DNA of 64,000 bases from positions 310,001 to 374,000 of the forward strand of contig CDROCS010000852.1 of NCBI GenBank assembly GCA_977020255.1. The letters are read 5' to 3'. The position numbers were made by a program, and so were the translations under genes. The notes beneath the pieces were generated by a model. That model had not been told where the DNA came from and ran no database searches. It worked only from the letters and a program-made list of their open reading frames with translations. How positions within the stretch are numbered: position 1 is the stretch's first letter; the number at the start of each line of letters is the position of its first letter. Source of the stretch: Obrimoposthia wandeli (taxonomy: Eukaryota). Shown piece after piece: positions 1 to 64,000 of the stretch.

Positions 1-900
1 TCTCATGAAAGATGCTATTGTGTTACCATAAAAGAACTTTTAGCAGTATACGAATATATTATGCATTTCAAACAGAATTTTTGCCAAAACTGATCATAAA
101 GTATTAGGGTTTTTAAGGACGACGAAAAAATCAATTAGTTCCCAATTTCAACCATGATTGGCAAATTTATGAAAATTTAATTTTAAGTTAAAACATCGTT
201 AGATCATGGTAATACCGATGACATGTCAAGATTGAATGAAATCGTTTGGGCACAGTGTGAAACTAAACATATAGATGCACAAGAGAAGAGATCTAAAATA
301 TGATATATTCACACACTACATGAAAAAAACTTCTTGAATAAAATAAGAAAAATACAAGAAGATATTCACATAAAAAAAATTAAATATTTTCTCCAATTAG
401 AAAGTGAAGATTTTTCAGAAGAATGCGAAAAAAAATGGGATTTATCAAATAAAATAAAAACTTAAACTCTGTGATATCCTTTATTTTGAACAAAATTTTG
501 CAGATTTAATTATTATACCTACGAAGAAAAATAAAAATTCAAACTTCAAGTGCAAAAAAGAAGATATCATTCATCAAATTAACCAACAAATCGCAACTGA
601 AAAGTTAGAGAAGTTAGATAATGAAAGAAGAGGAAAAAGGATAATTCAAGTTAATGAAAATGTGCTTGTTAAAAAGGATCCAATTAAAAGAAGCAAGAAT
701 TTTGACCAGATAGAAGTGCCATATATAATAATATAATTTTGGAGTCCACGACAGGTAGGAATTCAGTTTCCAGAAGAATCGAATGGCCGAAGAAATACAA
801 AATTGAATAGTGAAAGTGAGAGTTATGTAATATACAAATCGAAAACCAGAAATATTATTCCGATATAATTTGTTCATAAACACGTATATAATTGAATAAA
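1..900 (+). mobile_element. Degenerate Gypsy/Ty3 LTR-retrotransposon pol remnant (RNase H end and post-integrase region)
   Basis: Broken frames read CYCVTIKELLAVYEYIMHF (RNase H ELLAV motif), TDHK and HGNTDDMSRL (GNADALSR-like), then ENVLVKKDP...EVPYII (GPY/F-like). Similar to the Gypsy copy at 51500-51750. Confidence 0.7.
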
Positions 901-997
901 TCTTCTGTTTGTAGAATCTGGTTCTTTTGAATTTTGTCTACGAATGAAAATATTACTGTTGATTATAGTAAATAAAAATGAATAGTTTAATATAGTG

Positions 998-1710
998 AGT
1001 AGGTAGAAGGATGGAGTCTAAGCCACTTGACCCCCCCCCTTATGGTGTGACACCCTTTAGGGGGAGGCAACATCCTTCTTTGATATACCACTATGGTCGT
1101 CCATAGATTAAAGGGTCAAGTGGCTTAGTCTCCACCCTTTTTGAGATATACCACTATGAAAGGGTCAAGTGGCTTAGTCTCCACCCTTCTTTTTGAGATA
1201 TACCACTATGAAAGGGTCAAGTGGCTTAGTCTCCACCCTTCTTTTTGTGATATATCACTATGAAAGGGTCAAGTGGCTTAATCTCCACCCTTCTTTTTTT
1301 GTGATATACCACTATGAAAGGGTCAAGTGGCTTAGTCTCCACCCTTCTTTTTGAGATATACCACTATGAAAGGGTCAAGTGGCTTAGTCTCCACCCTTCT
1401 TTTTGTGATCTAGTCTCCACCCTTCTTTTTGGTTAACCACTAATTCAAAAGGTCAAGTGGCTTAGTCTCCACCCTTCTTTTTGTGATCTAGTATCCACCC
1501 TTTTTTTTGGCTAACCACTAATTCAAAGGATCAAGTGGCTTAGTCTCCACCCTTCTTTTTGTGATCTAGTCCATAATGAAAATTTAGGATAAAGTTCACT
1601 CTTATCAGTTAAGAATGTATTACGTAATCACACACATACTATTCTATGTGAAAATTTAGATCAAAGTTTTTCCTAGGTTTACACATCTAAAGAATTATGT
1701 TAAAATTTGT
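998..1710 (+). repeat. Left terminal inverted repeat of Polinton A with internal ~50-bp tandem iterons
   Basis: Reverse complement of 11952-12705. Contains about eight copies of GGGTCAAGTGGCTTAGTCTCCACCCTT. Confidence 0.95.
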
Positions 1711-1773
1711 ATTAAATCAAAAAATAATAAATAAGAAAGAAGTCAGAGAAAAATACAAAATTAAACACATTTA

Positions 1774-4700
1774 TTATGTAATTTCATAATGTCCATAAGC
1801 GCGGCTTCTATTTTTCTCGATCCAATAGCGTTTGTCATCTGATGAGCTGAGAGCAGTCTTTTGTATTATGATCGTGTATAGTTGATGATTTATTGTTCCA
1901 AACTTCTTTTGAGGTATAGTATATGCAATACCGTTTTCATACACGTCTAAATATGTTTGATGTACAACCGTTGAACCCTTAAGATTTACTCCTTTTGATT
2001 TATTATTTTCAAAGTCATCTTCAAACTTAAGTGAATAACATTTACAAAGTAAGAAAATCCATTCTTTATACATTCGTCCTTCCGATTCATCTTTAAATAA
2101 ACCTATTTTACTATTAAATTTATTAGAATATAATGGATCATTCACATTATAATTTGACGTATCTAATAATCCATCTGCAATCATTTTTGGTAACAACTGT
2201 TTTCTTAAATTAACGTTTTTACATCCCAAAAAGAATGAGTCGGTATCACCGGCAACTATATTAATTGAACAATTGAATAAATTACGATATATTTGCAAAT
2301 CATGATACTGAAGAGTATACATTCGTAATTTGCTAAGGTCTAGTACAGCTTGACCTATATAATTTGGTCGATCGAGACAAATAAAGTCTTTTCTTAATAA
2401 AACAGCTATTAAATTATCATGAATTTCAATTGTTCGTTGAAACATAGGTTTGCTAGTATATGTAATTAATTTTGTAGAACTAGTGCAGATGCGAAGATTC
2501 AATCGTTTCTTAACATTTTCAACGGTCTTTCCATACAAACTAACATTTTTAAGTTTATAAAAATCTTTGTCACATTTATTCGTTGCTTGTGATCTCATTT
2601 CTGAATTATATTCTATATATTCTGCGAATATCTTAGCCTGAGAGAATTTTACTGCTCGATGAATAATTGTTACCACTGCTCCTAAACTAACATACATCTG
2701 CAATAGTCTCCAATGAATAACATAATGACTTTTTGGCGAATGAGTCATTAAAAGTTTTTCAACTTTTTTACCAGGTGGACATTTCTTTTCTGGAGCTATA
2801 GGAAGATCATCTAAAAAGTCATGAAGGTTTTCTGGTATTACCAAGTCTACTTCCATAAAATAACCATATTCAATATGTTCCATGTTCACATTTTTCATTT
2901 CATGCAATATTTCGTTTAATTTTATATCATCAAGAATCCATTCAAAATCTCCTTTTGGTAAAGGTTGATCAAGAGCCCATCCATATAAATTATTAACATC
3001 TATATATAAAAGACTTGTTTCTTCATCTGCGACTACATGATGCTTATTGACAAATGTCATTCCTCCTCGTATACCCGAAGAAATCATGTTGTACATTTCA
3101 GGATCCTGCATCAGTTAAACCTTATGTTTTAACATTTTTAGAGCACTTGCCCAACTCAATCCAGGAATGCTAAAAAAGTTAAGTGGTTCTAAACCATCTT
3201 CACTGAGAGCTTTTCTTCTGAATGTTTGAAACACGTCAGCTAATAAATATACGTCAGTCTTTAAGTAAACTAACATATAATCCAACATATTTCTACAATT
3301 GGTTATTTTCCAAACATCTTGTGCTTTTTGATATTCAGTGTCTGTGATTTTATCATTCCATTTTACTGGTAAACTTAACTTATTCTGGAGGACATTTAAT
3401 GATGTAGCAAAATCATATGGGAATATTCCTTTGCCATCAATAAGTTTAGATGGAAAAACTGATCTTGTTAATGGAATAGTTGGTAATTTACCGGCTAAAT
3501 TTTCCAAAGATGATTGCAAAAATTGCAAAGAATCTATAAATCTCAGAGTTATTTGACCTAATCTTACAATCATGGCTTGAAACTTTTCCGTTGATTGTGG
3601 TATAATATTTATATCCCAGTCAGTAAATTTATTCAATGCATGTTTTAAAATATGATGTAAATCATAACCTCTGAGATTATGAAACACAATAGGTAAAGTT
3701 GGACGAAGTTTTCTTGATAAATTACATTCATTGCATGCAGGACCTAGATACTGTCCAGTAAAGTGATCATGATCTTTAACATATTTTTCAGATGATTCGT
3801 GACATAAATAACATTCATCGGCATTGCTAAAAGTATGAATCTCTGCATTTGTTAAGGGAATCATTACGTTTTTAAGAGCATCTAAATACCATGGCAAAAC
3901 CTTTTCTTTAGCCAAGTTCTCTATTGACTGAAGAAATTTAACTATGCAGTCATCACCAACATTATATTGATACTGGGTTTCAATTTCATCTGTACTCATA
4001 AATAACATACCAGATGCGACAGGCATATGCTTTTGATGATAACTCTCATCTGGTACTAATACAGATTCAAAATCAGCGTAAACGACATATTTCGGCGATA
4101 TAGTTTTTGACCAATCGTTGAATTTAACGTACTTATTCTTAGGCATAGTATACATTGTAGTGCTTTCTTGATTATAGTCACATAAAACTTTATGCTTTTC
4201 TAATGACAAATCGGTTTTGAAACCATGTAAACACTTTTCACACCATTTTCTGCTAATTCTAGTCGTTCCAGTTCGAATATTTAATACCCGGTTAAGACAA
4301 CTTATTCCTATATAATGAAACCGTTCCTTGGATTCTAGTAACAATAAATTAACTATAGTTCCTTCCTTCATTTTTGATTTGTATGCAACATCGATATAAG
4401 GATTCTTGATAACATCAGTTTTTGATTCTTTTTCACTTACCTCGTTGAATATGAATACATTTATTATTATACCAGGATTTTGCCGTTCAAATTTTGATAT
4501 ATTTGATATTTTCATAGGCATGTCTTCGGAATTATATACAAAATCATTTAAAAATCTTTCATAGTTGCTTGGTCTATTTCTATGTGAGTCTATTTCATTA
4601 TATTTAAGTATTGACAATATTGCATAAATAAAGCAAAGATTATCAGAGTTTAGAATATTTATGACTGCTTTAGATTTTGTAAGAGAATTTGGTGATTTAA

Positions 4701-5414
4701 TACAAATTTTAATACAAATTTTAAACAAATTTGACTATATTTAGTAACAAAAAAAGCATATTCAAGTATATTCATCAATTTCCAACCACTACCTTTTTCT
4801 GAATATTCTTCAACTTTATTTTCCATTGTATCTTCCATTTCTGAAATTATAGCATGTGAAAAAATCATTGCTCGATGCGAAGCATACCATTCTTTAGTTT
4901 CTCCATCATTCTTTTCAAACCTCATTCTAATGATGTATTGTATCTTTGCTTTTCCCATTAATTGCACTATTCTTTCTAGTTCGTTTAATAATGAAACTGG
5001 AACCTTAAGACTTACAAGATTGAGATGATCTACTTTCATGGATATCATTGAATAACTATTTTCTAATGATGTTTTAGTATGTATATTATCATTTATTTTA
5101 CGTTTTCGTGACGGAGTAGGAGCTGAAATTACTATGTTTGATGGTACATTAATTATATCAGTTCTTTTGCTTAAAGCCGGTACTTTAAATAATTTTTTCT
5201 TACTATCATTTTCATATTCTCTTAAATGACTAACATGTCGACTATAAAATAAGTTGTAATCAACATTTTCAGTGCTTAAACATTGTGGACATATGAAATA
5301 ATTTATCCTTTTGTATGAATAACCATAATATTTTTTCATTATATCATGACATACTTGAGGATTAAAATGTATATCCGAATAACAAAAATTTGAATAAGTT
5401 TTACATATACTCAT
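1774..5414 (-). pseudogene. Protein-primed DNA polymerase B (pPolB) of Polinton A, split into three ORFs by one frameshift (~4700-4730) and one in-frame TAA (3115-3117)
   Basis: ORF 4659-5414 has a CPQC..H..H finger and GSGW. ORF 3115-4728 has AVINI..DNLCF, YADFES (ExoI), an EndoVII-like CYLC..DHDH..G..C..CN, FHNLRGYD, FIDS and YLKTDV. ORF 1774-3111 has GIRGG, YIDVNNLYG, KLKNVSLYGK, GDTDS, GLFKDE and DDKR. The junction reads HKV*LMQDPEM versus TVELIQDPEM in family C. Confidence 0.95.
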
Positions 5415-5519
5415 CTGATGATATGATTGATTTGATTGGACTTGAGATATTGGTTGATTTGTATACTGAATAAAAATATATATATATATAAATACAATAA
5501 TTTAATTATTTTACTTACA

Positions 5520-5960
5520 ATGTTAACAAATATTAATTATAAAGGAATTTGCTTAGATGATGTATCTAAATTAAAATTTCGAACACGACCAGAACAATAC
5601 GTTTATAAAGCCAAAGATTATACAATACTTATTTTTAGAAATAAGAAATGCAGGATTATGGGATGTAAGGTACCTATTAAAAATATTTCTTACCCTTTAA
5701 GAATAAATATACTTGGTATTCAATCAATTACGATATGTGAAAATTTAGATCAAAGTATCAATCTATTTAAATTATGGAATGTGTTACGTAATACATGTTC
5801 ATTTGACCCTGAGGTTTTCCCAGGCTTAAGATTAAATATTTTCAATCCATTGTGTGTAAATATTTTCACATCTGGAAAGGTCGTAATTTTAGGTCTTAGA
5901 AATTTAGATTTTCAAGATCAAGTTAACGATATCATGACATACATTAAAAAAAGAAGTTGA
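5520..5960 (+). CDS. TATA-box-binding-protein (TBP)-like protein, 146 aa, encoded by the Polinton
   Basis: Two-repeat TBP core pattern: TILIFRNKKCRIMG (cf. TALIFSSGKMVCTG), IQSIT (cf. IQNMV), SFDPEVFPGL (cf. SYEPELFPGL), VNIFTSGKVVILG (cf. LLIFVSGKVVLTG). First ATG is at 5520; the track's 5436 start is a TTG upstream of the TATA-rich tract. Confidence 0.85.
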   Translation: MLTNINYKGICLDDVSKLKFRTRPEQYVYKAKDYTILIFRNKKCRIMGCKVPIKNISYPLRINILGIQSITICENLDQSINLFKLWNVLRNTCSFDPEVFPGLRLNIFNPLCVNIFTSGKVVILGLRNLDFQDQVNDIMTYIKKRS

Positions 5961-6059
5961 ATGCTCGAAATACAAATTCTCGGATATAAAATAAATAAAC
6001 AGAATGAAACAACTCTCATCTGGAGGTTTCATACAGCGACCGAATATTTTGATGTTTAA
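5961..6059 (+). CDS. 32-aa micro-ORF MLEIQILGYKINKQNETTLIWRFHTATEYFDV
   Basis: The ATG directly follows the TBP-like stop (TGA ATG). Resembles the C-terminal IRLxGY...W motif of the family-B ORFan pair. Confidence 0.3.
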   Translation: MLEIQILGYKINKQNETTLIWRFHTATEYFDV

Positions 6060-6140
6060 TAAATATTTAATAAAATGTTGTTATTGTTATAAACATGTAC
6101 TTATTCTGATATATTTATTTTATATTAATATTTATATATA

Positions 6141-6770
6141 ATGTTATTAACAAACAATTCGACTTTTCAAGTAGTAGGACCAAGTGGTAGTGGAAAAACT
6201 TTATTTGTTTGTAAATTATTAAATTCAAAAATGTTTAAAAATAAATTTAATAAAATATATTGGCATCAAGGTGGTGACGGAGAAGCTGGTTTAACAAACC
6301 AAGAATTTAATAAAATAAAAAACATTAAGATTATTAACGGTTTTGATGAAAATTGGACGACAAGACTCGTAAAAGGTGATGTAATTGTTATTGATGACTT
6401 ATATCAAGAGGCTAACAAAGAATCTGATTTTAATGATTTATTTACAAAAATTGCAAGACATAGAGAAGTTACTGTAATTTTTATAACCCAAAATTTATTT
6501 CATCAAGGAGGAAATCATCGTACTCGTAATCTTAATGTACATTATTTGATTTTATTCAAAAATCCTAGAGATCAAACAGTGATAGATTTTATTGCTCGTC
6601 AAGCATTTCCTCATAACAAGAGTTATTTAATTGATGCGTTTCATGATGCTACATCTTTACCTCATGGTTATTTATTTTTAAATTTTACTCAATCATGTCC
6701 TGATGATTTAAGAATTGTTACTGATATATTTAACCGTAATGGTATTACAGTCTATAAACAAAATAAATAA
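6141..6770 (+). CDS. A32/FtsK-like genome-packaging ATPase
   Basis: Walker A GPSGSGKT, Walker B VIVIDDL, then ARH...ITQNLF and [17 protein letters not shown], typical of Polinton ATPases. Confidence 0.95.
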   Translation: MLLTNNSTFQVVGPSGSGKTLFVCKLLNSKMFKNKFNKIYWHQGGDGEAGLTNQEFNKIKNIKIINGFDENWTTRLVKGDVIVIDDLYQEANKESDFNDLFTKIARHREVTVIFITQNLFHQGGNHRTRNLNVHYLILFKNPRDQTVIDFIARQAFPHNKSYLIDAFHDATSLPHGYLFLNFTQSCPDDLRIVTDIFNRNGITVYKQNK

Positions 6771-6790
6771 TAATAATGTTTTAAAATAAA

Positions 6791-7204
6791 ATGAATTTTA
6801 AAAAGAGTATTCTTAAACATAGTAAAAGGACAGATAAAGATGAAGTTAAAAAATTAATAAACACTGTATTATATGATCGTAATAATATTGAATTTTCAAA
6901 AAGTTTACCTTATTTTAAAACCTTAATTGACGTACCAAAAACGAATAAAATGAAAATGTTGAAATCATTTCCAATTTATGTAGTTGATGATTTAATAAAA
7001 ATTTTAAATAAAATAATTTATGGTAAAATTAAACCTGATGATAATATTTTAAAATATAAAAATTCATTAATAAATTTAGCAAATTCACGTGGTAAAATTA
7101 ATAAAAGAAACATTATTTATAATCAAAATGGCGGTTTCATATTGGCCCTACTGCCCGCTATAGCATCAGCAATAGCTAGTGTTATATCTTCAAGATGGGG
7201 ATAG
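6791..7204 (+). CDS. Basic putative virion core protein with C-terminal QNGG|F amphipathic tail
   Basis: Lys-rich 137 aa ending NQNGGFILALLPAIASAIASVISS. Homologue at 28383-28730 ends KQNGGFIGPVILVVASII. This position between ATPase and integrase is common in Polintons. Confidence 0.7.
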   Translation: MNFKKSILKHSKRTDKDEVKKLINTVLYDRNNIEFSKSLPYFKTLIDVPKTNKMKMLKSFPIYVVDDLIKILNKIIYGKIKPDDNILKYKNSLINLANSRGKINKRNIIYNQNGGFILALLPAIASAIASVISSRWG

Positions 7205-7303
7205 TTGTCTTAATAACGAAAATTATAATAATATTAAATAATTACATTCTTTCGTTTTATACAAACATATAAACAGTTTAAAATATATTTAACTTTTATA
7301 ATA

Positions 7304-7477
7304 ATGGGGATAAACAATACAAAGTTGTCTAACTTAATTATAAATTTTAATTCTTCATGCTGCAATGGAAAAGATTTGGAACAATCCAGAAGATCCAGAC
7401 GGTTATACAGGGTTAGAAAAATTGACAAAAAGAGTCAAACAATCAAAAACAAACACACAAAAATGGTTAAGAAATGA
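7304..7477 (+). CDS. 57-aa MG...CC ORF overlapping the integrase start in another frame
   Basis: MGINNTKLSNLIINFNSSCCNGKDLEQSRRSRRLYRVRKIDKK... is below the ORF-track cutoff. Homologue MGANPSLPKFKFSFYSNCCNGEDMVQ... at 28759-28977. Confidence 0.65.
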   Translation: MGINNTKLSNLIINFNSSCCNGKDLEQSRRSRRLYRVRKIDKKSQTIKNKHTKMVKK

Positions 7478-8391
7478 ATTATCATATAGTCTGAATAAAC
7501 CTTTAAGACGTAAATTCCCTACTAGATCATATAAAACTAATGGTATTAATTCGTTATGGCAGATGGATTTAATGGAAATGATTCCTTATTCTTCAGTAAA
7601 TAACGGATTCAAGTATATTTTAACTTGTATTGATGTATTTAGTCGTTTTGCAAGGGCAGTTGGTGTTAAATCAAAATCAGGTATTGATTTATTACATGCA
7701 ATAGAATCTTTAATTGTTGATGATGTACCAGTAAATATTCAAACCGATGAAGGTAAAGAATTTTTTAATTCACATGTTAAGAAATTATTTAAAACTGAAA
7801 ATATCAATCATTATTCAGTATATTCTCAATATAAAGCTGCAGTAGTTGAAAGATTTAATAGAACGTTAAGAGAACGGTTAAAGAAATATTTTACTAAACA
7901 AGGTAATAAGAAATGGGTGAATGTATTACCAAAAATTATTTATGCTTATAATAATTCTAAACATAGAGGTTTAGATGGTTTAAAACCTGTAGATGTAAAT
8001 AATAAAAATGAATTTGATATTTTGTTGAAACAAAATCTAAAAAGAAAAGAAAGTTAAATCTAAATATAAAATTGATGATTATGTTCGAATATCAAAAATA
8101 AGTACAAGTCCATTTATTAAAAATTTTAATCAAAATTGGAGTGATGAGGTTTTTCAAATTCATGATATTAATTATAAACAAAATCCAATAATGTATATTT
8201 TAAAAGATATTGATAACGTCATCATCAAAGGAAAATTTTATAAACAAGAGTTACAATTAATTGATAAACCTAAACTATATCGAATACAAGAAATTTTAGA
8301 AACTAAAGGTCGTGGTAAGAATAAACAATATTACGTAAAGTGGCACGGATACTCTGAACCTTCTTGGATATTTGCTTCTCAAATTGAATAA
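7365..8391 (+). CDS. Retroviral-type DDE integrase with C-terminal chromodomain; +1 frame break at 8041-8057
   Basis: WQMDL, IQTDEG and VERFNRT form the DDE triad. The +1 frame from 8053 reads VKSKYKIDDYVRISK...NWSDEVF...FYKQELQ...YRIQEIL...YYVKWHGY (chromodomain). Confidence 0.92.
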
Positions 8392-9404
8392 TGTCAAAAT
8401 ATATTATTTTACCTAGTAATAGTTGTCCAAGTACTCAACCTAACAATACAGCCAATCAATTTACTGTAGATTGGGAAAACTCTCTAAATTTAGATGGTGA
8501 ATGGGAGGTTGCCTTGACTGAATTTGTATTTAATTATACTCCTTTAACAATACAAACTAATTCAAAAATACTTTATAAAACGGAAAAGATAGAAATGAAA
8601 ACTTTCGATGTATCTTTTGCAATTTTAAATGGATTAATTTTTAATAATTTAAATACTGTTTTCAATTTCAAAATTACAAAGGATCAAAAATTAGAAATAA
8701 GTACAATTAACAGTATTCATCGAATGTTGTTAAAATTCGAAACTTTAGAAGAATCAAAAATTATAGGTTTTAATGAAATACAAAAAATTTCTAGTCATGT
8801 TATAACAAGTGATGAAATTGTTGACATAAATAAAAATATTCATGCTAAAATGAGAATTACAATTTATTATTTAGCTGAATATGAATACGAAATAAAATTT
8901 AATCAAAATTATTTGATACAAGATAGTTCTTCATTATGTAATATTATAGCCAGTAAATGTAATGAAATTTTTAAAAGCTGTAATATAGATTCAGACGGAT
9001 TATTTGATATTTTATTAAAGAAAAATGTAAAATCAGTTTTATTTGACGAAAAACTTGCATCTTTATTAGGTTTTAATAATGTTTTCTTTGAGAAACGAAT
9101 TAAAGGTTTTCAAAAACCAACACTTTCTAGCTCATATAATCAAATGTATATTTATACTAGTTTAACAGATTCTGTCTTAGTAGGATCTGATTATGTTCCA
9201 CTGTTAAAGTCTATTTGGTTAAAATCATTAAAATATCGATATGGAGATGTAGTAAATGTTAAAATTGATAATCCAATGTACTTGAAAATGAGAGATTCAA
9301 GTATTAATAGAATCGAGGTAAATATACGTGATGATTCTGGTAATTTAATTCCATTTTCATATGGAGCAAAAACTAGTTTAACTCTTCATTTACGTAAAGT
9401 ATAA
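8391..9404 (+). CDS. Minor capsid (penton-like) protein
   Basis: Polinton mCP pattern: N-terminal LPSNS...NTANQF...L.G.WEVALTE and C-terminal MYIYTSL...LVG...VPLLK...PMY...INRIEVNIRDDSG..IPF..G...LTLHLR. Confidence 0.8.
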   Translation: MSKYIILPSNSCPSTQPNNTANQFTVDWENSLNLDGEWEVALTEFVFNYTPLTIQTNSKILYKTEKIEMKTFDVSFAILNGLIFNNLNTVFNFKITKDQKLEISTINSIHRMLLKFETLEESKIIGFNEIQKISSHVITSDEIVDINKNIHAKMRITIYYLAEYEYEIKFNQNYLIQDSSSLCNIIASKCNEIFKSCNIDSDGLFDILLKKNVKSVLFDEKLASLLGFNNVFFEKRIKGFQKPTLSSSYNQMYIYTSLTDSVLVGSDYVPLLKSIWLKSLKYRYGDVVNVKIDNPMYLKMRDSSINRIEVNIRDDSGNLIPFSYGAKTSLTLHLRKV

Positions 9405-9441
9405 ACAATATAAATATATTTAAAATATAAATATATATAAA

Positions 9442-9845
9442 ATGAATACATCAATTATAAAATTTTATAGCAAAAGTCAACAGGGCGGTGAACTTCCCTA
9501 TTTCATTGGTAAACAATATGGATCTGGTTGGTATCAAACTATTTCTAGATTAGCTATTCCATTTATTAAAAAGTTGGTTTATCAGCAGCTACAAGTGCTG
9601 CCAATGTAATTGGTGAAACGGTAGGAACTGCGTTAACAAATCCAAAAAACATAATTTCATCTCTCAAAGAAAATACAATCAAAGAAGTCAAAACTTTGAT
9701 TCCAAAATTAAAAAATAATGCTGTTGAGAGTTTAAATAAAGTCGCAAATTGTGTTGAACAAAATGGAAAGGGTCTTAAACGTAAAAGAAATAATTTAAAT
9801 AGTATAAACAAACGTCTTAAAGGTACTATTTTCCAAAATGACTAG
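9442..9845 (+). pseudogene. Putative protease-cleaved membrane-lytic/core protein upstream of MCP; 1-nt frameshift at ~9570
   Basis: MNTSIIKFYSKSQQGGELPYFIGKQYGSGWYQTISRLAIPFIK, continuing in the -1 frame as KVGLSAATSAANVIGE...QNGKGLKRKR...IFQND. The break lies in an A5 run (A6 restores the frame). Confidence 0.65.
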
Positions 9846-11058
9846 TATAAAATCTGAATTGTGTATTTTCGATAGACCACTACCTCAAGTAGTGATTGAA
9901 AATTCAAGTTTTGAAGAAATATTTCCAATCAATTCAATTACTGGAAAAAATTTAAATGACATAGAATTTAATATTCATGCATCTGAAGAAGATTATCTGG
10001 ATTTGAATGATACTTTGTTAAATATTAAATTAAAAGTTGTAAATGAAGATGGTACTGATTTAATGAAAGATAGCGATGTAACTCCAGAGAATTACATGTT
10101 TCAAACTTTGTTTAGAGATGTTATTCTAACACTTAATAATGTAAAGGTTGAAGGAGGAAATGGAACGTATACTCATAAGGCTATATTCGATACTCTTTTG
10201 AATTTTAGTAGTGATACCAAGTATACTAACCTTGAATGTTCCGGGTATGATGATGATGCAGAAAATCGTAAACAATGGATTAGTGAATCTAAAATATTTT
10301 CATTGTGTAATTCAATTAGATTAGATTTCTTTGATCAACCAAAATATTTGATTCCAGGGATTAATGTTCATTTGAGATTTATGAGAAATCAGCATAATTT
10401 TTCGCTCTATTCAGAAACTTCAAAACCAATTATTCAAATTCTAGATGCTAGATTGTATGTTAGAAGAGTAAAAGTTGATTCTTCAGTAATGATTGGACAT
10501 CAGTTAGGTTTGCAAAGTCAGAATGCAGTTTACCCAATTAGAAAAACTCAGTTAGTAACATATTCAATTCCTCAGGGTTCTTTGGAACTTAATAAAGATC
10601 AAATATTCGGAGACTATCGTTTACCCAAGTTCATTTTGATTGCTTTCAAAGATACACCTCAGGGTGGTAAGGAATACAAAGTTAAATCTTCTACGTTCAA
10701 TACATTTAATGTTTCAACAATATCATTAGCTAGAAATACAGATTATCGAGAAACTTATAATCTAGATAATAACAATTTTTCATTAGCATATATGCAGTCA
10801 ATTATTCGAAATATGAATATTTTAGATAAAAACGTGAATAATGGTATCAGATTTTCTGATTTTAAATCAGGAAGTTCGATTTTCACTTTTCTATTAGCAC
10901 CAGATTTTGATATAAACACTACTCAAGTGCCTAAAACTGGTAATTTAAGACTTGAAATTAGATTTAATTCTCCTTTGACCGTTCCAACAAGTGTTTTGAT
11001 TTACGGAATATTTGATTCCGAAATTCAGATTACGAAAAATAAAACTGTGATTGTATGA
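9838..11058 (+). CDS. Major capsid protein (double jelly-roll, Polinton PY/hexon-like), intact 406 aa
   Basis: SELCIFD.P..QVVIE...EEIFPINS, IEF.I...E.DYLDLNDT, FFDQPKYLIPG, A.YPI, LPKFILIAF and GNLRLEIRF..PL motifs typical of Polinton MCP. Confidence 0.9.
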   Translation: MTSIKSELCIFDRPLPQVVIENSSFEEIFPINSITGKNLNDIEFNIHASEEDYLDLNDTLLNIKLKVVNEDGTDLMKDSDVTPENYMFQTLFRDVILTLNNVKVEGGNGTYTHKAIFDTLLNFSSDTKYTNLECSGYDDDAENRKQWISESKIFSLCNSIRLDFFDQPKYLIPGINVHLRFMRNQHNFSLYSETSKPIIQILDARLYVRRVKVDSSVMIGHQLGLQSQNAVYPIRKTQLVTYSIPQGSLELNKDQIFGDYRLPKFILIAFKDTPQGGKEYKVKSSTFNTFNVSTISLARNTDYRETYNLDNNNFSLAYMQSIIRNMNILDKNVNNGIRFSDFKSGSSIFTFLLAPDFDINTTQVPKTGNLRLEIRFNSPLTVPTSVLIYGIFDSEIQITKNKTVIV

Positions 11059-11431
11059 AGTAAGCTTATTGTATATTATATTCTTTATTTAAATTAGTAC
11101 TTTAGAAATTCATAAATCCGGAAAAATATTATTGAATAACAAATTTAATGGAGTATATTCATTGGATAAAATTCCATCATTAAAACCCGGAGGTTACATT
11201 ATCAATACTCATACTTCAAATCTACCAGGCGAACATTGGATAGCAATATTCGTTGACAGATTCGAGATTCGAGTGTTTGATCCTTTTGGATTCTATTATC
11301 CTGCAAAGTTGGTGTCTACACTTGAAAAAGAAAACATTCCAGTCTACTATAATCGAGTTAAATGTCAGAATCCATTAACTAAAAACTGCGGACCTCTGAG
11401 TCTTTTATGGTTGAAACTTCAACACAAATAA
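11055..11431 (+). CDS. Adenain-like cysteine protease with a predicted 38-nt intron (11060-11097)
   Basis: Spliced product MNTLEIHK...GVYSLDKIP...INTHTSNLPGEHW...FDPFG...CQ.....CG has the catalytic His, Asp and Cys. The ATG overlaps the MCP stop (ATGA). Confidence 0.85.
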
Positions 11432-11898
11432 TTTTAAGTATAAACAAATATATCATTATAGATTTTCATTTTATTTTTTCAAATGGCTTTTATATGAATG
11501 TTTTATTGATAATAATGGAGAATATATTCTTGTCTTGTTCATTTCATTACGTGTTTAAAAATCAAATACCATGGAGTAGTTTATCATTTACAGTTAAAAG
11601 AAAAAATCTATATTTGATAAATCATCATCATCAGTTATCCTGGTTTGAAGGTGAAAGCTCTGATATTCATATTGATGATGTTGAAACAATATTCTATGTT
11701 ATGGATTCTATTGATGGAAAGAAAATTAATTTAGTGAAACGAATGTTTCCAAATTTGAGAATTGTGAATTATAATAAAAGTTTCAAAAATTTAAAGAAAA
11801 TGCCAAAAAATATTCGATGTCCGTTTAGAAAACACGGAAAACATTGTGCTTATTTGAAATGTTTTTCTCTATGTATTGATTATGTAAATTGTATATAA
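11407..11898 (+). CDS. Accessory protein resembling a DEDD/Maelstrom-like nuclease-fold ORF seen in invertebrate Polintons
   Basis: IIIDFH...FK..IPWSSLS...KRKN.YL..HHHQLSWFEG...CPFRKHGKHCA pattern, recalled from Polinton accessory ORFs and not verified. Confidence 0.45.
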   Translation: MVETSTQIILSINKYIIIDFHFIFSNGFYMNVLLIIMENIFLSCSFHYVFKNQIPWSSLSFTVKRKNLYLINHHHQLSWFEGESSDIHIDDVETIFYVMDSIDGKKINLVKRMFPNLRIVNYNKSFKNLKKMPKNIRCPFRKHGKHCAYLKCFSLCIDYVNCI

Positions 11899-11951
11899 AT
11901 ATATTTATTAAGGATATTTTATTTTAATATATAATTTATGTTATTTAAATA

Positions 11952-12705
11952 AATTTTACCATAATTCTTTAGATGTGTAAGCCTGGAAAAACTTTGATCT
12001 TAATTTTCACATAGAATAGTATGTGTGTGATTACGTAATACATTCTTAACTGATAAGAGTGAACTTTAGTCTAAATTTTCACATAGAATAGTGTGTGTAT
12101 GATTACGTCATACATTCCTTAACTGATAAGAGTGAACTTTATCCTAAATTTTCATTATGGACTAGATCACAAAAAGAAGGGTGGAGACTAAGCCACTTGA
12201 CTCTTTGAATTAGTGGTTAGCCAAAAAGAAGGGTGGAGACTAGACCACAAAAAGAAGGGTGGAAACTAAGCCACTTGACTCTTTGAATTAGTGGTTAGCC
12301 AAAAAGAAGGTGGAGACTAGACCACAAAAAGAAGGGTGGAGACTAGATCACAAAAAGAAGGGTGGAGACTAGATCACAAAAAGAAGGGTGGAGACTAAGC
12401 CACTTGACCCTTTCATAGTGGTATATCACAAAAAGAAGGGTGGAGACTAAGCCACTTGACCCTTTCATAGTGGTATATCTCAAAAAGAAGGGTGGAGACT
12501 AAGCCACTTGACCCTTTCATAGTGGTATATCACAAAAAGAAGGGTGGAGACTAAGCCACTTGACCCTTTAATCTATGGACGACCATAGTGGTATATCAAA
12601 GAAGGATGGAGTCTAAGCCACTTGACCCCCCCTAAAGGGTGTCACACCATAAGGGTATATGTTGCCTCACCTCCGGTGGGGGGGGTCAAGTGGCTTCTAC
12701 CTACT
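11952..12705 (-). repeat. Right terminal inverted repeat of Polinton A
   Basis: Mirrors 998-1710. About six full and several truncated GGGTGGAGACTAAGCCACTTGAC units, plus an extra ~73-bp tandem duplication near 12000-12148. Confidence 0.95.
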
Positions 12706-13289
12706 ATGGTGTATGGTATTTTGAATTGGATTATGAATTTTAAGCTTGTGACAAACAATGTAATAATTTTTGTCAAGTTTATGTGATAATGGATTTTGAT
12801 GAAAATTTTGAAGAATCCAGAGACAAAGACAAAACCAGTTTTATTGGTAATGAAGATAGTATAATGTGCTTCAATATTTTTCAAGAGTTGATGAAAATTT
12901 AGGTTATACTCATATTAAAAATATGTAATAATCAATCAGTTTTAAATTTATAACGAAAACGTTTTAAAAAGTTGTTTAAAATTAAACTTTTACACATTTA
13001 AAAATAATTACCTGTATTTTTCATAATTTACTATTTATTTTATGGACTGTATATATTACTTTTGCTTAGAAATTTCATTTTTACAAATATTTGATTTAAA
13101 TATTCTATTCAACTCTGAGATATGTAATCTGTCAACTCCCACTGTGTAAATGTGGATATAGCACAATCATATCAATCTAACAAAAAGAACATTAAAAAAA
13201 TTAATATATTGAAATGGAATGGAATGCTTCTGAATCTAGCTTAAATTAAAAACATTTTAAAATTTTGAATAAACGTGTTTTGAAAAGCC

Positions 13290-13377
13290 AAAAAATTATT
13301 TCACTCCACACACATGCACGGTTTTAAAGGACAGTGGTTGAGGAGGGTGTGGATTAAACCGGACACATCCACCTACT
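13290..13377 (-). mobile_element. Isolated terminus of a family-B Polinton
   Basis: Reverse complement AGTAGGTGGATGTGTCCGGTTTAATCCA and CCTTTAAAACCGTGCATGTGTGTGGAGTGAA match 25462-25556. Confidence 0.75.
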
Positions 13378-14557
13378 GATTATCGCTTGAAAAGATTCTC
13401 TTATCAATATAATAATACTTAATATAGAGCTAATATCTAATAAGTCAATGATTTTTGACTCAAAAGCGTTTCCAGTTTTCCATTTTTCTTCATAATATTT
13501 TTTGAATAGTTAAGTCTTCAGCTGATTCTAGAACTTTTCAACATTACAGTTTCTTATAGCCATCAATAAATTGTTGTAAAGATTCGAAGCATAAATTTCA
13601 AACATTTTGTTTGTATTTGAGAATTTCTTAAACAACCTCCTGTCATCATCGTTGCTCCAGACTCGAGAAGATCAAATAAATAGTTGGCTTTGTGAGAGAA
13701 TTTCTTTTCTTTTGTAATAATTTGGATTTTGAATTCAATTCTGACACTGATTGGTAGCCAATGAAGCTGCAATAAATGTTCATTTATACAAGCATTTTTC
13801 TTTAATTTGAATATAATTCTGACGGTTTTGTTTAAAAATTTTAAAAGCAATTTAATGATAAGCTACAATAAGTAATAATTAATTTTGAAAATCAAATCTT
13901 GGTGTAAAAATTGCATGTGTTTGTATTGTAGTTTTCCGGTAGTAATGTATTTTCTTATTACATAAATCTTTTTAATGTGACTTTTGCATGTTCTTATTCC
14001 TTTATTAATTTAAAAATTCATTAAAATTTTTCATCAAAGACGCAACCAATTCCTTATTTTTTATTATTATAATTCACGTATTATGTTGGCTTTCACTGAA
14101 AATTTGTAATATAAATATCAGAGGCGTTAATATTTTTTAAAGTGAATATAACAAAAAATATTCGATTAGCAATTTATCTATTTTAAATTACTTTAAATAA
14201 AATTGACTTCCAAATTTCCAAAAATTTTTACGTAATGTAAATTTGTTAAAAATTAATTTAAACCTTACCATAAATATAACTTTTAAAATTACAATTATTA
14301 CGTAAAGCCGGCGTCGACAACGACGCTTACAAAGCTATCGGGACAAGGCTCTTGATGTTATAACTTCTTGTTTGAATAAATGATCTTTAAATTCTAAAAA
14401 TATATTGAAACGTGAAAATGTAACGGAATATTCTCATCTATTTTGTCATAGAACTCTGAAATGAAATTCTATTCCTTAACAAATTCTAAGATAATACTAA
14501 TATGAAATATGAAATATATATCTAGTTAGTGTTTTAAACATTTGTTTTACTCTTCAG

Positions 14558-17500
14558 CATTGGCTACCCAGTCGTGACTATGTGCTTTCAGTTGAAGAAC
14601 TACGTTTCGCACAAATTCCGCTTGGTGAGTGTCATTTCTGGTCGTACGCGAATTGTCACCGGTTTGTCAAGGTCCAAAGACACGATTGTATGGCCACAGG
14701 AAGTTGGGTGACCTTTATTTTACTATCCAAGTGACGCAGTTTGTTTTCGTGTCATTTTAACAATTTGACAAATCGATTTGCACACTAATTTGCTATATAA
14801 TAATGACATTTTAAAATTCCTTAAAAATAATATTAGTATTAATTATATCATTTTTAAAATTATGAATTTTTATTAACTCTTTGAATCCATTTAATATTGT
14901 TCAAATGCAAAGGTTACCTAGACTCTTTTTTAGAATATTTTTTTTTAAATAAATATATAGTTAGTAATAACTATGCTAATTACAATTTAAGGTCATTTGG
15001 TACAATGCAAAAGTTTGGGATAGCCAACTCAAAGTTTTTATTCAATATAATACGATATACCTGTCGCTACTCAACAGTGATAATCGTCAAAATTGTACAT
15101 CACATATAATAAATTAATAATAAAAGTATAAAACTGAATAAACTTTTGTTTAAAATATGTTATGAATAATATGTTTAGAAACAGATTTTAAAATCAATGA
15201 TTATACCTGAAATCAACGGTGATAATAACATAAATGCATACAGACACACACAAAGAAGGTGATGTAGCCTGTATTTTTTATTATGGAAAATATTCAATAT
15301 AACAGTGATACCTAAAATGAACGATGATAGAATTTTTCAAGAAATTAACGTTTCGTGAACTTAAAATGATGTTACTCTAATTATTTAACTTTCGTAAAAT
15401 AATCAATATTTTTAGGATAAACTTTTTTCTTAAAAGTAATAATGAAGCCGTATTTTATTTAATTCAAAGGAAATTTATATGAATATAATGCTAATTTCGA
15501 TAATAATGATGAAAATAATCCAGAATGTAGTGGTATTTATGACAAAATGTGAAAGACAAGATATACTTCAACTGTAAAATATTTTGCATAAGATACGTAA
15601 GATATGTAATTATTAGATTTTGGCACTTTGCAAATATTTGTTATATTACCTTTATCATATTTGTATCTTTATCGATCTACTTACTTTTTTTATCCGTACT
15701 GAGACTTAAAAAGCTGCCTGTTAAAAATTTTTAAAAATAACGCAATTTTATTTATGCAAAATGAATTTACATTGCTGCATAAAAGTCATTAAAATACTAA
15801 TGCTACAGATTTAAACAGCTTTGCTATTTCGTTTTTTGTTGTTGAAATATTTAATTACTTATACTTAATAGTAGTTTAAATTATATATATTTTTAAAGTA
15901 TGAAAACTAAATAAAGAAGAATTATGCGTTTTTTAATCATTTACAATGTCAATGTAGAAATTATAAAGCTTACTTTAAAGTAGAAATTATAATTGAAGTT
16001 TAGCACTATATCTAACAAAAATAGACTAATTTATTCTATTAACATTTTACATACTTGTTAAATATTTGTTAAATATTTGTCCCTCTTTTAGTTTTATATT
16101 TATACTTTAAAAAAATGTGTTAATTTTATATGAATTTCTATATGAACTAATTTTTGTGTTTGTTGAATTTAGAAAAAGGAAATTTATTTAGTAGAGTTGA
16201 AGTTATAACATAAATAATTCCTCAAATGTTGTAAAATTAATAAAAATTAATTTCGTCTGATACAGAGGAGGCCAACCTTTTCCATGACATGGGCTGCATT
16301 TGCATGTCTGAAGAACCACATCTAACCTCTATGATTTTCTTAAATAAATAATTCCTTAACATTTTAAAATAAAAATATTTAGTACTCCCAAAATACGGAG
16401 AACAGTTTTAGTGACTTATTTGTCCCTGGTGATTTAGTGACAACAGAGGGAGATCATTTGGTATACTTGATGCAACAACACGCAGATTGTTCTCCATTTT
16501 CATGTCCGTGATCCTCGTGCGTTGACAAGATTGAATCAAATACATTACAAATCCATTTTCCTGTATTTCCTGAATGAAACTATCAGTTTGGATATCAAAT
16601 TAAATTTCTAAATTCCAGACTTAGTTTTCTATATTTTGAGAGAAGTTATCTGCTGTATAATCCCGATCTGTATTGCAGCGGCGCCAGACTGAAGTAAGGC
16701 GGATCAACCAGTTCTACTACGAGCTGCTGGAGAAGGCTATTCCGGAAGAGCTGCGCCAGTACAGCTACGTGCCGGACAATGACCGAGCCTCTGTGCCGGA
16801 CTCTGTAGCAGAGAACTCGTCCTCTACTACCTCTTCATCGCAAGGCAACAAGCAGGAGGTAGCAGTTACTCATAGCAACAGCGGTGGTGGCAGTGTCAAC
16901 AAGACTGTGGTGCTCAAGAAGAAGGAGGTGCTGTCCGCAAATAGTAGTGCCCTCGTGGTGTCTTCTGGGCAATTACCTTCGCATCAGACCAATGGTCGAG
17001 TCAAGCATCAGAAACCGGTGAGAGACGATGATGATGTCATTTACTGACCCATTTAACAATAGTGTAAGTGAGTAAAATTATGTAAAATTTATTTTTTAAA
17101 TGCACGCAATACATTTTGGATTTACATAAATACATACATTTATGTTAGATCGAGATAAGTTTTGCACACAGTAAATGATATATCTGGAGTAGATATTGGC
17201 GCTCATGTATTATACATTTGTTAAACAAACGTAATAGACTGGAAGATCTATAATTCTTGTTTAATTAAACTGTTTTTCATAAGAAGCCAACAAGTAGATA
17301 CACGTGTCACTGATATCGCCAAGGTAATTAAATCATAACTAAATGATGATCAGACGCCAAAAGAGTGGTATTCCAACCTCAATCTATTATAATCAACCTG
17401 AAAATGTCAACACATAAATTTATGAAATCTTAGCAAAGCCATATTTAAACATGTATATATATGAATATTTTTAATAATGTATTTATACTTCTACAAATGA

Positions 17501-20500
17501 TTAACATTTTAAGTTTAATATTGTTCCTGACCATTATTTCTGAAAATTTGAATTTTTATGATTTCCACCAATGACTTTACTTGTAAGTAACTTAAAAACA
17601 CTTTTTTTAAAAGTTGTCACATGAGACAGAACTTTAAACTTTGGCTTCTTCTTTTACTTATTAATTGGTCTATAAGGTCAACTAGATTAAGGTAATTCAG
17701 ATAAATCTCAAACACATAAATGGCAGATATTGAAATAAAATTAATCAAAAAAACATTACTCAGCTAGAATATAATATACAATTTTATTAGCTTGTCAATT
17801 CCTTAATTATACATAATACCAGTGATAGAACCAAAAAATATTAGTACATTTATTTTATTGTCGTTTATATGCTTTAAATTATTTACATAATAGAAAGTCT
17901 TTTATTGAGTTTTTTGTGTGTTTCACTTATTTTGCTAATCCCAACTTTATTAAAACGTATTACTGAACTGTACAAAATGTAAAGTATAACATAGGATAAT
18001 TTAGTTTACTTTTTGATATTAAGCAACAAAAACGTATCGTTTACTTAAGATTAAAGGTGAAGTAATTTAAAACTTCATCATATATTCTTTTTCGTCTTAC
18101 GTAGAATTTGAATTATGTTATAAAAATATTTTCATATTTAGCAAATTCATTTTGTCTTTGGCAAATTGGCCTTAAATGTAATTTATTTGAAATTTCCCTA
18201 AGAATTAATATAATTTTTAATTTTTTACCAGTGTCTTATGTGACTTTCTAAATTTGGGAAACTAAATCTCGCTAAATTAGAGGTTTCAAATCGAAAAGTA
18301 ATGTTCAACGTAAAATAAAATACGTTCTTTTAAAATGATTCTTAAACTGAAGTTGTCAAATTCTACGGATAAAAATTAAATAGGAGTCGACAATAGGTTT
18401 ATAACTCTAAATAATCTTAATACAACATTTGAATCAAAGTCTATAGTACATTTATTTTGATGTTTTTATTTTGTGGAATTACCCTAACATTCTCCCTACG
18501 CAGAATCACCAACTGCCGGATGTAGTAATGGACAGCAGTAGCAACCACAGTCAGCAGCACCCAGTCAGTTCCCAATCACCTGTCATCCTCAGTCACAGCA
18601 TCCATGCATTTCTGAGTACCCTCCCATCATGTCCCTCCTCCGGTAGTGACCTCCAGCCCTCCACCGTGACCTCCAATGACCACCACAGTACCCAGTTACA
18701 TCCTACAATCAACTCGTCAGTGGTCACAGACCTCTCTGCGACCAATCACCTCCTTGAGGACCACCAACCAGGACCAAATAAAGTGCAGCATCAGCAGCAG
18801 AAATGCAAGCGCAAACCTGCTTCCACGCCGGTAATCAATGGCAACATCCACGAATCCTCAGATAAGCTCCACTGCGAGTCGACAAAGAACAGTCGCGACG
18901 ATGCCATATCTAAGTAAGACACTGTAAAGGGAAAATTTGCTGTTATAAGGAAATTTAGTTGAGAAATTCAATAAACTTTCTTGATAACATTTCTCAGGGG
19001 TGTCAAACTCATTTCAGCCGGTTCATTTTTCTTACACAAACATTCACTACAGCAAACCGAATTTAGTCTTTATATCGTTTTAAGTGAAATTACATAACAT
19101 TAATATAGTTACATTCACTATGAAGACATTATAATCAAGCTAATACATAATTATATGAAATATCCAAAAGTAATAATTAACCCTTGGGCATCTATTGAAG
19201 GTTGATTACTCGGTAAGCTCATTTTAACCTGAATAAATCAACAATTGAGAAACGTTTTAAAATAAAATTTCATATATACCTAATTTGAAATTTTCCTATC
19301 AGACAAAGTCGATAATTTCTTATAAAAGCAATAAAAATCGAATCTATATAAAACGTTTCCATATTAGTGTTATGTTACTTAGTAACTAGACGGATTTTTT
19401 TCTAAATTAAGTCTTGGCCTCTTTAAACTTTATCTTCTTTTATTTATTAATTGTTAGCGGTTAAAATAAATTAGATACATTATATATAGATATATAGATA
19501 CATTTTAGTTTCGTCAGTTAAAAGTAATAAAGTTTAAAATTTATATAATGTTAAATTTTATTAAATTGTTATTCATTAACTCATTTATTAATAATACAAG
19601 TGATATTACTAAATTTATTGTTATTTTCAAATTAACTATGTTAGAAGACCGAAAAACAGGCATAACTAGATTGAATAAAATAATCTGCATTCATTGTTGT
19701 GCTGAGGATATATATATATATATATATATCATTATTGAGCAATGCAAACCTATCACACATTCACTAGCATAAAGATTACCTAAAATCCGTAGGTCCATAA
19801 ATTACAGTTTACATGATCTATTACAGGAGGTAACTACTTATCTTATTCAGTGGGTTTTGATAATATTTAAAAGCTTTTCTAACTTTCTGAAAAGTATTTT
19901 CAAATAATGGAAATTTAGTTTGCCGAGTTCTTAAGATGTAGGCCTTGAAAATAATTTAATTAGATAAGAAAAACAATCTATACATTTCATATCGTTTGCA
20001 GTCAGGTAACTCCTTATGGTTATGAACATATAAAAGAGAAAATTTTATTGTTTACTTGACTATTCTAACTTTTCTTTAGAGTGTTGAGAAGATGAAGTTA
20101 TGGATGGTGTAGCTTTAATTCTTAGTATGGAGAAGTGCATCTTACAACATGGTTCGTAGCAGTCAATGTAAATGGAAAGTGTAAAAAACAAGTAAAGCTA
20201 CAGAAGATGTACGAGTTAAATTAATATTATAGATCATATTAAATTTCACTTAGAAGAACTACAGGATAAAAAAATTCTCAGCAGACACTTAGTGGATTTT
20301 CATTAGCATATTGTTATACCGTTAATAAATTGTTCTTTTCCCTTAGTTAGGTTTTTTATTTTCTACGTCAGCTAAAATATATTTAGTCAATGAAATGTTA
20401 GGGATTGCTACAAAACATGTTTAAACCGTTGTCTCAGGTTCGAAATCCAGCTACGCCGTCTGCGGTCTGAGCTGACACAGCAACGTAAGTCCGAATCGGA

Positions 20501-22724
20501 GCTGCGCAACCAGGTGCAGCAGAGCAGCAGTGCCGAAGCAGCGCTGCGCTCCGAGACGCGACAAGCCCGGGTAGAGGTACAAGCAATGCAGACACGACTC
20601 AGCAGTTTGACTGATCGGGCTGCCCGTGAAAAGCAGGCATGTCAGACAATGGAGCGGCGGCTTGCAGAAGAGAAGAATGCCCGACTGGGACTGACCGCTC
20701 GTCTGGAACAGGAGCGCCGACAAAGATTGGAGGACGGCGAGGAGAGACAGCGCGCCATACAGAGTGCTGTGGACGCTGCTGCCAGGTGATTAACATGGAA
20801 ATTATCCGAGGAATTTATAATGATTCAGAATAACTGTTACAACTTCAATTCTTAATAATTCATGAAATACTTTTATTTTGCATGCTTGCATTATCATAAA
20901 CTATTTATTAAAAATCAATAATAAAAATTAGTCTTATAAATAGCATTCAGGATATTAATCTTGCATTCACCAAGATTATCAAACAGCGTTTTGTTTCGCA
21001 GGTCTGCAGATTGCTGTGAATTGTGCCGGAAGCAGCGACGAGAGCTAGAGTCGGAGCTGGCTGCACTGAGGCGGGAGGTGCCGGCCACAGAGGAGCGAGT
21101 TACCACGCTGCTAGCCCAGACCGTAGAGCACGCTGCTCTGGCTCTCAGTGCTGGTGAAGTGCGTGAGCTAAGTGGCAGAATCTGTGCCCTCAAGGACGAG
21201 AACCTACACCTGACTGAGCAGTTGCGCGAGCTCAACAAGATGAAGCAAGAGCTGCTCACCTCATATCACAGCAGTCAGCTTGAGATCAAAGATCTGGACT
21301 GTGAGTGTTTCAGTGCCCACATTCTAGTTTAGGCTTCTAATCTCAAGCAAATTAACATACAATTAGAAAATGTCATTTTTAGTAAGGTTCGAAATGTTAT
21401 TTTAAATATTCTTAATATGATATGTTAGATTCATAATATGGGACGATATTTCTTTCAGTGTCCAGATTTAACATGTTTTGCTGGAGACAAATAAATGAAG
21501 GGTACAAATTAAAAGTCATGTACAGTCAGGATTTTTCGAAAAATGTCGCCAATGCATTATATTTCTTCTATTAAATATTGAAACCTTTTTTGCTGATTGA
21601 AATATATACTTTCAATATCCATTATCAAAATTGGACATTTTAAATCAAATCGGGCAGTTACTTGAATGATTCCATTAAATTGAATGTGTGATTAAAAGTT
21701 ATAGAAAAAGAAATGGAATGTATCAATCACAACAAGTTTCATGCAGTTGTTATTTATAATTTTTAATTTGTATGGCTTAAGAATATTTTTCACGAACTCA
21801 AAAAATCGTTCATTGTGTGCCTCATCAGCAAAAAAAGATAAAGCCGACTGCTCAAAAATGTGTGTGTTAATGGTAGCAACTTTAGGATAAGATATATAAT
21901 ATGATTGATCTGCATGGTCAAAACATGGATGATTCTTTCTACATCGAGTTTCTTCAAAGGATGCACCTGAAGTTTGTTCACCTCCCTCAGAGTATTGGAT
22001 GGAAGAATTCTGTCTGGATTCGGCCGTATGTTTTAGGATAAATTTATTATGTCGAGGTCACGAAACGTTGTTCACCCGGCACGTTTTCCGCCTGACTTTA
22101 ATCTAAAAGAGTTCTGCTATTTTTAAATTTCGAATCTTTGTGAATTCAGCAGAATTTCCTAGTCGAAAGTGAATTAAAAGTTTCCTTTTTGGTGTTTGAG
22201 TCTTGAATCGATTTTTTTCGTTAAAAGTGTAATAATTTGGCAATGTAATTTATAATCATGCTGTAAATAAATATGATTGTTATTTTGGAATTATGACTTA
22301 ATTGTAAATGATCGAAACTTTTCGAACAACCCAAATACAACATCTATTCTAATTCGTCACAATTGATATATTGCAAATAATTTCATATCTTGCCTCAACA
22401 TTTACTAATTTACCAGATATTCTAAAGCGGAAGAACTATCAGATAATGGAGCTGCAGAGCAGGCTAGAAGAACTGGGCCAGCAACAGCAGCTGTACATGA
22501 ACTCCGGCGGCTCTCCATATGCGGTGACGTCATCGGCCTCGACTCCGCCTCCTCAGTCATCAGCAGTGTCTACAATGCCCTCGTCGCCGTTCTACCATCA
22601 CACCAATGCTAGCGCGTCGTCAGTCGCCAACTCTGTGGTGTACTCTCATCAACAGCAGCAACAACAGCAACACAATGGCTCCCAGAGACTGTCCAGCAAT
22701 TCTCCCCTCTACATGCAGCACTGA
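14558..22724 (+). CDS. MACO1: Macoilin (TMEM57) orthologue, 3' six exons: 14558-14624, 16679-17017, 18504-18913, 20438-20785, 21002-21300, 22417-22724
   Basis: IGYPVVTMCFQLKNYVSHKFRL|RRQTEVRRINQFYYELLEKAIP matches macoilin IGYPVVTLGF..KSYVSYKMRLRKQKEVQKENEFY..LL..ALP. Coiled coil DAISK|FEIQLRRLRSEL. All junctions are GT-AG with consistent phases (0,0,2,2,1). The N-terminal exons were not found in the window. Confidence 0.92.
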
Positions 22725-23257
22725 AGAGCCATATACTACAGCAGCTGTAGGTTTTGATCTCTGCTTGAACTCTCACTGCTTCTGCTGCTGCTGCTGCTAA
22801 TGTTGCCACTAATGTCACCCTCTTTTAGTTTCCGTGTCACACATTTCTGACGCCATTGTCTCATCGCTCTCTATCTCTCTATCTGTCTATGTGTACTGCC
22901 GTGCTACTATTAGCATGCTACCAACCGTCTGTATTTGTCAAATGAAGTATATATAATTTATATTGTTATCATCTTTATGGGAAAGTAAGGGTTTTGATTA
23001 GCTTTGTAAATTTGAATTTTCTATCAAGGAAACCCAATGTAAACCACTTAAATCAGGAAAGCTTTTCGTATGTCAATGAACTGCTGATTAATTTTTTTAA
23101 TTGAGAAATTTTCTTTATATTATCCTCGAATAGCAATAGAACAACATAACTGTAGTCCATAATGGAATTTTCATTTGCTTTTAGCTGACAATATACAGCT
23201 GAAATCATCTGAATGTTTTACGTTATATCCATCTGAACTGCTTCTGAATAATCTCTT

Positions 23258-23357
23258 TAAATTATTGAAACTATCTTAAAATTATCAGATATTTTGAGTT
23301 TTTGTGCTAAATTATTGAAACTATCTTAAAATTATCAGATATTTTGAGTTTTTGTGC
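23258..23357. repeat. Perfect 50-bp tandem duplication
   Basis: TAAATTATTGAAACTATCTTAAAATTATCAGATATTTTGAGTTTTTGTGC occurs twice. Confidence 0.9.
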
Positions 23358-25879
23358 TATTATGTTTGGTATCAGTATGTCCAATATAGTTTTCTTATTT
23401 GGCATTGTTAAGTGTTAGGCTCGGTAGAAAATTAGTTGCTGCAACCGCGAATTGAATTGCGAATCTCACTATTTGAAATTAATGCATTCTCCTACTTAAC
23501 TATCGCGGATTGTAATCTACCGATAATACAACTAAGAATTTCTGAATTGAGATTATGCAATGCTTTTTTATTAAAAAAATAATATTAACAGGAATAGAGG
23601 AACATCAAACTGACTAGGAAGTATAATCGAAAATCTTTCCAGATGTGATAAATGAGTTAGAAATTTATTTTAAAATTATTTGCACATGTATTTGCTGAAG
23701 TTTTCCTTGAAATGAAAATTGAGTTGAAAATATATTTAGAAGACATTATCGGCCAAGCCATAACTTATTGTTCTACATAACATAAATTGTTCCCCAAAAC
23801 GGTACTGACATTCTGTTTCTCCGTGTAAATAACATATTTTTCACTGAAAATAGAATCTTTTGCGTAAATTTCATATTTGAATAGAATTTCTTTACAGCAA
23901 TCTGGCATGACTTGAATTTGACCTCTTACAATCACATTTTTGCTGGCTCTATTACTCTATTCTCAGAAAAGTTTTTGAAATATCCAAACATTAAAAATGT
24001 CAAATATTAAGTAGGTCCCAGCTTTATATATTACTTATTATCTATTATCAGCAAGCCATATATGTACGTATTTTTTTATACAGAAAAAGCAAATAGATCT
24101 TCGAATGTAGATGAAAAACGATAGAGATAATTTACGAATTATATTCCACATGAATTGATAACAAAATTTATTTTTATCATAATTGAAACTGCTGTTTTAA
24201 GATGCTAAAATATGCCAAAGCTCAGTGAGATCAAAAGCAAAAATGATACTTCGATCAAAGTCGTTAAGAAAATGATTTCTTTGTCCCAATTTTCGAGAAT
24301 GTGTAGATAAACTAATTAACTAACATTACGACAGGAAGGAACATTATAATATTTCGTCCGACAGCCTTTGATTAAGTAATACTCCCGGCTTTATTTTAAC
24401 GTAGTTTGGAGCAATTCTGAGTTGAGTTGGTGAGTCATCAAGCATGTATGATTAACAAATTAATTATGCGTTTACCAATTGATCTATTTGGTTTTCGAAT
24501 CGGGTCAATTACAAAGGCAGTTAACTTAATTTTATATGTGTTTTGGACTTTTTTGTAATTACCTTTAACATTTGAATGGTTTTTTATGGTTTTGGTTCCA
24601 TTACGTTCTAATATTATTGACACAGATCAATTCATCTGAGAATGTAGTGAAGAAAACATCAACGAAACATCTTCATTTCCTTTACCATCGAGTTCGGGCC
24701 TTGGTTATGTCATATGGCAACATTTTGTAGCTCTACAGTAAAAAATGCAGATGAATAATGATATGGAAACAGTAATTAAAACAATTAGCTTTCGGTGCAC
24801 GAGAGTTAGTTGCCTCCATTGAAGGAACTTAAACTGTGAACGAGAAAATATCAGCTAGTTAAGTACAAGAGCTATGAATGTGTTTAATTAAAACAGTAAA
24901 ATTAAAGTTTAAATGAACCAAAAGAATCCGATTCATTGGCTGCTTTAAAATTATCTCCCGGACCACATAAGATTTCAATTTGCGTTCCTTTTAGACTTAA
25001 ATTGACTAAATTAAATATATAAATGTCGAGAATAGTAAATATTATTGGTTTCGGGTTTGTTTCTCTTTCAGCAACTTAATAAACAATTGCATTTGGGACT
25101 AGTTACAATTATTATCAGTTCCCAATGGTTCAAATGACCGATTCGGACTTCCATTGCCACTTCAGGAAGCAGCGAATTATCTCAGATTTAAAGGTGGGCA
25201 TTCCCTGTGAAGCCAGAGATAACAAAAATACCAAGCCTCAATTCCCAGTCGTGATTACTAATTACCTTCTAAAGCCTTTCAATTTTCTGGAAATGTAATT
25301 ATAATTGGGTTCAAAAAGAAATTGAATCTAACACAAATATTTATTCATCATCACTGAATTTTTAATTTTCTCGTCATTTTGTCTCAAACTAGTTTTTCAT
25401 ATTACTTTCTTCGATGTAACATCATAATCGCTAGTTATTGCGTTATTTACTTTTTGGCTTAAGTGGGTGGATGGGTCCGATCTAATCCAACCCCTACTCC
25501 TCCCCCGGGAGGGCTACAACTGACCTTTGAAACCGTGCATGTGTGTGGAGTGAAATTTTGTGCATGTATGTGTGGAGTGCAATTTCTTATTTGCACTTAT
25601 TTTTTAACTTTGAATTTTACCGCTAATCTCTAAGGTGATTAGAGAAGACCACGGGAATCCATGTTGACCCTTATCGCAGACGAGATTTCAAATAATATGG
25701 TTATATATAATATTACTATATATTACTACTATTTTTAGAAAGATTTTAGATTAATAATTTATGAGATAAAAAAATAGGTAAGATACGAGAAAATACGTTT
25801 AGGTCAGATTTATAGGAGAAAATACAAGTCAAAATTCTTTTCAAAACATTTATTAAATCAAACATAAAAAAACATATTG

Positions 25880-26260
25880 GCTTCACTCAAAATATCCATT
25901 GAGACGTATTGAAATATTCCATAGTTCTTCATCTAAAATTGGAGCAATCAAATATTATAGATCATCTCTAAAAGCCAGACTGGGATCAGTTTCAAGCTGG
26001 AAAGAATTTCCTTCATATACATAAACGGGTATGTAAAATCCCAAATTTTTTTTCAATTGATCAATATCTGATGTTGTTAAATTTTGATGAGATATTTATT
26101 CTCTACTTTTGATATTTTCACAGGATTCATAACTCGTATAATTTGATGCCTCTTTAATATATTACATAGTTTTCCTTTTAAAAATCTTTCTTTATATAAA
26201 AAATTTCCTATATATCTCAGGAGAGGATCCATTCTAAAATAAACATACTGTTTTAAAAAA
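25880..26260 (-). pseudogene. Polinton B ORFan B (degenerate)
   Basis: MDPLLRY...IRVMNPVKISK...[35 protein letters not shown] second copy lies at ~61750-62030. Confidence 0.5.
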
Positions 26261-26411
26261 GAATGTTTATAAAAAATACATATAAGATACAAATATTATG
26301 AAAAAATAAAACTGATTATTAATTGCCAAATGAAAGAAACATAGTAAAAATGAATCAAACCGATTATAATTTATTACATGTAAAATAAAAGAAAAAAGTT
26401 AAAACATAGTT

Positions 26412-26861
26412 TCACATAGGTAACTTTGTTCCAATTTCATCTTTCTTGTAACCATAAAGTCGAATTTTTACAGTCCATTGCTTCTTTTTCGGAAACGCAT
26501 CAACATATATTTCTCTTCCATAGTAATCTAGAAATGCGGCATCAGCTCCTTGGATATAAAATATGTTCTTTTTGAAAATAAACTTTGGAACTGCCTTTTC
26601 AACTTTCTGTATTAGATATTGAAAACTTGGTTTTTGAATATTTGATAGATAATAGCTGAACTTTCTTCTTTCAATTGTCACAGGATTTACTAAAGCAATC
26701 AGTTGAGCCTTCTTCAAGAATCTGACTTTGTATTTGAAATATTGTTTCCCTTCTTCATACATATCCTTATCCGATTCTTCAAACATTTCTAAATCTTCAT
26801 CACGGATTAATATCTGTTGGCTATCGTTCACCATTGATACTTGTCTTTGATATGAATGCAT
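26412..26861 (-). CDS. Polinton B ORFan A (149 aa), paralogue of the degenerate ORFan B at ~25880-26260
   Basis: Open 149 aa. Shares VNPV.I, AF.D..G..I and W...IRLxGY with ORFan B. Confidence 0.5.
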   Translation of the reverse strand: MHSYQRQVSMVNDSQQILIRDEDLEMFEESDKDMYEEGKQYFKYKVRFLKKAQLIALVNPVTIERRKFSYYLSNIQKPSFQYLIQKVEKAVPKFIFKKNIFYIQGADAAFLDYYGREIYVDAFPKKKQWTVKIRLYGYKKDEIGTKLPM

Positions 26862-27126
26862 TTATTATGATTTGTCCTTCAATGACGCATGCTTTATCCA
26901 ATTATAATTTTATACTAATTTATAACAAGGAGACATGAATCCCATTGGTTAATATACTAAAGCATTGAATTTGAGTTGATTAAATCCATATTAAAAATCG
27001 AAATTGATTGGAAGAAATATATTATCCAATTATAATAGATTTGCAAGATATTTACAAGAAATGTGCAATAAAAAAGCAGATTCAGACATGCATAAAGAAG
27101 CATTTACAGAAGACAATTTTATTCCA

Positions 27127-27378
27127 ATGAAACTCGTAAATATAAAATATAAAGGAAGAATAGAATATAATATTTTGTACTTATCATTCAATGAATGGAA
27201 GCCAAGACAATATGGGAAAAGGTTTGATAATTTCACAGTTGTTATTTTTTCCTCAGGTTAATTTTTATTTTATTTTTCATATTGAATTCTTTTAGGATTG
27301 AAAAATTTTGATGATCCAGACATTGTTGATTTGATTTTAGAAAACATATCTTATTACATCTTGTTATCTTTTCTATAA
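27127..27378 (+). pseudogene. TBP-like gene of Polinton B (shortened or interrupted)
   Basis: MKLVNIKYKG...KPRQY...DNFTVVIFSSG aligns to family A MLTNINYKG...RPEQY...KDYTILIF. Downstream ILLGLKNFDD matches VILGLRNLD. A 39-nt GT-AG segment (27257-27295) lies between. Confidence 0.6.
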
Positions 27379-27406
27379 ACAAACCCGTTTAAACTTATTG
27401 TTTTGA

Positions 27407-27679
27407 ATGAATAATACTATAAATAGAGACAATGAAGTGGATCGGCTTGCCGACGAAATATTTTCTGGAAAGATTAGGTGTAAAGAAATTTTATCAGAAT
27501 TAAAAAATAATGATATAACAAGAGATAACATTGAAATATTGGTTAGATCACACGTTATTCGAGAATTTAGAAATCGTACACAAATAAATAAAATTATAGC
27601 CAAATATTCATTAATTAATTTTTGTATTTCATCTACAATAGCTCTAACATTGTACATTTCAATAAGGAAACTTCTATGA
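27407..27679 (+). CDS. 90-aa ORFan with hydrophobic C-terminus
   Basis: Open frame ending YSLINFCISSTIALTLYISIRKLL; no recognisable family. Confidence 0.4.
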   Translation: MNNTINRDNEVDRLADEIFSGKIRCKEILSELKNNDITRDNIEILVRSHVIREFRNRTQINKIIAKYSLINFCISSTIALTLYISIRKLL

Positions 27680-27699
27680 TAATATAAACAATATTAAAA

Positions 27700-28200
27700 A
27701 TGAAAGAGTATATGCAATGGAGCCAAATAATAACCAAAACAAAAATTTGCAAGTTGAAGGGAATAACATATATTGAAGGATTTGATGCAACTTGGTGTGA
27801 AAAATTGAAAAAAGAAGATGTAATAATAATTGATGATTTGTATCAGGAAGCTAACAAGGAATCGGTCTTTAATAATTTATTTACAAAGATTGTAAGAAAT
27901 CGTGAAGTTACAGTTATATTTATCACTCGAAATCTTTTTCACAAAGGAGGTCACCATAGAACAAGAAATCTTAATGTACATTACTTAGTTTTATTTTAAA
28001 ATCCTATAGATCAAACAATTGTTAATTTCGTGGCCAGACAGGCATTTCCCCAAAATAAGAACTTTCTAGTTGATTCATTCCATGATGCTGCTAAACAAGC
28101 ACATGGGTATATATTTATTTACTTTAACAAGCTTGTCCAGATGATTTAAGTGTTTTAACCGACATATTTAATTCTAAGGGAGTAACTGTTTATAAACAAA
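27700..28200 (+). pseudogene. Packaging ATPase of Polinton B, 5'-deleted and frameshifted
   Basis: VIIIDDLYQEANKES...[14 protein letters not shown] is nearly identical to the family A ATPase; Walker A is missing. Confidence 0.9.
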
Positions 28201-28382
28201 TAGAGAACAATCATAAAAGATAAATTTATAATGCCTTTTAAGAAGTTGATAGTAAAACGTAAAACAAAGCCTAATAAATCAAAAAAAGAATCATTAAGAA
28301 AAAAGAAGTGAAAAAATTAATCAAATCTGTAGTTAGAAATAAAAAAAAACTTGAATGGCTTCAAATATAAACAATATTCAAA

Positions 28383-28730
28383 TTGAACCTTTTTATTAAA
28401 ATGAAGAAAATACAAAGAAGCATACCCTATTTTAAAGCTTTAGTCAAAGCCTCTTCTCAAAAGAAAATGATTATTCTTAAAGGATTTCCATTTTTTATTG
28501 CAGATGATTTATTGGAAGTTTTGTATAATATAGTTTTGGGTCGAGTAAAAGTTAGAAATCGGAAAAATATATTAAAGAAATATAGAAAAACTCTTCTAGA
28601 TATTGCTAATGTAAAAAGTAAAAAAAGGAAACGAAATATTATTCTTAAACAGAATGGTGGTTTCATAGGGCCTGTTATTTTAGTAGTTGCTTCAATTATC
28701 ATTAGTATTATAGCTGCGACACGATCATAA
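28383..28730 (+). CDS. Basic core protein homologue (QNGG|F tail), Polinton B
   Basis: SIPYFKALV...GFPFFIADDLLEVL...KQNGGFIG aligns with 6791-7204. Confidence 0.75.
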   Translation: MNLFIKMKKIQRSIPYFKALVKASSQKKMIILKGFPFFIADDLLEVLYNIVLGRVKVRNRKNILKKYRKTLLDIANVKSKKRKRNIILKQNGGFIGPVILVVASIIISIIAATRS

Positions 28731-28758
28731 ACAATTATTTATAAAATCAGCTAAAGAT

Positions 28759-28977
28759 ATGGGTGCTAACCCTTCTTTACCTAAATTTAAATTTTCTTTC
28801 TATTCAAATTGTTGTAATGGAGAAGATATGGTTCAACCCAAAAGATCCAATTGGCTACACAGGAGTTTCAAAATTAGCAAAAAGAACAAAACAAAATTAC
28901 AAGAAAACGCAGAAATGGCTGAGCGACCAGTTAGCCTACAGTCTGAACAAGCCGATGAGAAGAAGGTTTCCAACTAG
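28759..28977 (+). CDS. MG...CC overprinted ORF, Polinton B
   Basis: Homologue of 7304-7477 with the same overlap geometry around the integrase ATG (28817). Confidence 0.6.
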   Translation: MGANPSLPKFKFSFYSNCCNGEDMVQPKRSNWLHRSFKISKKNKTKLQENAEMAERPVSLQSEQADEKKVSN

Positions 28978-29846
28978 AACTTACAAAACCAGCGGTCCTA
29001 ATAATTTATGGCAAATGGATTTGATGGAGATGATCCCATATTCTTCCATTAATAAGGGATATCGATATATTTTAACATGTATTGATGTATTTAGCAGGTT
29101 TGCTCGTGCAATTCCAGTTAAAGCAAAGTCTTCAATAGCTATGCTTGAAGCCATTAAAGAAATATTAAAAGAGGACATTCCACAAAATGTGCAAACTGAT
29201 TTAGGAAAAGAATTTTATAATAAGCAAGTTAAATCTTTATTTAAACAAAATAATATAAATCACTACTCTGTGTTTTCACAGTATAAAGCAGCAGTAGTAG
29301 AAAGATTTAATCGTACTTTAAGAGATAGAATAAAAATGTATTTCACAAAAGAAGGAAATAAAAAATGGATCCAAGTTTTGTCTAAAATAATACATGCATA
29401 TAATCACTCTGAACATAGAAGTCTCAAGGGAATGAGACCTGTTGATGTTACTAATAAATACTCTATGGATATTTGGTTAGACAGGAATAAAAAAGAAAAT
29501 ATTAAAAAAAGTTAAATATAAGAAAAACGAATATGTTCGAATTTCTAAAATTAGCTCTACTTCATTTATTAAAAATTTTTATCCGAATTGGAGCGATGAA
29601 ATATTTTGTATAAGTAAAATTGATCAAAAGAATAATCCAATAATGTATACTATTAAAGATGCTGACAATAATATCGTTCACGGTAAATTTTACGAGCAAG
29701 AACTACAAGTAATATCAAATAAACCTAGCGTTTTCCGTATTCAAAAAATATTAAAATCTAAGGGTACCGGTAAACATAAACAATACTTTGTTAAATGGCA
29801 TGGTTATTCATACCCAACTTGGTTATCAGCATCTAATATAATATGA
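28817..29846 (+). CDS. Integrase-chromodomain of Polinton B; +1 frame break at 29504-29515
   Basis: MEKIWFNPKDP...WQMDL...VQTDLG...VERFNRT. The +1 frame from 29511 reads VKYKKNEYVRISK...YFVKWHGY. Confidence 0.88.
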
Positions 29847-31000
29847 AGTCTATGTATATGATTTTATATAGTAACAGATGCCCGAAGACTCGACAAAATA
29901 ATGACGCTAGTAGCTTTATTATCGATTGGAAATCTCCAAGGAAAATGGGAAGCGGCTTTAACATAATTTTCTTTTTATTATTCTCCAATTACTATCAGAA
30001 AAAAACTCACATATTTCGTTTACAAAAGAATTTAATCATGAAAAAACAACTGAAGTTGTGATAGGGTTTGATAGTAAAAGAAAATTCTATTACAATTGTA
30101 TAGATAAAGAAGTGAAAGTAATATATGAAAATAACAAAGTAAGATTTAAAAATAGATTAAAATATATTTAACTTATTCAATTGACATTTGAATCTTTAAT
30201 AAAAGCTCTTCAATTCGGTTTTGGTTGTTTTGAATGAATGATACTTTGCTTTATGTTCAAATAAAAGTATTAAATCGGGATGGTACTAATTTAGAGGAAA
30301 AGGCCGATGTAACACCTGTAAATTATCTCTTTTATTTTTTTATTTAGTGATGCCATTGTTACTCTTAATAATGTCAAAATTGAAGGTGGAAATTCTTCCT
30401 ATGCTCATAAAGCTTTGATTGAAAGTATATTGAATTATCGTACTGATACTCAAAATACTAATTAGGCAACCATTGGTTATCATAAAACGGCTGCAACTCG
30501 CAAAGAATGGATTGAAAAATCTAAACCTTACGAAATGTGTGGGTCTATGAGATTGAATTTCTTTGAACAACCGAAATATTTAATTCCCTGTGCTAATGTA
30601 CATCTTCGTTTGAAACGTAATAAATGGAATTTTTATTTGATAAGCACAGACTTCTAAAACCTAGACTTGATATTTTGGATGCAAAATTATATGTTCGAAG
30701 AGTTAAAACCGAGCAATCAGTTTTAATGCCACATAATATAGGAATGGAAAAAAACAATGTTTGTTATCCTATCAGAGAAACTAAACTTATAACCTTCTCT
30801 TTAGGTACGGGTACACAAGCTTTTAATAAGGATCAAATTTTGGTGATGTAAGATTACCGAAATTCGTTTTAATTTCTTTTCAAAAAACAGCAAAGCTTCT
30901 AGGAAATTATACAACAGATGTAACTCAATTTGACAATCTTAATGTAGGTTCAGTGACACTTTCAAGAAATATTGATTATCGTGAAACATATAAAACAAAT
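29843..31000 (+). pseudogene. Fragments of minor and major capsid genes, Polinton B
   Basis: MKSMYMILYSNRCP (mCP start), VLNRDGTNL..., FFEQPKYLIP, ILDAKLYVRRVK and CYPIRET align to the family A mCP and MCP; many stops and deletions. Confidence 0.8.
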
Positions 31001-31251
31001 TTCGAAGATAACTTTTTAAACATTTTTTTATTTTAATTATTTTTAAAAACACTACAAAATTAAAATATAAGGGCAAAATAATAAAAAACATAAGACATAA
31101 GAAAATTTTATATACATTTAATAAACAAAATATCACAACGAGATCTGTCAGCAAAGATAAGGCCCAACCTAAAAAAGTATCGAAATAACAAAAAAGTTAG
31201 AGTCAAGGTTCCAAATTAAAAAAAAAATTAAAATTAAAACCGTTTAAATTC

Positions 31252-32320
31252 AAAAGTGTTCATAAGCCAGTCTAACGTTCTTTTCTACACAAAAGCGCTT
31301 GTCGTCATTTCTACTCAAAACAATTTTGTTGTATTATTGGAATGCAGATGGGCGCTTGGAATAAATCTAGTTTGCTCAACGTTTTCAATACACATCATAA
31401 ACTTTCCGATAGGTCTCATGTGTAAGATTGTTTCTTCCCACACCCTTTGCTCTAATTTATTAATAGATGTGTATTATTATGTACATGTATTATTAGATGC
31501 ATGAAAACTATAGAATTTAGTACGTAGGAAAATACAATCATCATACGAAACGTGACCTTCGCTTTCATCCTTAAATTCCCCGATAATATCCTTTAAACTC
31601 ATAGAGTGTAGATTATGACTAACGGGACATGTATGGGTATCAATTAAGTTGTCCCTAAACATTGCCGATAATAATTGATTATCTAAACTAACATTCCTAC
31701 ATTCTAAAAAGAAAGAATCAGTGTCCCCAACTGCGATTTTGATCTCACATTTGAATTCGTGGCGATATTTCTCTAATTCTATATATTGGAGCTCGTACAT
31801 TCTGAGTTTAGAAATGTCTAAAACCGTTTGACCTATATATCGAGACATATACTCAGTTTTCCAAATAACACTGCTACCAGGTCATCTGCAATTGTAAAAC
31901 TACGGTTGAAGTTGTACTTGCTAATATATGCTATTAGTTTACGCTCATCATTGCAAAACCGTAGACAAATACGTTTTTGCAAGTCCTCTATAGATTTTCC
32001 AAAGAGACTATTACTTTTTAACTTGTAAAAATCCCAATCGAATTTGCTAGTGGCCAAATTACGTTTTCTAGAATTCTTCCCAATATAGTCTTTAAACACA
32101 AAGTTTTGACTAAAGCTTATACCACGATGAATTCGAGTGATTTTCGTTCCCAACTTTAAGTAGAATTGAAGAAGCCGCAAAATGCGCCACATAATTCAAC
32201 TTGTCTTCATGTGTTAACAATAATTTCTTAACCTTTGAATTAATTGGACATTAATAAACATGTGCTACTGAAAGATCATCTAATTTATCATGCACATTGG
32301 GAGGGATTTTTAAATCATAT
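31252..32320 (-). pseudogene. pPolB C-terminal half (distinct from the family A and C polymerases)
   Basis: YDLKIPPNVHDKLDDL, YKLKSNSLFGK, YIGQTVLDISKLRMYE, VGDTDS, GEFKDE and DDKR in broken frames. Confidence 0.9.
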
Positions 32321-33740
32321 TATCTCTTCACCTTTCACGTTCCATTGTTAACATAAGTAGGTAGATGTGTACAGTTCCCGCCGTCCCCCCTAGCGAAAAC
32401 CGAAAAAAAATCCGCAAATTTCAAAAACATACTATAATACTTCTTTTTTCTAAGGTCAATGTGGAAAGTAGGTCAAATTTTGTTATAGTACACATGATTT
32501 TTGAGGGTTAAATTCATATTTATGTCACTTTATACTATAATACGTCTGTTATTAGGTGATTTTGGTCTAAATTTACATGTTTTTGTTTAAACACATCAAT
32601 TTGTATGCGTGCAAATTTAAAAACATACTATAACACGTATATTTTTCAAGATAATTATTAATGAAGGTCACATTTTGTTATAGTACGCATGATTTTGAGG
32701 GTTAAATTCATATTTATATCACTTTAGACTATAATATGTCTGTTTTTTAGGTGATTTTACTCTGAATGTATATGTTTTTTCTTAAACACATCAATTTGTA
32801 TGCGTGCAAATTTAAAAACATACGATAACACGTATATTTTTTCAAGATAATTATTAATGAAGGTCACATTTTGTTATAGTACACATGATTTTGAGGCTTA
32901 AATTCATAAGTAGATCATTATGTGTTGTATTACGTCTGTTTTACTCTAAATGTATATGTTTTTGTTTAAACACATCAATTTTTAACCACGCAAATTTAAA
33001 AACATGCTATAATACGACTATTTTGAAGATCATTATCAGATGTGTGTCTTTTAAATCACATCACCCTATCCCTCCATATTTCACACAAAGTGAGATGTAT
33101 TCTTATGTTAGAAACATTTTATTAATATCAAAAAGACAAATCAAAATATGTAATAATATAGACATAAATCAACAGATGAAGAATATAATAAAAATATGAT
33201 ACAAATACGACAAAAATATACAATAAATAATCATTCATTCATAATATACTCATCCGGATGAAGATAATGACCATATGCGACTGACCGATTCTTTTCAACC
33301 CATTTTCGCTTATCATCCGCACTACACAATGCTATTTTAGATAAATGCATAGTATATAGCTGATGATTAACGGACGTTATACGACTTTGTTGAACACGCT
33401 TACTTATACCTGTCTCATAAACAGCTAAGTAATTCTCGTGTTTTAAATTACTCTGTTTAAGATTAATTCTCTTTGCTCTCATATGTGATTCATCATTGAT
33501 AGTTTTTAGGCCATAACATTTTGGACGAAGAAATATACATTCCGTATAAGTACAAATATCCTTACTTTCATCCTTAAACTTTGCCCAGGCGTAAGTGTTT
33601 GCATAACTTCCGCTGCATGTCTCTTATACCAAGGCAAAACAACTGTCTTTACCAGCATTTCCAGCTTGGGAAGAAAATCAACAACACAGGTTTCACCAGT
33701 GAAAAGCGAGTAATCTTGAGTGTATCCTGTTGCAGCAATT

Positions 33741-34083
33741 ATATTACTAAAAATAGAAGGACAAATAACATGTTTAAAGGTTTTAACCCTTAAAGGTCAG
33801 ACCCTGGGGATTAACCTTCAAAGAACCATCTGCAAAGTTCAATGGGCGATCTTATAGTTAAGACCACATGTCAATACGATCTTTAGATTTAAAGATATTC
33901 AAGTTTGAAAATATATTACTAAAAATAGAAGAAAAAATAACATGTTTGAAGGTTTTAACCCTTAAAGGTCAGACCCTTAAAGACTCTGAGGATTAACCTT
34001 CAAAGAACCATCTGCAAAGTTCAATGGGCTATCCTATCGTTAAGTCTGCATGTCAATACGACCTTTAGATAAAAAGTTATTCA
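33741..34083. repeat. Two diverged ~172-bp direct repeats at the centre of the fold-back
   Basis: ATATTACTAAAAATAGAAG...AAAGAACCATCTGCAAAGTTCAATGGG...TGTCAATACGA starts at 33741 and again at 33913. Confidence 0.85.
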
Positions 34084-36841
34084 GGATATTTTTAAGAATC
34101 CTTTTATTGATATATTATATCGAACCACCAATCCTGGCGGCAATCCTGTTAATCTGATTCTGTTAGAAGAAGGAGAGAAATATCACTACGTTGCAGTTCC
34201 AAATCTTAATAGGCTTCTAAACTATTATAACAAAGAAGAAGGTTCTACACGAATTCGATGTATATGGTGTCATAAATGTCTTCATGGATTTAGACGGGCA
34301 ATAAGTTTTGAGAAGCATAAACCTCTTTGTATGATGAATATGGAACATAATACACTATACCAGATGCCGGAGGACAAATATATTCAATTCACAGATTTTT
34401 CAAAATCGATTTCTCCACCATTTGTTGTTTACGGGGATTTTGAATCAGTTCTCCCACCCCATGGTATTCATCATCAAATTCATCTCCCGATTGCAGCCGG
34501 TATGTTAATGTCTCCAATTGCTGCAACAGGATTACTCATGATTACTCCTTTTCAATGGTGAATATTGTGTTGTTGATTTTCTTTCCAAGCTGGAAATGCT
34601 AGTAAAGACAGTTGTTTTGCCTTGGTATAAGATACATGCTGCGGAAGTTATGCAAACACTTACATCTGGGCAAATAGCTAGTTTTAAATCGGCTACTAGT
34701 TGTTACCTCTGTAATAAGACATGCATTAAAAAGGTACGAGACCATGATCATATGATGGGTAAGTACCTTGGAGCTGCTCACAGTAAGTGCAATTTATCTA
34801 GACGAGTAAATCGTACTCTCCCAGTGGTGTTTCATAACCTGAGAGGGTATGATCTCCATCAGATTCTCAAACATGCGCTGAGCAACTTTTCTGACTGGAA
34901 TGTCTCTGTTATACCTCAATCAACAGAGAAATTCCAAGCAATGATAGTGCGTATTGGAGGAGTTTGTATTCGATTCATCGATTCATTGTAGTTTTTGAAT
35001 AGTAGTCTTGAAAAACTCATAGAAAACTTAGTTTCCATTCCATTGACACATTCTGTTTTTCAACCTCATCTTGTGAATGGTAAAGGGATATTTCCATATG
35101 ATATGGCGGTATCAGAGAGTGCTCTCCGATCAATAACAAGCCTTCCACCAAAATGGGATGAGAAGATCAAAAGTGAACAATATGAGTTGGTGGAGAAAGT
35201 CTGGCACGAGAGTGGGTGTGAATCTCTTTGGGACTATATGTTGGTATATCTCAAAATGGATGTATATCTACTTGCGGATGTGTTTACAACATTTCGAGAG
35301 AAGGCTATCGCCGATTATGGATTGGAACCACTCAATTTCTTCTCTATCCCAGGTTAGATATTATTATTATTATTTTTCATTATTTAATTTTACATAGGTT
35401 TAACATTTGCAAGCGCTTTCAAGTCATTACTGGGTACTGAGTCAAGCGCAGAAAAACCGAGGGTTCCAGGCGGATCTACTGTGGAATTGATTCAAGATCC
35501 TGAGATGCATCGACTGTTTGAAGAAGGTATTCGTGGAGGAATGACCTTTGTGAACGAACATAAGATTACTAACTCTGATGATGATACTATTTTGTATATT
35601 GATGTTAACAATCTTTTTGGATGGGCTATGTCCCAATTTTTACCGGTTGGAGATTTTATCTGGGTAACTGACCGATTGCAATTAGAAGTAATAATTCATG
35701 AGCTCTCATATAAGGATCTAAGCTGTAGTGATTATGCTAATTTAATGGAAGTAGATATAAGTATTCCGAATGAATTGCATGATAAACTTGACGATCTTCC
35801 CTTAGCTCCACGTAAGGATTGCCCGCCTGGAAGTCGTACTTCTAAATTACTTTTAACTCATTATCCAAAGAAGCATTACACTGTCCATTCTCGTTTGCTT
35901 CAAATGTATCTGAGGCTTGGGGCTAAAATAGATTTCTTGCATAGAGCAATTCGGTTTGCACAAACCAATGTTTTTGCAAAGTATATAGAAGACAATTCAA
36001 CAAAAAGGGCTGCTGCTACTAATGATTTTGAACGAGATTATTATAAGCTGAAAGTTAATTCGCTATTCGGAAAATTGATTGAGAATTTGAAAAGCGAATT
36101 AATTTAAGGATTTGTAATACGTCTCAAAAACTTGTTACTTATTGTAGTAAGGCACAATTTCAACGCACTATAGAAATAGATTCTGATCTAATAACTGTTT
36201 TACTGAATAAAGATGATTTGTTTGGATATAGTTATATGGGCCAGGCAGTACTAGATCTTAGCAAATTGCGAATGTATGAGCTCCAGTACGTGCAACTTGA
36301 GAAATATCGTCAGAAATTTAGTTGTGATATTAGAATTGTTGCTGGGGATACTAACAGTTTCTTCTTGAAATGTAGAAATGTGGATGTAGAAGCACAATTG
36401 CTACCAGCAATGGTTTCTGATGGATTATTAGATACATCTAAGTATCCTAAAAATCACCCTCTTTATTCAACAGCTAACACTGCGATAGGAAAGTTTAAGG
36501 ATGAAAGTAAGGGTATTTGTATTTATACGGAATGTATATTTCTTCGTCCAAAATGTTATAGCCTAAAAACTATCAATGATGAATCACATATGAGAGCAAA
36601 GGGAATTAATCTTAAACAGAGTAATTTAAAACACGAGAATTACTTAGCTGTTTATGAGACAGGTATAAGTAAGCGTGTTCAACAAAGTCGTATAACGTCC
36701 GTTAATCATCAGCTATATACTATGCATTTATCTAAAATAGCATTGTGTAGTGCGGATGATAAGCGAAAATGGGTTGAAAAGAATCGGTCAGTCGCATATG
36801 GTCATTATCTTCATCCGGATGAGTATATTATGAATGAATGA
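34080..36841 (+). pseudogene. pPolB of Polinton C with a predicted 45-nt intron (35353-35397), a nonsense codon (34989-34991) and frameshifts
   Basis: VYGDFES, CYLC..DHDH, FHNLRGYD, YLKMDV, GIRGG, YIDVNNLFG, KVNSLFGK, AGDTNS, GKFKDE and DDKR. Splicing gives FSIPG|LTFASAFK, matching family A FSIPGLSWASALK. Confidence 0.92.
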
Positions 36842-37536
36842 TTATTTATTGTATATTTTTGTCGTATTTGTATCATATTTTTATTATATTCTTCATCTGT
36901 TGGTTTATGTCTATATTATTACATATTTTGATTTGTCTTTTTGATATTAATAAAATGTTTCTAACATAAGAATACATCTCACTTTGTGTGAAATATGGAG
37001 GGATAGGGTGATGTGATTCAAAAGACACACATCTGATAATTATCTTGAAAAATATACGTGTTATAGTATGTTTTTAAATTTGCACGCATACAAATTGATG
37101 TGTTTAAGCAAAAAGATATACATTCAGAGTAAAATCACCTAAAAAACAGACATATTATAGTCTAAAGTGATATAAATATGAATTTAACCCTCAAAATCAT
37201 GTGTACTATAACAAAATGTGACCTTCATTAATAATTATCTTGAAAAATATACGTGTTATCGTATGTTTTTAAATTTGCACGCATACAAATTGATGTGTTT
37301 AAACAAAAACATGTAAATTTAGACCAAAATCACCTAATAACAGACGTATTATAGTATAAAGTGACATAAATATGAATTTAACCCTCAAAAATCATGTGTA
37401 CTATAACAAAATTTGACCTACTTTTCACATTGACCTTAGAAAAAAGAAGTATTATAGTATGTTTTTGAAATTTGCGTTTGTTTTTTTTTCGGTTTTCGCT
37501 AGGGGGGGTGGCCGGAACTGTACACATCTATCTACT

Positions 37537-40460
37537 TATGTTAACAATGGAACGTGAAAGGTGAAGAGATATAGGTGAAGGAATGTATGAACTCCCTGAA
37601 AGATATATCATGTCAGTGAACTTTTCATAACAAAGCTAACATCGTGAATTCTAACTAGAGTCCACCCACTACTTAATACTATAATTAGCAATTTTTTCAT
37701 CTTAATTTCTTCAAATTTCAGGTACAAAATTATCATTGAAAGCAGTTGGCTTATGTGAAATTACCCAGGTTTTAGACTCCTCATTGACATTTTTAAACTG
37801 TACTGTTGCGCAAAATTGAACCTTAGACTAACCTAATTTAGTCACTTCAGATTTTAAAAGACTTTCAATATTTGAATCTACACCAACGTTTAATAAACCT
37901 TTCTCTTAATGGCACCTTAACTATAGCGTATTTTTTATTTAGGTTTTCCCTAACTTTCTTTAGTGGGACTTAATAAGGAATTTGGCTTCGCCTCTTTCTT
38001 CTTACAGTCGCTGACAAACCTCCCCCTAATTGAATGGGAAGATAACTATTTATATTAAAAAATCCATTTGTTGATGGTGCTGCTGAAATTGATGCAATCG
38101 CGGCTCATGTAGAAGGTGCTTCTGAGGCAACTAATGGTGATGCCGCAGATGACGAGACTATAGCGCTTGTAGAGGCTGACTCCACTCGGTATCCTGTAGC
38201 TGATGTCGTTGAAGATGAAGCTGACATTAGTGAGAGTGTTAGGATTAGGTTTTGAGTAATTTTAAATAATTAATTGATTTTATATTAAAATAAAAATCCT
38301 TGGAAGCAAGGTTATATTTAAAATAAAATTCATATTAAAATTAAATTGTTAAAATTAAGAAGGGAATTAAAATATTTAGGACCACGAAGGTCATGTATAG
38401 TGTGTGAGTATTTAAGGGATTTTAATCTTTACCAAAAGGCCCGAAAAAAGAAGAAGTTATTTACGAAAAATAGAAATCAAATTAGGAAAGAAGATTAATT
38501 AAGAAATAAATCAAGGTAAGAAACATTAGCACTTAGCTAAATTAATTTTCTTCCTTACAGATAGCAGCGGAATTAATCCATTAGCCGTAAGTGGGAGCCA
38601 AGCAGCCATTAGACTGGGAACCGGACAGCCGACAATTACCCAGCCCAAAGTAGGTGCACTTAGTTAAAGTGCTAGTAAATTTACTTAGTTCCATTAAGGA
38701 AAGTCGCGGGGAAGATTACTCACTCGCCTGATATAAAAGAGAGAACATTAAATTGAAAAACGCACAAATCGGCTGGCTCAAAAAAGAAATTAAAGGAGAC
38801 CTTAAATTCAGAATTCATAAATTGTAAGACTCGTGATAAAATCCGAGCATTAACAAAAACCAATTCAGAAGTGCAGCAGCAGTATCAAAATTAAGTGATA
38901 AATTGGAAACTTGAGATACAAAATCGTCTGACTGAAAATTCGGAAAAAGAATATCTTGACAATCGAGAACAGACGAGGAAACAGATTCGACAAAAGTAAG
39001 TGAAGCGCGCAGCCGGAAAGGAACGCTCTAAAAACAGACGTGCAGGATCACAGACGCCAATTCAAACTGCCACCTAAAACGAAGCTAGGTCGGGGAGCGC
39101 AATTCGAGATACAGACGAAACCAAGGAAGGAACCCGCTGACCGAGCCTAGGTGATCGATCTCGGAGCGAGCCGTACGGAACCAAGGAAGGACATGAGGAC
39201 GAGCAGACCGATTCGGATAAGAGGTAGAAACGTGAACATAAATTGAAATTTTGTGAATTATAATCTGAATATTTTGATAAAGACTAAAGTGAACAGAAAC
39301 TGAAATTTTGTGAATTATAACCTGAATATTTTGATAAAGACTATAGAGAACGGAAACCGAAATTTATACCGTGAATAAACTCATTTCCTATTTTAGAGCA
39401 ACCTGCTCTCTAAAATCAATTCATATTTTAAAGCAACCAGCTTTCTAAAGTCAACCCCTATTTTTAGAGTAAAGACTCTAGTAACTAAACAACCCTAAAA
39501 TAAAATCGATACGTGGATCATCCCTACTTGTTAGAGAATTGTGCAACATAACTAGAATTGTGTAGTTGTTTTTAGAACGTATTTAACGTAAAGTTGTGTG
39601 TTTAGAAATAAAGATTTCCTACAGTAAACCGTGTTGTACCAAACCGAACCCTTACCAGCGAGTAGTTGTTAACTACTCTACAGACAACACCACACTAAGG
39701 GAACTTTGTAGTAACCACATACACAGCTCTTCACACATTTCACCACACCTAACCTTAGTAAACCTTCAGATACAAATTGAGATAGGCAAGCATAACACAA
39801 GTAGGCCACAAACATCTACAAGTCCTGCTTCTATAGAACTCACGTTGGGGCCCTCCGTCTGAGGATCTATATTAAAAACAGTTTCATATAGAAACCCCAA
39901 CAAGAGGATGATCGGGTAGCGGCTGTTGTGGAGGCCGAAGATGCATCTGCTAAAAGAAATATATTAAAAAAATAATTTATTTTAAAATTTTTACTTCTAA
40001 GGCGTGCAAACATCGATGTAGGAGGCATGGCTACCACAGTCGACGACGGTAACGCCTGTCTCAAGGAAATTCCTGATTAAAATAAAAAATATTAAATAAA
40101 TCCTATGTCATATTAATTAACAATTTAAAAAATGATAAGAAAAAAAACCTAATGAAGGCAATGAAACTGTAGCTTGTGGGAAGTCCTCTTCATTGACAGC
40201 ATCCATCCAGCTGTCGTCTGTTAACTCGACAAAATCAGATTACTCGATATCGTCCAGCCAGCTGTTGTCGCTCCACTGAGGCTGCTCCATCTAAAAATCT
40301 GACTGGGATATATTTCTACCCAGTCATTGTTCGAGAGTTGGGTTGCTGGCGCCAAGTCCTCAAAATCTTCTTGGGATATATTTTTATTATTAAGAAGTAA
40401 ATGAAGCATATAGACCAGCAGAAGTTGAATACCATTAGCAGGTAGAACCGTTAATTGTAA
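37537..40460 (-). pseudogene. N-terminal region of a Polinton pPolB, interrupted by a solo LTR
   Basis: Minus strand reads RRKRRSQI...KVQFCATVQFKNVNEESKTWVISHK...SGWTLVRIH...SGSSYIPSPISLHLSRSIVNI, aligning with family A SRKRK...KIQYIIRMRFEKNDGETKEWYASHR...GSGWKL...IKSPNSLTKSKAVINI. The upstream S/A/T-rich part and the 40460 limit are approximate. Confidence 0.75.
38237..39902 (+). mobile_element. Solo-LTR-like element (1666 bp) with 4-bp TSD AGAG
   Basis: TGTTAGG...CCCCAACA termini; AGAG at 38233-38236 and 39903-39906. Removing it rejoins the S/A/T-rich coding-like sequence. Confidence 0.8.
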
Positions 40461-41714
40461 CTGTACTTATTTTATTTAACTGCACTTATTTTCCGTTAAA
40501 TAATGTATTTCAGTTAAATAATGAAAACGTTTTAACCAAAATTAGATTGAAAGTGGGATAAAAAGCTATTAATACATAACGTATAAAAGAAAGATTTATA
40601 TAAGTTATTAAATAGTTCATTTTACGGATTGAGCCATACAATAATACAATTTTGCCGTTAAATTTGGCTTCTTATGCGTAAAACATCAGTAAACTCCCCA
40701 ATCATTTTCAATCAAATTGATGTCTGAAAAACGTTTGGGCCACTCAAATACACTAATATTAATTTCTTCAAACCACATTTGAGATTTTCTATACTTGTAT
40801 GGAATTGCATTATATTGCTAAAAACCAATAATAATTTTAGCTTTTGAAATTATTAATAATTTTTATACCAATACTCTTCAATGAAAATAAAAATGTTTAA
40901 TTTTAAATGACTATGATTTCGATAACCTGTTTTCGACAAACAATACATATTTCATGTTGTGAAATAAAATTTAATGCTTGTAATACTAAAATAATTCAGT
41001 CAATATACGATAGATATATAGATTATACTTTGAATTTATATATTTGAAATTCTATACCAACTGTTTTTTTAATGTAGATTTGGCATGCTTATTCCTAAAA
41101 TGTATGATTCGTTCAAATACAATTTTATATTACAATTACATACGACAAACAGAAAAGTAATGTAAAAATTTAATGAAAAAGGTGAAGTAATTTACTTATA
41201 AATCATGAAATAAGTCAATGACAGATTAAAAGAGAAATGTATTATTGATAGATACCGAGTAGCACTACAGATATTGCCATCATTGATGTTTGACGGAACA
41301 GCTGAAAGTGACAGCTTATGACAAACACACAAATGACAGAGATAAGATGACCGTGTCTGTCAAAATAGCTAGCTGTCAAGAAGTGTCAAGAAAAAATCCC
41401 AAGTCACAGACAGCGGTACTGACCAAAATAAATTAAATGTTCAAGTATCGTTGCTCTATTATTACTTTCTGTTTCCATCATCGTTTTTCTCTCTACATTA
41501 TATATCTACAAAATGACACACATATGACGATGAATGAAATTAAACCCCCGAACATTTGATGATTAAATGATAGACGGTTGTGTCTGAGTTTACACAAAAT
41601 AACAACAAAAACAAAATGGAAAGGAGAAAAAGTAAAATAGCGAATTTAAGAAGAGAAAACATTACAGTAGATTGCAGTTACGTCGTTTATGCTCCATCGA
41701 AGTACTGCTGCCTC

Positions 41715-44700
41715 CTACCGTATTGAATGTCGACAGCGATACACAAACTTCTTTCGGCGGCAGACTTTGCAGCGTACTTCACAGCACCTGAAACAAAAAT
41801 GGCGATAATGATTGAAATACGAAATTACGGCAAATCAGTGTGTGTGTTGTAATTAATTCTACCTCTATCACAGAATTCCCCTCTGATTACTGTTCGTGAC
41901 TACAAATCAGGCACTACCATCATCGTCGTCATCGTCTTATTCCAGTTCAGTTGACTCGTTCGAGTTTTGCAACACTGATTTTCCGACTCAAAAACATGGC
42001 AATTAATGAGTCATTTCAAAGCAACACAATTTAGAGACATACTATGGCTTGTATTAAACAGAAAAGAAAGAAAGATTCCGACCGAGGAATGCCCCGAATT
42101 CTGAGTGCATCAAGATATAATTGAATAATGCAATGAGCTGATAATTCATCAATTTCATAAATAAAATAATTTTTAAGCTAAAGTTAAATTTAATTACAAA
42201 TTGTAATTTACAATATAATATTATTTAATAATTATTATCCCACAGATTACATATCTAATTCTTAATCAATATCAGACACATTTAAAAAATTTCTAAAAAT
42301 ATTAATTTAATTGATTTTTTGTATAACAAATAAATAAATCATAAGATAAAATGTTTATTTTCTCCTTAATGTTTTTAATATAAAAGAAAGCTTATATGAG
42401 CATGTCGTAAATGTAACTTATTTCAAATTTTTTAAAGAATTAGTATTTCAGAATTTAACAGGGTTTCATATAATACATTTTTTTATTTTTTATTTTTAAT
42501 TACATTTATAAAGTCGATGTATTTAATGATTACTTATAATTAAAATATTTTAAACTTTTGTTACTTGAATAATTTTAACAAAAAACAAATAATTTATATT
42601 TAATTATAAGCTTGTTAAAAATTGATGTGTTAAATTCATTAAAAACTTATCATTTTTAATTTTGTTTGTTAAATATCTAGACTGATTAAGAATAAGTAAT
42701 AAATTTAATTATCTGTAAAATATTATATAAATCATTGTTCATTATTCAATTTTCAAAAACATTTCTTTATTAATTTTGTTGGAGTTTCTATTTGAAACTC
42801 TTCAATTAGATCCTCGTATGAAGGACCCCAACGTGAGTTCTGTAGCGATAGAGCTTACAGATGGATGTGGTCTACCTGTTCGTTTTTTTAATTATAGTCT
42901 CAATCTGAAGGGTTTTGTGTCTTATTGTTTTGTGGTGTGTTCAAGGAGTTGTGTTCACAGAATAGCTTGTATGGCCCCAAAGCTAGTGTGATGTGAAGAA
43001 ACGCAGGGTGGATAGTTTATCAGTTTTTTCAGCTTTTATGTCGGAAGGGTCTGGCAACACCAAGACCGAATATTGATGAAACAGAGCCGGGACCAATCGA
43101 CGTAGACAATACCCATCTGAATCTGTCAGCACGTTGAATATTGTCTCGTGGGTTGTCCCTCGGCTAATCTATATATTAGGGGGCACACGAATTTCACAAG
43201 GAATTTAACTCGGGATGAATCTTCTATCGATTTCGCTTAAACAACTATATTTAACTTAGCACACTTAAAACTTCCTAAAAGTATTAAAGAATACACAATT
43301 AAAGATTGACACTTTTCTATGCGTATACTTTTCTATGCCTCCTGCTATAATCACTCTTCAAACTATTCCTCGTGCCTTTCTACCCGTCTATCTAACTCTT
43401 TAATTTAATATGTTATTGCCGACTAATTCAATAACGTCTTTTAACTCGAAATGTACTTAAAATTCAACTCGTTTTACTCAAAAATTTAATTTAAAATTCA
43501 ATTCGTTTTTATTCAAAAAAATAATTTGTGTAAGTTGTGTATTTTGCTCCTTAGTTCAATTTAAATATCTGTAGTTCCGAATTTGCTAATTTGAATAACT
43601 ATAGCTCCGAATTTTTCTATGTGCTATTCTGATATGTTTCAGCATATTTACTCACATCTCACTTCTCGCGGCCTCTGAAGATGGGAGATTCCAGCTGTGT
43701 CTCAAAGTATTCCTGTCTGAGGGCTTCTTCGCGAACTAAGGGAGTCTGAGTGCTTCTTCGCAAACTAATGGAATTTGAGTGCTTCTAAATAATGGAGTCT
43801 GAATTCTTACTAATAGGTTCCCGTTCTTCTTACTTAACTAAATCTCTACTTCCTTTCCCAAATCCACTCATCCTCCCCCACTAGATTTATCTTCATCTGC
43901 TTCTTCTCACATTGTTTTACTCATTCCACACACATTTCCCTACGACCTCTTCAAGGTCCTAATTTATTTTAATTCGATATTTTATTTTAAAATCATTTTA
44001 TTTTTTATTTTCTATTTAAATTCCTTTTGACCTTTGATTTTAAGGTTAAATTTTTTTAATATAAATAATTATTTTATTTATCTTATTCAATTTTCTTTAA
44101 TGTAACAATTTTTACATATTGATTATATTAAAATTTTATTTATTCTTATTGGGTTTGTTTGATATTAAAAAAGTAAACTAGCAAAATTTTCTAACTTATT
44201 ACAAAATAAATTTATAAGTTAAAAAAATTAAAATATAAGATTTCTATTTTGTTTTATTAAAATATATATTTTATGTTTAAATATTTAAATATTATTATTA
44301 AATAATATATGTATATTTTAAAACATTCAAAAAAATTTAAATAATCTTATAAAATTAAATATATATTTTTTCTAATTATAATATATAAAGAATTAGACAA
44401 ATCAGACACCTGTATTTCTTAATCAACTCCTTTCCCTAATAAAATCCTTTGAATTAGTAATACACTTTTTAACGTAAATTCTGACTGATCTACTGCATTT
44501 ATTAGGTTGTTGCATAATTAATGACTGGTTTTAATAAAGATAAATATACAAATTAAAACAATCATTAATCAAAATAAGACCTTTAATCTATACATCTTTC
44601 CGACGTTTTGTAAGAGTTTCAAATTCAGTTTGTGAAAATTCTTAATTTCTAAAATACTTTCTATATTACCAAGTTTCTTTTTATCCAGAAATGACGACAA

Positions 44701-47700
44701 ATGTTTGAAAATAAGAAAATCGGTTGCAACCCTGTCTGGTGAGTATGTATGATGTGGAAGGACTTCATATTTCAAGTCTCTGAATTTATCCTTCTTTCAA
44801 AACGAAAGATAAGGCCTGACTTTATAGGAGAGCAAAATGGGTTCTTCCCCATTAGCTTAACTGGCTTGTTCCAAAAATAATCTTTGATTACATATATCAA
44901 TCTCGTTGCAATATAAGTTGTAAGATTGATTGTTTCATCTGCATTCAAAAAGCTGGATTGTATACTACCCATAATATACAATCAAATAGTTATCATAACC
45001 TTTTTCGGTGGAATTCTGATTTTGATATGGCCTGTGATGCTTCATCAGATTTACACCAATGCAATGAACATTTTTTGTTGTTATACTTTATCTACTTTTT
45101 ATTGCTAGTTAAGAAACATTCTAGAAAACTACATTCATATTATCACAAAAAAAAGTGATGAATAAATAATAATCTTTTGACTTTTAAAATTACGGTTAAT
45201 TCATGAGGTATCTTATTTTCTAACTTTTTCACAATATTCATTACAAACAAATGTCTGGAAATGGTTGAGCAGTGTACCTGAAACATATTTGCGAGTTACA
45301 GATAAATATCCTAAAGATTTTATCATACAGCTTGCTTTAGGTAGTTTTTATATATGGCTAATGCAGCTCACAACTTACCCGGCTGTCTAAGTCAGTGATG
45401 GCAGACTTAAACTTTTCAAATAATCATTTGAGAATTCTTTTTAGCGGAACCTCCATCAAAAGCTATATTTATATTTCTGAATACCTTCACTACCATGTGC
45501 TCTAATTTTTTTTCATATAAAAACAATCTGCTTTTGGTTTCGATTCATATCAAATTCTGAGTCACTTTTCTAATATAAAAAATATAAATTGTGCTACATA
45601 CCATATAAATGTATTAAGTTCGCAATAAATTAATAATTCAGATACAACATTAAACAACATTAACCGAAATATTAATATTTAAAACCTATATTTATTATGC
45701 AACAACTTAATATATTCTGAAATTGAAGAATATTAGTAATTAAATATTCCCCCGTTGAGCTCATACTATTCTCTTCCATTGTCTAAGCATGTATTCTATA
45801 GTATTAAAAATTGCAAATAACAGGACGAATAGTTTATATCGAAACGACTTAGTCATTTATATGAAACGATACTTTACAGGAAAAAAAAACAACTTCCAAA
45901 TGCATATTGATAATCACAACGTTCATTTCTTCCATGAAAAAATGAACCCAACGCTATATGTTGAAGTTTATATGCACTTGTACAATGCTAAAATGATTTT
46001 TTTCCATATCAGTATTTTCAGTTCAATTTTTCTAACTTCAGAACTGGAACTATTTTGAGGATTTCTTATCTTTTAGTGAATATCCTTAAATACATCACAT
46101 ATTAATTTGAAATTCTTATTTTTCGATGAAAACTAAATTTCCGTTTTGATTATCTAGTAAACATTTAATAAAGAGTCTCGGCTACCGTTGTAGCAATAAC
46201 ACGGCTAATTTTTCATAAGACCCTCTATAAAATTATCTATAGCAAATTCTTACTGTTATAATTAGCAATAGTAGTGATTGAAATAGATCTAGAAAACTGT
46301 TCATATGATTTTTGTTTTATATTGCTAATGCACGCTAATGAATAGTAATCCAACAACCAATCTTAGATGCTATATAATTGCATTTCTACAGAGCTTTGAG
46401 CTCGAATTTTTGCTTTAATTTGCTTTTTTTACAGTTTTACAAGTCCTGATCAAGTGTTACAAACATTTATGAAGTTTTCTTTCGATTACACAAACCCCTT
46501 TCGAATGCTTGAATCATTCCCCCCCTATTTTCAATGGAGGTATTTTTATCTTTCTTTTGTAGAATTTTTGTAAATAATAAAATAATGAAACAGTTTTATA
46601 ATTATTAGGCATATGTTTTAATTTTCATCTTAAATTTATACCATGTAACGGAATTTTGTAACAATATAAATAAAGGAAATATTTTATTAAAAAATATTGC
46701 ATACAACAAGCTATTTAGTTTTAATAAAATTTAATAATCATTTATTTAAATAATATAAAGTATTATAAATTATCGTTACCTTGAATAATTTCGCTGAATA
46801 TAAATATGTTTGTTTTTATGTTAAATGAAAATGTGTAACAATATATTATATTTTAAAGATAAACTGATAAACACATTATATATAATGTAAAACAACCCTT
46901 TTTACTAATAATGTTTATTAATCTTTTAGGAAAAGCCGAATAAAGGTTTTGAATATCTTCTAAAGATAAACTGTTCCATTCTTTAGAAAAAGAATTTTAT
47001 AGTTGAATTAAATTGGAGAAACTAAATTTTTTGATAAATCCGTACAAGAAATATTTCTCAGACATTTTCAATAATATTCCGTTCTGAGGAATAAGCTGGC
47101 CAATCTGTGTATGTAATTGACTGCGTAATTGACTCACATTTATAAAGTGTTCTGGTTAGATACCATGATATCAATTCTAATAGATAAAAAATTAATTAAA
47201 ATTAGAATCCAGGTAATGTTCATCAGAAATTTTCACTAATATTTCGGTCTGAGGAATAAACTGGTCAATCTGTGTGTGTAATTAACTGACTCAAGTCGTT
47301 GACTTTTTAAAACCTTGTCTGTTGAAAAAATATATTCCCTAACCATCTTCAATAAAAAAATAATCCAAATTGATGAAACATTTATATAAATGAAGTTCTT
47401 GTATCAATATATTTTTATATATGTCCTTGGTCAAAAATTTAAACAAATCAAATTTTAGTATGCAACATTTTTAGATACACACATTTCTTGAATATACACA
47501 CATATAGTGAAAAAACTTGTTTAAAATGTGTTGACATTAGGATTATGACAAAAAATTCAAATATTTAAATTGCAGATAAAATGACAATTTTCAAATTTAA
47601 TTAAAATACGTATCCCATAAACATATAAACGATAATACAGCATACTATAATATAATGTATAATATATATTTTGTAATTAACAAAAAATATAAATTTAGAT

Positions 47701-50700
47701 GTAAAAAATTAATTTAGATATATTTGTCAGTGACACTTGTAGATATCAGATCTTTCATAACTTTTATTGATCTTTCTGATATTTGATTACTTTAGGGAAT
47801 ATCGAAAGGAGTTGGTTTTGATTGCCAGTGTTTACTAAAAATAATTTTAGGAGAATTTAATATTAACCTATATGATTTAAAATTTTACAATCATATTGAA
47901 ATATTATTACTCATCTACATTACATATAAGATTTCTTTATATTTTTAGTCATAACCTTACATATCTAAAATATAATTATGTCATATTTTTAAAATTGAAT
48001 TACATTTATTTGTAAGTAGTCAGTTTTAAATACATTAAACTTACGAATATTTGTATGGAAAAAGGTTCAATTAAAAATAACTTTTATTTGTAAAGGTAAA
48101 AGTATCTATATTATTTTATACTCTTCATAAATTGAAAAGCAATTTGTTTAACTTTATTAATTAGCTTAATAATTAGCTTAAGATAATATATTGAATAACA
48201 AATTATGTAGATTAACAATATATAGTAAAGTGGCATGGTTATTCTACATCATAATGTATTCATTCGAAATAGATTGAGACTTTACCGTTAATTTACTGTC
48301 AAACAGTTGTGAGAAAGTTCAACCCTAGAATGATGCTAAAAATTAAGTTTTTGATTGAGAGAATGGTTTACAATATTACGACAAATGGATTGTTGTAATT
48401 ACTGAATTCCCATTCAAGTATTCTATGTTAAGCATGTCGAAATTCATTAATTAAATATGTTTTCGAAACGTTTTATATTGTAATTATCTGTTTTAATTGC
48501 TTAAAGATGAATGGCAACTTTGACTTTGTATATAAATTTTCAAGTTCTAATAATGACACTCATGTGCGCCTTGATAAAAAACATTTCAAATATCCATTGT
48601 TGACGGAAAATTAAGGATTGATAATCAGTTTAAATATCAAACTTATTTGTTGGTGATATTATATTAGGGTTTAGAAAGTTTGTCAATACATCCAGCTAAT
48701 TCATCAAAAACTTTACATAAACCGGTTATACTGCTCAGTTTGAAAATCAGAATGAGTTGCCATTATAGATTAGAAAAAATCAAGTTTTCGAATTAAAGAA
48801 AGTTAAACGTATTTGTGAGATGGCTAAAATAAAATATAATTATATTTAAATAATGTATTAAATTATAATATATATTTAGATGATTCTAGAATGTTAGGAA
48901 GAGTGATTGAGTGAATGTATGATATGCTCAATAATTGAATTATCGCATTATATCCTCAGTCGAAGGTCAATGACGAAAGAAACTAACATGGCGACCCCGC
49001 TACTTCAATTTGTTAAGCCACCGGAGCAGTATCAAATTGGAGAGAATATCAAAGGTTTTATCGAAGATATCCAGAGATTATTCAAATTGACACAACTAGA
49101 AGAAGCAAAGATACAGCACATTCGGGTACAAGCACTTTTAACTACAAAAACAGCTAAGAAATTTGACGCAGTAAAACCAGACGTATCAAGAAATCCTTCT
49201 TTAAGTTTTCAAGGAGAAAACAACGTTAGAGTAAGATTTGTCAGCTGTATTGGAGTTAAAGAAGAATTCAATGTCGGTGTCCGAATATTTTGAATAAATT
49301 TATTAGCTGACTGAAAAAAGACAGTTTCAACATATTTCCCTTCAATAATTCTCTTAATGATTACAAGATGAAGAAACAATTCAAATTGCAGAAAATAGAA
49401 GATAAAGAAGCTATGAAAAACAGGCTCCCAAGATTAGAATGAATAAGGAAAGAAACTGGAGAAATAAATGCTATCAAGCTTAGTTATAGCGATATGATAC
49501 AAAAAATAAATTGCAGTTTAAGAAGAAGGAACCAATTTTTAATAACCAGAGAAGAAATAATCAAAGTTATTCAAGACCATATTTCCGAAATAAAGAAACA
49601 AATGTAATATCATGAGAAGACACAATAGGAATTACGATCATGAAGAAATCAGAAGATTGAAAAAGTGCTGAAGAAGCGAATGTTCAAGCGTTAAATGCCA
49701 TCATTGTCAGAAAAATGGACGCTTTAAGTATCAGTGCTCTGAAGCATATCTAGAACGAATAAGAAGACAAGCTGTAGTAATTGACGGATACCACAAAGAA
49801 ACAGAGAAATACCACTTAAATGACTGCAATTTAAACTACATAGCTTCCTGCGAGAGGAGGTGATCTTGGAGCATTAGAGATCTTGTGAGTGATTCTTTTA
49901 TTGAGTATAGTATGATTGAGAATGGTTTGTGTAAAAAATTTAAGTATAATAATAATTGCATATTTGATGTTGATTGTGAATGTTTGGTTGATGATCTTTT
50001 TAATAATATTTTTACTAAAAATAGTATTACATATCGTTATGTTTCGGTTTGTAATTTAAATAGCAATAAAATTTAACAAAATAAAAACTATATTATAAAA
50101 TATTAATCGAAGAGAAGTAGGCCTCATGTTTGAATAAGAGTCGAAGATAATTATTATGAGTGTTTGTTAGATAACAATGCAACCATAATGTAATTGAAAG
50201 TAGTTTATTAAGTGATGAAATACTAAAGACGATGGAGTACAATGATTTGAAAGTAAATTGTAATAATGAGAGCTCATTAGCTATTTTATGAAAAATTAAA
50301 CTATCATTGGAGATAAAAGGCATTGACGACAAGCATGACGAATGGTTATATGTTGCTCGAAAGATTTCTCTCAAGATAATTGGTGGCACAAACTGTTTAA
50401 ATAATTTCAATATAAAATTGACATTTGAAAATGATATTATACCTAATAATTAAAGTGCCAGTAAAGAAGTACGATTTAATATTTATGAAACATAAGTGGG
50501 ATGTTGGAAAGACGTATCTTTTAAAGTATGATATCTTAACGAGTTCAAAAGCAATTAAAATTCATCCTAGACGACAACAAGCTCACCTATTGAATAAAAT
50601 GGAATTATGAGAATGCAAATCTTTATGGAATTCTTCATTAGTCTGTATCACAAAGAAAGATACTGAGGAGTAAGAATATGTTTAAATTTTCGATTATTAT

Positions 50701-53700
50701 ACGAAGTTACGTAAAAACCTGTATTTCCAATACCAAATATTGCTTAAATTGTGGATAGCCTCAGATGTGCTAGATATTTTTAAACTATTGACCTCGGAAA
50801 TGCATACTATCAAGTTAAATTGGAGGAATGCTCACAACCTAAAACAGCTTTTTCAACTAAACATAAACTATACTGTTTTACTAGAATGCTTTTCGGAATC
50901 GCAGCAGCTCCAGCTACCTTTCAACGGTTGATGAATACGGTTCTCAGAAATATTAATTGGAAAACTGCGATTGTATATTTTAGTTTATTCAAAGACATTA
51001 TCAGATCATTACGAAAACATAGAGGCAGTGTTTTCAAGAATACATGAAGCCGGTCTTAAGATAAGCACTTAAAATGTGTGTTTTTCCTAAAATGCAAGTT
51101 AAATTTCTAGGTCATACATTAGACGAACGTGGTTTAAGAACAAATCCCAAAAAGATTGATGTTATTTTAAATTTTAGTAGGCCTAAGTGTATTAGAAAGT
51201 TTAGAAGTTTTTTGGGTCCATTGAATTATAAGCAAAAGTTTATAAACAGTTATACAAAATACTTGAAGGTATTATAAAATTTATATACTAATATAAATAA
51301 GAAGCTTATTTGGACAAGTGATTGTGAAGATGCATTTGTGGAATTAAATACAAAATTATGTGAAGCTCCTGTGTTGGCGTTTCCAGATTATACAAAGCTA
51401 TTTAGCCTGGATACATATACAAGTTTTGATCGAATAGGAGCTGTATTGTTACAATTAGAAGATAATAATAAATAAAGAGTAATTGCTTATGGATCTCATG
51501 TTATGTCTCCAAATGAGATCGTCCTTGTATTACAAGGAAGGAATTACTGACAGTTTACATTTTTACTAATAATCTTAAGCTCAAAGATTTACGTTTAGAA
51601 CAGATCTTCCGGCAATAACATTTATGATTAAAATCCAGAAGTCAATAACAGCACAATTCCAGACGTGGATAAATTATTTAAGTAGTCTAGATATAGAATT
51701 TCAATATCAGAAAGGAGATATCTACATAAATACTGATTCATTATAAAAGAATGAATGTTGACCATGCGTACAATGTCAGTCAATTAATACAGAACCAAAG
51801 TTATCTAGTTTGAAAACAAGAATAATGGCTTTAATAGCAGAAAATGGAGGTGAACAAAGGCAACAATATAGTGACGAAATTATTTAAATAAAGAATAGAA
51901 TCAGTGAAGGATTAGATGATTTTGAGACTGAATATGGAATAGTAAAGACAAAAGAAGGGAAATTATGGATACCAGAAAACAGTAAAATTCAATTTATTTC
52001 AAAATACGACAAAAATTTATTAATTAATAGAAAGTCATATTTTCAATTTGCAACAAATGTGATTAAATTATTTACAATTTTATCTCAAACACCCAAACAA
52101 ATGTATATAAATATATTAAATTGTAAAAAAAAATCATTCAATTTTTAACTGAAAACTTTATCATAAAAATATTTTTACAATGCTGCGGTCGACCATAATC
52201 AAAATCTGTTTATTAAAAATTTTAAGATTTTAAATGATAACAAAACATTTTTGTTTCAATTACAGAGCTTTCTATAAAGCACTCACCAGAAGAATTTGCA
52301 CTCGCAATTCTCCTCGACGATCATCTCATATGTGTGGTGACCTTGATTGCAGCACAAGGACGAACAGGAATCATGTTCCAGAGACGTGAAGTTGCACTCG
52401 CGACCACCGGTTCCCGGGTGACCTAAATGCGAGTTTAGAGTAAAAGAAAAAGCAAAAATAACATTTATCTGCATGTATGCAAACTGTATTTTGTGAATTA
52501 CTTTCAATGAATTTGCGACAGTTATTTTTAATCATTCTGTAAATAAAATGGACATATTGCTGAAGAATGAAGATTTGAAATTTACTTGGACTAAAAGCAA
52601 TGTTCTTACCGATTGCACTATCGGGACTGCAGAAGTCGGGAGACCGATCCAAGAAAACCATACGACGGCGCGAGGGTCGTCTGTAGTGGTTGCGCTCTAG
52701 CACAAGACCATTCTGTTGCCGGTTGAAGATAACCAGTTGCGATCGACGATAGAGTCGCTTCAGTGTCTCGCCGATATTCCGGAAATCGGTGAGACGTTGC
52801 CAGCAAGTTCGCAGAGAGCAGGCTCCGCTCACACCGTGGCACTTGCACTTTTTCAAGCGCGTCTTCCACACCACCTACAGCAGCGGTGGCAGACTCAACA
52901 CTCAAGATGTACAGTTATTTGAATCACTGATTATCTCTCATTTGCATAATTCTCCAACATGAATAAACTTTACCTAAAAGCCTAGAAGATTAAAATGTAC
53001 TGTTCTATTAAACACAAGTATATTTAAACCCAAATTAAGTCACTAATACAGCACAACATAAAATGTTTCCCTTTAATGAAGAGATTTTTTACGGATGATA
53101 CAAAAACAAGTTAAAATAATGATTTAATGTATCAAAATGGATCTTTAATGTACATATATTTATTTTACTAAGCTTTTCTGTAATAATTCTTCATAATTTA
53201 TCAAATCAAACTTGCTTGACATTATATTGTATCTGGAATTTCATATCACGGATTAATGAGGTAGCCCATGATCCCAGACCACGAATTATTCTACTCTGTC
53301 GACAAAACGATGCCTCAGTCATATGGTTCGTCAAAATTGAACTTAAACACTATTTAATTTTAGGTATGGTATATGGTCTCAAATATACTTGATCCATTGC
53401 TGCCCTTGCTTCAGTTGTGGAATTGTCATTCACATAGGCATAGCCAAAAGTAACCTTGTTCTTGTGACCAAATATCTGCATACTCTCATCAACAGGACAT
53501 TTTCATGCTGCTGGAATCTATCGTAAAGAACCACTTCAGTAACATCAGTTTCCAGATCTCCAACATATAGACTCGCACAAGTAACAAAACTGACAATATA
53601 CTCTTTATTATCACTTTATCAACAATACTCAAAACAATTTTCCAATTCAACTATCATCACATAAAATCATATCACGACTGAACGAACAATAAAATGTCTG

Positions 53701-56700
53701 TATTATATTAAATTTATTAAATAAAACAGAAACTTTATACAATGACTAAATTATTTAATAAAAAAAAAGAAGTTTGTTAACAATAACTAGTTAACCATAA
53801 ATTAAAAAACATTGTTAAAATTAAGAATATTTAAGTAATAATTAATTTTAGCTCTTAATTAATAATTATCATATAAATTCAATTTGATCCTGCTCAGTGA
53901 TGCTAAATAAAAAATCGAATCAACAAATGTATCATATGTTGATAAATAGTATTTCAAAAGAAATCATCAAAATATTGTTTTTTTTAATTTAATTCTCTAA
54001 TTAATGAACTTACATTATCAAAAAACTTTTGAATCGTATGTCCTATAAAAATGTACGAAACATTAAATTATTGTTCTAAAATTATTGAGTTGACGAAAAC
54101 TTATTTTGTGAGCATATTAAATAAGAACAAATTTGTTATCATACGATGCTTTTAAAGTGAGAAATGTAATGATAATGGTGTCACTCATAAAATACCAGTT
54201 ATACAGCGATGTGTAAGAATTTGCATATTATGCATATCTTTGACATGCAATTAAAACACTTAAGAAAGTATAACCATGGGAAAATTAAAGGAGTTATGAT
54301 AAAAAAAACAAGAGCCATCTTTGAAGTTGCAAAAGTTTATAAATTACGAAAGATTTCCAAATTATCCTTGGGAAACTCTTATTATCTCTGACAACCCATA
54401 AAGCCCTCGAACCGCTGTGTTTGGTCTCAAAAATGGTAAACGTTTTAATGACATACATATAATAAAGTAAAATCAACTATTTCTAAATGAAATTATTACT
54501 GGAAATAAAAAAATAATAATAGTCAGCAGATGTAAAGATGTAATTGGGGAAAATTAATTAATAGTGAGCGAATTTTGCTGATTAATATAAAACTGTTCAG
54601 TGTATGATGCGTATCATTTAAACGGTTGCAACAAATCCATATATGGTCATATGATCACCAATTTGCGAAAGACAAATTATTTCAAAAGAAAATTATCTTA
54701 GATCAAAATTGATACATGAAAATAATTATTGATTAAATTTCAGAAATAAGGCTTTCTTATTTTGGGAAATTTAATTAAGTTTCAAATAATATTTATCAAA
54801 ATTCTTCTGTAAAAAAAGATGAGCATAGATTAGAATATTTTTTAAACCTTATGATGGTAAAAAATAAAGTGGTTTCTTTTCTACGATACTCAAAGTGTGT
54901 AACTTGTGTCAGTTTATAGATTTTTATATTTTTTTAAAAATGTTGTTATATCCAAGGATTTTCTGTTTTAGACAATTTTTACTTTTCAATATTTATGATA
55001 ATTTCAAGATTAATAAAGAAAAGTGTTGTTAAATGTTGTAAATATGCCAGTAAACGTAATATGGATAGGCCAGAACACCACCCAGAAAAGGAATGAAAAC
55101 GACGTTTTCAGTCGTGGCCTGCCCTATCCATATTTCCATTACTTTTCACTAAGGAATAGAAATTACAAATTGAAGTTTTCTAAATTTAATTAAGGAACGG
55201 TTTTATAAACTATCTTGGTTTTGAATGACTCTCTATAAAGTAACTCCATACAACTTAGAATGATTTTAAAAATTATGTCCTACTACTAAATAGTCATATT
55301 AAATAGTTCTCTTGCTAAGGTCCAGAAATGGACAAATAAATTATTAAATTAGACGAGGAAATATTAAATCGTTAAATTCTAATAATAATATTTAAAAAAG
55401 GTCACTTGAGGCATTAAAAAAGAATCTACTAACAAAAATTTGAGAACCCCATGGTTGGCCGACGTTCGATTGAAAAATGGAAAGTGTGAGAAATTAAGAA
55501 TCACAGACACACATTTTAGAAATAATATATCTGTAGATGAAAAAACGTATAAAAACTGATACCTGAAGACTTTAGTTGGAAAAGGATTAAGTATAGACAC
55601 ATTTCGTTTAAACCGCTGCATAAAAATGAGTAGTTTGTGTAAATGATTTTATTTCCATGTTCCTTAATGTGCCAGTTTTAGTAATCCAACAATGAAATGG
55701 AATGCTTTGCTAATAATATGCTCTAAAAGTAATATTGACCGTGGTTCATCATCAAATATATCAAAAGGATTAAGTATGGAAGTACGGAAACTTGTCACAA
55801 AGAAGAATTGCTACCCGTAGAGTTAAGTGGACCCTTGTGAAGAATTTCTGAAAGTAAAAGGGGAAGCATGGCGCCCTGCAAAACCATCTGAAAAATAAAA
55901 CAATCAAATTTAGAAACTTAACTTAGTTAAACCATCTCACCATTACATCGTTTCAAACAGTTTCTCTTCGAAATGAAGTTAGGTATGGGATGAATGCAAG
56001 TCCTGCAGTCATGATTACCGATAGTGTGTCTCTCAATATTGTCGAGAAACCTTCTTTACAAACTTTACAAAGGCTCTGAATATAACCGCCGGACTTCTTT
56101 CAAGGAAAACCTTACGACGTAAATTGATTGATACTTATGATTCGGAGAATGTGGAACATGCGTTTTATTCGAATAGTATGGCTGAAATAAGACTGTTAAA
56201 CGTTTAGAGGTTTTCCTTAACGGATTGAAAATGAATCTCCGAATGTTTCTATATAACGAGGACGAACAATTGAATCATACACACTGACAACTCTAAGAGT
56301 ATCACAGACATCATCCAGAATGAGTTAGGTGAGGTACCCGCGCATAATTTTACTCAAAATCATATTCTTAACTTCTACACGTATATTAGTCTTATTGTTT
56401 TAAACTGACAAACACGGTACGGTTCCAGTCACACACTTAGCGTGAATAACCTGAGTTAACACGACACGGAAGCCAGGATTAACAAACATAACATCTAAGA
56501 GTTCTGACTTCATTGTTATATACTTTTAAATCGATTTGTCTCTGCATATCAATCTATGATCAAAATATTTTATTCAAAAACGTGTAATAATACAAATTTG
56601 TCTTGATTTGCTGAGATTTGTTTATTATGAATTATCAAGCTTTACAGAGTGTCTTATAGACATAGTGTCTATAAAGAACACTACATTCAAATTTGATTTT

Positions 56701-59700
56701 TAAAATAACATTTTAAACTTCAGATTTGAGATAGGTATCAGGGTTGGCTCTTCAGTAAGACATATACCTTTAAGAACTCACGTTTATTAAGTGAAATAAA
56801 TCTAACCCCGATACTGTGAAATAAATGTAAGAATACATATTTTTGAATTTTTATAAAATAAGTTCCTATGAACGGAAAGATGCCAATATACCAAAAGTAT
56901 TTTGACTTATATCCTCAATTTCCGATGTAGGGGTAAACTTATGATGAGTTACCGTATTTTCCCGACTATTATGCTTGAGTTATCCATTAATTAAGAAAAT
57001 AAACTTTGATCATCTTGAAAAAAAAATTTATAATTTATTGTAAAAATATTTCCATCGATGTGGTGTTATTTTTAATCATAACTATCTATAAAGAATGCTC
57101 ATCAAAGTCCAATCAAAGCACAACCGTAAAAAATATGATTTCGTATACAACCTCACATCTGAAGAAAATAAAAATCATACTGTGACAAAGAATTCAAAAT
57201 TGATATTTAAAAGATTCGTAAAAGAATTGTTTAAACAAAAGCTGGAGATAAAATAAAATATAATGGATTGAATTTTCTATTTTTATTAGTATTAAAAATG
57301 TAATTATTTTAAGAATCTTTATACTTTCTTTATGTCAGGCAGCAGAAAAATTTAATGTTGATAGAAAAAAATAAAGTCAACAACTAAGTTAGAATTTTCT
57401 TTCGGAAATGTACTAATTTGTCTTTTGAACTTTTCGGTACACTGTTGGTGACTTCTCTATCAGTTGTTACTAATTCTCAATGACGTTTCTTCTATTATTT
57501 CTAATTTGGCACTTTATCTGGTGTAATTAGGTAGTTAAAAACGAATTTTGGGTTAATGTATCCAGATTTTCAATGACTCCGAAGATAAAAATATGCCAAA
57601 GAAATATATTATACAACGCAGTGGTTTTTCCACAGAAATAATAATAAACACCATAAATTTTTGTATGTATTTCGTCTTAAAATTCTATTTTAAGTCAGCA
57701 TAATTTTTATAAATTAAGTCAAACATACGACTAAAATCTATATAATATTATCCATTACAATACAATATTAGATTTCATTAATATTTTACAAAAATTTTAC
57801 TAAATGGGACAATTGGAGGCCATAATTTTGCTCCGCACTTTGAAATGCATTGTGTGAAAATATTTAACGTATAGTGCTGATTCAGAAGTGATCGTGAATC
57901 TGTGAAGAATATGTGAATTTGTGATTTTGTTGAGGAAAATTGTTAAATGAAACAATGAAAACAATATTATTTTATGCAATACATCTACGATTTATTACTT
58001 CAAAGCGCTATCACTATTCCACTGTAGATATTATTTTTCGTAATGTTTTCGTAATAGTGAAATCATCAGTGGTTTCTTTTTTAACATTGGTACAGTTCTT
58101 AAATCCATCGATATATTTTATATGTTCAGAAGTAAAATAGGAAATGCATTTTTATGAATTAATAAAATGTACTTTAAAGTACGATTAGCTGTGATTGAGC
58201 AAAAATACTGAATAACGTGATAGATGAATCGAGTTTTGGCCAATCGAGTGGTATCAAGTCTTGTGGCAGCTGTACACGTGTTGGGGTACCTGCTTTGTGG
58301 AGGATGTTGCTCAATGATTGGTAGTGTGTGCTGTTTGCATTTGTATGGAATGGTGAGCTGTATAAAATTTGTAGTCTGGTGAAATATTCTCCGTGATCTA
58401 ATGCAAATAAAGAAAAATGACTAATTCCGTTACCTGTGTGAGCTTTTACGCTGGATATCTGCATCTTGATGTTACTTAAGTAGTGCTATACGATATATTT
58501 CAGCAGCATGAAAAGGTCCTGTCTATAAGAGTAATCAGATATTTGTTATGAGAAAAAAAGCTTGGCCATGCTTATATGAACTACATTCTCACAATTGGAG
58601 CAAAGACAGCAAAGGATCAAATTGATTTCGAGAACACCATTGCTTTTTTATTTGTGAATTTTTTAATTAATCTGCATTGATCATCGTAGGGCCTAGGATG
58701 CATATACATGTTTACTGCAACAAGTTCAAGAAGATCATATTGAATCTTTTGTAAGAGAATTCATTTTTTAATAATATGTTAGAAGTTGAATATTTCTACC
58801 ACTGATCGGGAGCCAATTGAGCTTCTTAAAATATCCATGTTAGTTTTTAAAAGTTTTGCAAGTGATTTAAGTGATAAGTTGAACTATTACAGAGAGCTTT
58901 TTCATATGACTATTGCCTGTTCTTATCACTTTATTCAATTGAAAACGTAATGTAATGTTTTCATCGAGGACGCAACCAATGTTTTCTATTTACCTTTTTA
59001 AATTAATAATATTTTCATTGACATGTATGTAATCTTTATTGTTAAACCCAGCTAACATTATTCTTAGATCAAAATAATGTAACCTCAGTTTTATTTTCAA
59101 ACATCTTCAATTGTCTTGAATTTATTCATTTATTTTTTTCATTTATAACATTTTCCATTCCATTAGAATCAAAATGTAATACACATGATAGAAGTATATA
59201 TTTGTGTGGTCACCTATGTATCCTGAAGTTGATGATAGATTGATAGTAGACAAGTTTGGCTTCAAACGATACTAAAAAGAAAGTGCTATTGTTTATTTAC
59301 ATACATGAGTTAATCTTTTGAACATAAAATGTTGTCAAAGCAACACTTATATTTCTGTTTGAGTCCAAATATATTTAATGCTCAGCACGCATGTTGTCAA
59401 TTAATATCGTAATTTAAAAACAAATTTTAGAAAAACAGTTGTCAGAAATTCGAAAGAGAAATCTCAACTCACTCTTCGTCCAACTCGGTTGTTGTGAATA
59501 TCCATCTGGATACGACTCTCGTCGATTTTCCGATTATAACTGTCCAGGAATACACGACTGACCTTCATCCCGAATCTGAATATGTGAATAGGGTCCGTTC
59601 TGTGATCATGTGAGAGACAAGCATCTACAATAGCATTCTAAATTTAAAAAACGTTTTGTCTGCTGAAAACTACTCAAATAAAAAAATGACATTCGATATG

Positions 59701-62700
59701 AGGTTGAGGCTTCTCGACCTTCATTGGTTTATCGACAGTTCTCAGTTTTCTGAAGAGTTCACTCTTGTGTGCACTGACGTTTTTGTTGAACATCTAGGTG
59801 GAATGACAAAGCAACATTCAAACTTGGCTGTTGTTAATTTGTTTCCTTATCCCAACCTGCAGAAATCCTTCAATTCTATCCTGTAATTATACTTGACATG
59901 GTTGCTAGAGCATGCAATGTCACCGTGACTGTTGCACTCAACATCAATTTGAACGATTTAAATTTAAGAAATATGGATAATATTAAAAGAAACTTCATAT
60001 GTGTCTCGTCATTCGTGTCTTATATACGTGAATGGTATAGTAAAATTTTGACTATCCTGTATATATACACAAAATAACCGACTCTTTATAACGGCACTTA
60101 TCAGTTGGATTAGGTGTAACTAATACTTTCAACCTTTCTTGTCAATGAAGTTTCGCTCATTTTCAGTTAGTATTGATCAAACTTACATACGATTTTGAGT
60201 AGTCAACTTATTTCAAATTTGTTCTAGAAATTGCCCCGGGTAAAGCATTTTAATAAACTTTATAGGTACACTTTGGCTTTACTTCTATAAGGAGGCATAC
60301 TAAAATGAACAAGAGGATGTATATATATATATATGTAAATAATAATACATAATGCATAATAAATTCATATTCCGTATTTTCTGGACTAAAATGTGCAGAT
60401 TATAAACTTTAAGAATGCCAATACAAAAGCGTGTCTAATATATTAATTAGGTACAGTGATAAGTTACCTGCGTACACTACAAAGCAACTACATGAATCTC
60501 ACTAAAATGACAGCACAATGATAAACTTAATTGTTGCAGCACAAAATGTTTTAAATAAAAAGTACTTTTTTATTCTTGTTTAAGTAGTATAAATTGTCGG
60601 TACTAACACAACATTAAAAGGTGCGGCCTCTTGTGCTTGCTACTTTGTTATTTTGTAGCAATATGAACACTATATAAGTATTCAAAACCTTAGAAGAACC
60701 TTAAAAAACCTTCAAAAACCTTAGGAGAAGATGTTATAGTATGTATGATTTTTGGATAACAGATCACGAGTTTAGAGGATCCCCGGTAGTGTGTAGCATA
60801 TTTTTTAGATTTTGCTATAGGCATGATATTGACTTTCAAATATTGTATATTTAGATGTATATTTTACGCAACTTCCTAAAGGAGGGAGCACTTTATTACT
60901 GGGTAGCATTTTTGGAAATAACGTAAAAAATATATTAAAAACAAACAACGTAAAATATATTTTAAAACGTAATACAAAAAGAACTGTCCCATTGAAAGCA
61001 TAAGGTGATATATTCAATGGCTATTGATAGATTAAAACAAATTAATAACAATAATTATTACTGTTATGCTAATTGAAATGTCCTTCAACTTCAGCTTCAA
61101 AATATTCTGATAAGCAATATATTCAAAATTAAGTTTAAAGACATCCAGTCTAAGATTACCATTGCTTGCCATGAGAAATGAATTTTTAACTATTAAATGT
61201 TGTTTATATGTTGATTTAAGAAGGAAACATTATTGATTACCTAATACCAATCAAAATTAAGTAAGTGGATATTTCCAGCCTAATCCACCCACATCCATCG
61301 CCCTTTAAAATCATGCATATGTGTCTCTGTATAATCACCCCCACCCGGAGGGGGCTTTACCACTTCCCCCACCATTTTTTTTGTGTATTACTTGAAATGA
61401 AATTTCATGTGTGCATGAATTTCTTATCCAATCTCAAAAGTGACTAAAGAAGACAACATGAATCCATATTGACTCCGTCGACTTATCGTAGACGAAATTT
61501 CCGACCAAACGTTATATGGATATATGACCATTATTATTAAGAAGGATATCTAATAACAGATTTTAGATAAATAAATTACTACATGTATGTTAAAAGAACA
61601 AAATATGTAGGTCAGATTTATATAATTTTTTGGAGAAAAAAACAAAAATACAAGACTGAATTCATTTCAATATATGTATTAAACAAATCAAATATAAAAC
61701 ACCTTATTAGCTTCATTCAAAGTCCAATGAGGATGTATTTTCCCGTCATCAGCATAATATCGATTGAGTCGTATTGGAATACTTCAAAGTTCTTCATTTA
61801 AAATTATAGCAATCAAATATCCTAGATCATCTCTAAAAGCCAGACTGGGATCAGTTTCGTATACAAAATCAGTTATGTAAAATTTCAAAATATTTTTCAA
61901 TTGACCAATTTTCACAGGATTCATAACTCATATAATTTGATGCCTCTTTAATATATTACATAACTTTTCTTTTAAAATTCTTTCCGGATAATAAAAAACT
62001 TTCTACATATCTCAAAAGAGGATCCATTCTAAAAAAAGAACCTGATTAAAAAACAATGTTTATAAAAAACATACATATAAAATACAAATATTCTGAAAAC
62101 ATAAACATTCTGAAAACATAAACTGATTACAATTTATTAGATGCAAAATGAAAGAAACATAATAAAAATAAAGAAAATAAATATTTAAAACATAGGGATA
62201 TGAGCACGGTCAATTTTCCACATAGGTCGCTTCCTCATAGAACAAGAAATCTCAATGTACATTACTTAGTATTATTTTAAAATCCGAGTGATCAAACAGT
62301 TGTAGATTTCATAACCAAACAAGTATTTTATCAAAATATGTACTTTCAAGTTGATTCATTCCAAGATGCTGCTAAACAAGCACATGGTTATATATTTATC
62401 GACTTTACACAAGCTTGCCCACATGACTTATGTATTTTAACGGATATATTTCCTTTTAACGTAGTAAATGTTTATAAACAAGCATAGAACAATTATAAAA
62501 AAATAATTTTCAATACCTTTTAAGAAGTTAATAGTAAAACGTAAACTTAAAGAAAAGGCAAAGCCTAAGAAATCTAAAAAAAAATCATTAAGAAAAAAGA
62601 AAACTATTCAAGTCTGTAGTTTGAAGTAAAAGAATATTTTAATATATTTTGGTGTTTTATTAACTTAGAAACGTTGGAAAGTGACCCTATGAGTTATAAA

Positions 62701-63136
62701 TTTTGCTCACACCTGTATTAAATTAACCAGAAAGACGTATTATTTGGGCGGGAATGATGACTTTTGGGTAATAAAATGATGCACTATCTTAAACAATTAA
62801 TGGACGTAAATTGTGATAGAAGATGAATTAAGAATGGAACATTGCATTTGTGATAGAAGATGAATTAAGAATGGAACATTGCATTTGTTACTCTCATACA
62901 TTATTCTCACATAATGTGTATTTTGAGTATTTGACAAGATCATCTGCAAACAAAATCCCACTTGATATGGTCGCTGCAGCCACCCCACGTAAAATCTCCC
63001 ACCCCGTCTTTGTCTTGCCCGTGCCTCTTCGGGTCGCAGTAGCACTCTTTTAAGTGACCACGGCTGCAAGCATTCGTGACCGAGTACACGACTCCCGCTG
63101 ACCACACCGAGTACAGAAAAGCAGTCTCCCGAATAC
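41715..63136 (-). CDS. Wnt: Wnt ligand (Wnt2-like), 3' five exons: 63136-62962, 59575-59473, 52874-52610, 52422-52287, 41787-41715
   Basis: RETAF..SV.SAGVVY.VT.ACS.G...C.CDP...WGGCSDHIK|FGMKVSR.FLD...HNNRVGRR|..[17 protein letters not shown]...SPDFC|..GT.GRECN...C..LCC...C.CKFFW|CCEVRCKVC. All junctions are GT-AG and phase-consistent. The subfamily call rests on recalled similarity to WNT2 (CDPKK.G..KD..G.FDWGGCSD) and is tentative. Confidence 0.95.
42777..44107 (-). mobile_element. Solo-LTR-like element (1331 bp) with 4-bp TSD ATTT, related to 38237-39902
   Basis: TGTT...AACA termini; ATTT at 42773-42776 and 44108-44111. Shares AGAACTCACGTTGGGG.CC....GAGGATCTA and other blocks with the 38237 element in opposite orientation. 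Confidence 0.78.
44569..45070 (-). mobile_element. Mariner transposase remnant
   Basis: [21 protein letters not shown] matches the mariner WEVLPHPPYSPDLAPSDFHLF motif. Confidence 0.75.
48892..52020 (+). mobile_element. Degenerate Gypsy retrotransposon (short LTR, PBS, gag, RT, RNase H) in the last Wnt intron
   Basis: TGTTAG...AACA (48892-48988) is followed by PBS-like TGGCGACC, gag MATPLL..., a C-x2-C knuckle near 49700, RT KTAFST...[24 protein letters not shown] and RNase H ITRKELL. Confidence 0.85.
55640..56160 (+). mobile_element. Possible hAT-type transposase remnant
   Basis: [16 protein letters not shown]...[12 protein letters not shown] resembles the hAT D..P.SIVE...PSR.TL segment; heavily degraded. 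Confidence 0.35.
61260..62640 (+). mobile_element. Internally deleted Polinton B derivative inside a Wnt intron
   Basis: Terminus AGTAAGTGGAT...TAATCCAC. 61750-62200 matches 25880-26410, then jumps to the ATPase 3' half (CATAGAACAAGAAATC, cf. 27955-28330). Confidence 0.82.
62811..62887. repeat. 37-bp tandem duplication in a Wnt intron
   Basis: TTGTGATAGAAGATGAATTAAGAATGGAACATTGCAT occurs twice. Confidence 0.85.
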
Positions 63137-64000
63137 CTACAGTAGCTTGAAGATTACTCAAACACACACGGTTACCTTATGAACCTTTTCTATACAAAAA
63201 TAAAAAATGCTACATGCAATGTTCTGTAAAAATATACAAGACTTAAAAGTTTTAAAAATCAATAATTATTTTTCAGTCAAATATCCAAGTATACATTATA
63301 TTACTTTGACACCTAAATAAAGCTGAAAATCAATTTAAAACTCCAAAGCATAAATAATAAGCTCCCAAAACTTCTGACTCCATTTCTAACTATTTTAAAT
63401 TGCTCTATTCATTATTTTAATGGAAGAATATGTCTGTAAGTAGTTACAAAGGTTTTTGTAAGTTTTGCATACCGAAATTTTCAAATAATTTCTTCAAAGG
63501 ATGCACTAGACAATTTTTAACCTCTCTAAGAGTATTAGTCAAAAGAATTCTTTTTTGATTCATTAAAACACACGATTAGTGTTTGAATTTATTTCATCAA
63601 ACTAAGAAAAAGTTGTTCATCAGACACCATATTAATCTAACTTTAATCTGAAGGTGTCAGGATATTTTCCAGTCTCATATCTTGGTGAGTTCGACTGAAT
63701 TTCAAAGATGAAAGTGAATTAAATTATGTCGCTTTGGAAGTTCAAAATTCGATTGATGGATTGAAAATTAAGATTCAAAAAGAAAAGATGCGTAAAAAAT
63801 CTCTCAAGATATAATTTTTTATTTAAATGTTCAATTGCTTTTTTAAATTTATTGATTAGTCGTAAATGCTCAGTAAATGATCGAAACTTTTTAAACTACC
63901 CAATTATTTACCGAGGATCTTGGTTTAGTCCAAGTATTCATAAACCTTTTCATTATATGTACCTCTTTCTAAGATTCCTCTTTCCCATTATTATTATTGA

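What the first reader, a model, noticed from the sequence alone, without database searches (positions are those of the whole stretch)
5520..5960. A Polinton/Maverick virus encoding its own TATA-binding-protein homologue
Seen: an intact 146-aa ORF between pPolB and the packaging ATPase has both TBP half-repeats. Repeat 2 keeps both DNA-intercalating Phe positions (VFPG, NIFT) and the acidic stirrup (DPE) that contacts TFIIB in cellular TBP. Repeat 1 is divergent (LIF kept, first Phe position Y, SGK replaced by NKK). Established: TBP homologues occur in giant nucleocytoviruses, but I do not recall one in a ~12-kb Polinton. Inference: it may redirect host Pol II to the element's AT-rich promoters, act as a late transcription factor, or act as a dominant decoy of host TBP.
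Basis: partly seen in the sequence, partly recalled or inferred. Interest (0 to 1): 0.92.

Follow-up and report, generated by a model that had tools for sequence, protein, structure and literature searches.

The report
Minimal TATA-binding protein gene in Mavericks
An 11.7-kb virus-like Maverick/Polinton element in an animal genome carries an intact gene for a shortened TATA-binding protein; the gene is conserved across a whole lineage of such elements, and their virion and packaging genes all sit about 37 bases behind one unusual TATA variant, which suggests the element supplies its own promoter-recognition factor.

Summary
The ORF is real: 5520-5960 (+), 146 aa, intact. It lies between the protein-primed polymerase region and the A32-like ATPase of a Maverick bounded by 700-bp inverted repeats and a 6-bp target duplication (998-12705).

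It is a true TBP homologue (Pfam PF00352 E=2.5e-12; two AlphaFold models, pLDDT 94 and 97, match only TBPs in the PDB). It is not a full two-repeat TBP. The C-terminal lobe is a complete repeat that keeps both intercalating Phe and the two acidic TFIIB-contact residues. The N-terminal lobe is a four-strand sheet lacking both long helices.

It is a family: 121 database proteins share this architecture. 18 ORFs recovered from 24 contigs read through without a stop (15 also called as genes there; pairwise dN/dS 0.15-0.37). The gene sits in Maverick gene order in two arrangements.

New here: TATAAACA is the most over-represented 8-mer on the gene strand of related contigs (45 vs 5, about 5 expected). 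It lies a median of 37 nt before the ATGs of ATPase, integrase, capsid-like and protease genes, but not before the TBP-like gene, which has CCAAT plus canonical TATA.

Best reading: an early, host-driven, regulator-blind mini-TBP that directs Pol II to TATAAAC(A/G) promoters.

A 'TBP' label already appears in a figure legend of Starrett et al. 2021, so the gene's bare presence is not new.

The parts
992..997 (.). Left copy of the 6-bp target-site duplication (ATAGTG)
   Evidence: matches 12706-12711 at 5 of 6 positions
998..12705 (.). Maverick/Polinton element, 11,708 bp, termini AGTAGG...CCTACT
   Evidence: gene content
998..1732 (.). Left terminal inverted repeat, with arrays of 52-nt and 78-nt sub-repeats
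1774..5414 (-). Protein-primed family-B DNA polymerase region (PF03175, with an Endonuclease_7-like stretch), read as three consecutive ORFs. It is broken by one in-frame stop, plus one change of frame if the first 251-aa ORF belongs to the polymerase (not resolved).
   Evidence: no homologue found for the 251-aa ORF
5434..5439 (.). GATTGG (CCAAT box read on the other strand), 81-86 nt before the TBP-like ATG, in the divergent intergenic region
   Evidence: GATTGG/CCAATC occurs upstream of 6/17 TBP-like genes against 1/33 other element genes, Fisher p=0.004
5472..5494 (.). A/T tract with (TA)n, the TATA-like element of the TBP-like gene, 26-48 nt before its ATG and shared with the divergent polymerase side
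   Evidence: Relatives have canonical TATAWAWR here in 8/17
5520..5960 (+). TBP-like gene, 146 aa, intact. N lobe aa 1-50 (four strands, no long helices), linker, C lobe aa 62-145 (complete TBP repeat).
5990..5999 (+). Two overlapping AATAAA signals 30-40 nt after the TBP-like stop, suggesting a separate transcription unit
   Evidence: sequence read directly
6088..6095 (+). TATAAACA, 53 nt before the ATPase ATG
6141..6770 (+). A32-like packaging ATPase, 209 aa, open
   Evidence: 66-75% identical to relatives
6753..6760 (+). TATAAACA, 38 nt before the ATG of the 137-aa ORF, inside the 3' end of the ATPase gene
6791..7204 (+). 137-aa ORF conserved in relatives; weak adenovirus pX/mu-like C-terminus (possible core protein)
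   Evidence: PF05829 E=0.024, below cut-off
7268..7275 (+). TATAAACA, 97 nt before the integrase ATG (a GATAAACA lies 56 nt before it)
7365..8391 (+). rve integrase with C-terminal chromodomain. Broken by one change of reading frame; relatives have a single 351-357-aa ORF.
8391..9404 (+). 337-aa ORF in the position of the minor (penton-like) capsid protein, open. Identity inferred from gene order only.
   Evidence: no PDB sequence hit
9400..9407 (+). TATAAACA, about 39 nt before the remnant of a small conserved gene
9445..9579 (+). Remnant of a small gene (103-108 aa in relatives); only the N-terminal 42-47 residues are recognisable (truncated)
9803..9810 (+). TATAAACA, 35 nt before the ATG of the 406-aa capsid-like gene
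9838..11058 (+). 406-aa ORF in the position of the major capsid protein, open. Identity inferred from gene order only.
   Evidence: no PDB sequence hit
11093..11431 (+). Adenain-like protease (weak PF00770). The frame is open, but there is no ATG where relatives start.
11439..11446 (+). TATAAACA upstream of the conserved part of the 163-aa ORF
11407..11898 (+). 163-aa ORF of unknown function, conserved in relatives (homology 11545-11886). It lies directly upstream of the TBP-like gene in the second arrangement.
   Evidence: no Pfam or database hit
11927..12705 (.). Right terminal inverted repeat, with 52-, 72- and 78-nt sub-repeats
12706..12711 (.). Right copy of the target-site duplication (ATGGTG)

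Best explanation
The ORF encodes a minimal paralogue of the TATA-binding protein that is a conserved gene of one lineage of animal-associated Maverick/Polinton (adintovirus-like) elements.

Shown:
- It has the TBP saddle fold.
- The C lobe is a complete TBP repeat. It keeps both DNA-kinking Phe and the two acidic stirrup residues that contact TFIIB or its relatives in cellular TBP.
- The N lobe is cut down to a four-strand sheet, with one invariant Phe and without the two helices that make up the regulatory surface of cellular TBP.
- The gene is under purifying selection.
- Its own upstream region looks like an ordinary host Pol II promoter (CCAAT box plus canonical TATA).
- The ATPase, core-like, integrase, capsid-like, protease and 163-aa genes are each preceded, a median of 37 nt before the ATG and only on the coding strand, by TATAAAC(A/G).

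Inferred:
- The host machinery transcribes the TBP-like gene first. In the window it sits back to back with the polymerase.
- The protein then binds TATAAAC(A/G). The canonical C lobe would sit on the TATA half and the remodelled N lobe on the AAC(A/G) half.
- It recruits host TFIIB and Pol II through the conserved stirrup.
- Lacking the N-lobe helices, it escapes or bypasses the factors that dock there (TFIIA, TAF1, NC2, Mot1/BTAF1).

This would be a two-tier programme analogous to the TATT-specific viral TBP of beta- and gammaherpesviruses.
For: Fold and residues:
- Pfam TBP E=2.5e-12; PDB sequence hits are all TBP.
- Two AlphaFold2 models, pLDDT 93.6 and 97.1. In each, the top 44 Foldseek PDB hits are all TBPs, TM 0.65-0.79 over 164-182 columns.
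- Column shares in 122 family sequences: F39, F100 and F116 100%; position 96 Glu 93% (Asp in the window); E98 98%.
- Those two acidic positions are the TFIIB/TFB contacts of the C lobe, and the N lobe is the docking site of TFIIA, TAF1, Mot1, NC2 and Brf (PMC7221094; PMC10005294).
- No TFIIB-like or RNA-polymerase gene was found in the element by Pfam.

Family and selection:
- 16 close homologues. Profile search: 52 cluster representatives at E<=1e-30.
- 122 of 173 retrieved proteins have the N+C architecture, median 162 aa.
- 18 uninterrupted ORFs; dN/dS 0.15-0.37 in all 16 usable pairs.
- Synteny with Maverick genes in two arrangements.

Motif:
- TATAAACA is the top 8-mer on the gene strand of 17 non-window contigs (45 plus, 5 minus, 4.9 expected, z=16).
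- In the window there are 9 copies in 6088-11446, all on the plus strand. None occur in the polymerase region or the inverted repeats. The whole 64-kb window holds 20 against 10 expected.
- Distance to the next ATG: median 37, interquartile range 34-42, 33 of 50 within 32-45 nt.
- TATAAAC is upstream of 23/33 non-TBP genes against 1/17 TBP-like genes (p=1.5e-5). Canonical TATA (8/17 against 5/33) and GATTGG (6/17 against 1/33) show the opposite bias.
- The pattern is replicated in a contig fetched afterwards (L094).

Precedent: herpesvirus BcRF1/UL87-type TBP-like factors appear among the viral fold matches. They bind TATT late promoters and host Pol II (abstracts of PMC4922670, PMC8360532 and PMC7498053).
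Against: - There is no binding, expression or transcript-start evidence.
- TATAAAC matches six of the eight positions of the host TATA consensus, so host TBP may serve these promoters without help.
- With metazoan geometry (start about 30 bp after the TATA), a 37-nt spacing leaves leaders of only a few nucleotides, which is unusual for animal mRNAs. Initiation might instead occur in the motif, or the motif may have another role tied to the gene start.
- The N lobe has lost one Phe position by the internal alignment. I could not inspect model coordinates to see whether F20 replaces it.
- I could not test whether Mavericks without the gene lack the motif. The degraded second copy in the window has the motif but no detectable TBP-like gene.
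- Some motif copies lie in conserved coding sequence (the chromodomain), where protein constraint could explain them.
- This particular copy has Lys at a position that is Gly in 83% of relatives.
- It sits in an element with a broken polymerase, a broken integrase, a protease without its start codon and a truncated small gene.
Confidence: 0.5

Rival explanations
1. Decoy or repressor. The protein binds TATA-type DNA, or sequesters TFIIB, but cannot build a productive initiation complex because the N-lobe surfaces for TFIIA and TFIID are gone. It would then damp host transcription, or keep the element's own genes silent (latency).
For: The N lobe lacks both long helices, and these carry the regulatory and TFIIA/TAF1 interface in cellular TBP (PMC7221094). 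The DNA-kinking Phe are retained. The host-type promoter would allow early expression.
Against: A dedicated, position-locked TATA variant precedes the element's own structural genes. This fits an activator more simply. A pure DNA blocker would not need the TFIIB-contact residues conserved at 93-98%, although a TFIIB trap would.
Confidence: 0.15
2. Architectural DNA-bending protein for replication, integration or packaging rather than transcription. It would use the TBP saddle to bend AT-rich DNA at the element's ends or inside the particle.
For: In the window the gene lies between the polymerase and the packaging ATPase. The inverted repeats carry arrays of sub-repeats that could be protein-binding sites. 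From general knowledge, single TBP-type domains occur in non-transcription proteins such as RNase HIII and some DNA glycosylases.
Against: The gene's position is not fixed: it lies next to the ATPase in some relatives and after the protease and the 163-aa gene in others. The TFIIB-contact residues are conserved. No TATAAACA lies in the inverted repeats. The closest relatives by sequence and fold are genuine TBPs only.
Confidence: 0.12
3. The TATAAAC(A/G) motif is served by host factors alone (host TBP or another host protein). The TBP-like protein has some other transcription-related role, for example driving Pol III through Brf-type factors, or substituting for host TBP in cell types where it is scarce.
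For: The motif is a near-canonical TATA box. The stirrup residues that contact TFIIB are also used for Brf1/Brf2 (PMC7221094). The second window copy keeps the motif without the gene.
Against: A generic forkhead-site reading fails: TGTAAACA (6 against 7) and A/G/C-ATAAACA show no strand bias, while TATAAACA is 54 against 5. Canonical TATA variants show no strand bias in the same sequences, so selection is for this variant specifically. No tRNA or other Rfam RNA gene is present in the window.
Confidence: 0.15
4. Non-functional passenger: a fragment of a host TBP gene recently captured by this one element.
For: It is shorter than a full TBP. This copy sits in a decaying element.
Against: 121 database proteins have the same truncated architecture. 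ORFs without internal stops occur in 18 contigs or copies at 34-54% identity, with dN/dS below 0.4. Maverick synteny is conserved in soil, freshwater, host-associated and marine (TARA) assemblies. The N-terminal start and the invariant residues are shared.
Confidence: 0.02

Closest known systems
Cellular TATA-binding protein (Pfam PF00352; e.g. PDB 1mp9, 1qn3, 1cdw/1c9b, 3oc3)
   Same: Saddle fold; a complete C-terminal repeat; both C-lobe intercalating Phe; the acidic (D/E)-P-E stirrup that contacts TFIIB; 20-26% identity; Foldseek E about 1e-9 to 1e-10.
   Different: 146 aa instead of a core of about 180 aa. The N lobe has no H1 or H2 helix and is invisible to sequence models. One of the two N-lobe Phe positions is not Phe by the internal alignment. 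It is encoded by a mobile, virus-like element.
'TBP' gene labelled in elements with adintovirus-like PolB (Starrett et al. 2021, PMC8502044 Fig. 5; bioRxiv 10.1101/697771)
   Same: A TBP-like gene in a midsize eukaryotic linear dsDNA virus or Polinton-type element. The preprint legend lists TRAF and TBP together, and a related contig here (L092) carries two TRAF/MATH genes upstream of the TBP-like gene.
   Different: The papers give only a figure label. The figure and its sequences are not held, so I could not confirm that it is the same family. No architecture, family, selection or promoter analysis is given there.
Beta/gammaherpesvirus late transcription factor with a TBP-like domain (EBV BcRF1, HCMV UL87, KSHV ORF24)
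   Same: A nuclear DNA virus without its own RNA polymerase that encodes a TBP-like factor. The factor recognises a non-canonical TATA variant (TATT) in front of late (structural) genes and brings in host Pol II. Weak fold matches appear in BFVD (ranks 26, 33, 45).
   Different: The herpes proteins are 550-1000 aa, bind Pol II directly, need five viral partners, and have no detectable sequence similarity (TM 0.34-0.37). The protein here is a stand-alone 146-aa TBP that keeps the TFIIB-contact residues. This is an analogy of mechanism, not membership.
TBP-like proteins of giant viruses (Nucleocytoviricota; e.g. Heterosigma akashiwo virus, mimivirids, asfarvirus B263R)
   Same: Virus-encoded TBP fold (E 3e-8 to 1e-3).
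   Different: Those viruses carry their own RNA polymerase and nearly always their own TFIIB-like gene, and their TFIIB-contact positions are poorly conserved (about 40%; PMC7221094). Here there is no polymerase or TFIIB gene and the contacts are 93-98% conserved. Identity to them is lower (8-20%) than to cellular TBPs.
Metazoan TBP paralogue TRF2/TBPL1
   Same: A TBP paralogue used for a special promoter class.
   Different: According to PMC10005294, TRF2 has lost the intercalating Phe and does not bind TATA boxes. The protein here keeps three Phe at 100%. TRF2 also keeps both full repeats.

Membership tests
TBP (PF00352) | Sequence match to the TBP repeat above the curated threshold | tested here: met
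   46.9 bits against a cut-off of 22.9, E=2.5e-12, aa 67-130. All 16 close homologues carry PF00352.
TBP (PF00352) | Two complete tandem alpha/beta repeats (each S1-H1-S2-S3-S4-S5-H2) forming the saddle | tested here: not met
   The C lobe is complete. The N lobe has four strands with no H1 or H2 in the window protein, and only one-turn helices in a relative. The overall saddle superposes on TBP.
TBP (PF00352) | Four DNA-intercalating Phe, two per lobe | tested here: inconclusive
   F100 and F116 (C lobe) and F39 (N lobe) are 100% conserved. They map to Phe-148 and Phe-165 of Arabidopsis TBP. The fourth position aligns to Arg/Lys/Pro. The nearby F20 (70%) may substitute, but model coordinates could not be inspected.
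TBP (PF00352) | Two acidic C-lobe stirrup residues that contact TFIIB/TFB | tested here: met
   Position 96: Glu 93%, Asp 4% (Asp in the window). Position 98: Glu 98%. Their role is taken from PMC7221094 and PMC10005294.
TBP (PF00352) | N-lobe convex surface that docks TFIIA, TAF1, NC2 and Mot1 | tested here: not met
   The helices that form it are absent.
TBP (PF00352) | Binds and bends TATA-type DNA; nucleates a pre-initiation complex | not testable with these tools
   Only indirect evidence: a conserved TATA variant in front of the element's genes.
Polinton/Maverick (adintovirus-like) element | Protein-primed family-B DNA polymerase | tested here: met
   PF03175 E=5.4e-15. The gene is broken in this copy.
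Polinton/Maverick (adintovirus-like) element | Retrovirus-like (rve) integrase | tested here: met
   PF00665 E=1.7e-10 plus a chromodomain. There is one frame change in this copy.
Polinton/Maverick (adintovirus-like) element | Long terminal inverted repeats, AG...CT termini, 6-bp target-site duplication | tested here: met
   The duplication matches at 5 of 6 positions. The expectation of 6 bp and AG/CT ends comes from my knowledge of Kapitonov & Jurka 2006.
Polinton/Maverick (adintovirus-like) element | A32/FtsK-type packaging ATPase and adenain-like protease | tested here: met
   ATPase: PF04665, 26.0 bits against a cut-off of 22.8. Protease: only a weak match (PF00770, 17.9 bits against 21.3).
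Polinton/Maverick (adintovirus-like) element | Double jelly-roll major capsid protein and penton protein | not tested
   Assigned by gene order and conservation only. Profile searches of the PDB found nothing.
Herpesvirus late-gene viral TBP (BcRF1/UL87/ORF24) | Homology to the UL87 family; large protein with a Pol II-binding region; five partner proteins | tested here: not met
   No sequence hit. Foldseek E 6.7e-4 to 1e-2 with TM 0.34-0.37. No partner genes are present in the element.
Giant-virus orthogonal TBP/TFIIB system | Co-encoded TFIIB-like protein and viral RNA polymerase | tested here: not met
   No such Pfam hit in any ORF of the element at E<=1 or in neighbouring ORFs of relatives.

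The most novel reading that the evidence does not exclude
Animal Mavericks of this lineage run a self-contained two-tier transcription programme. A host-type CCAAT/TATA promoter makes the smallest known TBP (about 145-160 aa, with the regulatory N-lobe helices deleted). This regulator-blind TBP re-targets host TFIIB and Pol II to a private core-promoter variant, TATAAAC(A/G), placed about 37 nt before each morphogenesis gene. That would be a convergent counterpart of the herpesvirus late-gene viral TBP, and a natural demonstration of how little of TBP is needed for promoter recognition.
Probability: 0.4. Interest if true: 0.8.

Novelty: new variant of a known kind. Interest (0 to 1): 0.66.

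Why it matters
- The papers searched here turned up no account of how Polintons/Mavericks control their own transcription. This matters because many models place them near the root of several eukaryotic dsDNA virus groups.
- A conserved element-encoded TBP together with a private, position-locked TATA variant gives a concrete model. It can be tested with existing transcriptome data and structural work.
- The model also gives annotators a sequence signal for finding Maverick gene starts and for separating early from late gene classes.
- For transcription biology, the family is a natural deletion experiment on TBP. The DNA-binding sheet and the TFIIB stirrup are kept, while the lobe that receives TFIIA, TAF1, NC2 and Mot1 is stripped.
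- It contrasts with giant-virus TBPs, which have drifted away from host TFIIB and co-evolve with their own.

Tried and rejected
Searches that found nothing:
- IMG/VR scans for relatives of the capsid-like protein and the ATPase, single sequences and an alignment. These were meant to find Mavericks lacking the gene.
- Homologue searches for the 163-aa and 251-aa ORFs.
- Exact look-up of the window protein: not on record.
- Rfam scan of the window.
- Pfam on neighbouring ORFs of relatives.
- Profile searches of the PDB with the capsid-like and penton-like alignments.
- Source look-ups of 20 family clusters. None came from NCBI or UniRef, so no host names were obtained.
- IMG/VR hits to the TBP-like profile were only distant (30-40% over the C lobe) and were not followed up.

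Readings considered and rejected:
- TATAAACA as a generic forkhead-factor site. GTAAACA-type and non-T-initial variants show no enrichment or strand bias.
- TATAAACA as the polyadenylation signal of the upstream gene. Its distance to the upstream ORF end is scattered (sd 134 nt, and it lies inside the upstream ORF in 28 of 46 cases), while its distance to the downstream ATG is tight.
- A host-gene fragment without function (family data).
- Closer kinship to giant-virus TBPs than to cellular ones.

Limits:
- Origin (archaeal-like, eukaryotic or viral) is unresolved. Per-domain scores against Sulfolobus, Methanocaldococcus and microsporidian TBPs are equal within noise.
- dS is saturated (at least 1.2) in all usable pairs, so dN/dS values are rough.
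Full report
WHAT IS THERE. Window 5520-5960 (+) is an uninterrupted 146-codon ORF. Its ATG coincides with the N-termini of all relatives. The longer TTG-initiated ORF listed mechanically is therefore not the gene.

The ORF lies inside a well-bounded Maverick/Polinton element, 998-12705 (11,708 bp):
- The termini are AGTAGG...CCTACT.
- The inverted repeats are about 700 bp and carry arrays of 52- and 78-nt sub-repeats.
- The 6-bp flanks are ATAGTG and ATGGTG, a target-site duplication with one mismatch.

Gene content:
- A protein-primed PolB region on the minus strand (PF03175 E=5.4e-15).
- Then, on the plus strand: the TBP-like gene, an A32-like ATPase, a 137-aa ORF with a weak adenovirus pX-like tail, an rve integrase with a chromodomain, a 337-aa penton-position gene, a remnant of a small gene, a 406-aa capsid-position gene, a weak adenain-like protease and a 163-aa ORF.

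The host is an animal. The window also holds a Wnt exon (PF00110 E=4.2e-24) and macoilin-like exons.

STATE OF THIS COPY (counts only).
- Broken: the polymerase region (one in-frame stop, plus one frame change if the first 251-aa ORF belongs to it); the integrase (one frame change); the protease (no ATG where relatives start); the small gene between the penton-like and capsid-like genes (truncated).
- Open: the TBP-like gene, the ATPase, the 137-aa ORF, the penton-like and capsid-like genes, and the 163-aa ORF.
- So this is an endogenous copy that has begun to decay. Arguments about function rest on the family, not on this copy.

IS IT A TBP?
- By sequence, yes for the C half. Pfam TBP scores 46.9 bits (cut-off 22.9), E=2.5e-12, aa 67-130.
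- A phmmer search of the PDB returns 35 TBP chains, best Sulfolobus TBP at 1.6e-14. A family profile raises this to 8.9e-21.
- In eukaryotic TBPs the match is to repeat 2.
- The coordinates (query 54-130 = residues 102-179 of Arabidopsis TBP, 1qn3, one gap) can be combined with the numbering in PMC10005294. F100 and F116 then fall on the C-lobe intercalating Phe-148 and Phe-165. D96 and E98 fall on the TFIIB-contacting Glu-144 and Glu-146.

The N half (aa 1-50) is not seen by any sequence model.
- AlphaFold2 with a 17-sequence alignment gives pLDDT 93.6, pTM 0.83. Strands are 2-11, 26-30, 35-39 and 43-49, with no helix. A full S1-H1-S2-S3-S4-S5-H2 repeat follows in 62-145.
- A second model was made of a 43%-identical relative from a marine TARA contig, using a 91-sequence alignment. 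It gives pLDDT 97.1 and the same picture, with only one-turn helices in the N lobe.
- Both models match TBPs in the PDB, and nothing else at E<=1e-3: 44 hits each, TM 0.65-0.79 over 164-182 alignment columns. The match therefore covers both lobes.
- A profile-profile comparison of the N half with the C half gives a weak but sensible alignment (E=0.0037). It puts P24 on P101 and F39 on F116.
A conserved aromatic residue, F20 (Phe 70%), lies three residues upstream. I could not inspect coordinates to decide whether it takes over.

IT IS A FAMILY OF MAVERICK GENES.
- The word-indexed search found 16 proteins of 105-170 aa at 43-53% identity, all from metagenome or raw-read assemblies.
- The exhaustive profile search found 52 cluster representatives at E<=1e-30 and 648 at E<=1e-10.
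- Of the 173 sequences retrieved, 122 have the N-lobe plus one-C-lobe architecture (median 162 aa). 21 are ordinary two-repeat TBPs.
- Column shares in 122 sequences (121 database proteins plus the window protein): F39, F100, F116 and M47 100%; R45 and N114 99%; E98 and P24 98%; position 96 Glu 93%; G42 83% (Lys in the window).
- None of the 20 clusters looked up comes from NCBI or UniRef. JGI's pipeline calls some of them TBP.

Context was recovered for 24 contigs. There are two arrangements:
- (a) TBP-like, ATPase, 137-aa gene, integrase, as in the window (L001, L008, L011, L016, L017, L092).
- (b) [PolB], ATPase, ..., capsid-like, protease, 163-aa gene, TBP-like (L019-L023, L093, L094).

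Accessory genes differ between contigs: TRAF/MATH in L092, a RING finger in L001, LRR in L094. 18 ORFs read through without a stop. All 16 pairs with a usable dS give dN/dS of 0.15-0.37, with dS saturated, so this is a conservative sign of purifying selection.

A PROMOTER MOTIF THAT SEPARATES THE TBP-LIKE GENE FROM THE REST. The motif first appeared when the upstream regions of orthologous genes were lined up. A blind 8-mer count then confirmed it:
- On the gene strand of 17 non-window contigs (67 kb), TATAAACA ranks first. It occurs 45 times on the gene strand and 5 on the other, with 4.9 expected (z=16).
- In the window, 9 of 20 copies lie in 6088-11446, all on the plus strand. None occur in the polymerase region or the inverted repeats. 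Four more lie on the gene strand (plus one on the other strand) in a second, degraded copy. Ten are expected for the whole window on both strands.
- The distance from the first T to the next ATG of an ORF of at least 50 aa has a median of 37 nt and an interquartile range of 34-42. 33 of 50 cases fall within 32-45 nt. Random positions give a median of 243 nt.
- The distance to the end of the upstream ORF is scattered (sd 134 nt), and the motif lies inside that ORF in 28 of 46 cases. It therefore belongs to the downstream gene and is not a polyadenylation signal.
- It is not a generic forkhead site. TGTAAACA (6 against 7) and A/G/C-ATAAACA show no bias. TATAAACA is 54 against 5 and TATAAACG is 9 against 1. 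Canonical TATA variants are unbiased.
- TATAAAC precedes 23 of 33 ATPase, 137-aa, integrase, penton-like, capsid-like, protease and 163-aa genes, but only 1 of 17 TBP-like genes (Fisher p=1.5e-5).
- The TBP-like genes instead have canonical TATAWAWR (8/17 against 5/33, p=0.02) and GATTGG/CCAATC 40-130 nt upstream (6/17 against 1/33, p=0.004).
- In the window these features are GATTGG at 5434-5439, a (TA)n tract at 5472-5494, and AATAAA twice at 5990-5999 after the stop.
- L094, fetched after the motif was defined, shows the same split. It has four TATAAACA, all on the gene strand, before capsid-side genes. The TBP-like gene has a canonical TATA box 44 nt before its ATG, and three other accessory genes have CCAAT plus TATA.
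- Caveat: the copies before the penton-like gene lie in the conserved chromodomain coding sequence, so protein constraint may explain those.

MECHANISM PROPOSED.

Shown:
- A TBP fold; a canonical C lobe with DNA-kinking and TFIIB-contact residues; an N lobe without the helices that form the docking surface for TFIIA, TAF1, Mot1, NC2 and Brf (PMC7221094).
- No TFIIB-like or RNA-polymerase gene in the element.
- Two promoter classes.

Inferred:
- The host transcribes the TBP-like gene from an ordinary promoter.
- The protein binds TATAAAC(A/G) and recruits host TFIIB and Pol II.
- It is indifferent to regulators of host TBP.

The kinks are at base steps 1-2 and 7-8 (PMC10005294). The motif fits this neatly: a canonical 5' half (TATA) faces the canonical lobe, and a fixed non-canonical 3' half (AAC-A/G) faces the remodelled lobe. 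This last point is inference only.

The closest functional precedent is the TBP-like late factor of beta- and gammaherpesviruses, which binds TATT and host Pol II. It turns up as a weak fold match.

The contrast with giant-virus TBPs is informative. Those have poorly conserved TFIIB contacts and travel with their own TFIIB. Here the contacts are 93-98% conserved and no TFIIB gene is present.

WEAK POINTS.
- There is no binding or expression evidence.
- Host TBP may use TATAAAC unaided.
- The 37-nt spacing implies very short leaders if initiation is about 30 bp downstream of the motif.
- The co-occurrence test (motif in lineages without the gene) could not be run, because no other Mavericks could be fetched.
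- The capsid assignments are by gene order only.

NOVELTY.
- A 'TBP' gene label exists in Starrett et al. 2021.
- Searches of the held literature for Polinton, Maverick, adintovirus or polintovirus together with TBP or TATA found nothing else.
- As far as I can see, the following are not described: the truncated architecture, the size and conservation of the family, its two syntenic positions, the retained TFIIB contacts, and the TATAAAC(A/G) promoter class.
- I rate it a new variant of a known kind (virus-encoded TBP-like factors).

SLIPS, AS REQUIRED.
- In my private reasoning, not in any tool call, note or script, I once wrote out from memory a short stretch of the repeat-2 motif of cellular TBP and some residue numbers of yeast and human TBP. 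All residue mappings given here rest on tool alignments and on numbers printed in PMC10005294.
- Also in my reasoning, I worked out from the ORF bounds where breaks in the polymerase lie. Those places are not repeated in this report or the notes.

Noticed in passing
window 27700-36850: A second, more diverged copy of the same kind of element (ATPase, 137-aa gene, integrase with chromodomain, capsid-like and polymerase pieces; 45-69% protein identity to copy 1). It is heavily degraded: many short ORFs, with polymerase pieces on both strands. No TBP-like sequence is detectable, but it keeps TATAAACA on the gene strand at 27374, 27683, 28191 and 28366.
   Followed up: partly
window 48293-48436 and 62188-62481: Two further isolated Maverick fragments: the N-terminal part of the penton-position protein (44% identity) and the C-terminal half of the ATPase (54% identity). 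The region has been hit repeatedly by this element family.
   Followed up: partly
window 28187-28198 and 62469-62480: TATAAACA occurs on both strands in an overlapping palindrome (TGTTTATAAACA) at the 3' end of the ATPase in both extra copies. Copy 1 has only the plus-strand motif at the equivalent place (6753).
   Followed up: no
window 1110-1571 and 11990-12569: The inverted repeats are built largely of tandem sub-repeats (52 nt x 5.8 and 78 nt x 3.1 on the left; 72, 78 and 52 nt on the right) sharing a core GGGTGGAGACTAAGCCACTTGAC. These are possible protein-binding arrays at the element's ends, and the copy number differs between the two ends.
   Followed up: partly
window 1774-5414 (-): The polymerase region gives a Pfam hit to Recombination endonuclease VII (PF02945, E=4.6e-6, above cut-off) just before the PolB domain. 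It also has a Cys-protease-like (OTU-type) motif near the start of its middle ORF. The 251-aa ORF at its 5' end has no detectable homologue anywhere.
   Followed up: partly
window 52374-52874 (-); 16673-17044 and 20961-21329 (+): Host exons: a Wnt-family exon (E=4.2e-24) and weaker macoilin-like coiled-coil exons. These show the window is from an animal genome of about 30% G+C. The species was not identified.
   Followed up: partly
L092 854-6447; L001 448-900; L094 6231-7730: Relatives carry different accessory genes next to the TBP-like gene: two TRAF/MATH-domain genes (L092), a RING finger (L001) and an LRR protein (L094). The TRAF plus TBP pairing matches the list of host-derived genes in the legend of the Starrett et al. 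preprint.
   Followed up: no
L094 5500-5590, 8660-8750, 9440-9535: In the marine contig, three accessory genes other than the TBP-like gene also have a CCAAT box about 75 nt and a canonical TATA box about 45 nt before the ATG. The host-type promoter class may therefore cover all early or accessory genes.
   Followed up: no
L001 4933-5556: The ATPase of this related contig contains one in-frame stop, so some of the related contigs are also endogenous, decaying copies rather than free viruses.
   Followed up: no
window 6791-7204 (+): The C-terminus of the 137-aa ORF gives a weak match to adenovirus protein X/mu (PF05829, E=0.024, below cut-off). This is consistent with the pX-like domains that Starrett et al. 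describe in adintovirus virion genes.
   Followed up: no

Follow-up and report, generated by a model that had tools for sequence, protein, structure and literature searches.

An overprinted micro-gene family at the integrase start of one Polinton clade, with predicted lipid anchors

Introduction

Two questions stand out for animal-type Polintons: what decides whether an element integrates or spreads in particles, and by what means its capsids get across membranes. A locus in the genome of Obrimoposthia wandeli may bear on both. In a 64,000-nt stretch of one contig, the whole of which was analysed and is referred to here as the window, a short ORF that opens with ATG-GG runs in another frame over the start of an integrase gene, and a second Polinton family in the window repeats the arrangement. 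An initial annotation read these ORFs as a hidden membrane-associated microprotein with an N-terminal glycine, a cysteine pair and a polybasic tail, which would also act as an overlapping uORF throttling integrase translation. The question raised by the locus is whether the ORF is a gene and, if so, what its product may do.

N-myristoylation (NMT) and S-acylation follow established sequence preferences. The myristoylated entry and egress peptides of non-enveloped viruses, such as picornavirus VP4, reovirus mu1N, polyomavirus VP2, agnoprotein and the adenovirus death protein, are small, lipid-modified or membrane-bound, and act in entry or release. In overlapping uORFs and leaky-scanning bicistronic viral mRNAs, an out-of-frame upstream ORF spans the main AUG. 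In adintoviruses, the small predicted membrane-active virion proteins include PLA2X, GasderminX and Cupiennin as well as the "Macc" class, with myristoylation signals mentioned for some Macc proteins in the accessible parts of the papers concerned (PMC8502044, PMC11071296).

Results

Two Polinton families carry the ORF in the window

Copy A is a complete, adintovirus-like Polinton/Maverick (Table 1) flanked by a 6-bp target duplication in which 5 of 6 bases match. Its Pfam matches cover pPolB (PF03175), rve integrase (PF00665), an A32-like ATPase (Pox_A32) and, weakly, Chromo. No capsid or penton match to Pfam or NCBIfam was found among the proteins of this element, and the genes that we take to be major capsid, penton and protease were assigned by characteristic motifs and by comparing the order of genes in relatives. 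The PX-like gene of copy A has a weak Adeno_PX match (E 0.024, below cut-off). Copy B is decayed, with an integrase 67% identical to that of copy A, and both families are present in at least 150 copies each in the genome.

Table 1. Positions of the features discussed (window coordinates unless a locus is named)
Feature	Position	Strand	Remarks
Copy A, Polinton/Maverick	998..12705		long terminal inverted repeats, AGTAG…CTACT ends
PX-like gene A	6791..7204	+	QNGG/F and hydrophobic C-terminus; upstream of microprotein ORF
ATAAACA box A	7269..7275	+	35 nt before microprotein ATG; predicted late promoter
Microprotein ORF A	7304..7477	+	57 aa, MGINNTKLSNLIINFNSSCCNGKDLEQ…; Gly2 at 7307-7309, Thr6-Lys7
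Second ATAAACA in ORF A	7310..7316	+	55 nt before integrase ATG; only A among 13 CC lineages
Cys-Cys A	7358..7363	+	TGC TGC; follows alternating hydrophobic stretch; just outside overlap
Integrase A	7365..8057	+	frame ends codon 230; chromodomain part in another frame, to 8391
Basic patch A	7385..7444	+	SRRSRRLYRVRKIDKKSQTI, over integrase codons 8-27
PX-like gene B	28401..28730	+	in decayed copy B; TAA within ATAAACA box
ATAAACA box B	28727..28733	+	32 nt before microprotein ATG
Microprotein ORF B	28759..28977	+	72 aa, MGANPSLPKFKFSFYSNCCNGEDMVQ…; Ser6
Cys-Cys B	28810-28815	+	TGT TGT
Integrase B	28817..29515	+	frame ends codon 232 in window copy
Distant frame -1 ORFs	L104:3913-4146, L109:70-288, L128:91-330, L100:2746-2982, L107:611-838, L119:1686-1907

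The two ORFs translate exactly as the initial annotation had claimed, both off-frame (frame -1) from the integrase, with ATGs 61 nt (A) and 58 nt (B) upstream of those of the integrases. The Cys-pair codons stand 7 nt upstream of the integrase ATG in both copies, and, as had been stated, they lie outside the overlap and differ between the copies; the "NG" that follows is dictated by the integrase A-ATG-G. The pattern ATGGG-N40-60-TGYTGYAATG matches twice in the window and in none of 100 shuffles. ORF A also carries an out-of-frame ATG at 7357, in a weak context.

Copies lacking the ATG or stopped before the Cys pair would have spoken against the gene. Of the 30 best copies retrieved for each family, all 30 of A and 22 of B retain an intact ORF, and the other eight B copies have scattered private lesions. 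These copies were chosen by closeness to the window integrases and carry little information on selection. Contigs from two public runs, aligned to copy A, have no variant at 10% or more within 7304-7365 and no joints at the copy A locus. The public runs listed for the sequence are four from one sample, with no run listed as RNA among them. A third high-copy family in the same genome, family C (L141-L200), encodes MGSLPSIPKFNLKIKSSCC, with an in-frame AUG 12 nt upstream of MG, and L095 also has an upstream in-frame AUG.

Several other features of these elements deserve record. Both window integrase frames are lost within an A-rich run at codons 230-232 (about 8040-8057 and 29495-29515); by hand count, the frame is short in about 70 of the 150 listed A copies and open for 346 codons or more in about 65, and it is short in 3 of 30 B copies. 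Such shortened frames could reflect a spreading defective subfamily, homopolymer error or recoding. The window also holds further Polinton polymerase gene fragments (31477-32192, minus strand; 34596-36841, plus strand) and a TBP-like gene (5520-5960; PF00352, E 2.5e-12), which is present in L064/L065, L076 and L082 as well; adintovirus TBP genes are already named in a supplement of PMC11071296. The protease-like gene opens with ATG-NN/GTAAG, a short AT-rich stretch and YAG in the window (11055-11097) and in L065, L066, L069 and L076, and a conserved intron directly after the start codon is predicted for all five lineages (L066 by eye). Accessory genes found by eye at L069:952-1260 and L084:775-1959 resemble a dual-specificity phosphatase and a RING-finger protein.

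The ORF is conserved across one integrase clade

A metagenome scan by integrase alignment was restricted to the best 80 of 338 confirmed loci, 60 of which were scored; the remaining 20, including four above 50% identity that begin at a contig end, were left out for a missing integrase start, missing upstream DNA or a weak match. Together with A and B, the scored loci collapse into 48 lineages at 85% identity. A quick integrase tree with SH-aLRT support only, built on 48 rows after L137 was removed and family C included, places 27 lineages on one branch with a support of 99, and 26 of them, at a median integrase identity of about 54%, carry the microprotein ORF, both counts applying to the best 80 of 338 loci.

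The ORF takes two forms, MG-(10-16 aa)-CC in 14 lineages of the branch and MGN…INCACF in 12, two of which are truncated where their contigs end. Overall, 10 to 43 residues separate MG from the Cys motif. The integrases of L101, the remaining member of the branch, and of 17 outgroup lineages lack the ORF. The conservation that the initial annotation had proposed to test is seen within this clade: all 23 complete scored ORFs carry ATG-GG in frame -1, Gly2 is present in 24 of 24 complete clade ORFs, and the 14 CC lineages combine this invariant glycine with an invariant Cys pair. Two profile searches, which covered proteins of 24-109 and 29-168 residues, yielded 51 database proteins of the INCACF type and 17 of the CC type. 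Some of them duplicate query inputs, and none has an informative name or a Pfam domain. Profiles of the two forms cannot be aligned with each other (probability 2%), so that the case for a common origin is one of position, frame, layout and clade. No relatives came from searching IMG/VR with the integrase, and a scan for the box-MG-CC pattern yielded 120 loci, none with an integrase, and seven chance MG…CC frames.

More distant lineages offer partial parallels. In L104, L109 and L128 a short M…CC..C ORF that lacks Gly2 stands 46-49 nt ahead of the integrase AUG. Frame -1 ORFs over the integrase start recur in distant elements with 36-42% integrase identity (Table 1), as Cys-pair types without Gly2 and, in L107 and L119, as a different type. 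Poly-Val/Ala N-terminal extensions were also seen on the database integrases P0067, P0072, P0079, P0085, P0096, P0103, P0104 and P0115, and are likely mis-called starts that read the Ser-rich tail of the microprotein in another frame.

Codon variation points to selection on the protein

Among 25 ATGGG sites within 300 nt before the integrase, 23 are in frame -1, corresponding to 23 complete ORFs; in shuffled sequences an open MG…CC or CxC frame arose in 3 of 6900. All four glycine codons (GGA, GGT, GGG and GGC) are used at Gly2. Differences by codon position 1/2/3, counted in blocks anchored on the Cys motif, amount to 0.31/0.30/0.52 in the CC form and 0.22/0.11/0.51 in the INCACF form, and pN/pS is 0.61 and 0.23, respectively, values that are uncorrected for saturation and slightly circular since the anchor is included. 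Over 130 codons the microprotein frame contains no stop, and the other two frames contain 17 and 16. Selection thus acts on the protein, given the varied Gly2 codons, the peak of variation at third positions and the many stops in the other frames; the protein-level selection that had been suspected from the Cys codons of two copies is borne out by synonymous variation, third-position excess and frame-specific stop avoidance. We conclude that the microprotein is almost certainly a real coding gene.

The overlapped tail

Among CC-form ORFs the overlap runs on for 37-129 codons without a stop, where null medians are 2-35. Frame -1 has no stop across the first 30 integrase codons in 11 of 13 CC lineages, 1 of 12 INCACF lineages and 7 of 22 outgroup lineages; stop avoidance in the overlapped frame is clear for the CC form and weak for the INCACF form. 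The CC basic patch, taken over integrase codons 8-27, carries a net charge of +0.33 per residue, compared with +0.20 under synonymous resampling and about +0.23 once stops are excluded, and about two thirds of the CC tail charge can be traced to the integrase codons. Relative to the stop-free null, 10 of 12 CC lineages show a positive excess (L076, whose ORF stops earlier, was omitted), though it is small and drawn from related, non-independent lineages. INCACF tails are net negative in 47 of 51 proteins. "Polybasic" is therefore a partial, form-specific feature: the term used by the initial annotation suits the mildly basic CC form and fails for the acidic INCACF form, and its suspicion that the basic tail is a by-product of overprinting is right for most of the charge, with a small excess left over.

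Synonymous-site suppression in the overlapped integrase codons, proposed by the same annotation as a check, was not found: integrase 4-fold sites stand at 0.40 overlapped versus 0.35 free, and 2-fold sites at 0.55 versus 0.63. The tail varies in length and charge among lineages. In L084, a duplicated WFQRSFKSR contains 4 base differences, all silent in frame -1 and all altering the integrase frame, which supports, as a single post hoc case, the reading of the tail as protein.

A box common to capsid and packaging genes precedes the ORF

ATAAACA boxes occur in the window at 5995, 6089, 6754, 7269, 9401, 9804 and 11440, and in copy A and its relatives L062-L087 they stand about 30-41 nt before most same-strand genes, including the PX-like gene of copy A (37 nt before the ATG). 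None lies on the polymerase strand of copy A, and the box is absent from outgroup elements. A box is found 28-45 nt before the microprotein ATG in 12 of 13 CC lineages (shuffle rate 0.8%), the distance being 14 nt in L061 and 39 nt in family C. The same interval holds a box before the major capsid ATG at 8 of 8 CC-lineage loci, before the ATPase in 12 of 13 rows and before the PX-like gene in 9 of 13, and before the integrase ATG in none of 13 CC lineages and the TBP-like gene in none of 6 rows. For INCACF ORFs, ATAAAC lies 28-45 nt upstream in only 3 of 10 and ATAAACT lies inside in 8 of 10. A caveat is that the TAA of the box doubles as the PX-like stop in 10 of 13 CC lineages (not in A, L066 or L068). 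In two lineages a stray ATG follows the box at 7 and 10 nt, which would be compatible with a TATA-like box whose leader is no longer than 10 nt.

That capsid and ATPase (packaging) genes have the box too is indirect support for a late or virion class of the microprotein, which would likely be the first ORF of a shared mRNA. The uORF layout that had been proposed is present, the microprotein being the first ORF ahead of the integrase and spanning its AUG, always in frame -1. We lean towards a single mRNA for the CC-form microprotein and the integrase; against this, the integrase may have its own start from an internal box (the second box of A; ATAAACT in the INCACF form). Much leakage past the first AUG is disfavoured because its context is strong, with a purine at -3 and G at +4 in 13 of 13 CC lineages. 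Nor does leaky scanning gain from the internal AUGs, which are not clearly depleted (CC, 1 seen and 2.2 expected; INCACF, 31 seen and 22.5 expected).

Three other accounts of the layout were considered and are disfavoured. A poly(A) signal is disfavoured by the fixed distance from the box to the next ATG and by its location within the upstream coding region before the capsid gene; for splicing round the ORF, GTRAG donors are present in only 2 of 14 lineages and in none of A, B and C; and a frameshift fusion to the integrase disagrees with the integrase ATG that follows the Cys motif in every lineage and with the scattered ORF stops.

Terminal motifs, structure models and database searches

Ser or Thr occupies position 6 in 8 of 14 CC peptides, and Pro, Leu or Ile in 5 of 14, residues that by NMT preference predict a poor site and argue against lipidation. 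Of 44 INCACF peptides, 36 have Asn3, 17 have Cys4 and 33 have an additional N-terminal Cys. Several members that lack the glycine have runs of Cys instead, and the three distant M…CC..C lineages keep CC without Gly2. The INCACF motif itself may resemble the adenovirus protease cofactor pVIc. An AlphaFold model of the B protein has low confidence (mean pLDDT 60, pTM 0.24) and a disordered N-terminal half, and the ESM Atlas, whose model has a pLDDT of 0.30, gave no usable feature match. Sequence searches of Pfam, NCBIfam, PHROGs and PDB with the microprotein returned nothing credible, and a PDB profile search found no homology (best E 6.6). An open-access literature search found no paper describing the ORF; term look-ups in the accessible text of PMC11161782 and PMC5803895 met no mention of it, and its motifs are absent from the readable parts of the adintovirus supplements, whose other parts may include it.

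Discussion

The ORF over the integrase start belongs to an overprinted micro-gene family of one Polinton clade that is real, with comparative evidence strongly in its favour, and apparently undescribed. As to what its product does, lipid anchoring draws its best support from Ser/Thr6, the MGNC-type starts (17 of 44) and the Cys runs of some Gly-less members, and we regard the predicted Gly2 myristoylation and Cys-pair acylation as probable. In the mechanism that we propose, Gly2 would be myristoylated and the Cys pair S-acylated, giving two lipid anchors with an amphipathic strand between them, to which the basic patch of the CC form would add membrane grip. The ATAAACA box would serve as a late promoter, and the microprotein would be expressed late along with the capsid proteins, its AUG coming first on an mRNA that likely also encodes the integrase. 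On a very short leader, some ribosomes may miss this cap-proximal AUG and continue some 60 nt to that of the integrase. The microprotein ORF would likely lower integrase output, and its peptide would work at host membranes when particles assemble or leave.

Taken whole, a lipidated late micro-gene with a membrane role in assembly or exit that likely lowers integrase output is our best explanation, offered tentatively and somewhat short of probable; a role in particle assembly, exit or entry, judged separately, is plausible to about the same degree. The sequence fits a virion role and another membrane role alike, the PX-like gene being an alternative candidate for a membrane-active peptide in the same element. 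That the microprotein is an unrecognised core virion gene, doubly acylated and holding the late promoter with the integrase relegated to the second ORF, seems to us doubtful.

Known systems resemble the family in part. Most of the membrane peptides of non-enveloped viruses differ in being cleaved from, or in being, capsid chains, and overlapping uORFs differ in that the microprotein product is itself protein-selected and has the stronger claim to the promoter. Judged by the accessible parts of the adintovirus papers, which describe no overprinting (PMC8502044, PMC11071296), the microprotein fits the loose "Macc" idea (PMC11071296) but none of the named membrane-active classes (PMC8502044), having no PLA2, gasdermin, pX or holin-like domain. 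Geminivirus C4/AC4 is a small ORF over the 5' part of a replication gene, with a myristoylation motif, an S-acylated Cys and a largely disordered product, according to the accessible parts of PMC8160170 and PMC6093331. The microprotein is likewise an overprinted small ORF with predicted Gly2 and Cys anchors, but the likeness is one of anatomy only: there is no sequence link (no Pfam family across 23 microprotein members), the microprotein starts upstream of the overlapped gene and overlaps it by its tail only, that gene is an rve integrase, and the microprotein has its own late-type box and a core under purifying selection. By this comparison it is a C4 analogue, not a member.

The microprotein might instead work as C4 does, as a non-structural and mostly disordered protein, acylated twice, that sits at host membranes and alters signalling or antiviral silencing. 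This would account for the common anatomy (an overprinted replication gene, a myristoylation motif and S-acylated Cys, in the accessible parts of PMC8160170 and PMC6093331), for the low-confidence model with its disordered N-terminal half and for the variable tail. It sits badly with a box common to capsid and packaging genes and with purifying selection on the core, C4 being reportedly under positive selection, and we consider it unlikely. Conservation at the DNA level, as promoter or Kozak context with no role for a peptide, could draw on the INC codons, which spell ATAAAC in 8 of 10 INCACF lineages, and on the CC codons, which where the spacing is tightest provide the purine at -3 relative to the integrase AUG. 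The codon analysis already largely refutes it, however, since Gly, Cys, Ala and Phe codons vary synonymously with an excess at third positions, stops are avoided in the microprotein frame only, spacer lengths stay in-frame and CC is kept at anything from 7 to 37 nt from the integrase AUG; we find this reading scarcely credible.

The remaining two readings centre on the integrase. If the ORF were mainly a regulatory uORF, with the conserved peptide or its overlap governing how the integrase is translated and the cysteines needed for stalling, metal binding or a disulfide rather than lipid, the constant frame -1, the invariable spanning of the integrase AUG and the retention of a Gly-less M…CC..C ORF in L104, L109 and L128 would follow readily; a throttle, though, needs no invariant Gly2, no Asn3/Cys4 preference and no open tail of 37-129 codons, and the MG-to-Cys spacer varies from 10 to 43 residues, which makes this improbable. 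The microprotein could instead be a partner of the integrase in cis, translated from the same mRNA and tethering it to membranes or bringing it into particles, as its fixed linkage to the integrase in 26 lineages (among the best 80 of 338 loci) and the lack of an own box for the CC-form integrase might suggest; yet the overlap alone explains the linkage, and the integrases of L101 and the 17 outgroup lineages do without the microprotein, so that we hold such a partnership to be quite improbable.

The microprotein represents a concrete clade-wide gene missed by standard ORF cut-offs, through which gene callers are likely to have wrongly extended integrase N-termini. The map of the predicted promoter ties it to the capsid genes, and the overlap would give a translational link to the integrase. 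On the doubtful reading of a core virion gene, one short mRNA leader would set the balance between particle making and integrating, and capsids supposed to be naked would owe to the acylated peptide a membrane route out of the cell or into it, perhaps with the integrase taken along.

Follow-up and report, generated by a model that had tools for sequence, protein, structure and literature searches.

We asked how the protease gene of a Polinton/Maverick element is begun, whose reading frame holds no ATG from 11093 to 11431 of the window, the 64,000-nt stretch of DNA analysed here. The initial annotation had proposed that a 38-nt spliceosomal intron supplies the missing start, and its coordinates, the ATGA overlap with the capsid gene, the TAA met on unspliced reading and the ATG-less protease frame were all exact when the sequence was re-read. 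The predicted start codon is ATG at 11055-57, which shares bases with the TGA stop of the capsid gene (11056-58); it is the sole ATG between 10911 and 11060. Exon 1 (11055..11059, + strand) consists of this codon and the two bases AA at 11058-59, is cut in phase 2 and overlaps the capsid stop. The putative GT-AG micro-intron (11060..11097, + strand; 38 nt, 84% A+T) then opens with GT at 11060 and runs GTAAGC...ATTAG, with GTAAG as donor, TTAG as acceptor and the AG at 11096-97. Reading from 11055 without splicing gives ATG AAG TAA, that is, M-K-stop. With a phase-2 end to exon 1 and a T at the start of exon 2, the spliced N-terminus would be M-N-T-L-E-I. Its Met sits 19 residues ahead of the conserved G-V-Y, the spacing seen in the homolog P0018 (M-N-T-I-E-V).

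These signals are those of a U2-type intron: a GT(A/G)AG donor, a YAG acceptor and a phase that restores the frame. With both strands scanned, the 11.7-kb element contains the pattern ATG-NN-GT[AG]AG a single time, at 11055, and the chance expectation for its presence 30-60 nt from a given acceptor is ~8e-4. The branch-like word TTTAT is weak (YTNAY-like), its A lying at 11087, 10 nt from the 3' end of the intron. An Rfam scan of 9000-12800 returned one match only, outside the intron and below the gathering score (E 0.67), and when the element was compared by BLASTN with the remainder of the window, nothing matched 11060-11097 that could be an introner copy.

The protease lies in a Polinton of family A (998..12705, no strand assigned), an element of ~11.7 kb with terminal inverted repeats (TIRs), a target duplication and genes for pPolB, packaging ATPase, integrase and, presumably, capsid. 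The target duplication is 6 bp long with one mismatch (ATAGTG/ATGGTG, 5/6), and the TIRs are ~85% alike over 649 columns. Pfam recognised DNA_pol_B_2 (E 5.5e-15), rve (E 1.8e-10) and Chromo (E 4.5e-4), the polB and integrase genes both being in pieces, as well as the ATPase through Pox_A32 (E 7e-6). The capsid gene (9838..11058, + strand, within an ORF at 9808-11058) stands directly 5' of the protease. It is 49-58% identical to a family-B copy at 30234-30991, which breaks off near 31000, and contained no Pfam family; we take it to be the major capsid protein (MCP) gene from its position and resemblance, and MCP, PY, PZ and PW serve here as labels. Lesions in polB include a stop at 3115-3117 (- strand) and a frame break near 4700; the gene at 9442-9845 is broken, and so is the gene after the protease. 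This copy is thus decaying, and its protease may no longer be expressed. An intron-like stretch in one decayed copy could be accidental, so relatives were needed as a test, and since tblastn found no second protease copy in the window, the comparison across copies was made on relatives from outside it.

Several other features of the two Polinton families were noted. A TBP-like gene lies inside the family A element (5520-5960, + strand; Pfam TBP, E 3.5e-12), whose genes follow a TATA-like word, and it may encode a promoter factor of the element's own. In both families the integrase reading frame moves to +1 at the same A-rich motif (8041-8057 in family A, 29481-29515 in family B, both + strand), which separates the part with the chromodomain; DNA identity between the families is ~70% there, and the break may be read as a shared lesion, an assembly error or a programmed frameshift. 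The TIRs (1020-1600 and 12150-12705) hold tandem arrays of ~42-nt and shorter units whose copy number differs between the ends. The gene after the protease (11483-11898, + strand) is in pieces near its start and gave no Pfam match; we presume a resemblance to a small nuclease-type accessory gene. More decayed Polinton remains are found at 27600-31050, 31247-36841, 48293-48436 and 62188-62481: a family-B core cut short within its capsid gene, fragments of polB on either strand, and one fragment each of PY and the ATPase gene. The polB, PY and ATPase fragments lie partly within introns of a Wnt gene.

Exon 2 (11098..11431, + strand) encodes an adenain-type (clan CE) cysteine protease, as indicated by Pfam, profile and fold. 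The match to Pfam Peptidase_C5 (E 0.0034) falls under the curated cut-off, and the profile match to the adenovirus proteinase 1avp reached E 6.6e-5. Four residues are invariant in alignment A1, namely His (codon at 11234), Asp (11279), Gln (11366) and Cys (11387), corresponding to H48, D63, Q92 and C99. The structure model (pLDDT 92.4) places a helix at residues 3-17 and matched 1nln at E 3.7e-6, with a TM score of 0.77 and a probability of 1.00. By its catalytic set and its predicted adenain fold, the protein is a member of clan CE.

To follow the intron beyond this copy, we used a set of 126 homologs, made up of the best 120 of 617 matches to a profile built on the close clade, five from another protein search and P0022. 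Judging from their form, many of them look like gene calls made without splicing. Such calls translate through introns, so splice signals would leave amino-acid traces. After hand reclassification of P0021 to the intron type and of P0235 to the Met-nearby class, 60 of the 126 had Met at the start position and 10 nearby, 30 were of the intron type, 18 had an internal start and eight were unanchored. All 30 homologs that extend past the start position without Met carry Ser there, and no other residue class was found, whereas Ser occupies position 2 in 1 of the 60 Met-start proteins. This is expected of an acceptor read through, because YAG|Y gives the codon AG|Y. The residue preceding Ser was I (10), F (6), N (5), C (3), Y (2), S (2), V (1) or L (1); K, E, Q, M and W never occurred there (0/30, against a background of 16.5%; P 0.0045 with relatedness ignored), an absence that a YAG acceptor demands. 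A weaker test, for residues encoded by NNY codons only, gave 15 of 30 (P 0.057).

The donor leaves a trace as well. Depending on intron length modulo 3, ATG-RA|GT would be read as M-K-Y, W-S or [Y/H/N/D]-E-V, and all ten of the long read-throughs (at least 14 residues) carry one of these, with all three frames represented: W-S in P0005, P0020 and P0003; E-V in P0022, P0171, P0174, P0183 and P0193; and M-K-Y in P0191 and P0248. No more than 4 of 10 matched in any of 20000 shuffles. The pattern had first been noticed on four proteins, and the six that were added once it had been fixed, scored with a stricter pattern, all showed it (6/6, against a maximum of 2/6 in 20000 shuffles). Among distant homologs with long extensions, taken as a control, 1 of 21 did. 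The ten proteins share 41-72% mutual identity and so are not near-copies. The intron lengths that they imply are 35 nt in P0171, 37 in P0020, 38 in both P0174 and P0183, 40 in both P0003 and P0005, 41 in P0193, 42 in P0191, 45 in P0248 and 47 in P0022, and the interiors differ between relatives. The DNA of the relatives was also sought: bacterial and archaeal genomes yielded a single match, 20 residues long (E 2e-4) and judged to be chance, and phage records gave none.

Conserved boundaries around a free interior, a further mark of U2-type introns, are thus seen indirectly, only as translated read-throughs (10/10 donors, 30 acceptors, 35-47 nt). The initial annotation had predicted that GT and AG, but not the interior, would be kept among copies, and the 30 acceptor and 10/10 donor traces in outside relatives agree with this; among close relatives, an ATG at the position of 11093 combined with missing splice sites was not encountered. 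At 41-72% identity, retention of the position and the splice signals supports the proposal that a spliceosomal intron supplies the protease start. As a conserved feature, the ATGA overlap was rejected. It is present in the window, but it is not general, as in two relatives (P0020 and P0174) a capsid-like C-terminus and stop fit another frame of the read-through, and the capsid gene would end ~27-29 nt before the ATG. The capsid-end scores of these two were 49 and 53, against shuffle maxima of 37 and 35 (30 shuffles each), and four of the six read-throughs tested gave no signal of a capsid-like end.

We then placed the intron on a tree of the protease (118 rows, 115 columns, quick search), from which the N-terminal two positions and the extensions had been trimmed and the eight unanchored rows and P0021 left out. 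All 30 intron-type rows in the tree (29 homologs and the window) fall on a single branch (SH-aLRT 92), together with 16 of the 18 internal starts and five Met starts. The opposite side comprises 65 Met starts and two internal starts, and intron-type rows are absent from it. Within the intron branch, four of the five Met starts begin M-N-T/S, the predicted spliced start, and P0168 is 72-74% identical to intron-type proteins; these Met starts are either spliced transcripts or intron losses. The tree being unrooted and the branch unstarred (92), a single gain in the ancestor of this protease clade, followed by loss in a few members, is the simplest reading of these sequences rather than a proven one.

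The host is a triclad-like flatworm, since a Wnt exon in the window best matches triclad Wnt2-1 (Dendrocoelum 65%, Schmidtea 59%) and other host exons match at 54-87%. The host genes are a macoilin gene (14560-22724, + strand) and the Wnt2-type gene (41718-63161, - strand), with coding exons far richer in G+C than the introns. Six host introns could be delimited, of 187, 216, 1116, 1524, 2054 and 6598 nt, the shortest in the Wnt gene, and none of them is a first intron. Introns of Opisthorchis peak at 37 and 90 nt; its micro-introns, which make up 34% of all introns, lie close to the 5' end and show consensus-like sites, and micro-introns occur in the free-living Macrostomum as well (PMC6530080). 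In Gyrodactylus the modes are near 32 and 58 nt, and the short mode dominates introns 1 and 2 (PMC4040987), while small introns of Schmidtea centre on 57 nt (PMC4978528). With flatworm modes of 32-57 nt, 38 nt is short for a planarian and ordinary for the phylum. The initial annotation had called the intron far shorter than those of the host, a contrast that is not supported: the six host introns delimited here are internal ones, and flatworm micro-introns cluster 5' and peak at ~32-37 nt (parasitic) or 57 nt (Schmidtea). Mavericks are reported as expanded in Dugesia (10.64898/2025.12.11.693146).

Taken together, the sequence evidence argues that the protease is probably a two-exon gene, in which a U2-type micro-intron, 35-47 nt long across the lineage, divides a 5-nt coding exon from the body; its splicing is probably constitutive. 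Transcription would take place in the host nucleus and probably start from a TATA-like site of the gene's own, within the end of the capsid gene. A candidate for this promoter of a separate protease mRNA is the word TATAAACA at 10911..10918 (+ strand), inside the capsid coding end, which precedes the protease ATG by 144 nt with no ATG between. The word occurs nine times on the + strand of the family A core and never on the - strand, 20 times in the window against 10.1 expected by chance, and 35-53 nt ahead of the starts of the ATPase gene, the gene at 9442 and the capsid gene. The host spliceosome would then remove the intron as an ordinary 5'-proximal flatworm micro-intron, essentially constitutively, and the first AUG (11055) would open the protease frame. 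The splice sites would be kept under selection, most simply because losing any one of them kills the gene, and the intron possibly also aids expression or export.

Two further observations concern these flanking signals. TATAAACA, which we take to resemble a forkhead site as well, is strand-biased before most genes of both Polinton families (6088-11446, + strand, and 27374-28373). An AATAAA at 11038-11043 (+ strand) overlaps the end of the capsid gene and precedes the protease ATG by 17 nt; were it the capsid poly(A) signal, cleavage would fall in the exon 1/intron region.

The same intron could instead act as a regulated switch, as the initial annotation had suggested for virion maturation, with retention or splicing gating the protease by cell type or stage, for instance through retention in neoblasts and late splicing. 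Here, RNA left unspliced yields only M-K-stop, and the intron has been kept across a deep clade. Alternative splicing in planarians consists mainly of intron retention, which accounts for 56.2% of events and shows enrichment in stem cells (PMC4978528). One might also speculate that the AATAAA at 11038 sets 3'-end processing of the capsid mRNA against splicing. However, AATAAA is common in A+T-rich DNA such as this, the donor is near-consensus, interior sequence and length are not conserved, and the introns retained in neoblasts are usually longer than others (PMC4978528). Furthermore, the introns implied in P0191 and P0248 (42 and 45 nt), two of the ten relatives, are in frame and free of stops, so that retention would add 14-15 residues and leave the gene on. 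The maturation switch is thus unsupported, and we regard regulation of this kind as unlikely. In its fuller form, the ancient micro-intron of a whole Polinton lineage, probably one of flatworms, would be a cell-state gate, retained in stem cells (a transposon mode) and spliced when particles are made. We consider this equally doubtful; were it true, it would tie the lineage to hosts whose spliceosome removes introns of 35-47 nt.

Constitutive splicing also has to be weighed against readings without a cis-spliced intron. Translation might begin at a near-cognate ATT at 11093, one base off ATG and located at the Met position, or at an AUG brought by a trans-spliced flatworm leader joined at the AG; such a leader does contain an AUG whose use has been discussed (PMC6530080). 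Yet 19 of the 30 relatives have F, N, C, Y, S or V at the position of the ATT, mostly without a near-cognate start codon, a phase-0 join at the AG at 11097 or 11105 would be out of frame, and neither start explains a donor trace in 10 of 10 relatives. Both starts were rejected on these grounds and seem very improbable. The intron might also be an artefact of decay in a dead copy, where the loss of the start codon, or a small insertion, happens to look like an intron. The broken polB, 9442-9845 and post-protease genes and the divergence of the TIRs would fit this, and GeneWise labels insertions in fossil Mavericks as 'introns' (PMC8097293). But the catalytic residues of the protease are intact, and the acceptor trace in 30 relatives and the donor trace in 10/10 at 41-72% mutual identity largely refute the idea, to which we give hardly any credence. 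A capsid-protease fusion ('Hexain') made by frameshifting or by splicing out of the capsid frame, akin to the potential Hexon-Adenain -1 frameshift fusions proposed for some adintoviruses (10.1101/2024.03.25.586562), was rejected on frame grounds as extremely unlikely: the donor-like GTGATT (11047) and GTATGA (11053) that precede the capsid stop are both phase 0 and out of the protease frame, and TAA at 11040-42 closes the -1 frame, leaving four codons with no slippery run evident by eye.

If the two-exon gene is real, the intron departs from the intronless state reported for Polinton core genes. It would be one of the rare cases in which a virus-like element gained an intron long ago while its outgroups are intronless, so that the gain and the losses can be dated, and it implies that a virion gene has been selected, across a deep clade, for nuclear transcription and host splicing. 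This bears on whether animal Polintons express their particle genes. Reads across the splice junction would reveal protease expression with no risk of confusion with genomic DNA, and existing planarian RNA-seq can be searched for them. Because annotation based on ORFs truncates or misses such a protease, it can make intact members of the clade look defective. The 35-47-nt size also offers a clue to the hosts of many environmental Polintons that are unassigned.

No such Polinton intron is described in the papers that our literature search covered. Keyword-selected passages of PMC8502044, 10.1101/2023.08.22.554363, PMC8363768, 10.1101/2024.03.25.586562, 10.64898/2026.07.28.741253, PMC3671162 and PMC13644364 do not mention one, and the text of the adintovirus supplement (PMC8502044) up to its sequence files contains no 'join', 'intron' or 'splic'. 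The putative spliceosomal micro-intron that cuts this core virion gene at codon 2 throughout the Polinton lineage is, on the indirect evidence of conservation, well supported as a real feature, and it is apparently unreported.

In its general build the element resembles known Polintons/Mavericks (eupolintoviruses, 'adintoviruses'), with TIRs, a 6-bp duplication, pPolB, an rve integrase with chromodomain, the ATPase and an adenain-type protease next after the presumed capsid gene; it differs in the clade-wide intron in a core virion gene. Intronless core genes are a reported, not a defining, property of Polintons. Intact vertebrate Mavericks are reported as intron-free (PMC8097293), as are the core genes of a nematode Maverick (10.1101/2022.07.12.499685), and the family A protease contrasts with the former. 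Spliceosomal introns within Polinton-like proviruses are known from dinoflagellates, where introners enter eupolintoviral elements (PMC12166617). Those, however, are insertions of intron-generating transposons into viral elements, whereas the protease intron has a fixed codon position and a diverged length and interior and is common to a deep protease clade. Adomaviruses splice their late transcripts (10.1101/341131), and they and adenoviruses resemble the present element as nuclear dsDNA viruses with an adenain whose late transcripts are spliced, at acceptors just upstream of late-gene starts. Their leaders join upstream of an intact ATG (shown for LO4-LO7), in contrast to a micro-intron that splits the coding sequence at codon 2. 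The flatworm micro-introns are alike in size (37 nt in Opisthorchis, ~32 nt in Gyrodactylus), 5' position, consensus-like sites and otherwise weak signals; unlike them, the protease intron sits in a mobile virus-like element and lies under the 57-nt mode of Schmidtea.

Follow-up and report, generated by a model that had tools for sequence, protein, structure and literature searches.

A probable relic of a two-lobed TBP-like gene in a decayed animal Polinton, and a putative late-gene switch among its intact relatives

A short gene at 27127-27378 raises two questions: whether a Polinton that carries about one lobe of a TATA-binding protein (TBP) encodes a half-sized factor or has lost the remainder, and what a TBP-like gene does in such an element. 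The window, by which we mean the whole 64,000-nt stretch of DNA analysed, is AT-rich animal DNA in which exons of host Macoilin (16.6-22.7 kb, plus strand) and Wnt (52.3-52.9 kb, minus strand) genes can be read. Element A (1071-12608, ~11.5 kb), delimited by inverted repeats, Pfam and tblastn, is a Polinton bounded by terminal inverted repeats (TIRs) with arms at ~1071-1673 and 11985-12608. It carries pPolB, TBP-like, ATPase, PX-like, integrase, chromodomain, penton-like, capsid and adenain genes. Its membership among Polintons follows from the Pfam matches DNA_pol_B_2, rve, Pox_A32 and a weak Peptidase_C5, corresponding to pPolB, integrase, ATPase and adenain; Pfam gives no capsid, which was assigned from position and from tblastn to the metagenome loci L015 and L021. 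The pPolB of element A carries a frameshift and a stop. Element B (about 25.6-31.0 kb), recognized by homology to the genes of A, is a decayed second Polinton that keeps an integrase plus ATPase and capsid fragments; no pPolB of its own was assigned, and no inverted-repeat pair bounds it among the longest 25 of 59 pairs. Element C (31.2-37.9 kb) comprises fragments of a third Polinton's polymerase, similar to the pPolB of A.

The B gene opens with an ATG at 27127 and reads through LVNIKYKG, KPRQY and FTVVIFSSG in frame; in-frame stops follow at 27259-27261 and 27283-27285, then LLGLKNFD in the same frame and a TAA at 27376-27378. These motifs, the stops and a 39-nt segment at 27257-27295 lie where the preliminary description had located them. 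That description had staked its case on a similarity to the intact gene of element A (5520-5960), and this similarity is significant at profile level. Direct tblastn of protein A against the window gave a marginal match (E 0.015, 14/39 identical, or 36% over 39 aa), and Pfam does not detect the B pieces. A profile of A and 16 homologues (148 positions) scored 27133-27261 at 25.9 bits on model positions 2-44, against 8.0 bits for the best unrelated six-frame match in the window, and a 64-row profile gave this N-terminal piece 27.9 bits. The surviving 5' part (27127-27258, plus strand) spans the first lobe up to the Gly after the conserved Ile-Phe; it matches loci L007-L012 at 34-46%, and its closest relative among 165 proteins is P0079, with 55% identity over 44 aa. 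The surviving 3' end (27295-27378, plus strand), which would comprise the last helix of the second lobe and the stop, does not reach significance by itself (1.7 bits in the scan of the window, model positions 122-146); it is nevertheless collinear, and other copies, which match from 27295 on, share its DNA. Judged from these comparisons, the B copy is homologous to the family-A TBP-like protein. Model positions 45-121 (~77) are missing whichever way 27257-27295 is read, so that about one lobe's worth remains, as had been noted; with this gap and two in-frame stops, the copy has no complete two-lobed core.

The gene had also been described as occupying the same position as in A. It does again lie upstream of the ATPase; however, a 90-aa ORF with a hydrophobic C-terminus (27407-27679, plus strand) stands between the two in B and is absent from A. 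Pfam gives no convincing match for this ORF, which has weak homologues after the TBP-like gene in L009 and L011 (pairwise E 3e-5 and 0.005), and L011 repeats the B order of TBP-like gene, small membrane ORF and ATPase. Divergent from the B gene lies a 149-aa ORF (26412-26861, minus strand) with weak homologues upstream of the TBP-like gene in L008, L009 and L012; it received no Pfam assignment, and the protein atlas gave only leads that scored below 0.8. This ORF belongs with L008, L009 665-1015 and L012 2021-2389 in an unannotated family of 115-150 aa found beside the TBP-like gene. Downstream, a TATAAAC box and a decayed packaging ATPase occupy 27683-28199 (plus strand); the ATPase matches that of A at 65% from residue 55 on, with its P-loop region missing, ~137 nt absent at 27733 according to contig X5-27 and loose contig ends, and a stop at 27997. 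The rest of element B (28191-31012, plus strand), assigned by Pfam, tblastn and the box scan, holds boxes at 28191 and 28366, a small basic ORF, a PX-like ORF, an open integrase, a chromodomain and fragments of the penton-like and major capsid genes.

What became of the B copy can be read from contigs of its relatives. Contigs of four public runs were aligned to 26000-31300; X1-X3 represent one sample and X5 a second study, the first study being possibly the window's source. The element-B family is highly repeated, and the window copy differs from the other copies at 391 listed places. In X2, 39 contigs (agreement 0.98) diverge directly before 27295, and their letters read in frame as the last strand of the second lobe; the divergence before 27295 appears as a row of loose ends in at least one of the four runs. 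An 839-nt contig of the second study, X5-27, matches 27295-27733 at ~98% and continues with 80 unmatched letters beyond 27295; at 27733 it carries, with a 3-nt overlap, the ~137 nt that the window lacks. Further loose ends lie at 26413, 30235 and 30651. The contigs are short, none spans the whole B gene, and no full-length family-B copy is among them. The preliminary description had found the GKxxILG strand imperfectly restored in B under either of its readings; it is this last strand of the second lobe that the other copies carry before 27295.

The loss of this strand, together with the other losses in the B copy, indicates an internally and multiply deleted relic. Very probably, 27127-27378 is what remains of a two-lobed gene that lost the end of its first lobe and most of its second in one internal deletion, and it would encode no working protein. 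Family B as such most likely encodes a two-lobed TBP, to judge from the in-frame strand in other copies. B-specific protein searches returned no candidate for the N-terminal region and four for the C-terminal region, none of them scoring, and a degenerate DNA pattern for B matched none of the viral contigs.

The preliminary description had offered a choice between a micro-intron that yields a half-TBP and a deleted, decayed copy. Deletion and decay are very probable; the alternatives are nevertheless not exclusive, as the segment may also be a real intron. A spliced one-lobe protein of ~70 aa, encoded by a family-B subfamily and working as a dimer or inhibitor, is very unlikely. In its favour, the splice-like ends of the segment lie at the borders of the homologous stretches, the segment is covered by many contigs, and the start, the stop and the downstream box are preserved in the B copy. 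The missing positions 45-121 nevertheless include an invariant Met and three conserved DNA-face positions, other copies have second-lobe sequence at this very place, and the B copy is decayed in its ATPase and capsid genes as well.

The 39-nt segment (27257-27295, plus strand) merits separate treatment. It runs GT..AG, is 87% AT, contains both stops and, from its sequence and contig cover, is a candidate phase-1 micro-intron with a deletion junction at one end. Its donor and acceptor context, T-rich body and split Gly codon are those of a GT-AG intron. The segment is not private to the window, since 42-53 contigs per run (X1-X3) cover 27273, with one base fewer and 66-76% of the depth there. 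It cannot encode the family's invariant residues in any frame, and the window contains no second copy of it or template for it. A segment of like make-up, 45 nt long and also GT..AG, lies in the pPolB gene of element C (35353-35397, plus strand), where it splits a Gly codon. By sequence and tblastn its flanks are collinear with the pPolB of A without loss, whereas those of 27257-27295 are not collinear with intronless homologues, ~77 model positions being missing. The C segment is likely a true micro-intron. A splice-like pattern, written after both segments had been seen, found only these two in the window (mean in shuffles 0.01); being post hoc, this result speaks for the specificity of the pattern, not for its significance. 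The pattern matched 4 of 131 loci, none of them Polinton loci.

We lean, by a little, towards reading 27257-27295 as a short spliceosomal intron of some family-B lineage, whose splicing we infer from these features. Three arrangements fit the segment: an intron at the lobe-1 Gly with the deletion at the intron's 3' end, one at the lobe-2 Gly with the deletion at the intron's 5' end, and filler in a deleted subfamily. That a deletion should stop right at the border of an intron would be a coincidence explicable only by short microhomology. An intron of 38-39 nt lies near the lower size limit for animals, and three host introns read by eye span ~190-1100 nt. X5 has no contig cover at 27273, and no joint that skips the segment occurs among the best 15 of 925 joints; neither was counted as evidence.

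It is possible, if somewhat less probable, that the segment in the relic is not an intron. The 39 nt would then have arisen as filler, or as scrambled AT-rich sequence, where the deletion was joined, and a deleted, non-autonomous subfamily would have spread them, intact B copies having no intron, as in all relatives. A subfamily would fit the contig depth in X1, where summed cover is 263k at 27273 vs 1004k at 27345, or about one quarter, and none of the 13 translated locus genes is interrupted here. Core genes of intact vertebrate and nematode Mavericks are, moreover, described as intronless in passages of PMC8097293 and 10.1101/2022.07.12.499685. Filler would leave without explanation, however, the donor- and acceptor-like ends exactly where homology stops and resumes; the window offers no template from which it could have been copied, and the similar segment of element C is a clean insertion with collinear flanks. 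Introns are on record elsewhere in these elements, in that parts of two reports describe introner sequences in dinoflagellate maverick-polinton-like proviruses (PMC11957031) and cargo genes with introns in nematode Mavericks (10.1101/2022.07.12.499685); the candidate 39- and 45-nt introns differ from what these passages report in lying in the TBP-like gene and pPolB of an animal element. Candidate micro-introns in core genes also mean that ORF-based surveys may wrongly call such elements dead.

Whether the TBP-like gene is a lineage character or a one-off capture was approached through relatives of protein A. Among 23 candidates, 16 are homologues at 43-53%, all with PF00352 and 14 of them covering at least 95% of the query; a profile search returned 52 representatives at E<=1e-30, and at least 80 of 368 confirmed stretches of a metagenome scan were kept. 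Homologues of other element-A genes accompany the TBP-like gene in eight of the 15 best metagenome loci; these are ATPase and integrase in L011 and L012, a capsid or protease gene in L014, L015 and L021, and only the terminal unknown ORF in L016-L018, L014 and L015 being near-identical. L008 and L009 hold weak homologues of B's neighbours, and the five other best loci are 1.0-1.6 kb long and without marker. None of the other 71 metagenome loci gave Polinton matches, a further 45 loci contained no member of the TBP-like family (best 12.2 bits), and no Polinton of this lineage came up when viral contigs were scanned with TBP, ATPase and integrase as queries. In five loci the TBP-like gene comes after the last morphogenesis-side ORF, and in one it lies opposite the protease and capsid genes. 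Since the gene follows the terminal unknown ORF in L014-L018, a place beside the ATPase is not constant in the lineage.

In a quick tree of 101 rows, 82 rows, comprising the family and more distant proteins, are split from 19 cellular-type rows by a long branch (SH-aLRT 100); rows were labelled by their sequence features, the tree excludes B, fragments and giant-virus TBPs, and the second half of P0166 is aberrant. We set aside the taxa that the atlas gives for the TBP-like clusters, as 1-9 records underlie them. All seven intact gene pairs have dN/dS of 0.14-0.29, with dS near saturation. The A-B comparison that the preliminary description had proposed gave 0.70 on 38 codons, which is uninformative for the B piece, and the four pairs including that piece range from 0.28 to 0.70 on ~40 codons. 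The distribution of the family, its single branch and the low dN/dS of its intact pairs point to an old, inherited and selected gene. The earlier view of a lineage-conserved gene thus gains from the 16 close homologues, the 52 representatives, the Polinton neighbours in 8 of 15 best loci, the one branch and the dN/dS values.

It is extremely improbable that A and B took a host TBP independently or recently, and that their similarity does not reflect a shared viral gene. The gene varies in position among loci, and A and B agree at only 36% in this protein, whereas their ATPase and integrase share 65-70%. Yet the B piece resembles other members of the family more than it resembles A, has family-specific positions and is missed by the Pfam TBP model, and the family stands on one long branch away from cellular-type TBPs. 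Taken on sequence evidence, this is a widespread family of ~146-aa two-lobed Polinton TBP-like proteins, under purifying selection and separate from cellular TBPs.

A set of 29 tree rows (P0095-P0162) consists of distant TBP-like proteins of 150-220 aa that share the Phe-to-Pro and Thr-to-Met changes described below and keep a longer lobe-1 linker. The Polinton locus L021 groups with this set, which may represent intermediates of reduction.

The intact family-A gene (5520-5960, plus strand) encodes 146 aa with a Pfam TBP match of E 2.5e-12 (PF00352, 46.9 bits against a cut-off of 22.9). Its model (pLDDT 93.6) is a two-lobed saddle whose first lobe has no helices, and Foldseek places it at TM ~0.75 to solved TBPs and at TM ~0.7-0.79 to cellular TBPs, with E down to 9e-10. 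The protein shares with cellular TBP (PF00352) this saddle, a second lobe that matches by sequence, three Phe and the lobe-2 acids; it differs in its length of ~146 aa, its predicted helix-free lobe 1, a linker shorter by ~13 residues and its separate long branch. Across 53 family rows, the first of the four Phe that kink DNA is Pro in 52, and the other three are retained (in 53, 52 and 52 rows). The lobe-1 Thr is Met and the lobe-2 Asn is Ser or Thr in all 53, so that the canonical Phe/Asn/Thr set is broken. The Glu pair of the lobe-2 stirrup is kept in 50 and 52 rows respectively, with Asp at the first position in A. The lobe-1 linker has a median of 20 residues vs 33-34 in 15 cellular-type rows, and the protein starts directly with the first strand, leaving no Pol II-binding N-terminal domain. 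The roles of these positions are those of general TBP biology, in which the lobe-2 stirrup acids contact TFIIB. Read in this way, the residue pattern suggests that the TFIIB face is retained, that the TFIIA/TAF1/Mot1 face is lost and that base reading may be altered in one half-site.

A candidate target for such a factor, the TATAAAC box, was tested on elements A and B and 13 loci (51,320 nt, ORFs of at least 50 aa), L014 being left out as a duplicate and L020 for its partial gene. Of 46 TATAAAC sites, 23 lie 28-45 nt before the first ATG of an ORF, a range picked after the boxes had first been seen; the pooled figure for 104 permutations is 3.2%, the best control having 6 sites. In the same range fall 2 of 56 TATAAAA, 5 of 47 TATAAAT and none of 18 TATAAAG sites. 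Raw TATAAAC counts are not clearly enriched (A, 11 vs 6.7 expected, sd 2.9; B, 6 vs 3.3); only their position is. The box stands ahead of the ATPase, PX-like, small basic and capsid genes in A, B, L011 and L012, and element B keeps four such boxes. One of them (27374-27380, plus strand) overlaps the stop codon of the B TBP-like gene, 33 nt before the next ATG, and the same overlap occurs in L012. Exceptions are the penton-like gene of A and the small membrane ORFs of L009 and L011, which have no box, and two A genes with a box at 53-55 nt. None of the 14 TBP-like genes has the box at 28-45 nt; one has it at 77 nt, and six have a non-C TATA at 33-47 nt. With these exceptions, the box precedes structural genes and not the gene of the factor itself, the arrangement of a herpes-type mimic, as an association in a comparison made up of TBP-bearing Polintons, in which box and gene co-occur.

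Two further features accompany the boxes. Tyr-Lys-Gln is the invariant C-terminus of the ATPase, and its codons contain the TATAAAC box of the gene that follows, a case of dual coding (6753 and 28191 in the window, 1819 in L011, 4987 in L012). A small ORF that begins Met-Gly overlaps the integrase start in another frame (7304 and 28759 in the window, 2475 in L011, 5592 in L012) and lies behind TATAAAC or CATAAAC; its product is possibly a myristoylated virion peptide.

These observations are compatible with a model in which the TBP-like gene would be transcribed early from an ordinary host-type promoter, its product would bind the TATAAAC box that lies 30-45 nt ahead of morphogenesis genes such as those for ATPase and capsid, and the conserved second lobe would recruit host TFIIB and Pol II, thereby switching on late genes. 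The intact family probably acts as such a late-gene switch, its DNA binding, TFIIB contact and timing being deduced from residues and box positions. A relic in B, a possible intron and a late switch in the intact family together form what we regard, with fair confidence, as the best explanation overall. More tentative is the full proposal that a minimal TBP with a helix-free first lobe runs the early-to-late switch of animal Polintons via TATAAAC, borrowing host TFIIB and Pol II, and that the switch gene of family B gained a micro-intron.

The loss of the first Phe and of both lobe-1 helices could instead mean that the protein acts as a decoy or repressor, by competing with host TBP or sequestering TFIIB, TATAAAC then being a host-TBP promoter variant common to Polintons. 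The box is one base from the canonical TATA box, and among the A and B ORFs a Pfam scan turned up no gene for transcription, TFIIB and polymerase included, and no herpes-type partner activator. This alternative seems less likely, as the final C is specific (23/46 TATAAAC sites in range, against 2/56, 5/47 and 0/18 for the A, T and G variants), the TBP-like genes themselves avoid TATAAAC, 6 of 14 having a non-C TATA instead, and the DNA-face substitutions are fixed in the family and not random.

The late-switch reading has viral counterparts. Giant viruses mostly encode their own RNA polymerase. TBP-like proteins of these viruses (Nucleocytoviricota) have the same fold and include the best viral structural match (a Heterosigma akashiwo virus protein, E 3e-8), although at 8-20% identity. 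Closer in circumstance are the TBP mimics of beta- and gammaherpesviruses (KSHV ORF24, EBV BcRF1), which parts of PMC7498053 present as belonging to viruses without an RNA polymerase of their own, whose late transcription depends on host Pol II; BcRF1 appears in our fold search (E 6.7e-4). These mimics are large, multidomain members of a six-protein complex with a Pol II-binding N-terminal domain, whereas the Polinton protein is a bare short core without identified partners. In the open-access literature, with subscription papers and bioRxiv supplements outside the scope, we found no study of this TBP-like family or of the TATAAAC box. The only precedent in print that we found for a Polinton TBP is a figure-legend label in Starrett et al. 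2021 (PMC8502044; 10.1101/697771), where the map of a MELD virus with an adintovirus-like PolB marks a gene as 'similar to TATA binding proteins'; the legend leaves open whether that virus and its gene belong with the Polinton family, the accompanying passages say nothing of the distribution, residues or promoters of such a gene, and the one supplement of PMC8502044 consulted has no TBP or TATA match. The parts consulted of PMC11161782 contain no TBP passage and those of 10.64898/2026.10.13.758929 no TBP or TATA passage, while two 'tata' matches in those of PMC12220804 gave no TATA-box passage.

The findings bear on the expression of Polinton capsid genes and on the existence of a regulated viral phase in these elements. 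If the proposal is correct, the system would be a pared-down equivalent of the late complex of herpesviruses and would indicate that virions are made in a regulated phase, and the family-B micro-intron would tie the switch to host splicing. With a conserved, element-encoded TBP and a defined box, the question comes down to a single small, soluble protein and a motif of 7 bases; the same protein also lends itself to asking how much of the TBP saddle is dispensable. The B gene at 27127-27378, itself only a relic, has its value as a second, distant witness in the same genome.

Several minor observations concern the elements themselves. An alternative genetic code was considered for the window and rejected, as the ORFs of element A are open under the standard code. 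The TIRs of A (1071-1673 and 11985-12608) hold arrays of tandem units of 52, 26 and 78 nt. Upstream of its pPolB, a 280-aa frame at 4659-5501 (minus strand) is probably the N-terminal part of that polymerase, offset by a short tandem duplication near 4700-4730, and the true start of the gene may be spliced. At 61430-62643 lies a third B-like remnant, in which the left part of B is fused directly to the ATPase region; the TBP-like region is absent, and the remnant is uninformative on that gene. Elements B and C sit between the 3' ends of the host Macoilin and Wnt genes. Within C, the region 32321-37571 contains large inverted arms, 96-99% complementary (33021-33582 with 36490-37051, and 32403-32841 with 37048-37486), which duplicate the polymerase 3' end and a 195-nt repeat array and represent a recent fold-back rearrangement.

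Follow-up and report, generated by a model that had tools for sequence, protein, structure and literature searches.

Polinton elements at the locus

The window (the whole stretch of DNA analysed, 64,000 nucleotides) contains a near-complete Polinton element (A), decayed pieces of two others (B and D), and one copy of a further family (C) whose polymerase gene carries a short AT-rich insert (Table 1). Macoilin and Wnt genes are also found in the window, and therefore the host is an animal. Polinton A has an rve integrase, an A32-like ATPase and a weak match to Peptidase_C5, while its capsid genes gave no Pfam match. This set of integrase, packaging ATPase, adenovirus-type protease and capsid-like genes is like that of Polinton/Maverick elements, and the polymerases are also alike in being protein-primed family B enzymes (PF03175), as in the pPolB of vertebrate and nematode Polintons/Mavericks (eupolintoviruses, adintoviruses). 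The polymerase of A is broken near 4700 and at 3115, and a further gene is broken near 9570. We considered the break near 4700 as a possible intron and rejected it, as it is a local duplication/deletion instead. Polinton A also has a TBP-like gene (PF00352, E 3.5e-12), with weak matches in four loci. A 39-nt AT-rich GT..AG stretch with a T at donor position +3 lies in the TBP-like gene of element B, and its borders fit the family A protein poorly.

Copy C sits between two parts of the element B polymerase gene and is a nested, rearranged remnant, holding only polymerase sequence between its inverted arms. The inverted arm includes about 35 bases of flank (32321-37571). The polymerase is 45-59% identical to full-length homologues. 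Downstream of the insert there are about 14 extra codons, open and GC-rich, which belong to the family C polymerase and correspond to a loop of variable length among homologues. A 36-nt GT..AG stretch at 35434-35469 was tried as a second intron; it is open and GC-rich, fails to account for the 14-codon excess, and was taken as coding.

Table 1. Coordinates of the insert, of the copy that carries it, and of the features compared with it (window positions unless a locus is named).
Feature	Position (strand)	Remarks
Insert	35353-35397 (+)	45 nt, GT..AG, AT-rich, phase 1, in-frame stop; probable spliceosomal intron
AGGTT, left copy	35351-35355 (+)	overlaps donor CAG|GTTAGA
AGGTT, right copy	35396-35400 (+)	overlaps acceptor (T-rich tract, TAG|G)
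Polinton family C copy	32356-37536 (.)	rearranged 5.2-kb remnant; left arm is an inverted copy of the right arm; polymerase sequence only
pPolB N-terminal pieces	34073-34991 (+)	broken near 34550; no intron at the second-intron site of L004/L019/L025
pPolB coding stretch 5' of insert	34992-35352 (+)	preceded by stop 34989-34991
pPolB coding stretch 3' of insert	35398-36107 (+)	Pfam PF03175, E 2.6e-13
Extra codons of family C polymerase	35430-35480 (+)	
pPolB C-terminal piece	36083-36841 (+)	different frame from about 36090
Polinton A	1005-12655	near-complete
Polinton A TBP-like gene	5436-5960 (+)	
Polinton A protease intron	11060-11097 (+)	38 nt, AT-rich GT-AG, after the first five coding bases
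Protease intron comparison sites	window 11055-11100 (+); L007 4455, L034 5000, L046 5632 (-)	
39-nt stretch in element B TBP-like gene	27257-27295 (+)	
Two shared polymerase introns	L004 718, 1133; L019 153, 571; L025 735, 1153	
Introns of a more distant lineage	L042 435, 931, 1219; L047 152, 648, 1013	56-65 nt
Candidate introns near polymerase start	window 5466-5518 (-); L004 180, 249; L007 30, 329; L009 80-470; L025 265	
Macoilin and Wnt exons of the host	16661-22724 (+), 52286-52906 (-), 62943-63140 (-)	

Anatomy of the insert

Reading of the sequence confirmed a 45-nt GT..AG insert with AGGTT at both ends, as the initial annotation had claimed, and this direct repeat does not extend further on either the left or the right side. 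The insert has a GC content of 5/45 (11%), compared with about 37% in the surrounding coding DNA, contains an (ATT)n run, and follows the first base of the glycine codon of a Pro-Gly within a conserved motif. The open frames that flank it (34992-35357 and 35388-36107) are one and the same frame; it had also been claimed, correctly, that retention leads to an immediate TAG (35355-35357), at which unspliced reading halts, and that removal joins the flanking frames. The homologous polymerases place the insert exactly. From 311 spanning tblastn alignments, 196 have a gap of exactly 15 residues that starts at 35352-35358 and only 5 have no gap at the insert; among the other alignments listed, most fuse this gap with the 14-codon extra stretch directly downstream.

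An AT-rich GT..AG pattern is common by itself, with 27 matches in the 35.7 kb of the window that is not element DNA. In element C (~5.2 kb) the insert is the single match. The donor agrees with the U1 consensus in 7 of 9 positions, compared with 4-7 for the ten other short introns, and it reaches this score despite a T at +3 because the preceding CAG and the A at +4 and G at +5 offset the T. There is a branch-like TTAAT whose A is only 11 nt from the end of the insert, a motif that is frequent in such AT-rich DNA. The few host introns that we read in the window are about 190 nt or longer, compared with the 45 nt of the insert.

The initial annotation had presented the insert as an intron in a Polinton polymerase. 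This is supported by the codon-exact placement and by introns of the same class in relatives (see below), although the splicing itself is inferred, and we consider it very probable that the insert is a true spliceosomal intron. If so, transcription of the family C element would take place in the host nucleus and the 45 bases would be excised by the spliceosome of the host, while unspliced RNA would halt before the polymerase domain.

Short introns in related elements

We examined 58 loci from relatives, 57 from a metagenome scan and one (L058) from a genome scan. The insert site is open in all 48 loci that cover it; the other 10 of the 58 lie outside coverage. The search of genome_contigs gave L058 as its single locus, which is short and does not cover the insert site, and three protein queries gave no relative in viral_contigs.

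In three of the loci (L004, L019 and L025), two other polymerase sites, common to all three, are occupied by phase-1 GT-AG introns that are 43-45 nt long and have 11-16% GC. The length is not a multiple of three in five of these six introns, and the genes are otherwise open. The two introns are present in 3/17 and 3/13 covering loci, respectively, and absent from the relatives L005, L007, L009 and L034, and the positions are common to elements that are about 60% alike. This patchy distribution reflects either paired losses or parallel gains. A flag at the second site in L011 was a GC-rich coding insertion, which leaves the count at 3/13, and most candidates of the automatic intron screen were likewise dropped, being coding insertions rich in GC or giving a spliced reading with no higher score than the unspliced one. 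A more distant lineage (L042, L047) has introns of GTRAG type at no fewer than five polymerase sites.

The protease gene presented a second group. Introns of 37, 39 and 41 nt were found in L007, L034 and L046 at the same position as the 38-nt intron of Polinton A, that is, in four of four close elements. Removal of each of them puts the only available ATG in frame, and the family A protease frame has no other Met. Their lengths differ and the resulting frame is the same, and therefore this is strong evidence of splicing in the clade. Protease starts without the intron were found in three distant loci (L037, L040, L044). Family A had been described as intron-less and this does not hold, given its protease intron; it lacks an intron only at the insert site. 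Introns of 37-45 nt and 10-22% GC in core genes are a class found across this Polinton clade, and the insert would belong to it.

Candidate short introns were also seen near the start of the polymerase (Table 1). As a pattern only, they suggest that the polymerase may have a spliced mini-exon leader. In family A, the donor of the leader candidate and the start of the divergent TBP-like gene overlap.

Route of gain

The best match of the upstream polymerase piece among 1.84 billion representatives was the protein P0242, from a 4-kb contig. This protein departs from the motif right after the same Pro-Gly, continues with K-Y-I-I-N-K-Q, a tail of AT-rich codons, and stops; its ending resembles unspliced readings of other introns of the clade. 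This hints at a second intron at the insert site in the P0242 element. By a strict pattern, 335 of the 365 proteins that reach the site read through it, and only P0242 among the other 30 has an intron-like tail. Because the protein set is biased to unbroken frames, we took the count for the site from the DNA loci. Two others were rejected as further cases: P0244 ends exactly at the Pro-Gly, probably because its contig ends there, given that P0189, a near-identical neighbour, continues past the site; and in the P0121 cluster the stop lies a few residues before the Pro-Gly, which is incompatible with a GT donor. In the trees, of which the first was a quick one, family C was unplaced, and its grouping with P0242 gave a p-AU of 0.51, by which the two are neither joined nor separated.

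Any GT-AG intron set in AG|GT repeats AGGT, four of the five bases, and because of this the AGGTT repeat exceeds expectation by one base. That base, the T at +3, is found in none of the 15 other donors of the clade and is identical to the third exon base after the insert. It is explained by a short target duplication and unexplained by the splice consensus, which favours the duplication. The same T had been put forward as a caveat against the intron. It is indeed at odds with the other donors, but the direction of the argument is the opposite, in that it supports a target duplication. One of the 15 other clade introns, which are not independent of each other, is flanked by a repeat of 5 bp, and in five the repeat is 3 bp long. 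Repeats of at least 5 bp flank 26% of conserved Drosophila introns, according to the accessible text of PMC3443670. AT-rich neointrons of Daphnia with 4-12 bp repeats are ascribed to staggered-break repair in the part of PMC4202315 available to us, and therefore a target duplication need not mean a transposon. There is no sign that the inserted piece was one.

The best overall explanation, and one that we hold with fair confidence, is that the insert is a short spliceosomal intron of family C gained by a repair-type event. A small AT-rich insertion at an AG|GT protosplice site, made during repair of a staggered break, would have duplicated about 5 bp of target.

The alternative that fares best differs from this explanation in the route of gain alone. 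The intron might be old, going back to a common ancestor of family C and the P0242 element, or it might be a parallel gain at a protosplice site that is favoured, with the fifth base of the repeat as a coincidence. The tail of P0242 fits a phase-1 intron in the same codon. Family C has no close relative (its closest identity is 58-59%), so that the gain can be old, and the conservation of the two other polymerase sites among elements about 60% alike is in line with long-lived positions. In Daphnia, introns have often been gained in parallel at a single site, as reported in the accessible portion of PMC4202315. Against this, the open site in all 48 covering loci means that many losses would be required under inheritance, except if C and P0242 were sisters, and the T at +3 is unexpected for an old intron of the clade. 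We regard the old or parallel intron as the less likely route, although a serious one; given a real intron, a repair-type gain is somewhat more likely.

Presence of the insert in family C

Contigs of four public runs (one sample, one study) were aligned to 34300-36480. Family C matched 6,906-8,999 contigs per run and is highly repeated, and the depth gives no copy number. The stop of copy C at 34989-34991 is absent from >99.7% of the contig depth, and 28 of the 40 differences listed (there are 88 further ones) are carried by at least 95% of the depth in run X1, meaning that these states of copy C are private or rare. The window copy is a decayed member of a highly repeated family. The initial annotation had called this copy dead, which is right for copy C, with its stop and frame breaks, but does not extend to the family, as most of the depth is without the stop.

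The alignment masked 35353-35386, which removed 3 joints, 3 gaps and 40 loose ends in that interval; these loose ends are mostly false by the tool's own account and were left unused. Depth in the bin of the insert, which includes the masked letters, was 0.59-0.71 of that in neighbouring bins, a value that the masking makes uninterpretable. The alignments of two contigs with 85-86% likeness to the window reach 35387, a position at the border of the mask and still within the insert by 11 bases. At the border of the insert that falls outside the mask (35396-35398) there is none of the 24 loose ends that were listed out of about 1,500, and no listed joint marks the borders of the insert; lesions of copy C near 34533 and 36230 do appear among these 24. 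The junction is masked, but the contigs lean to a shared insert, and we think it likely that the insert is present family-wide.

Alternatively, the insert could be private to copy C, having entered a dead copy after integration and never been spliced. Copy C is decayed and rearranged, with the duplication of its inverted arm and the many private or rare states noted above, and the (ATT)n run could belong to such a late event. None of the relatives known as DNA has an insert at the site, and with the junction masked an insert-free majority is compatible with the contig data. However, a chance piece would have to land on AGGT, match the length and composition of the clade introns, and also provide the A at +4, the G at +5 and a T-rich acceptor. 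The diverged contigs extend into the insert, and the tail of P0242 points to a possible intron there as well. A private insertion is consequently, in our judgement, unlikely.

Relation to introners

The insert had been proposed as an introner-like gain, and this was not borne out: it has no inverted ends, a second copy was found neither in the window nor in viral_contigs, and the AGGT repeat is expected at AG|GT. Under that proposal it would be a mobile introner copy, non-autonomous and 40 nt long, with both splice sites supplied by a 5-bp target duplication. The likeness to introners is real in several respects. As in the accessible text of Gozashti et al. 2022 (PMC9860276) and of PMC11957031/PMC12166617, we have a short insertion into an exon, both splice sites in a direct repeat, and a Polinton host element; introners are known in dinoflagellate Polinton-like elements (PMC11957031, accessible part). 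The AGGTT repeat with its rare T at +3 is in keeping with this. Inverted repeats are missing from about half of introner families, introners can be as short as 30 nt, and some of them draw both splice sites from the target, as far as the available text of PMC9860276 describes them. There is also a 15-mer identity between window 35376-35390 and L019 177-191, near the 3' ends of introns at different sites; it was reached in 2/1000 shuffles, about 0.04 after allowing for 21 pairs, and is marginal.

Introners are, however, defined by families of introns alike up to both ends (PMC9860276, in the portion available), and the insert differs from them in this. No second copy was found in the window or in viral_contigs, the latter having no exact copy, and four or more alike introns at non-paralogous sites were found neither in these two sets nor among six introns of relatives. 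The insert has little global likeness to the six other short introns of polymerase genes (p 0.025-0.6). No terminal inverted repeats were detected at the ends of the insert, which match in at most 7/12 positions, and its hairpin is not significant (fold z -0.97). The GC content of 11% is below the 20.9-83.3% of the introner families given in the accessible text of PMC9860276. A duplicated base beyond the splice consensus is represented here by the T at +3 at one locus, where the published test, as the available text presents it, needs many. We find a mobile introner copy improbable.

The dinoflagellate insertions are mostly post-integration, according to the accessible parts of PMC11957031 and PMC12166617. 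The introns of the present clade differ in being at conserved positions across elements, and therefore travel with the element.

Comparison with other Polintons and neointrons

The staggered-break introns of Daphnia are the closest parallel to the gain that we favour. They are alike in being AT-rich and of unique sequence, with a direct repeat of 4-12 bp and internal short repeats (PMC4202315 and PMC3443670, in the accessible text). The Daphnia neointrons are shown by presence and absence in populations, whereas the insert here is read from sequence, and such repeats also flank old introns.

The core genes of vertebrate and nematode Polintons are described as intronless, with introns in cargo only, while here core genes have short GT-AG introns. 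Intact vertebrate Mavericks are given as without introns in the accessible text of PMC8097293, which is said to agree with Kapitonov and Jurka 2006, and for nematodes the available portion of bioRxiv 2022.07.12.499685 reports intronless core genes and introns only in cargo. Group I introns have been reported in protist Polinton-like viruses (PMC12220804, accessible part). In the literature that we searched there was no account of conserved spliceosomal introns in animal Polinton core genes; subscription papers, Repbase reports and supplements may hold one.

Very short host-type introns in the core genes of a Polinton clade are unusual, set against the intron-free description. Where 'intact' elements are chosen by their open frames, a clade with polymerase and protease introns of 37-45 nt would score as broken and be missed. 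The conserved introns imply nuclear expression of the elements, by way of the host spliceosome. Taken alone, the insert is a modest case, and the clade-wide pattern is more useful: polymerase introns that are patchy among close relatives offer a compact, high-copy system in which to follow intron gain and loss.

It is quite improbable, though it would be of consequence, that the clade generates tiny introns of its own and exchanges them, with short AT-rich pieces entering core genes at staggered cuts, possibly made by the element integrase, one piece (the 15-mer common to the insert and the L019 intron) having moved between sites and elements, and Polintons being a source and shuttle of new spliceosomal introns in animals. 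The repeat can also be read as one of 6 bp, CAGGTT/TAGGTT with one transition, in agreement with the 6 bp of target that Mavericks are reported to duplicate.
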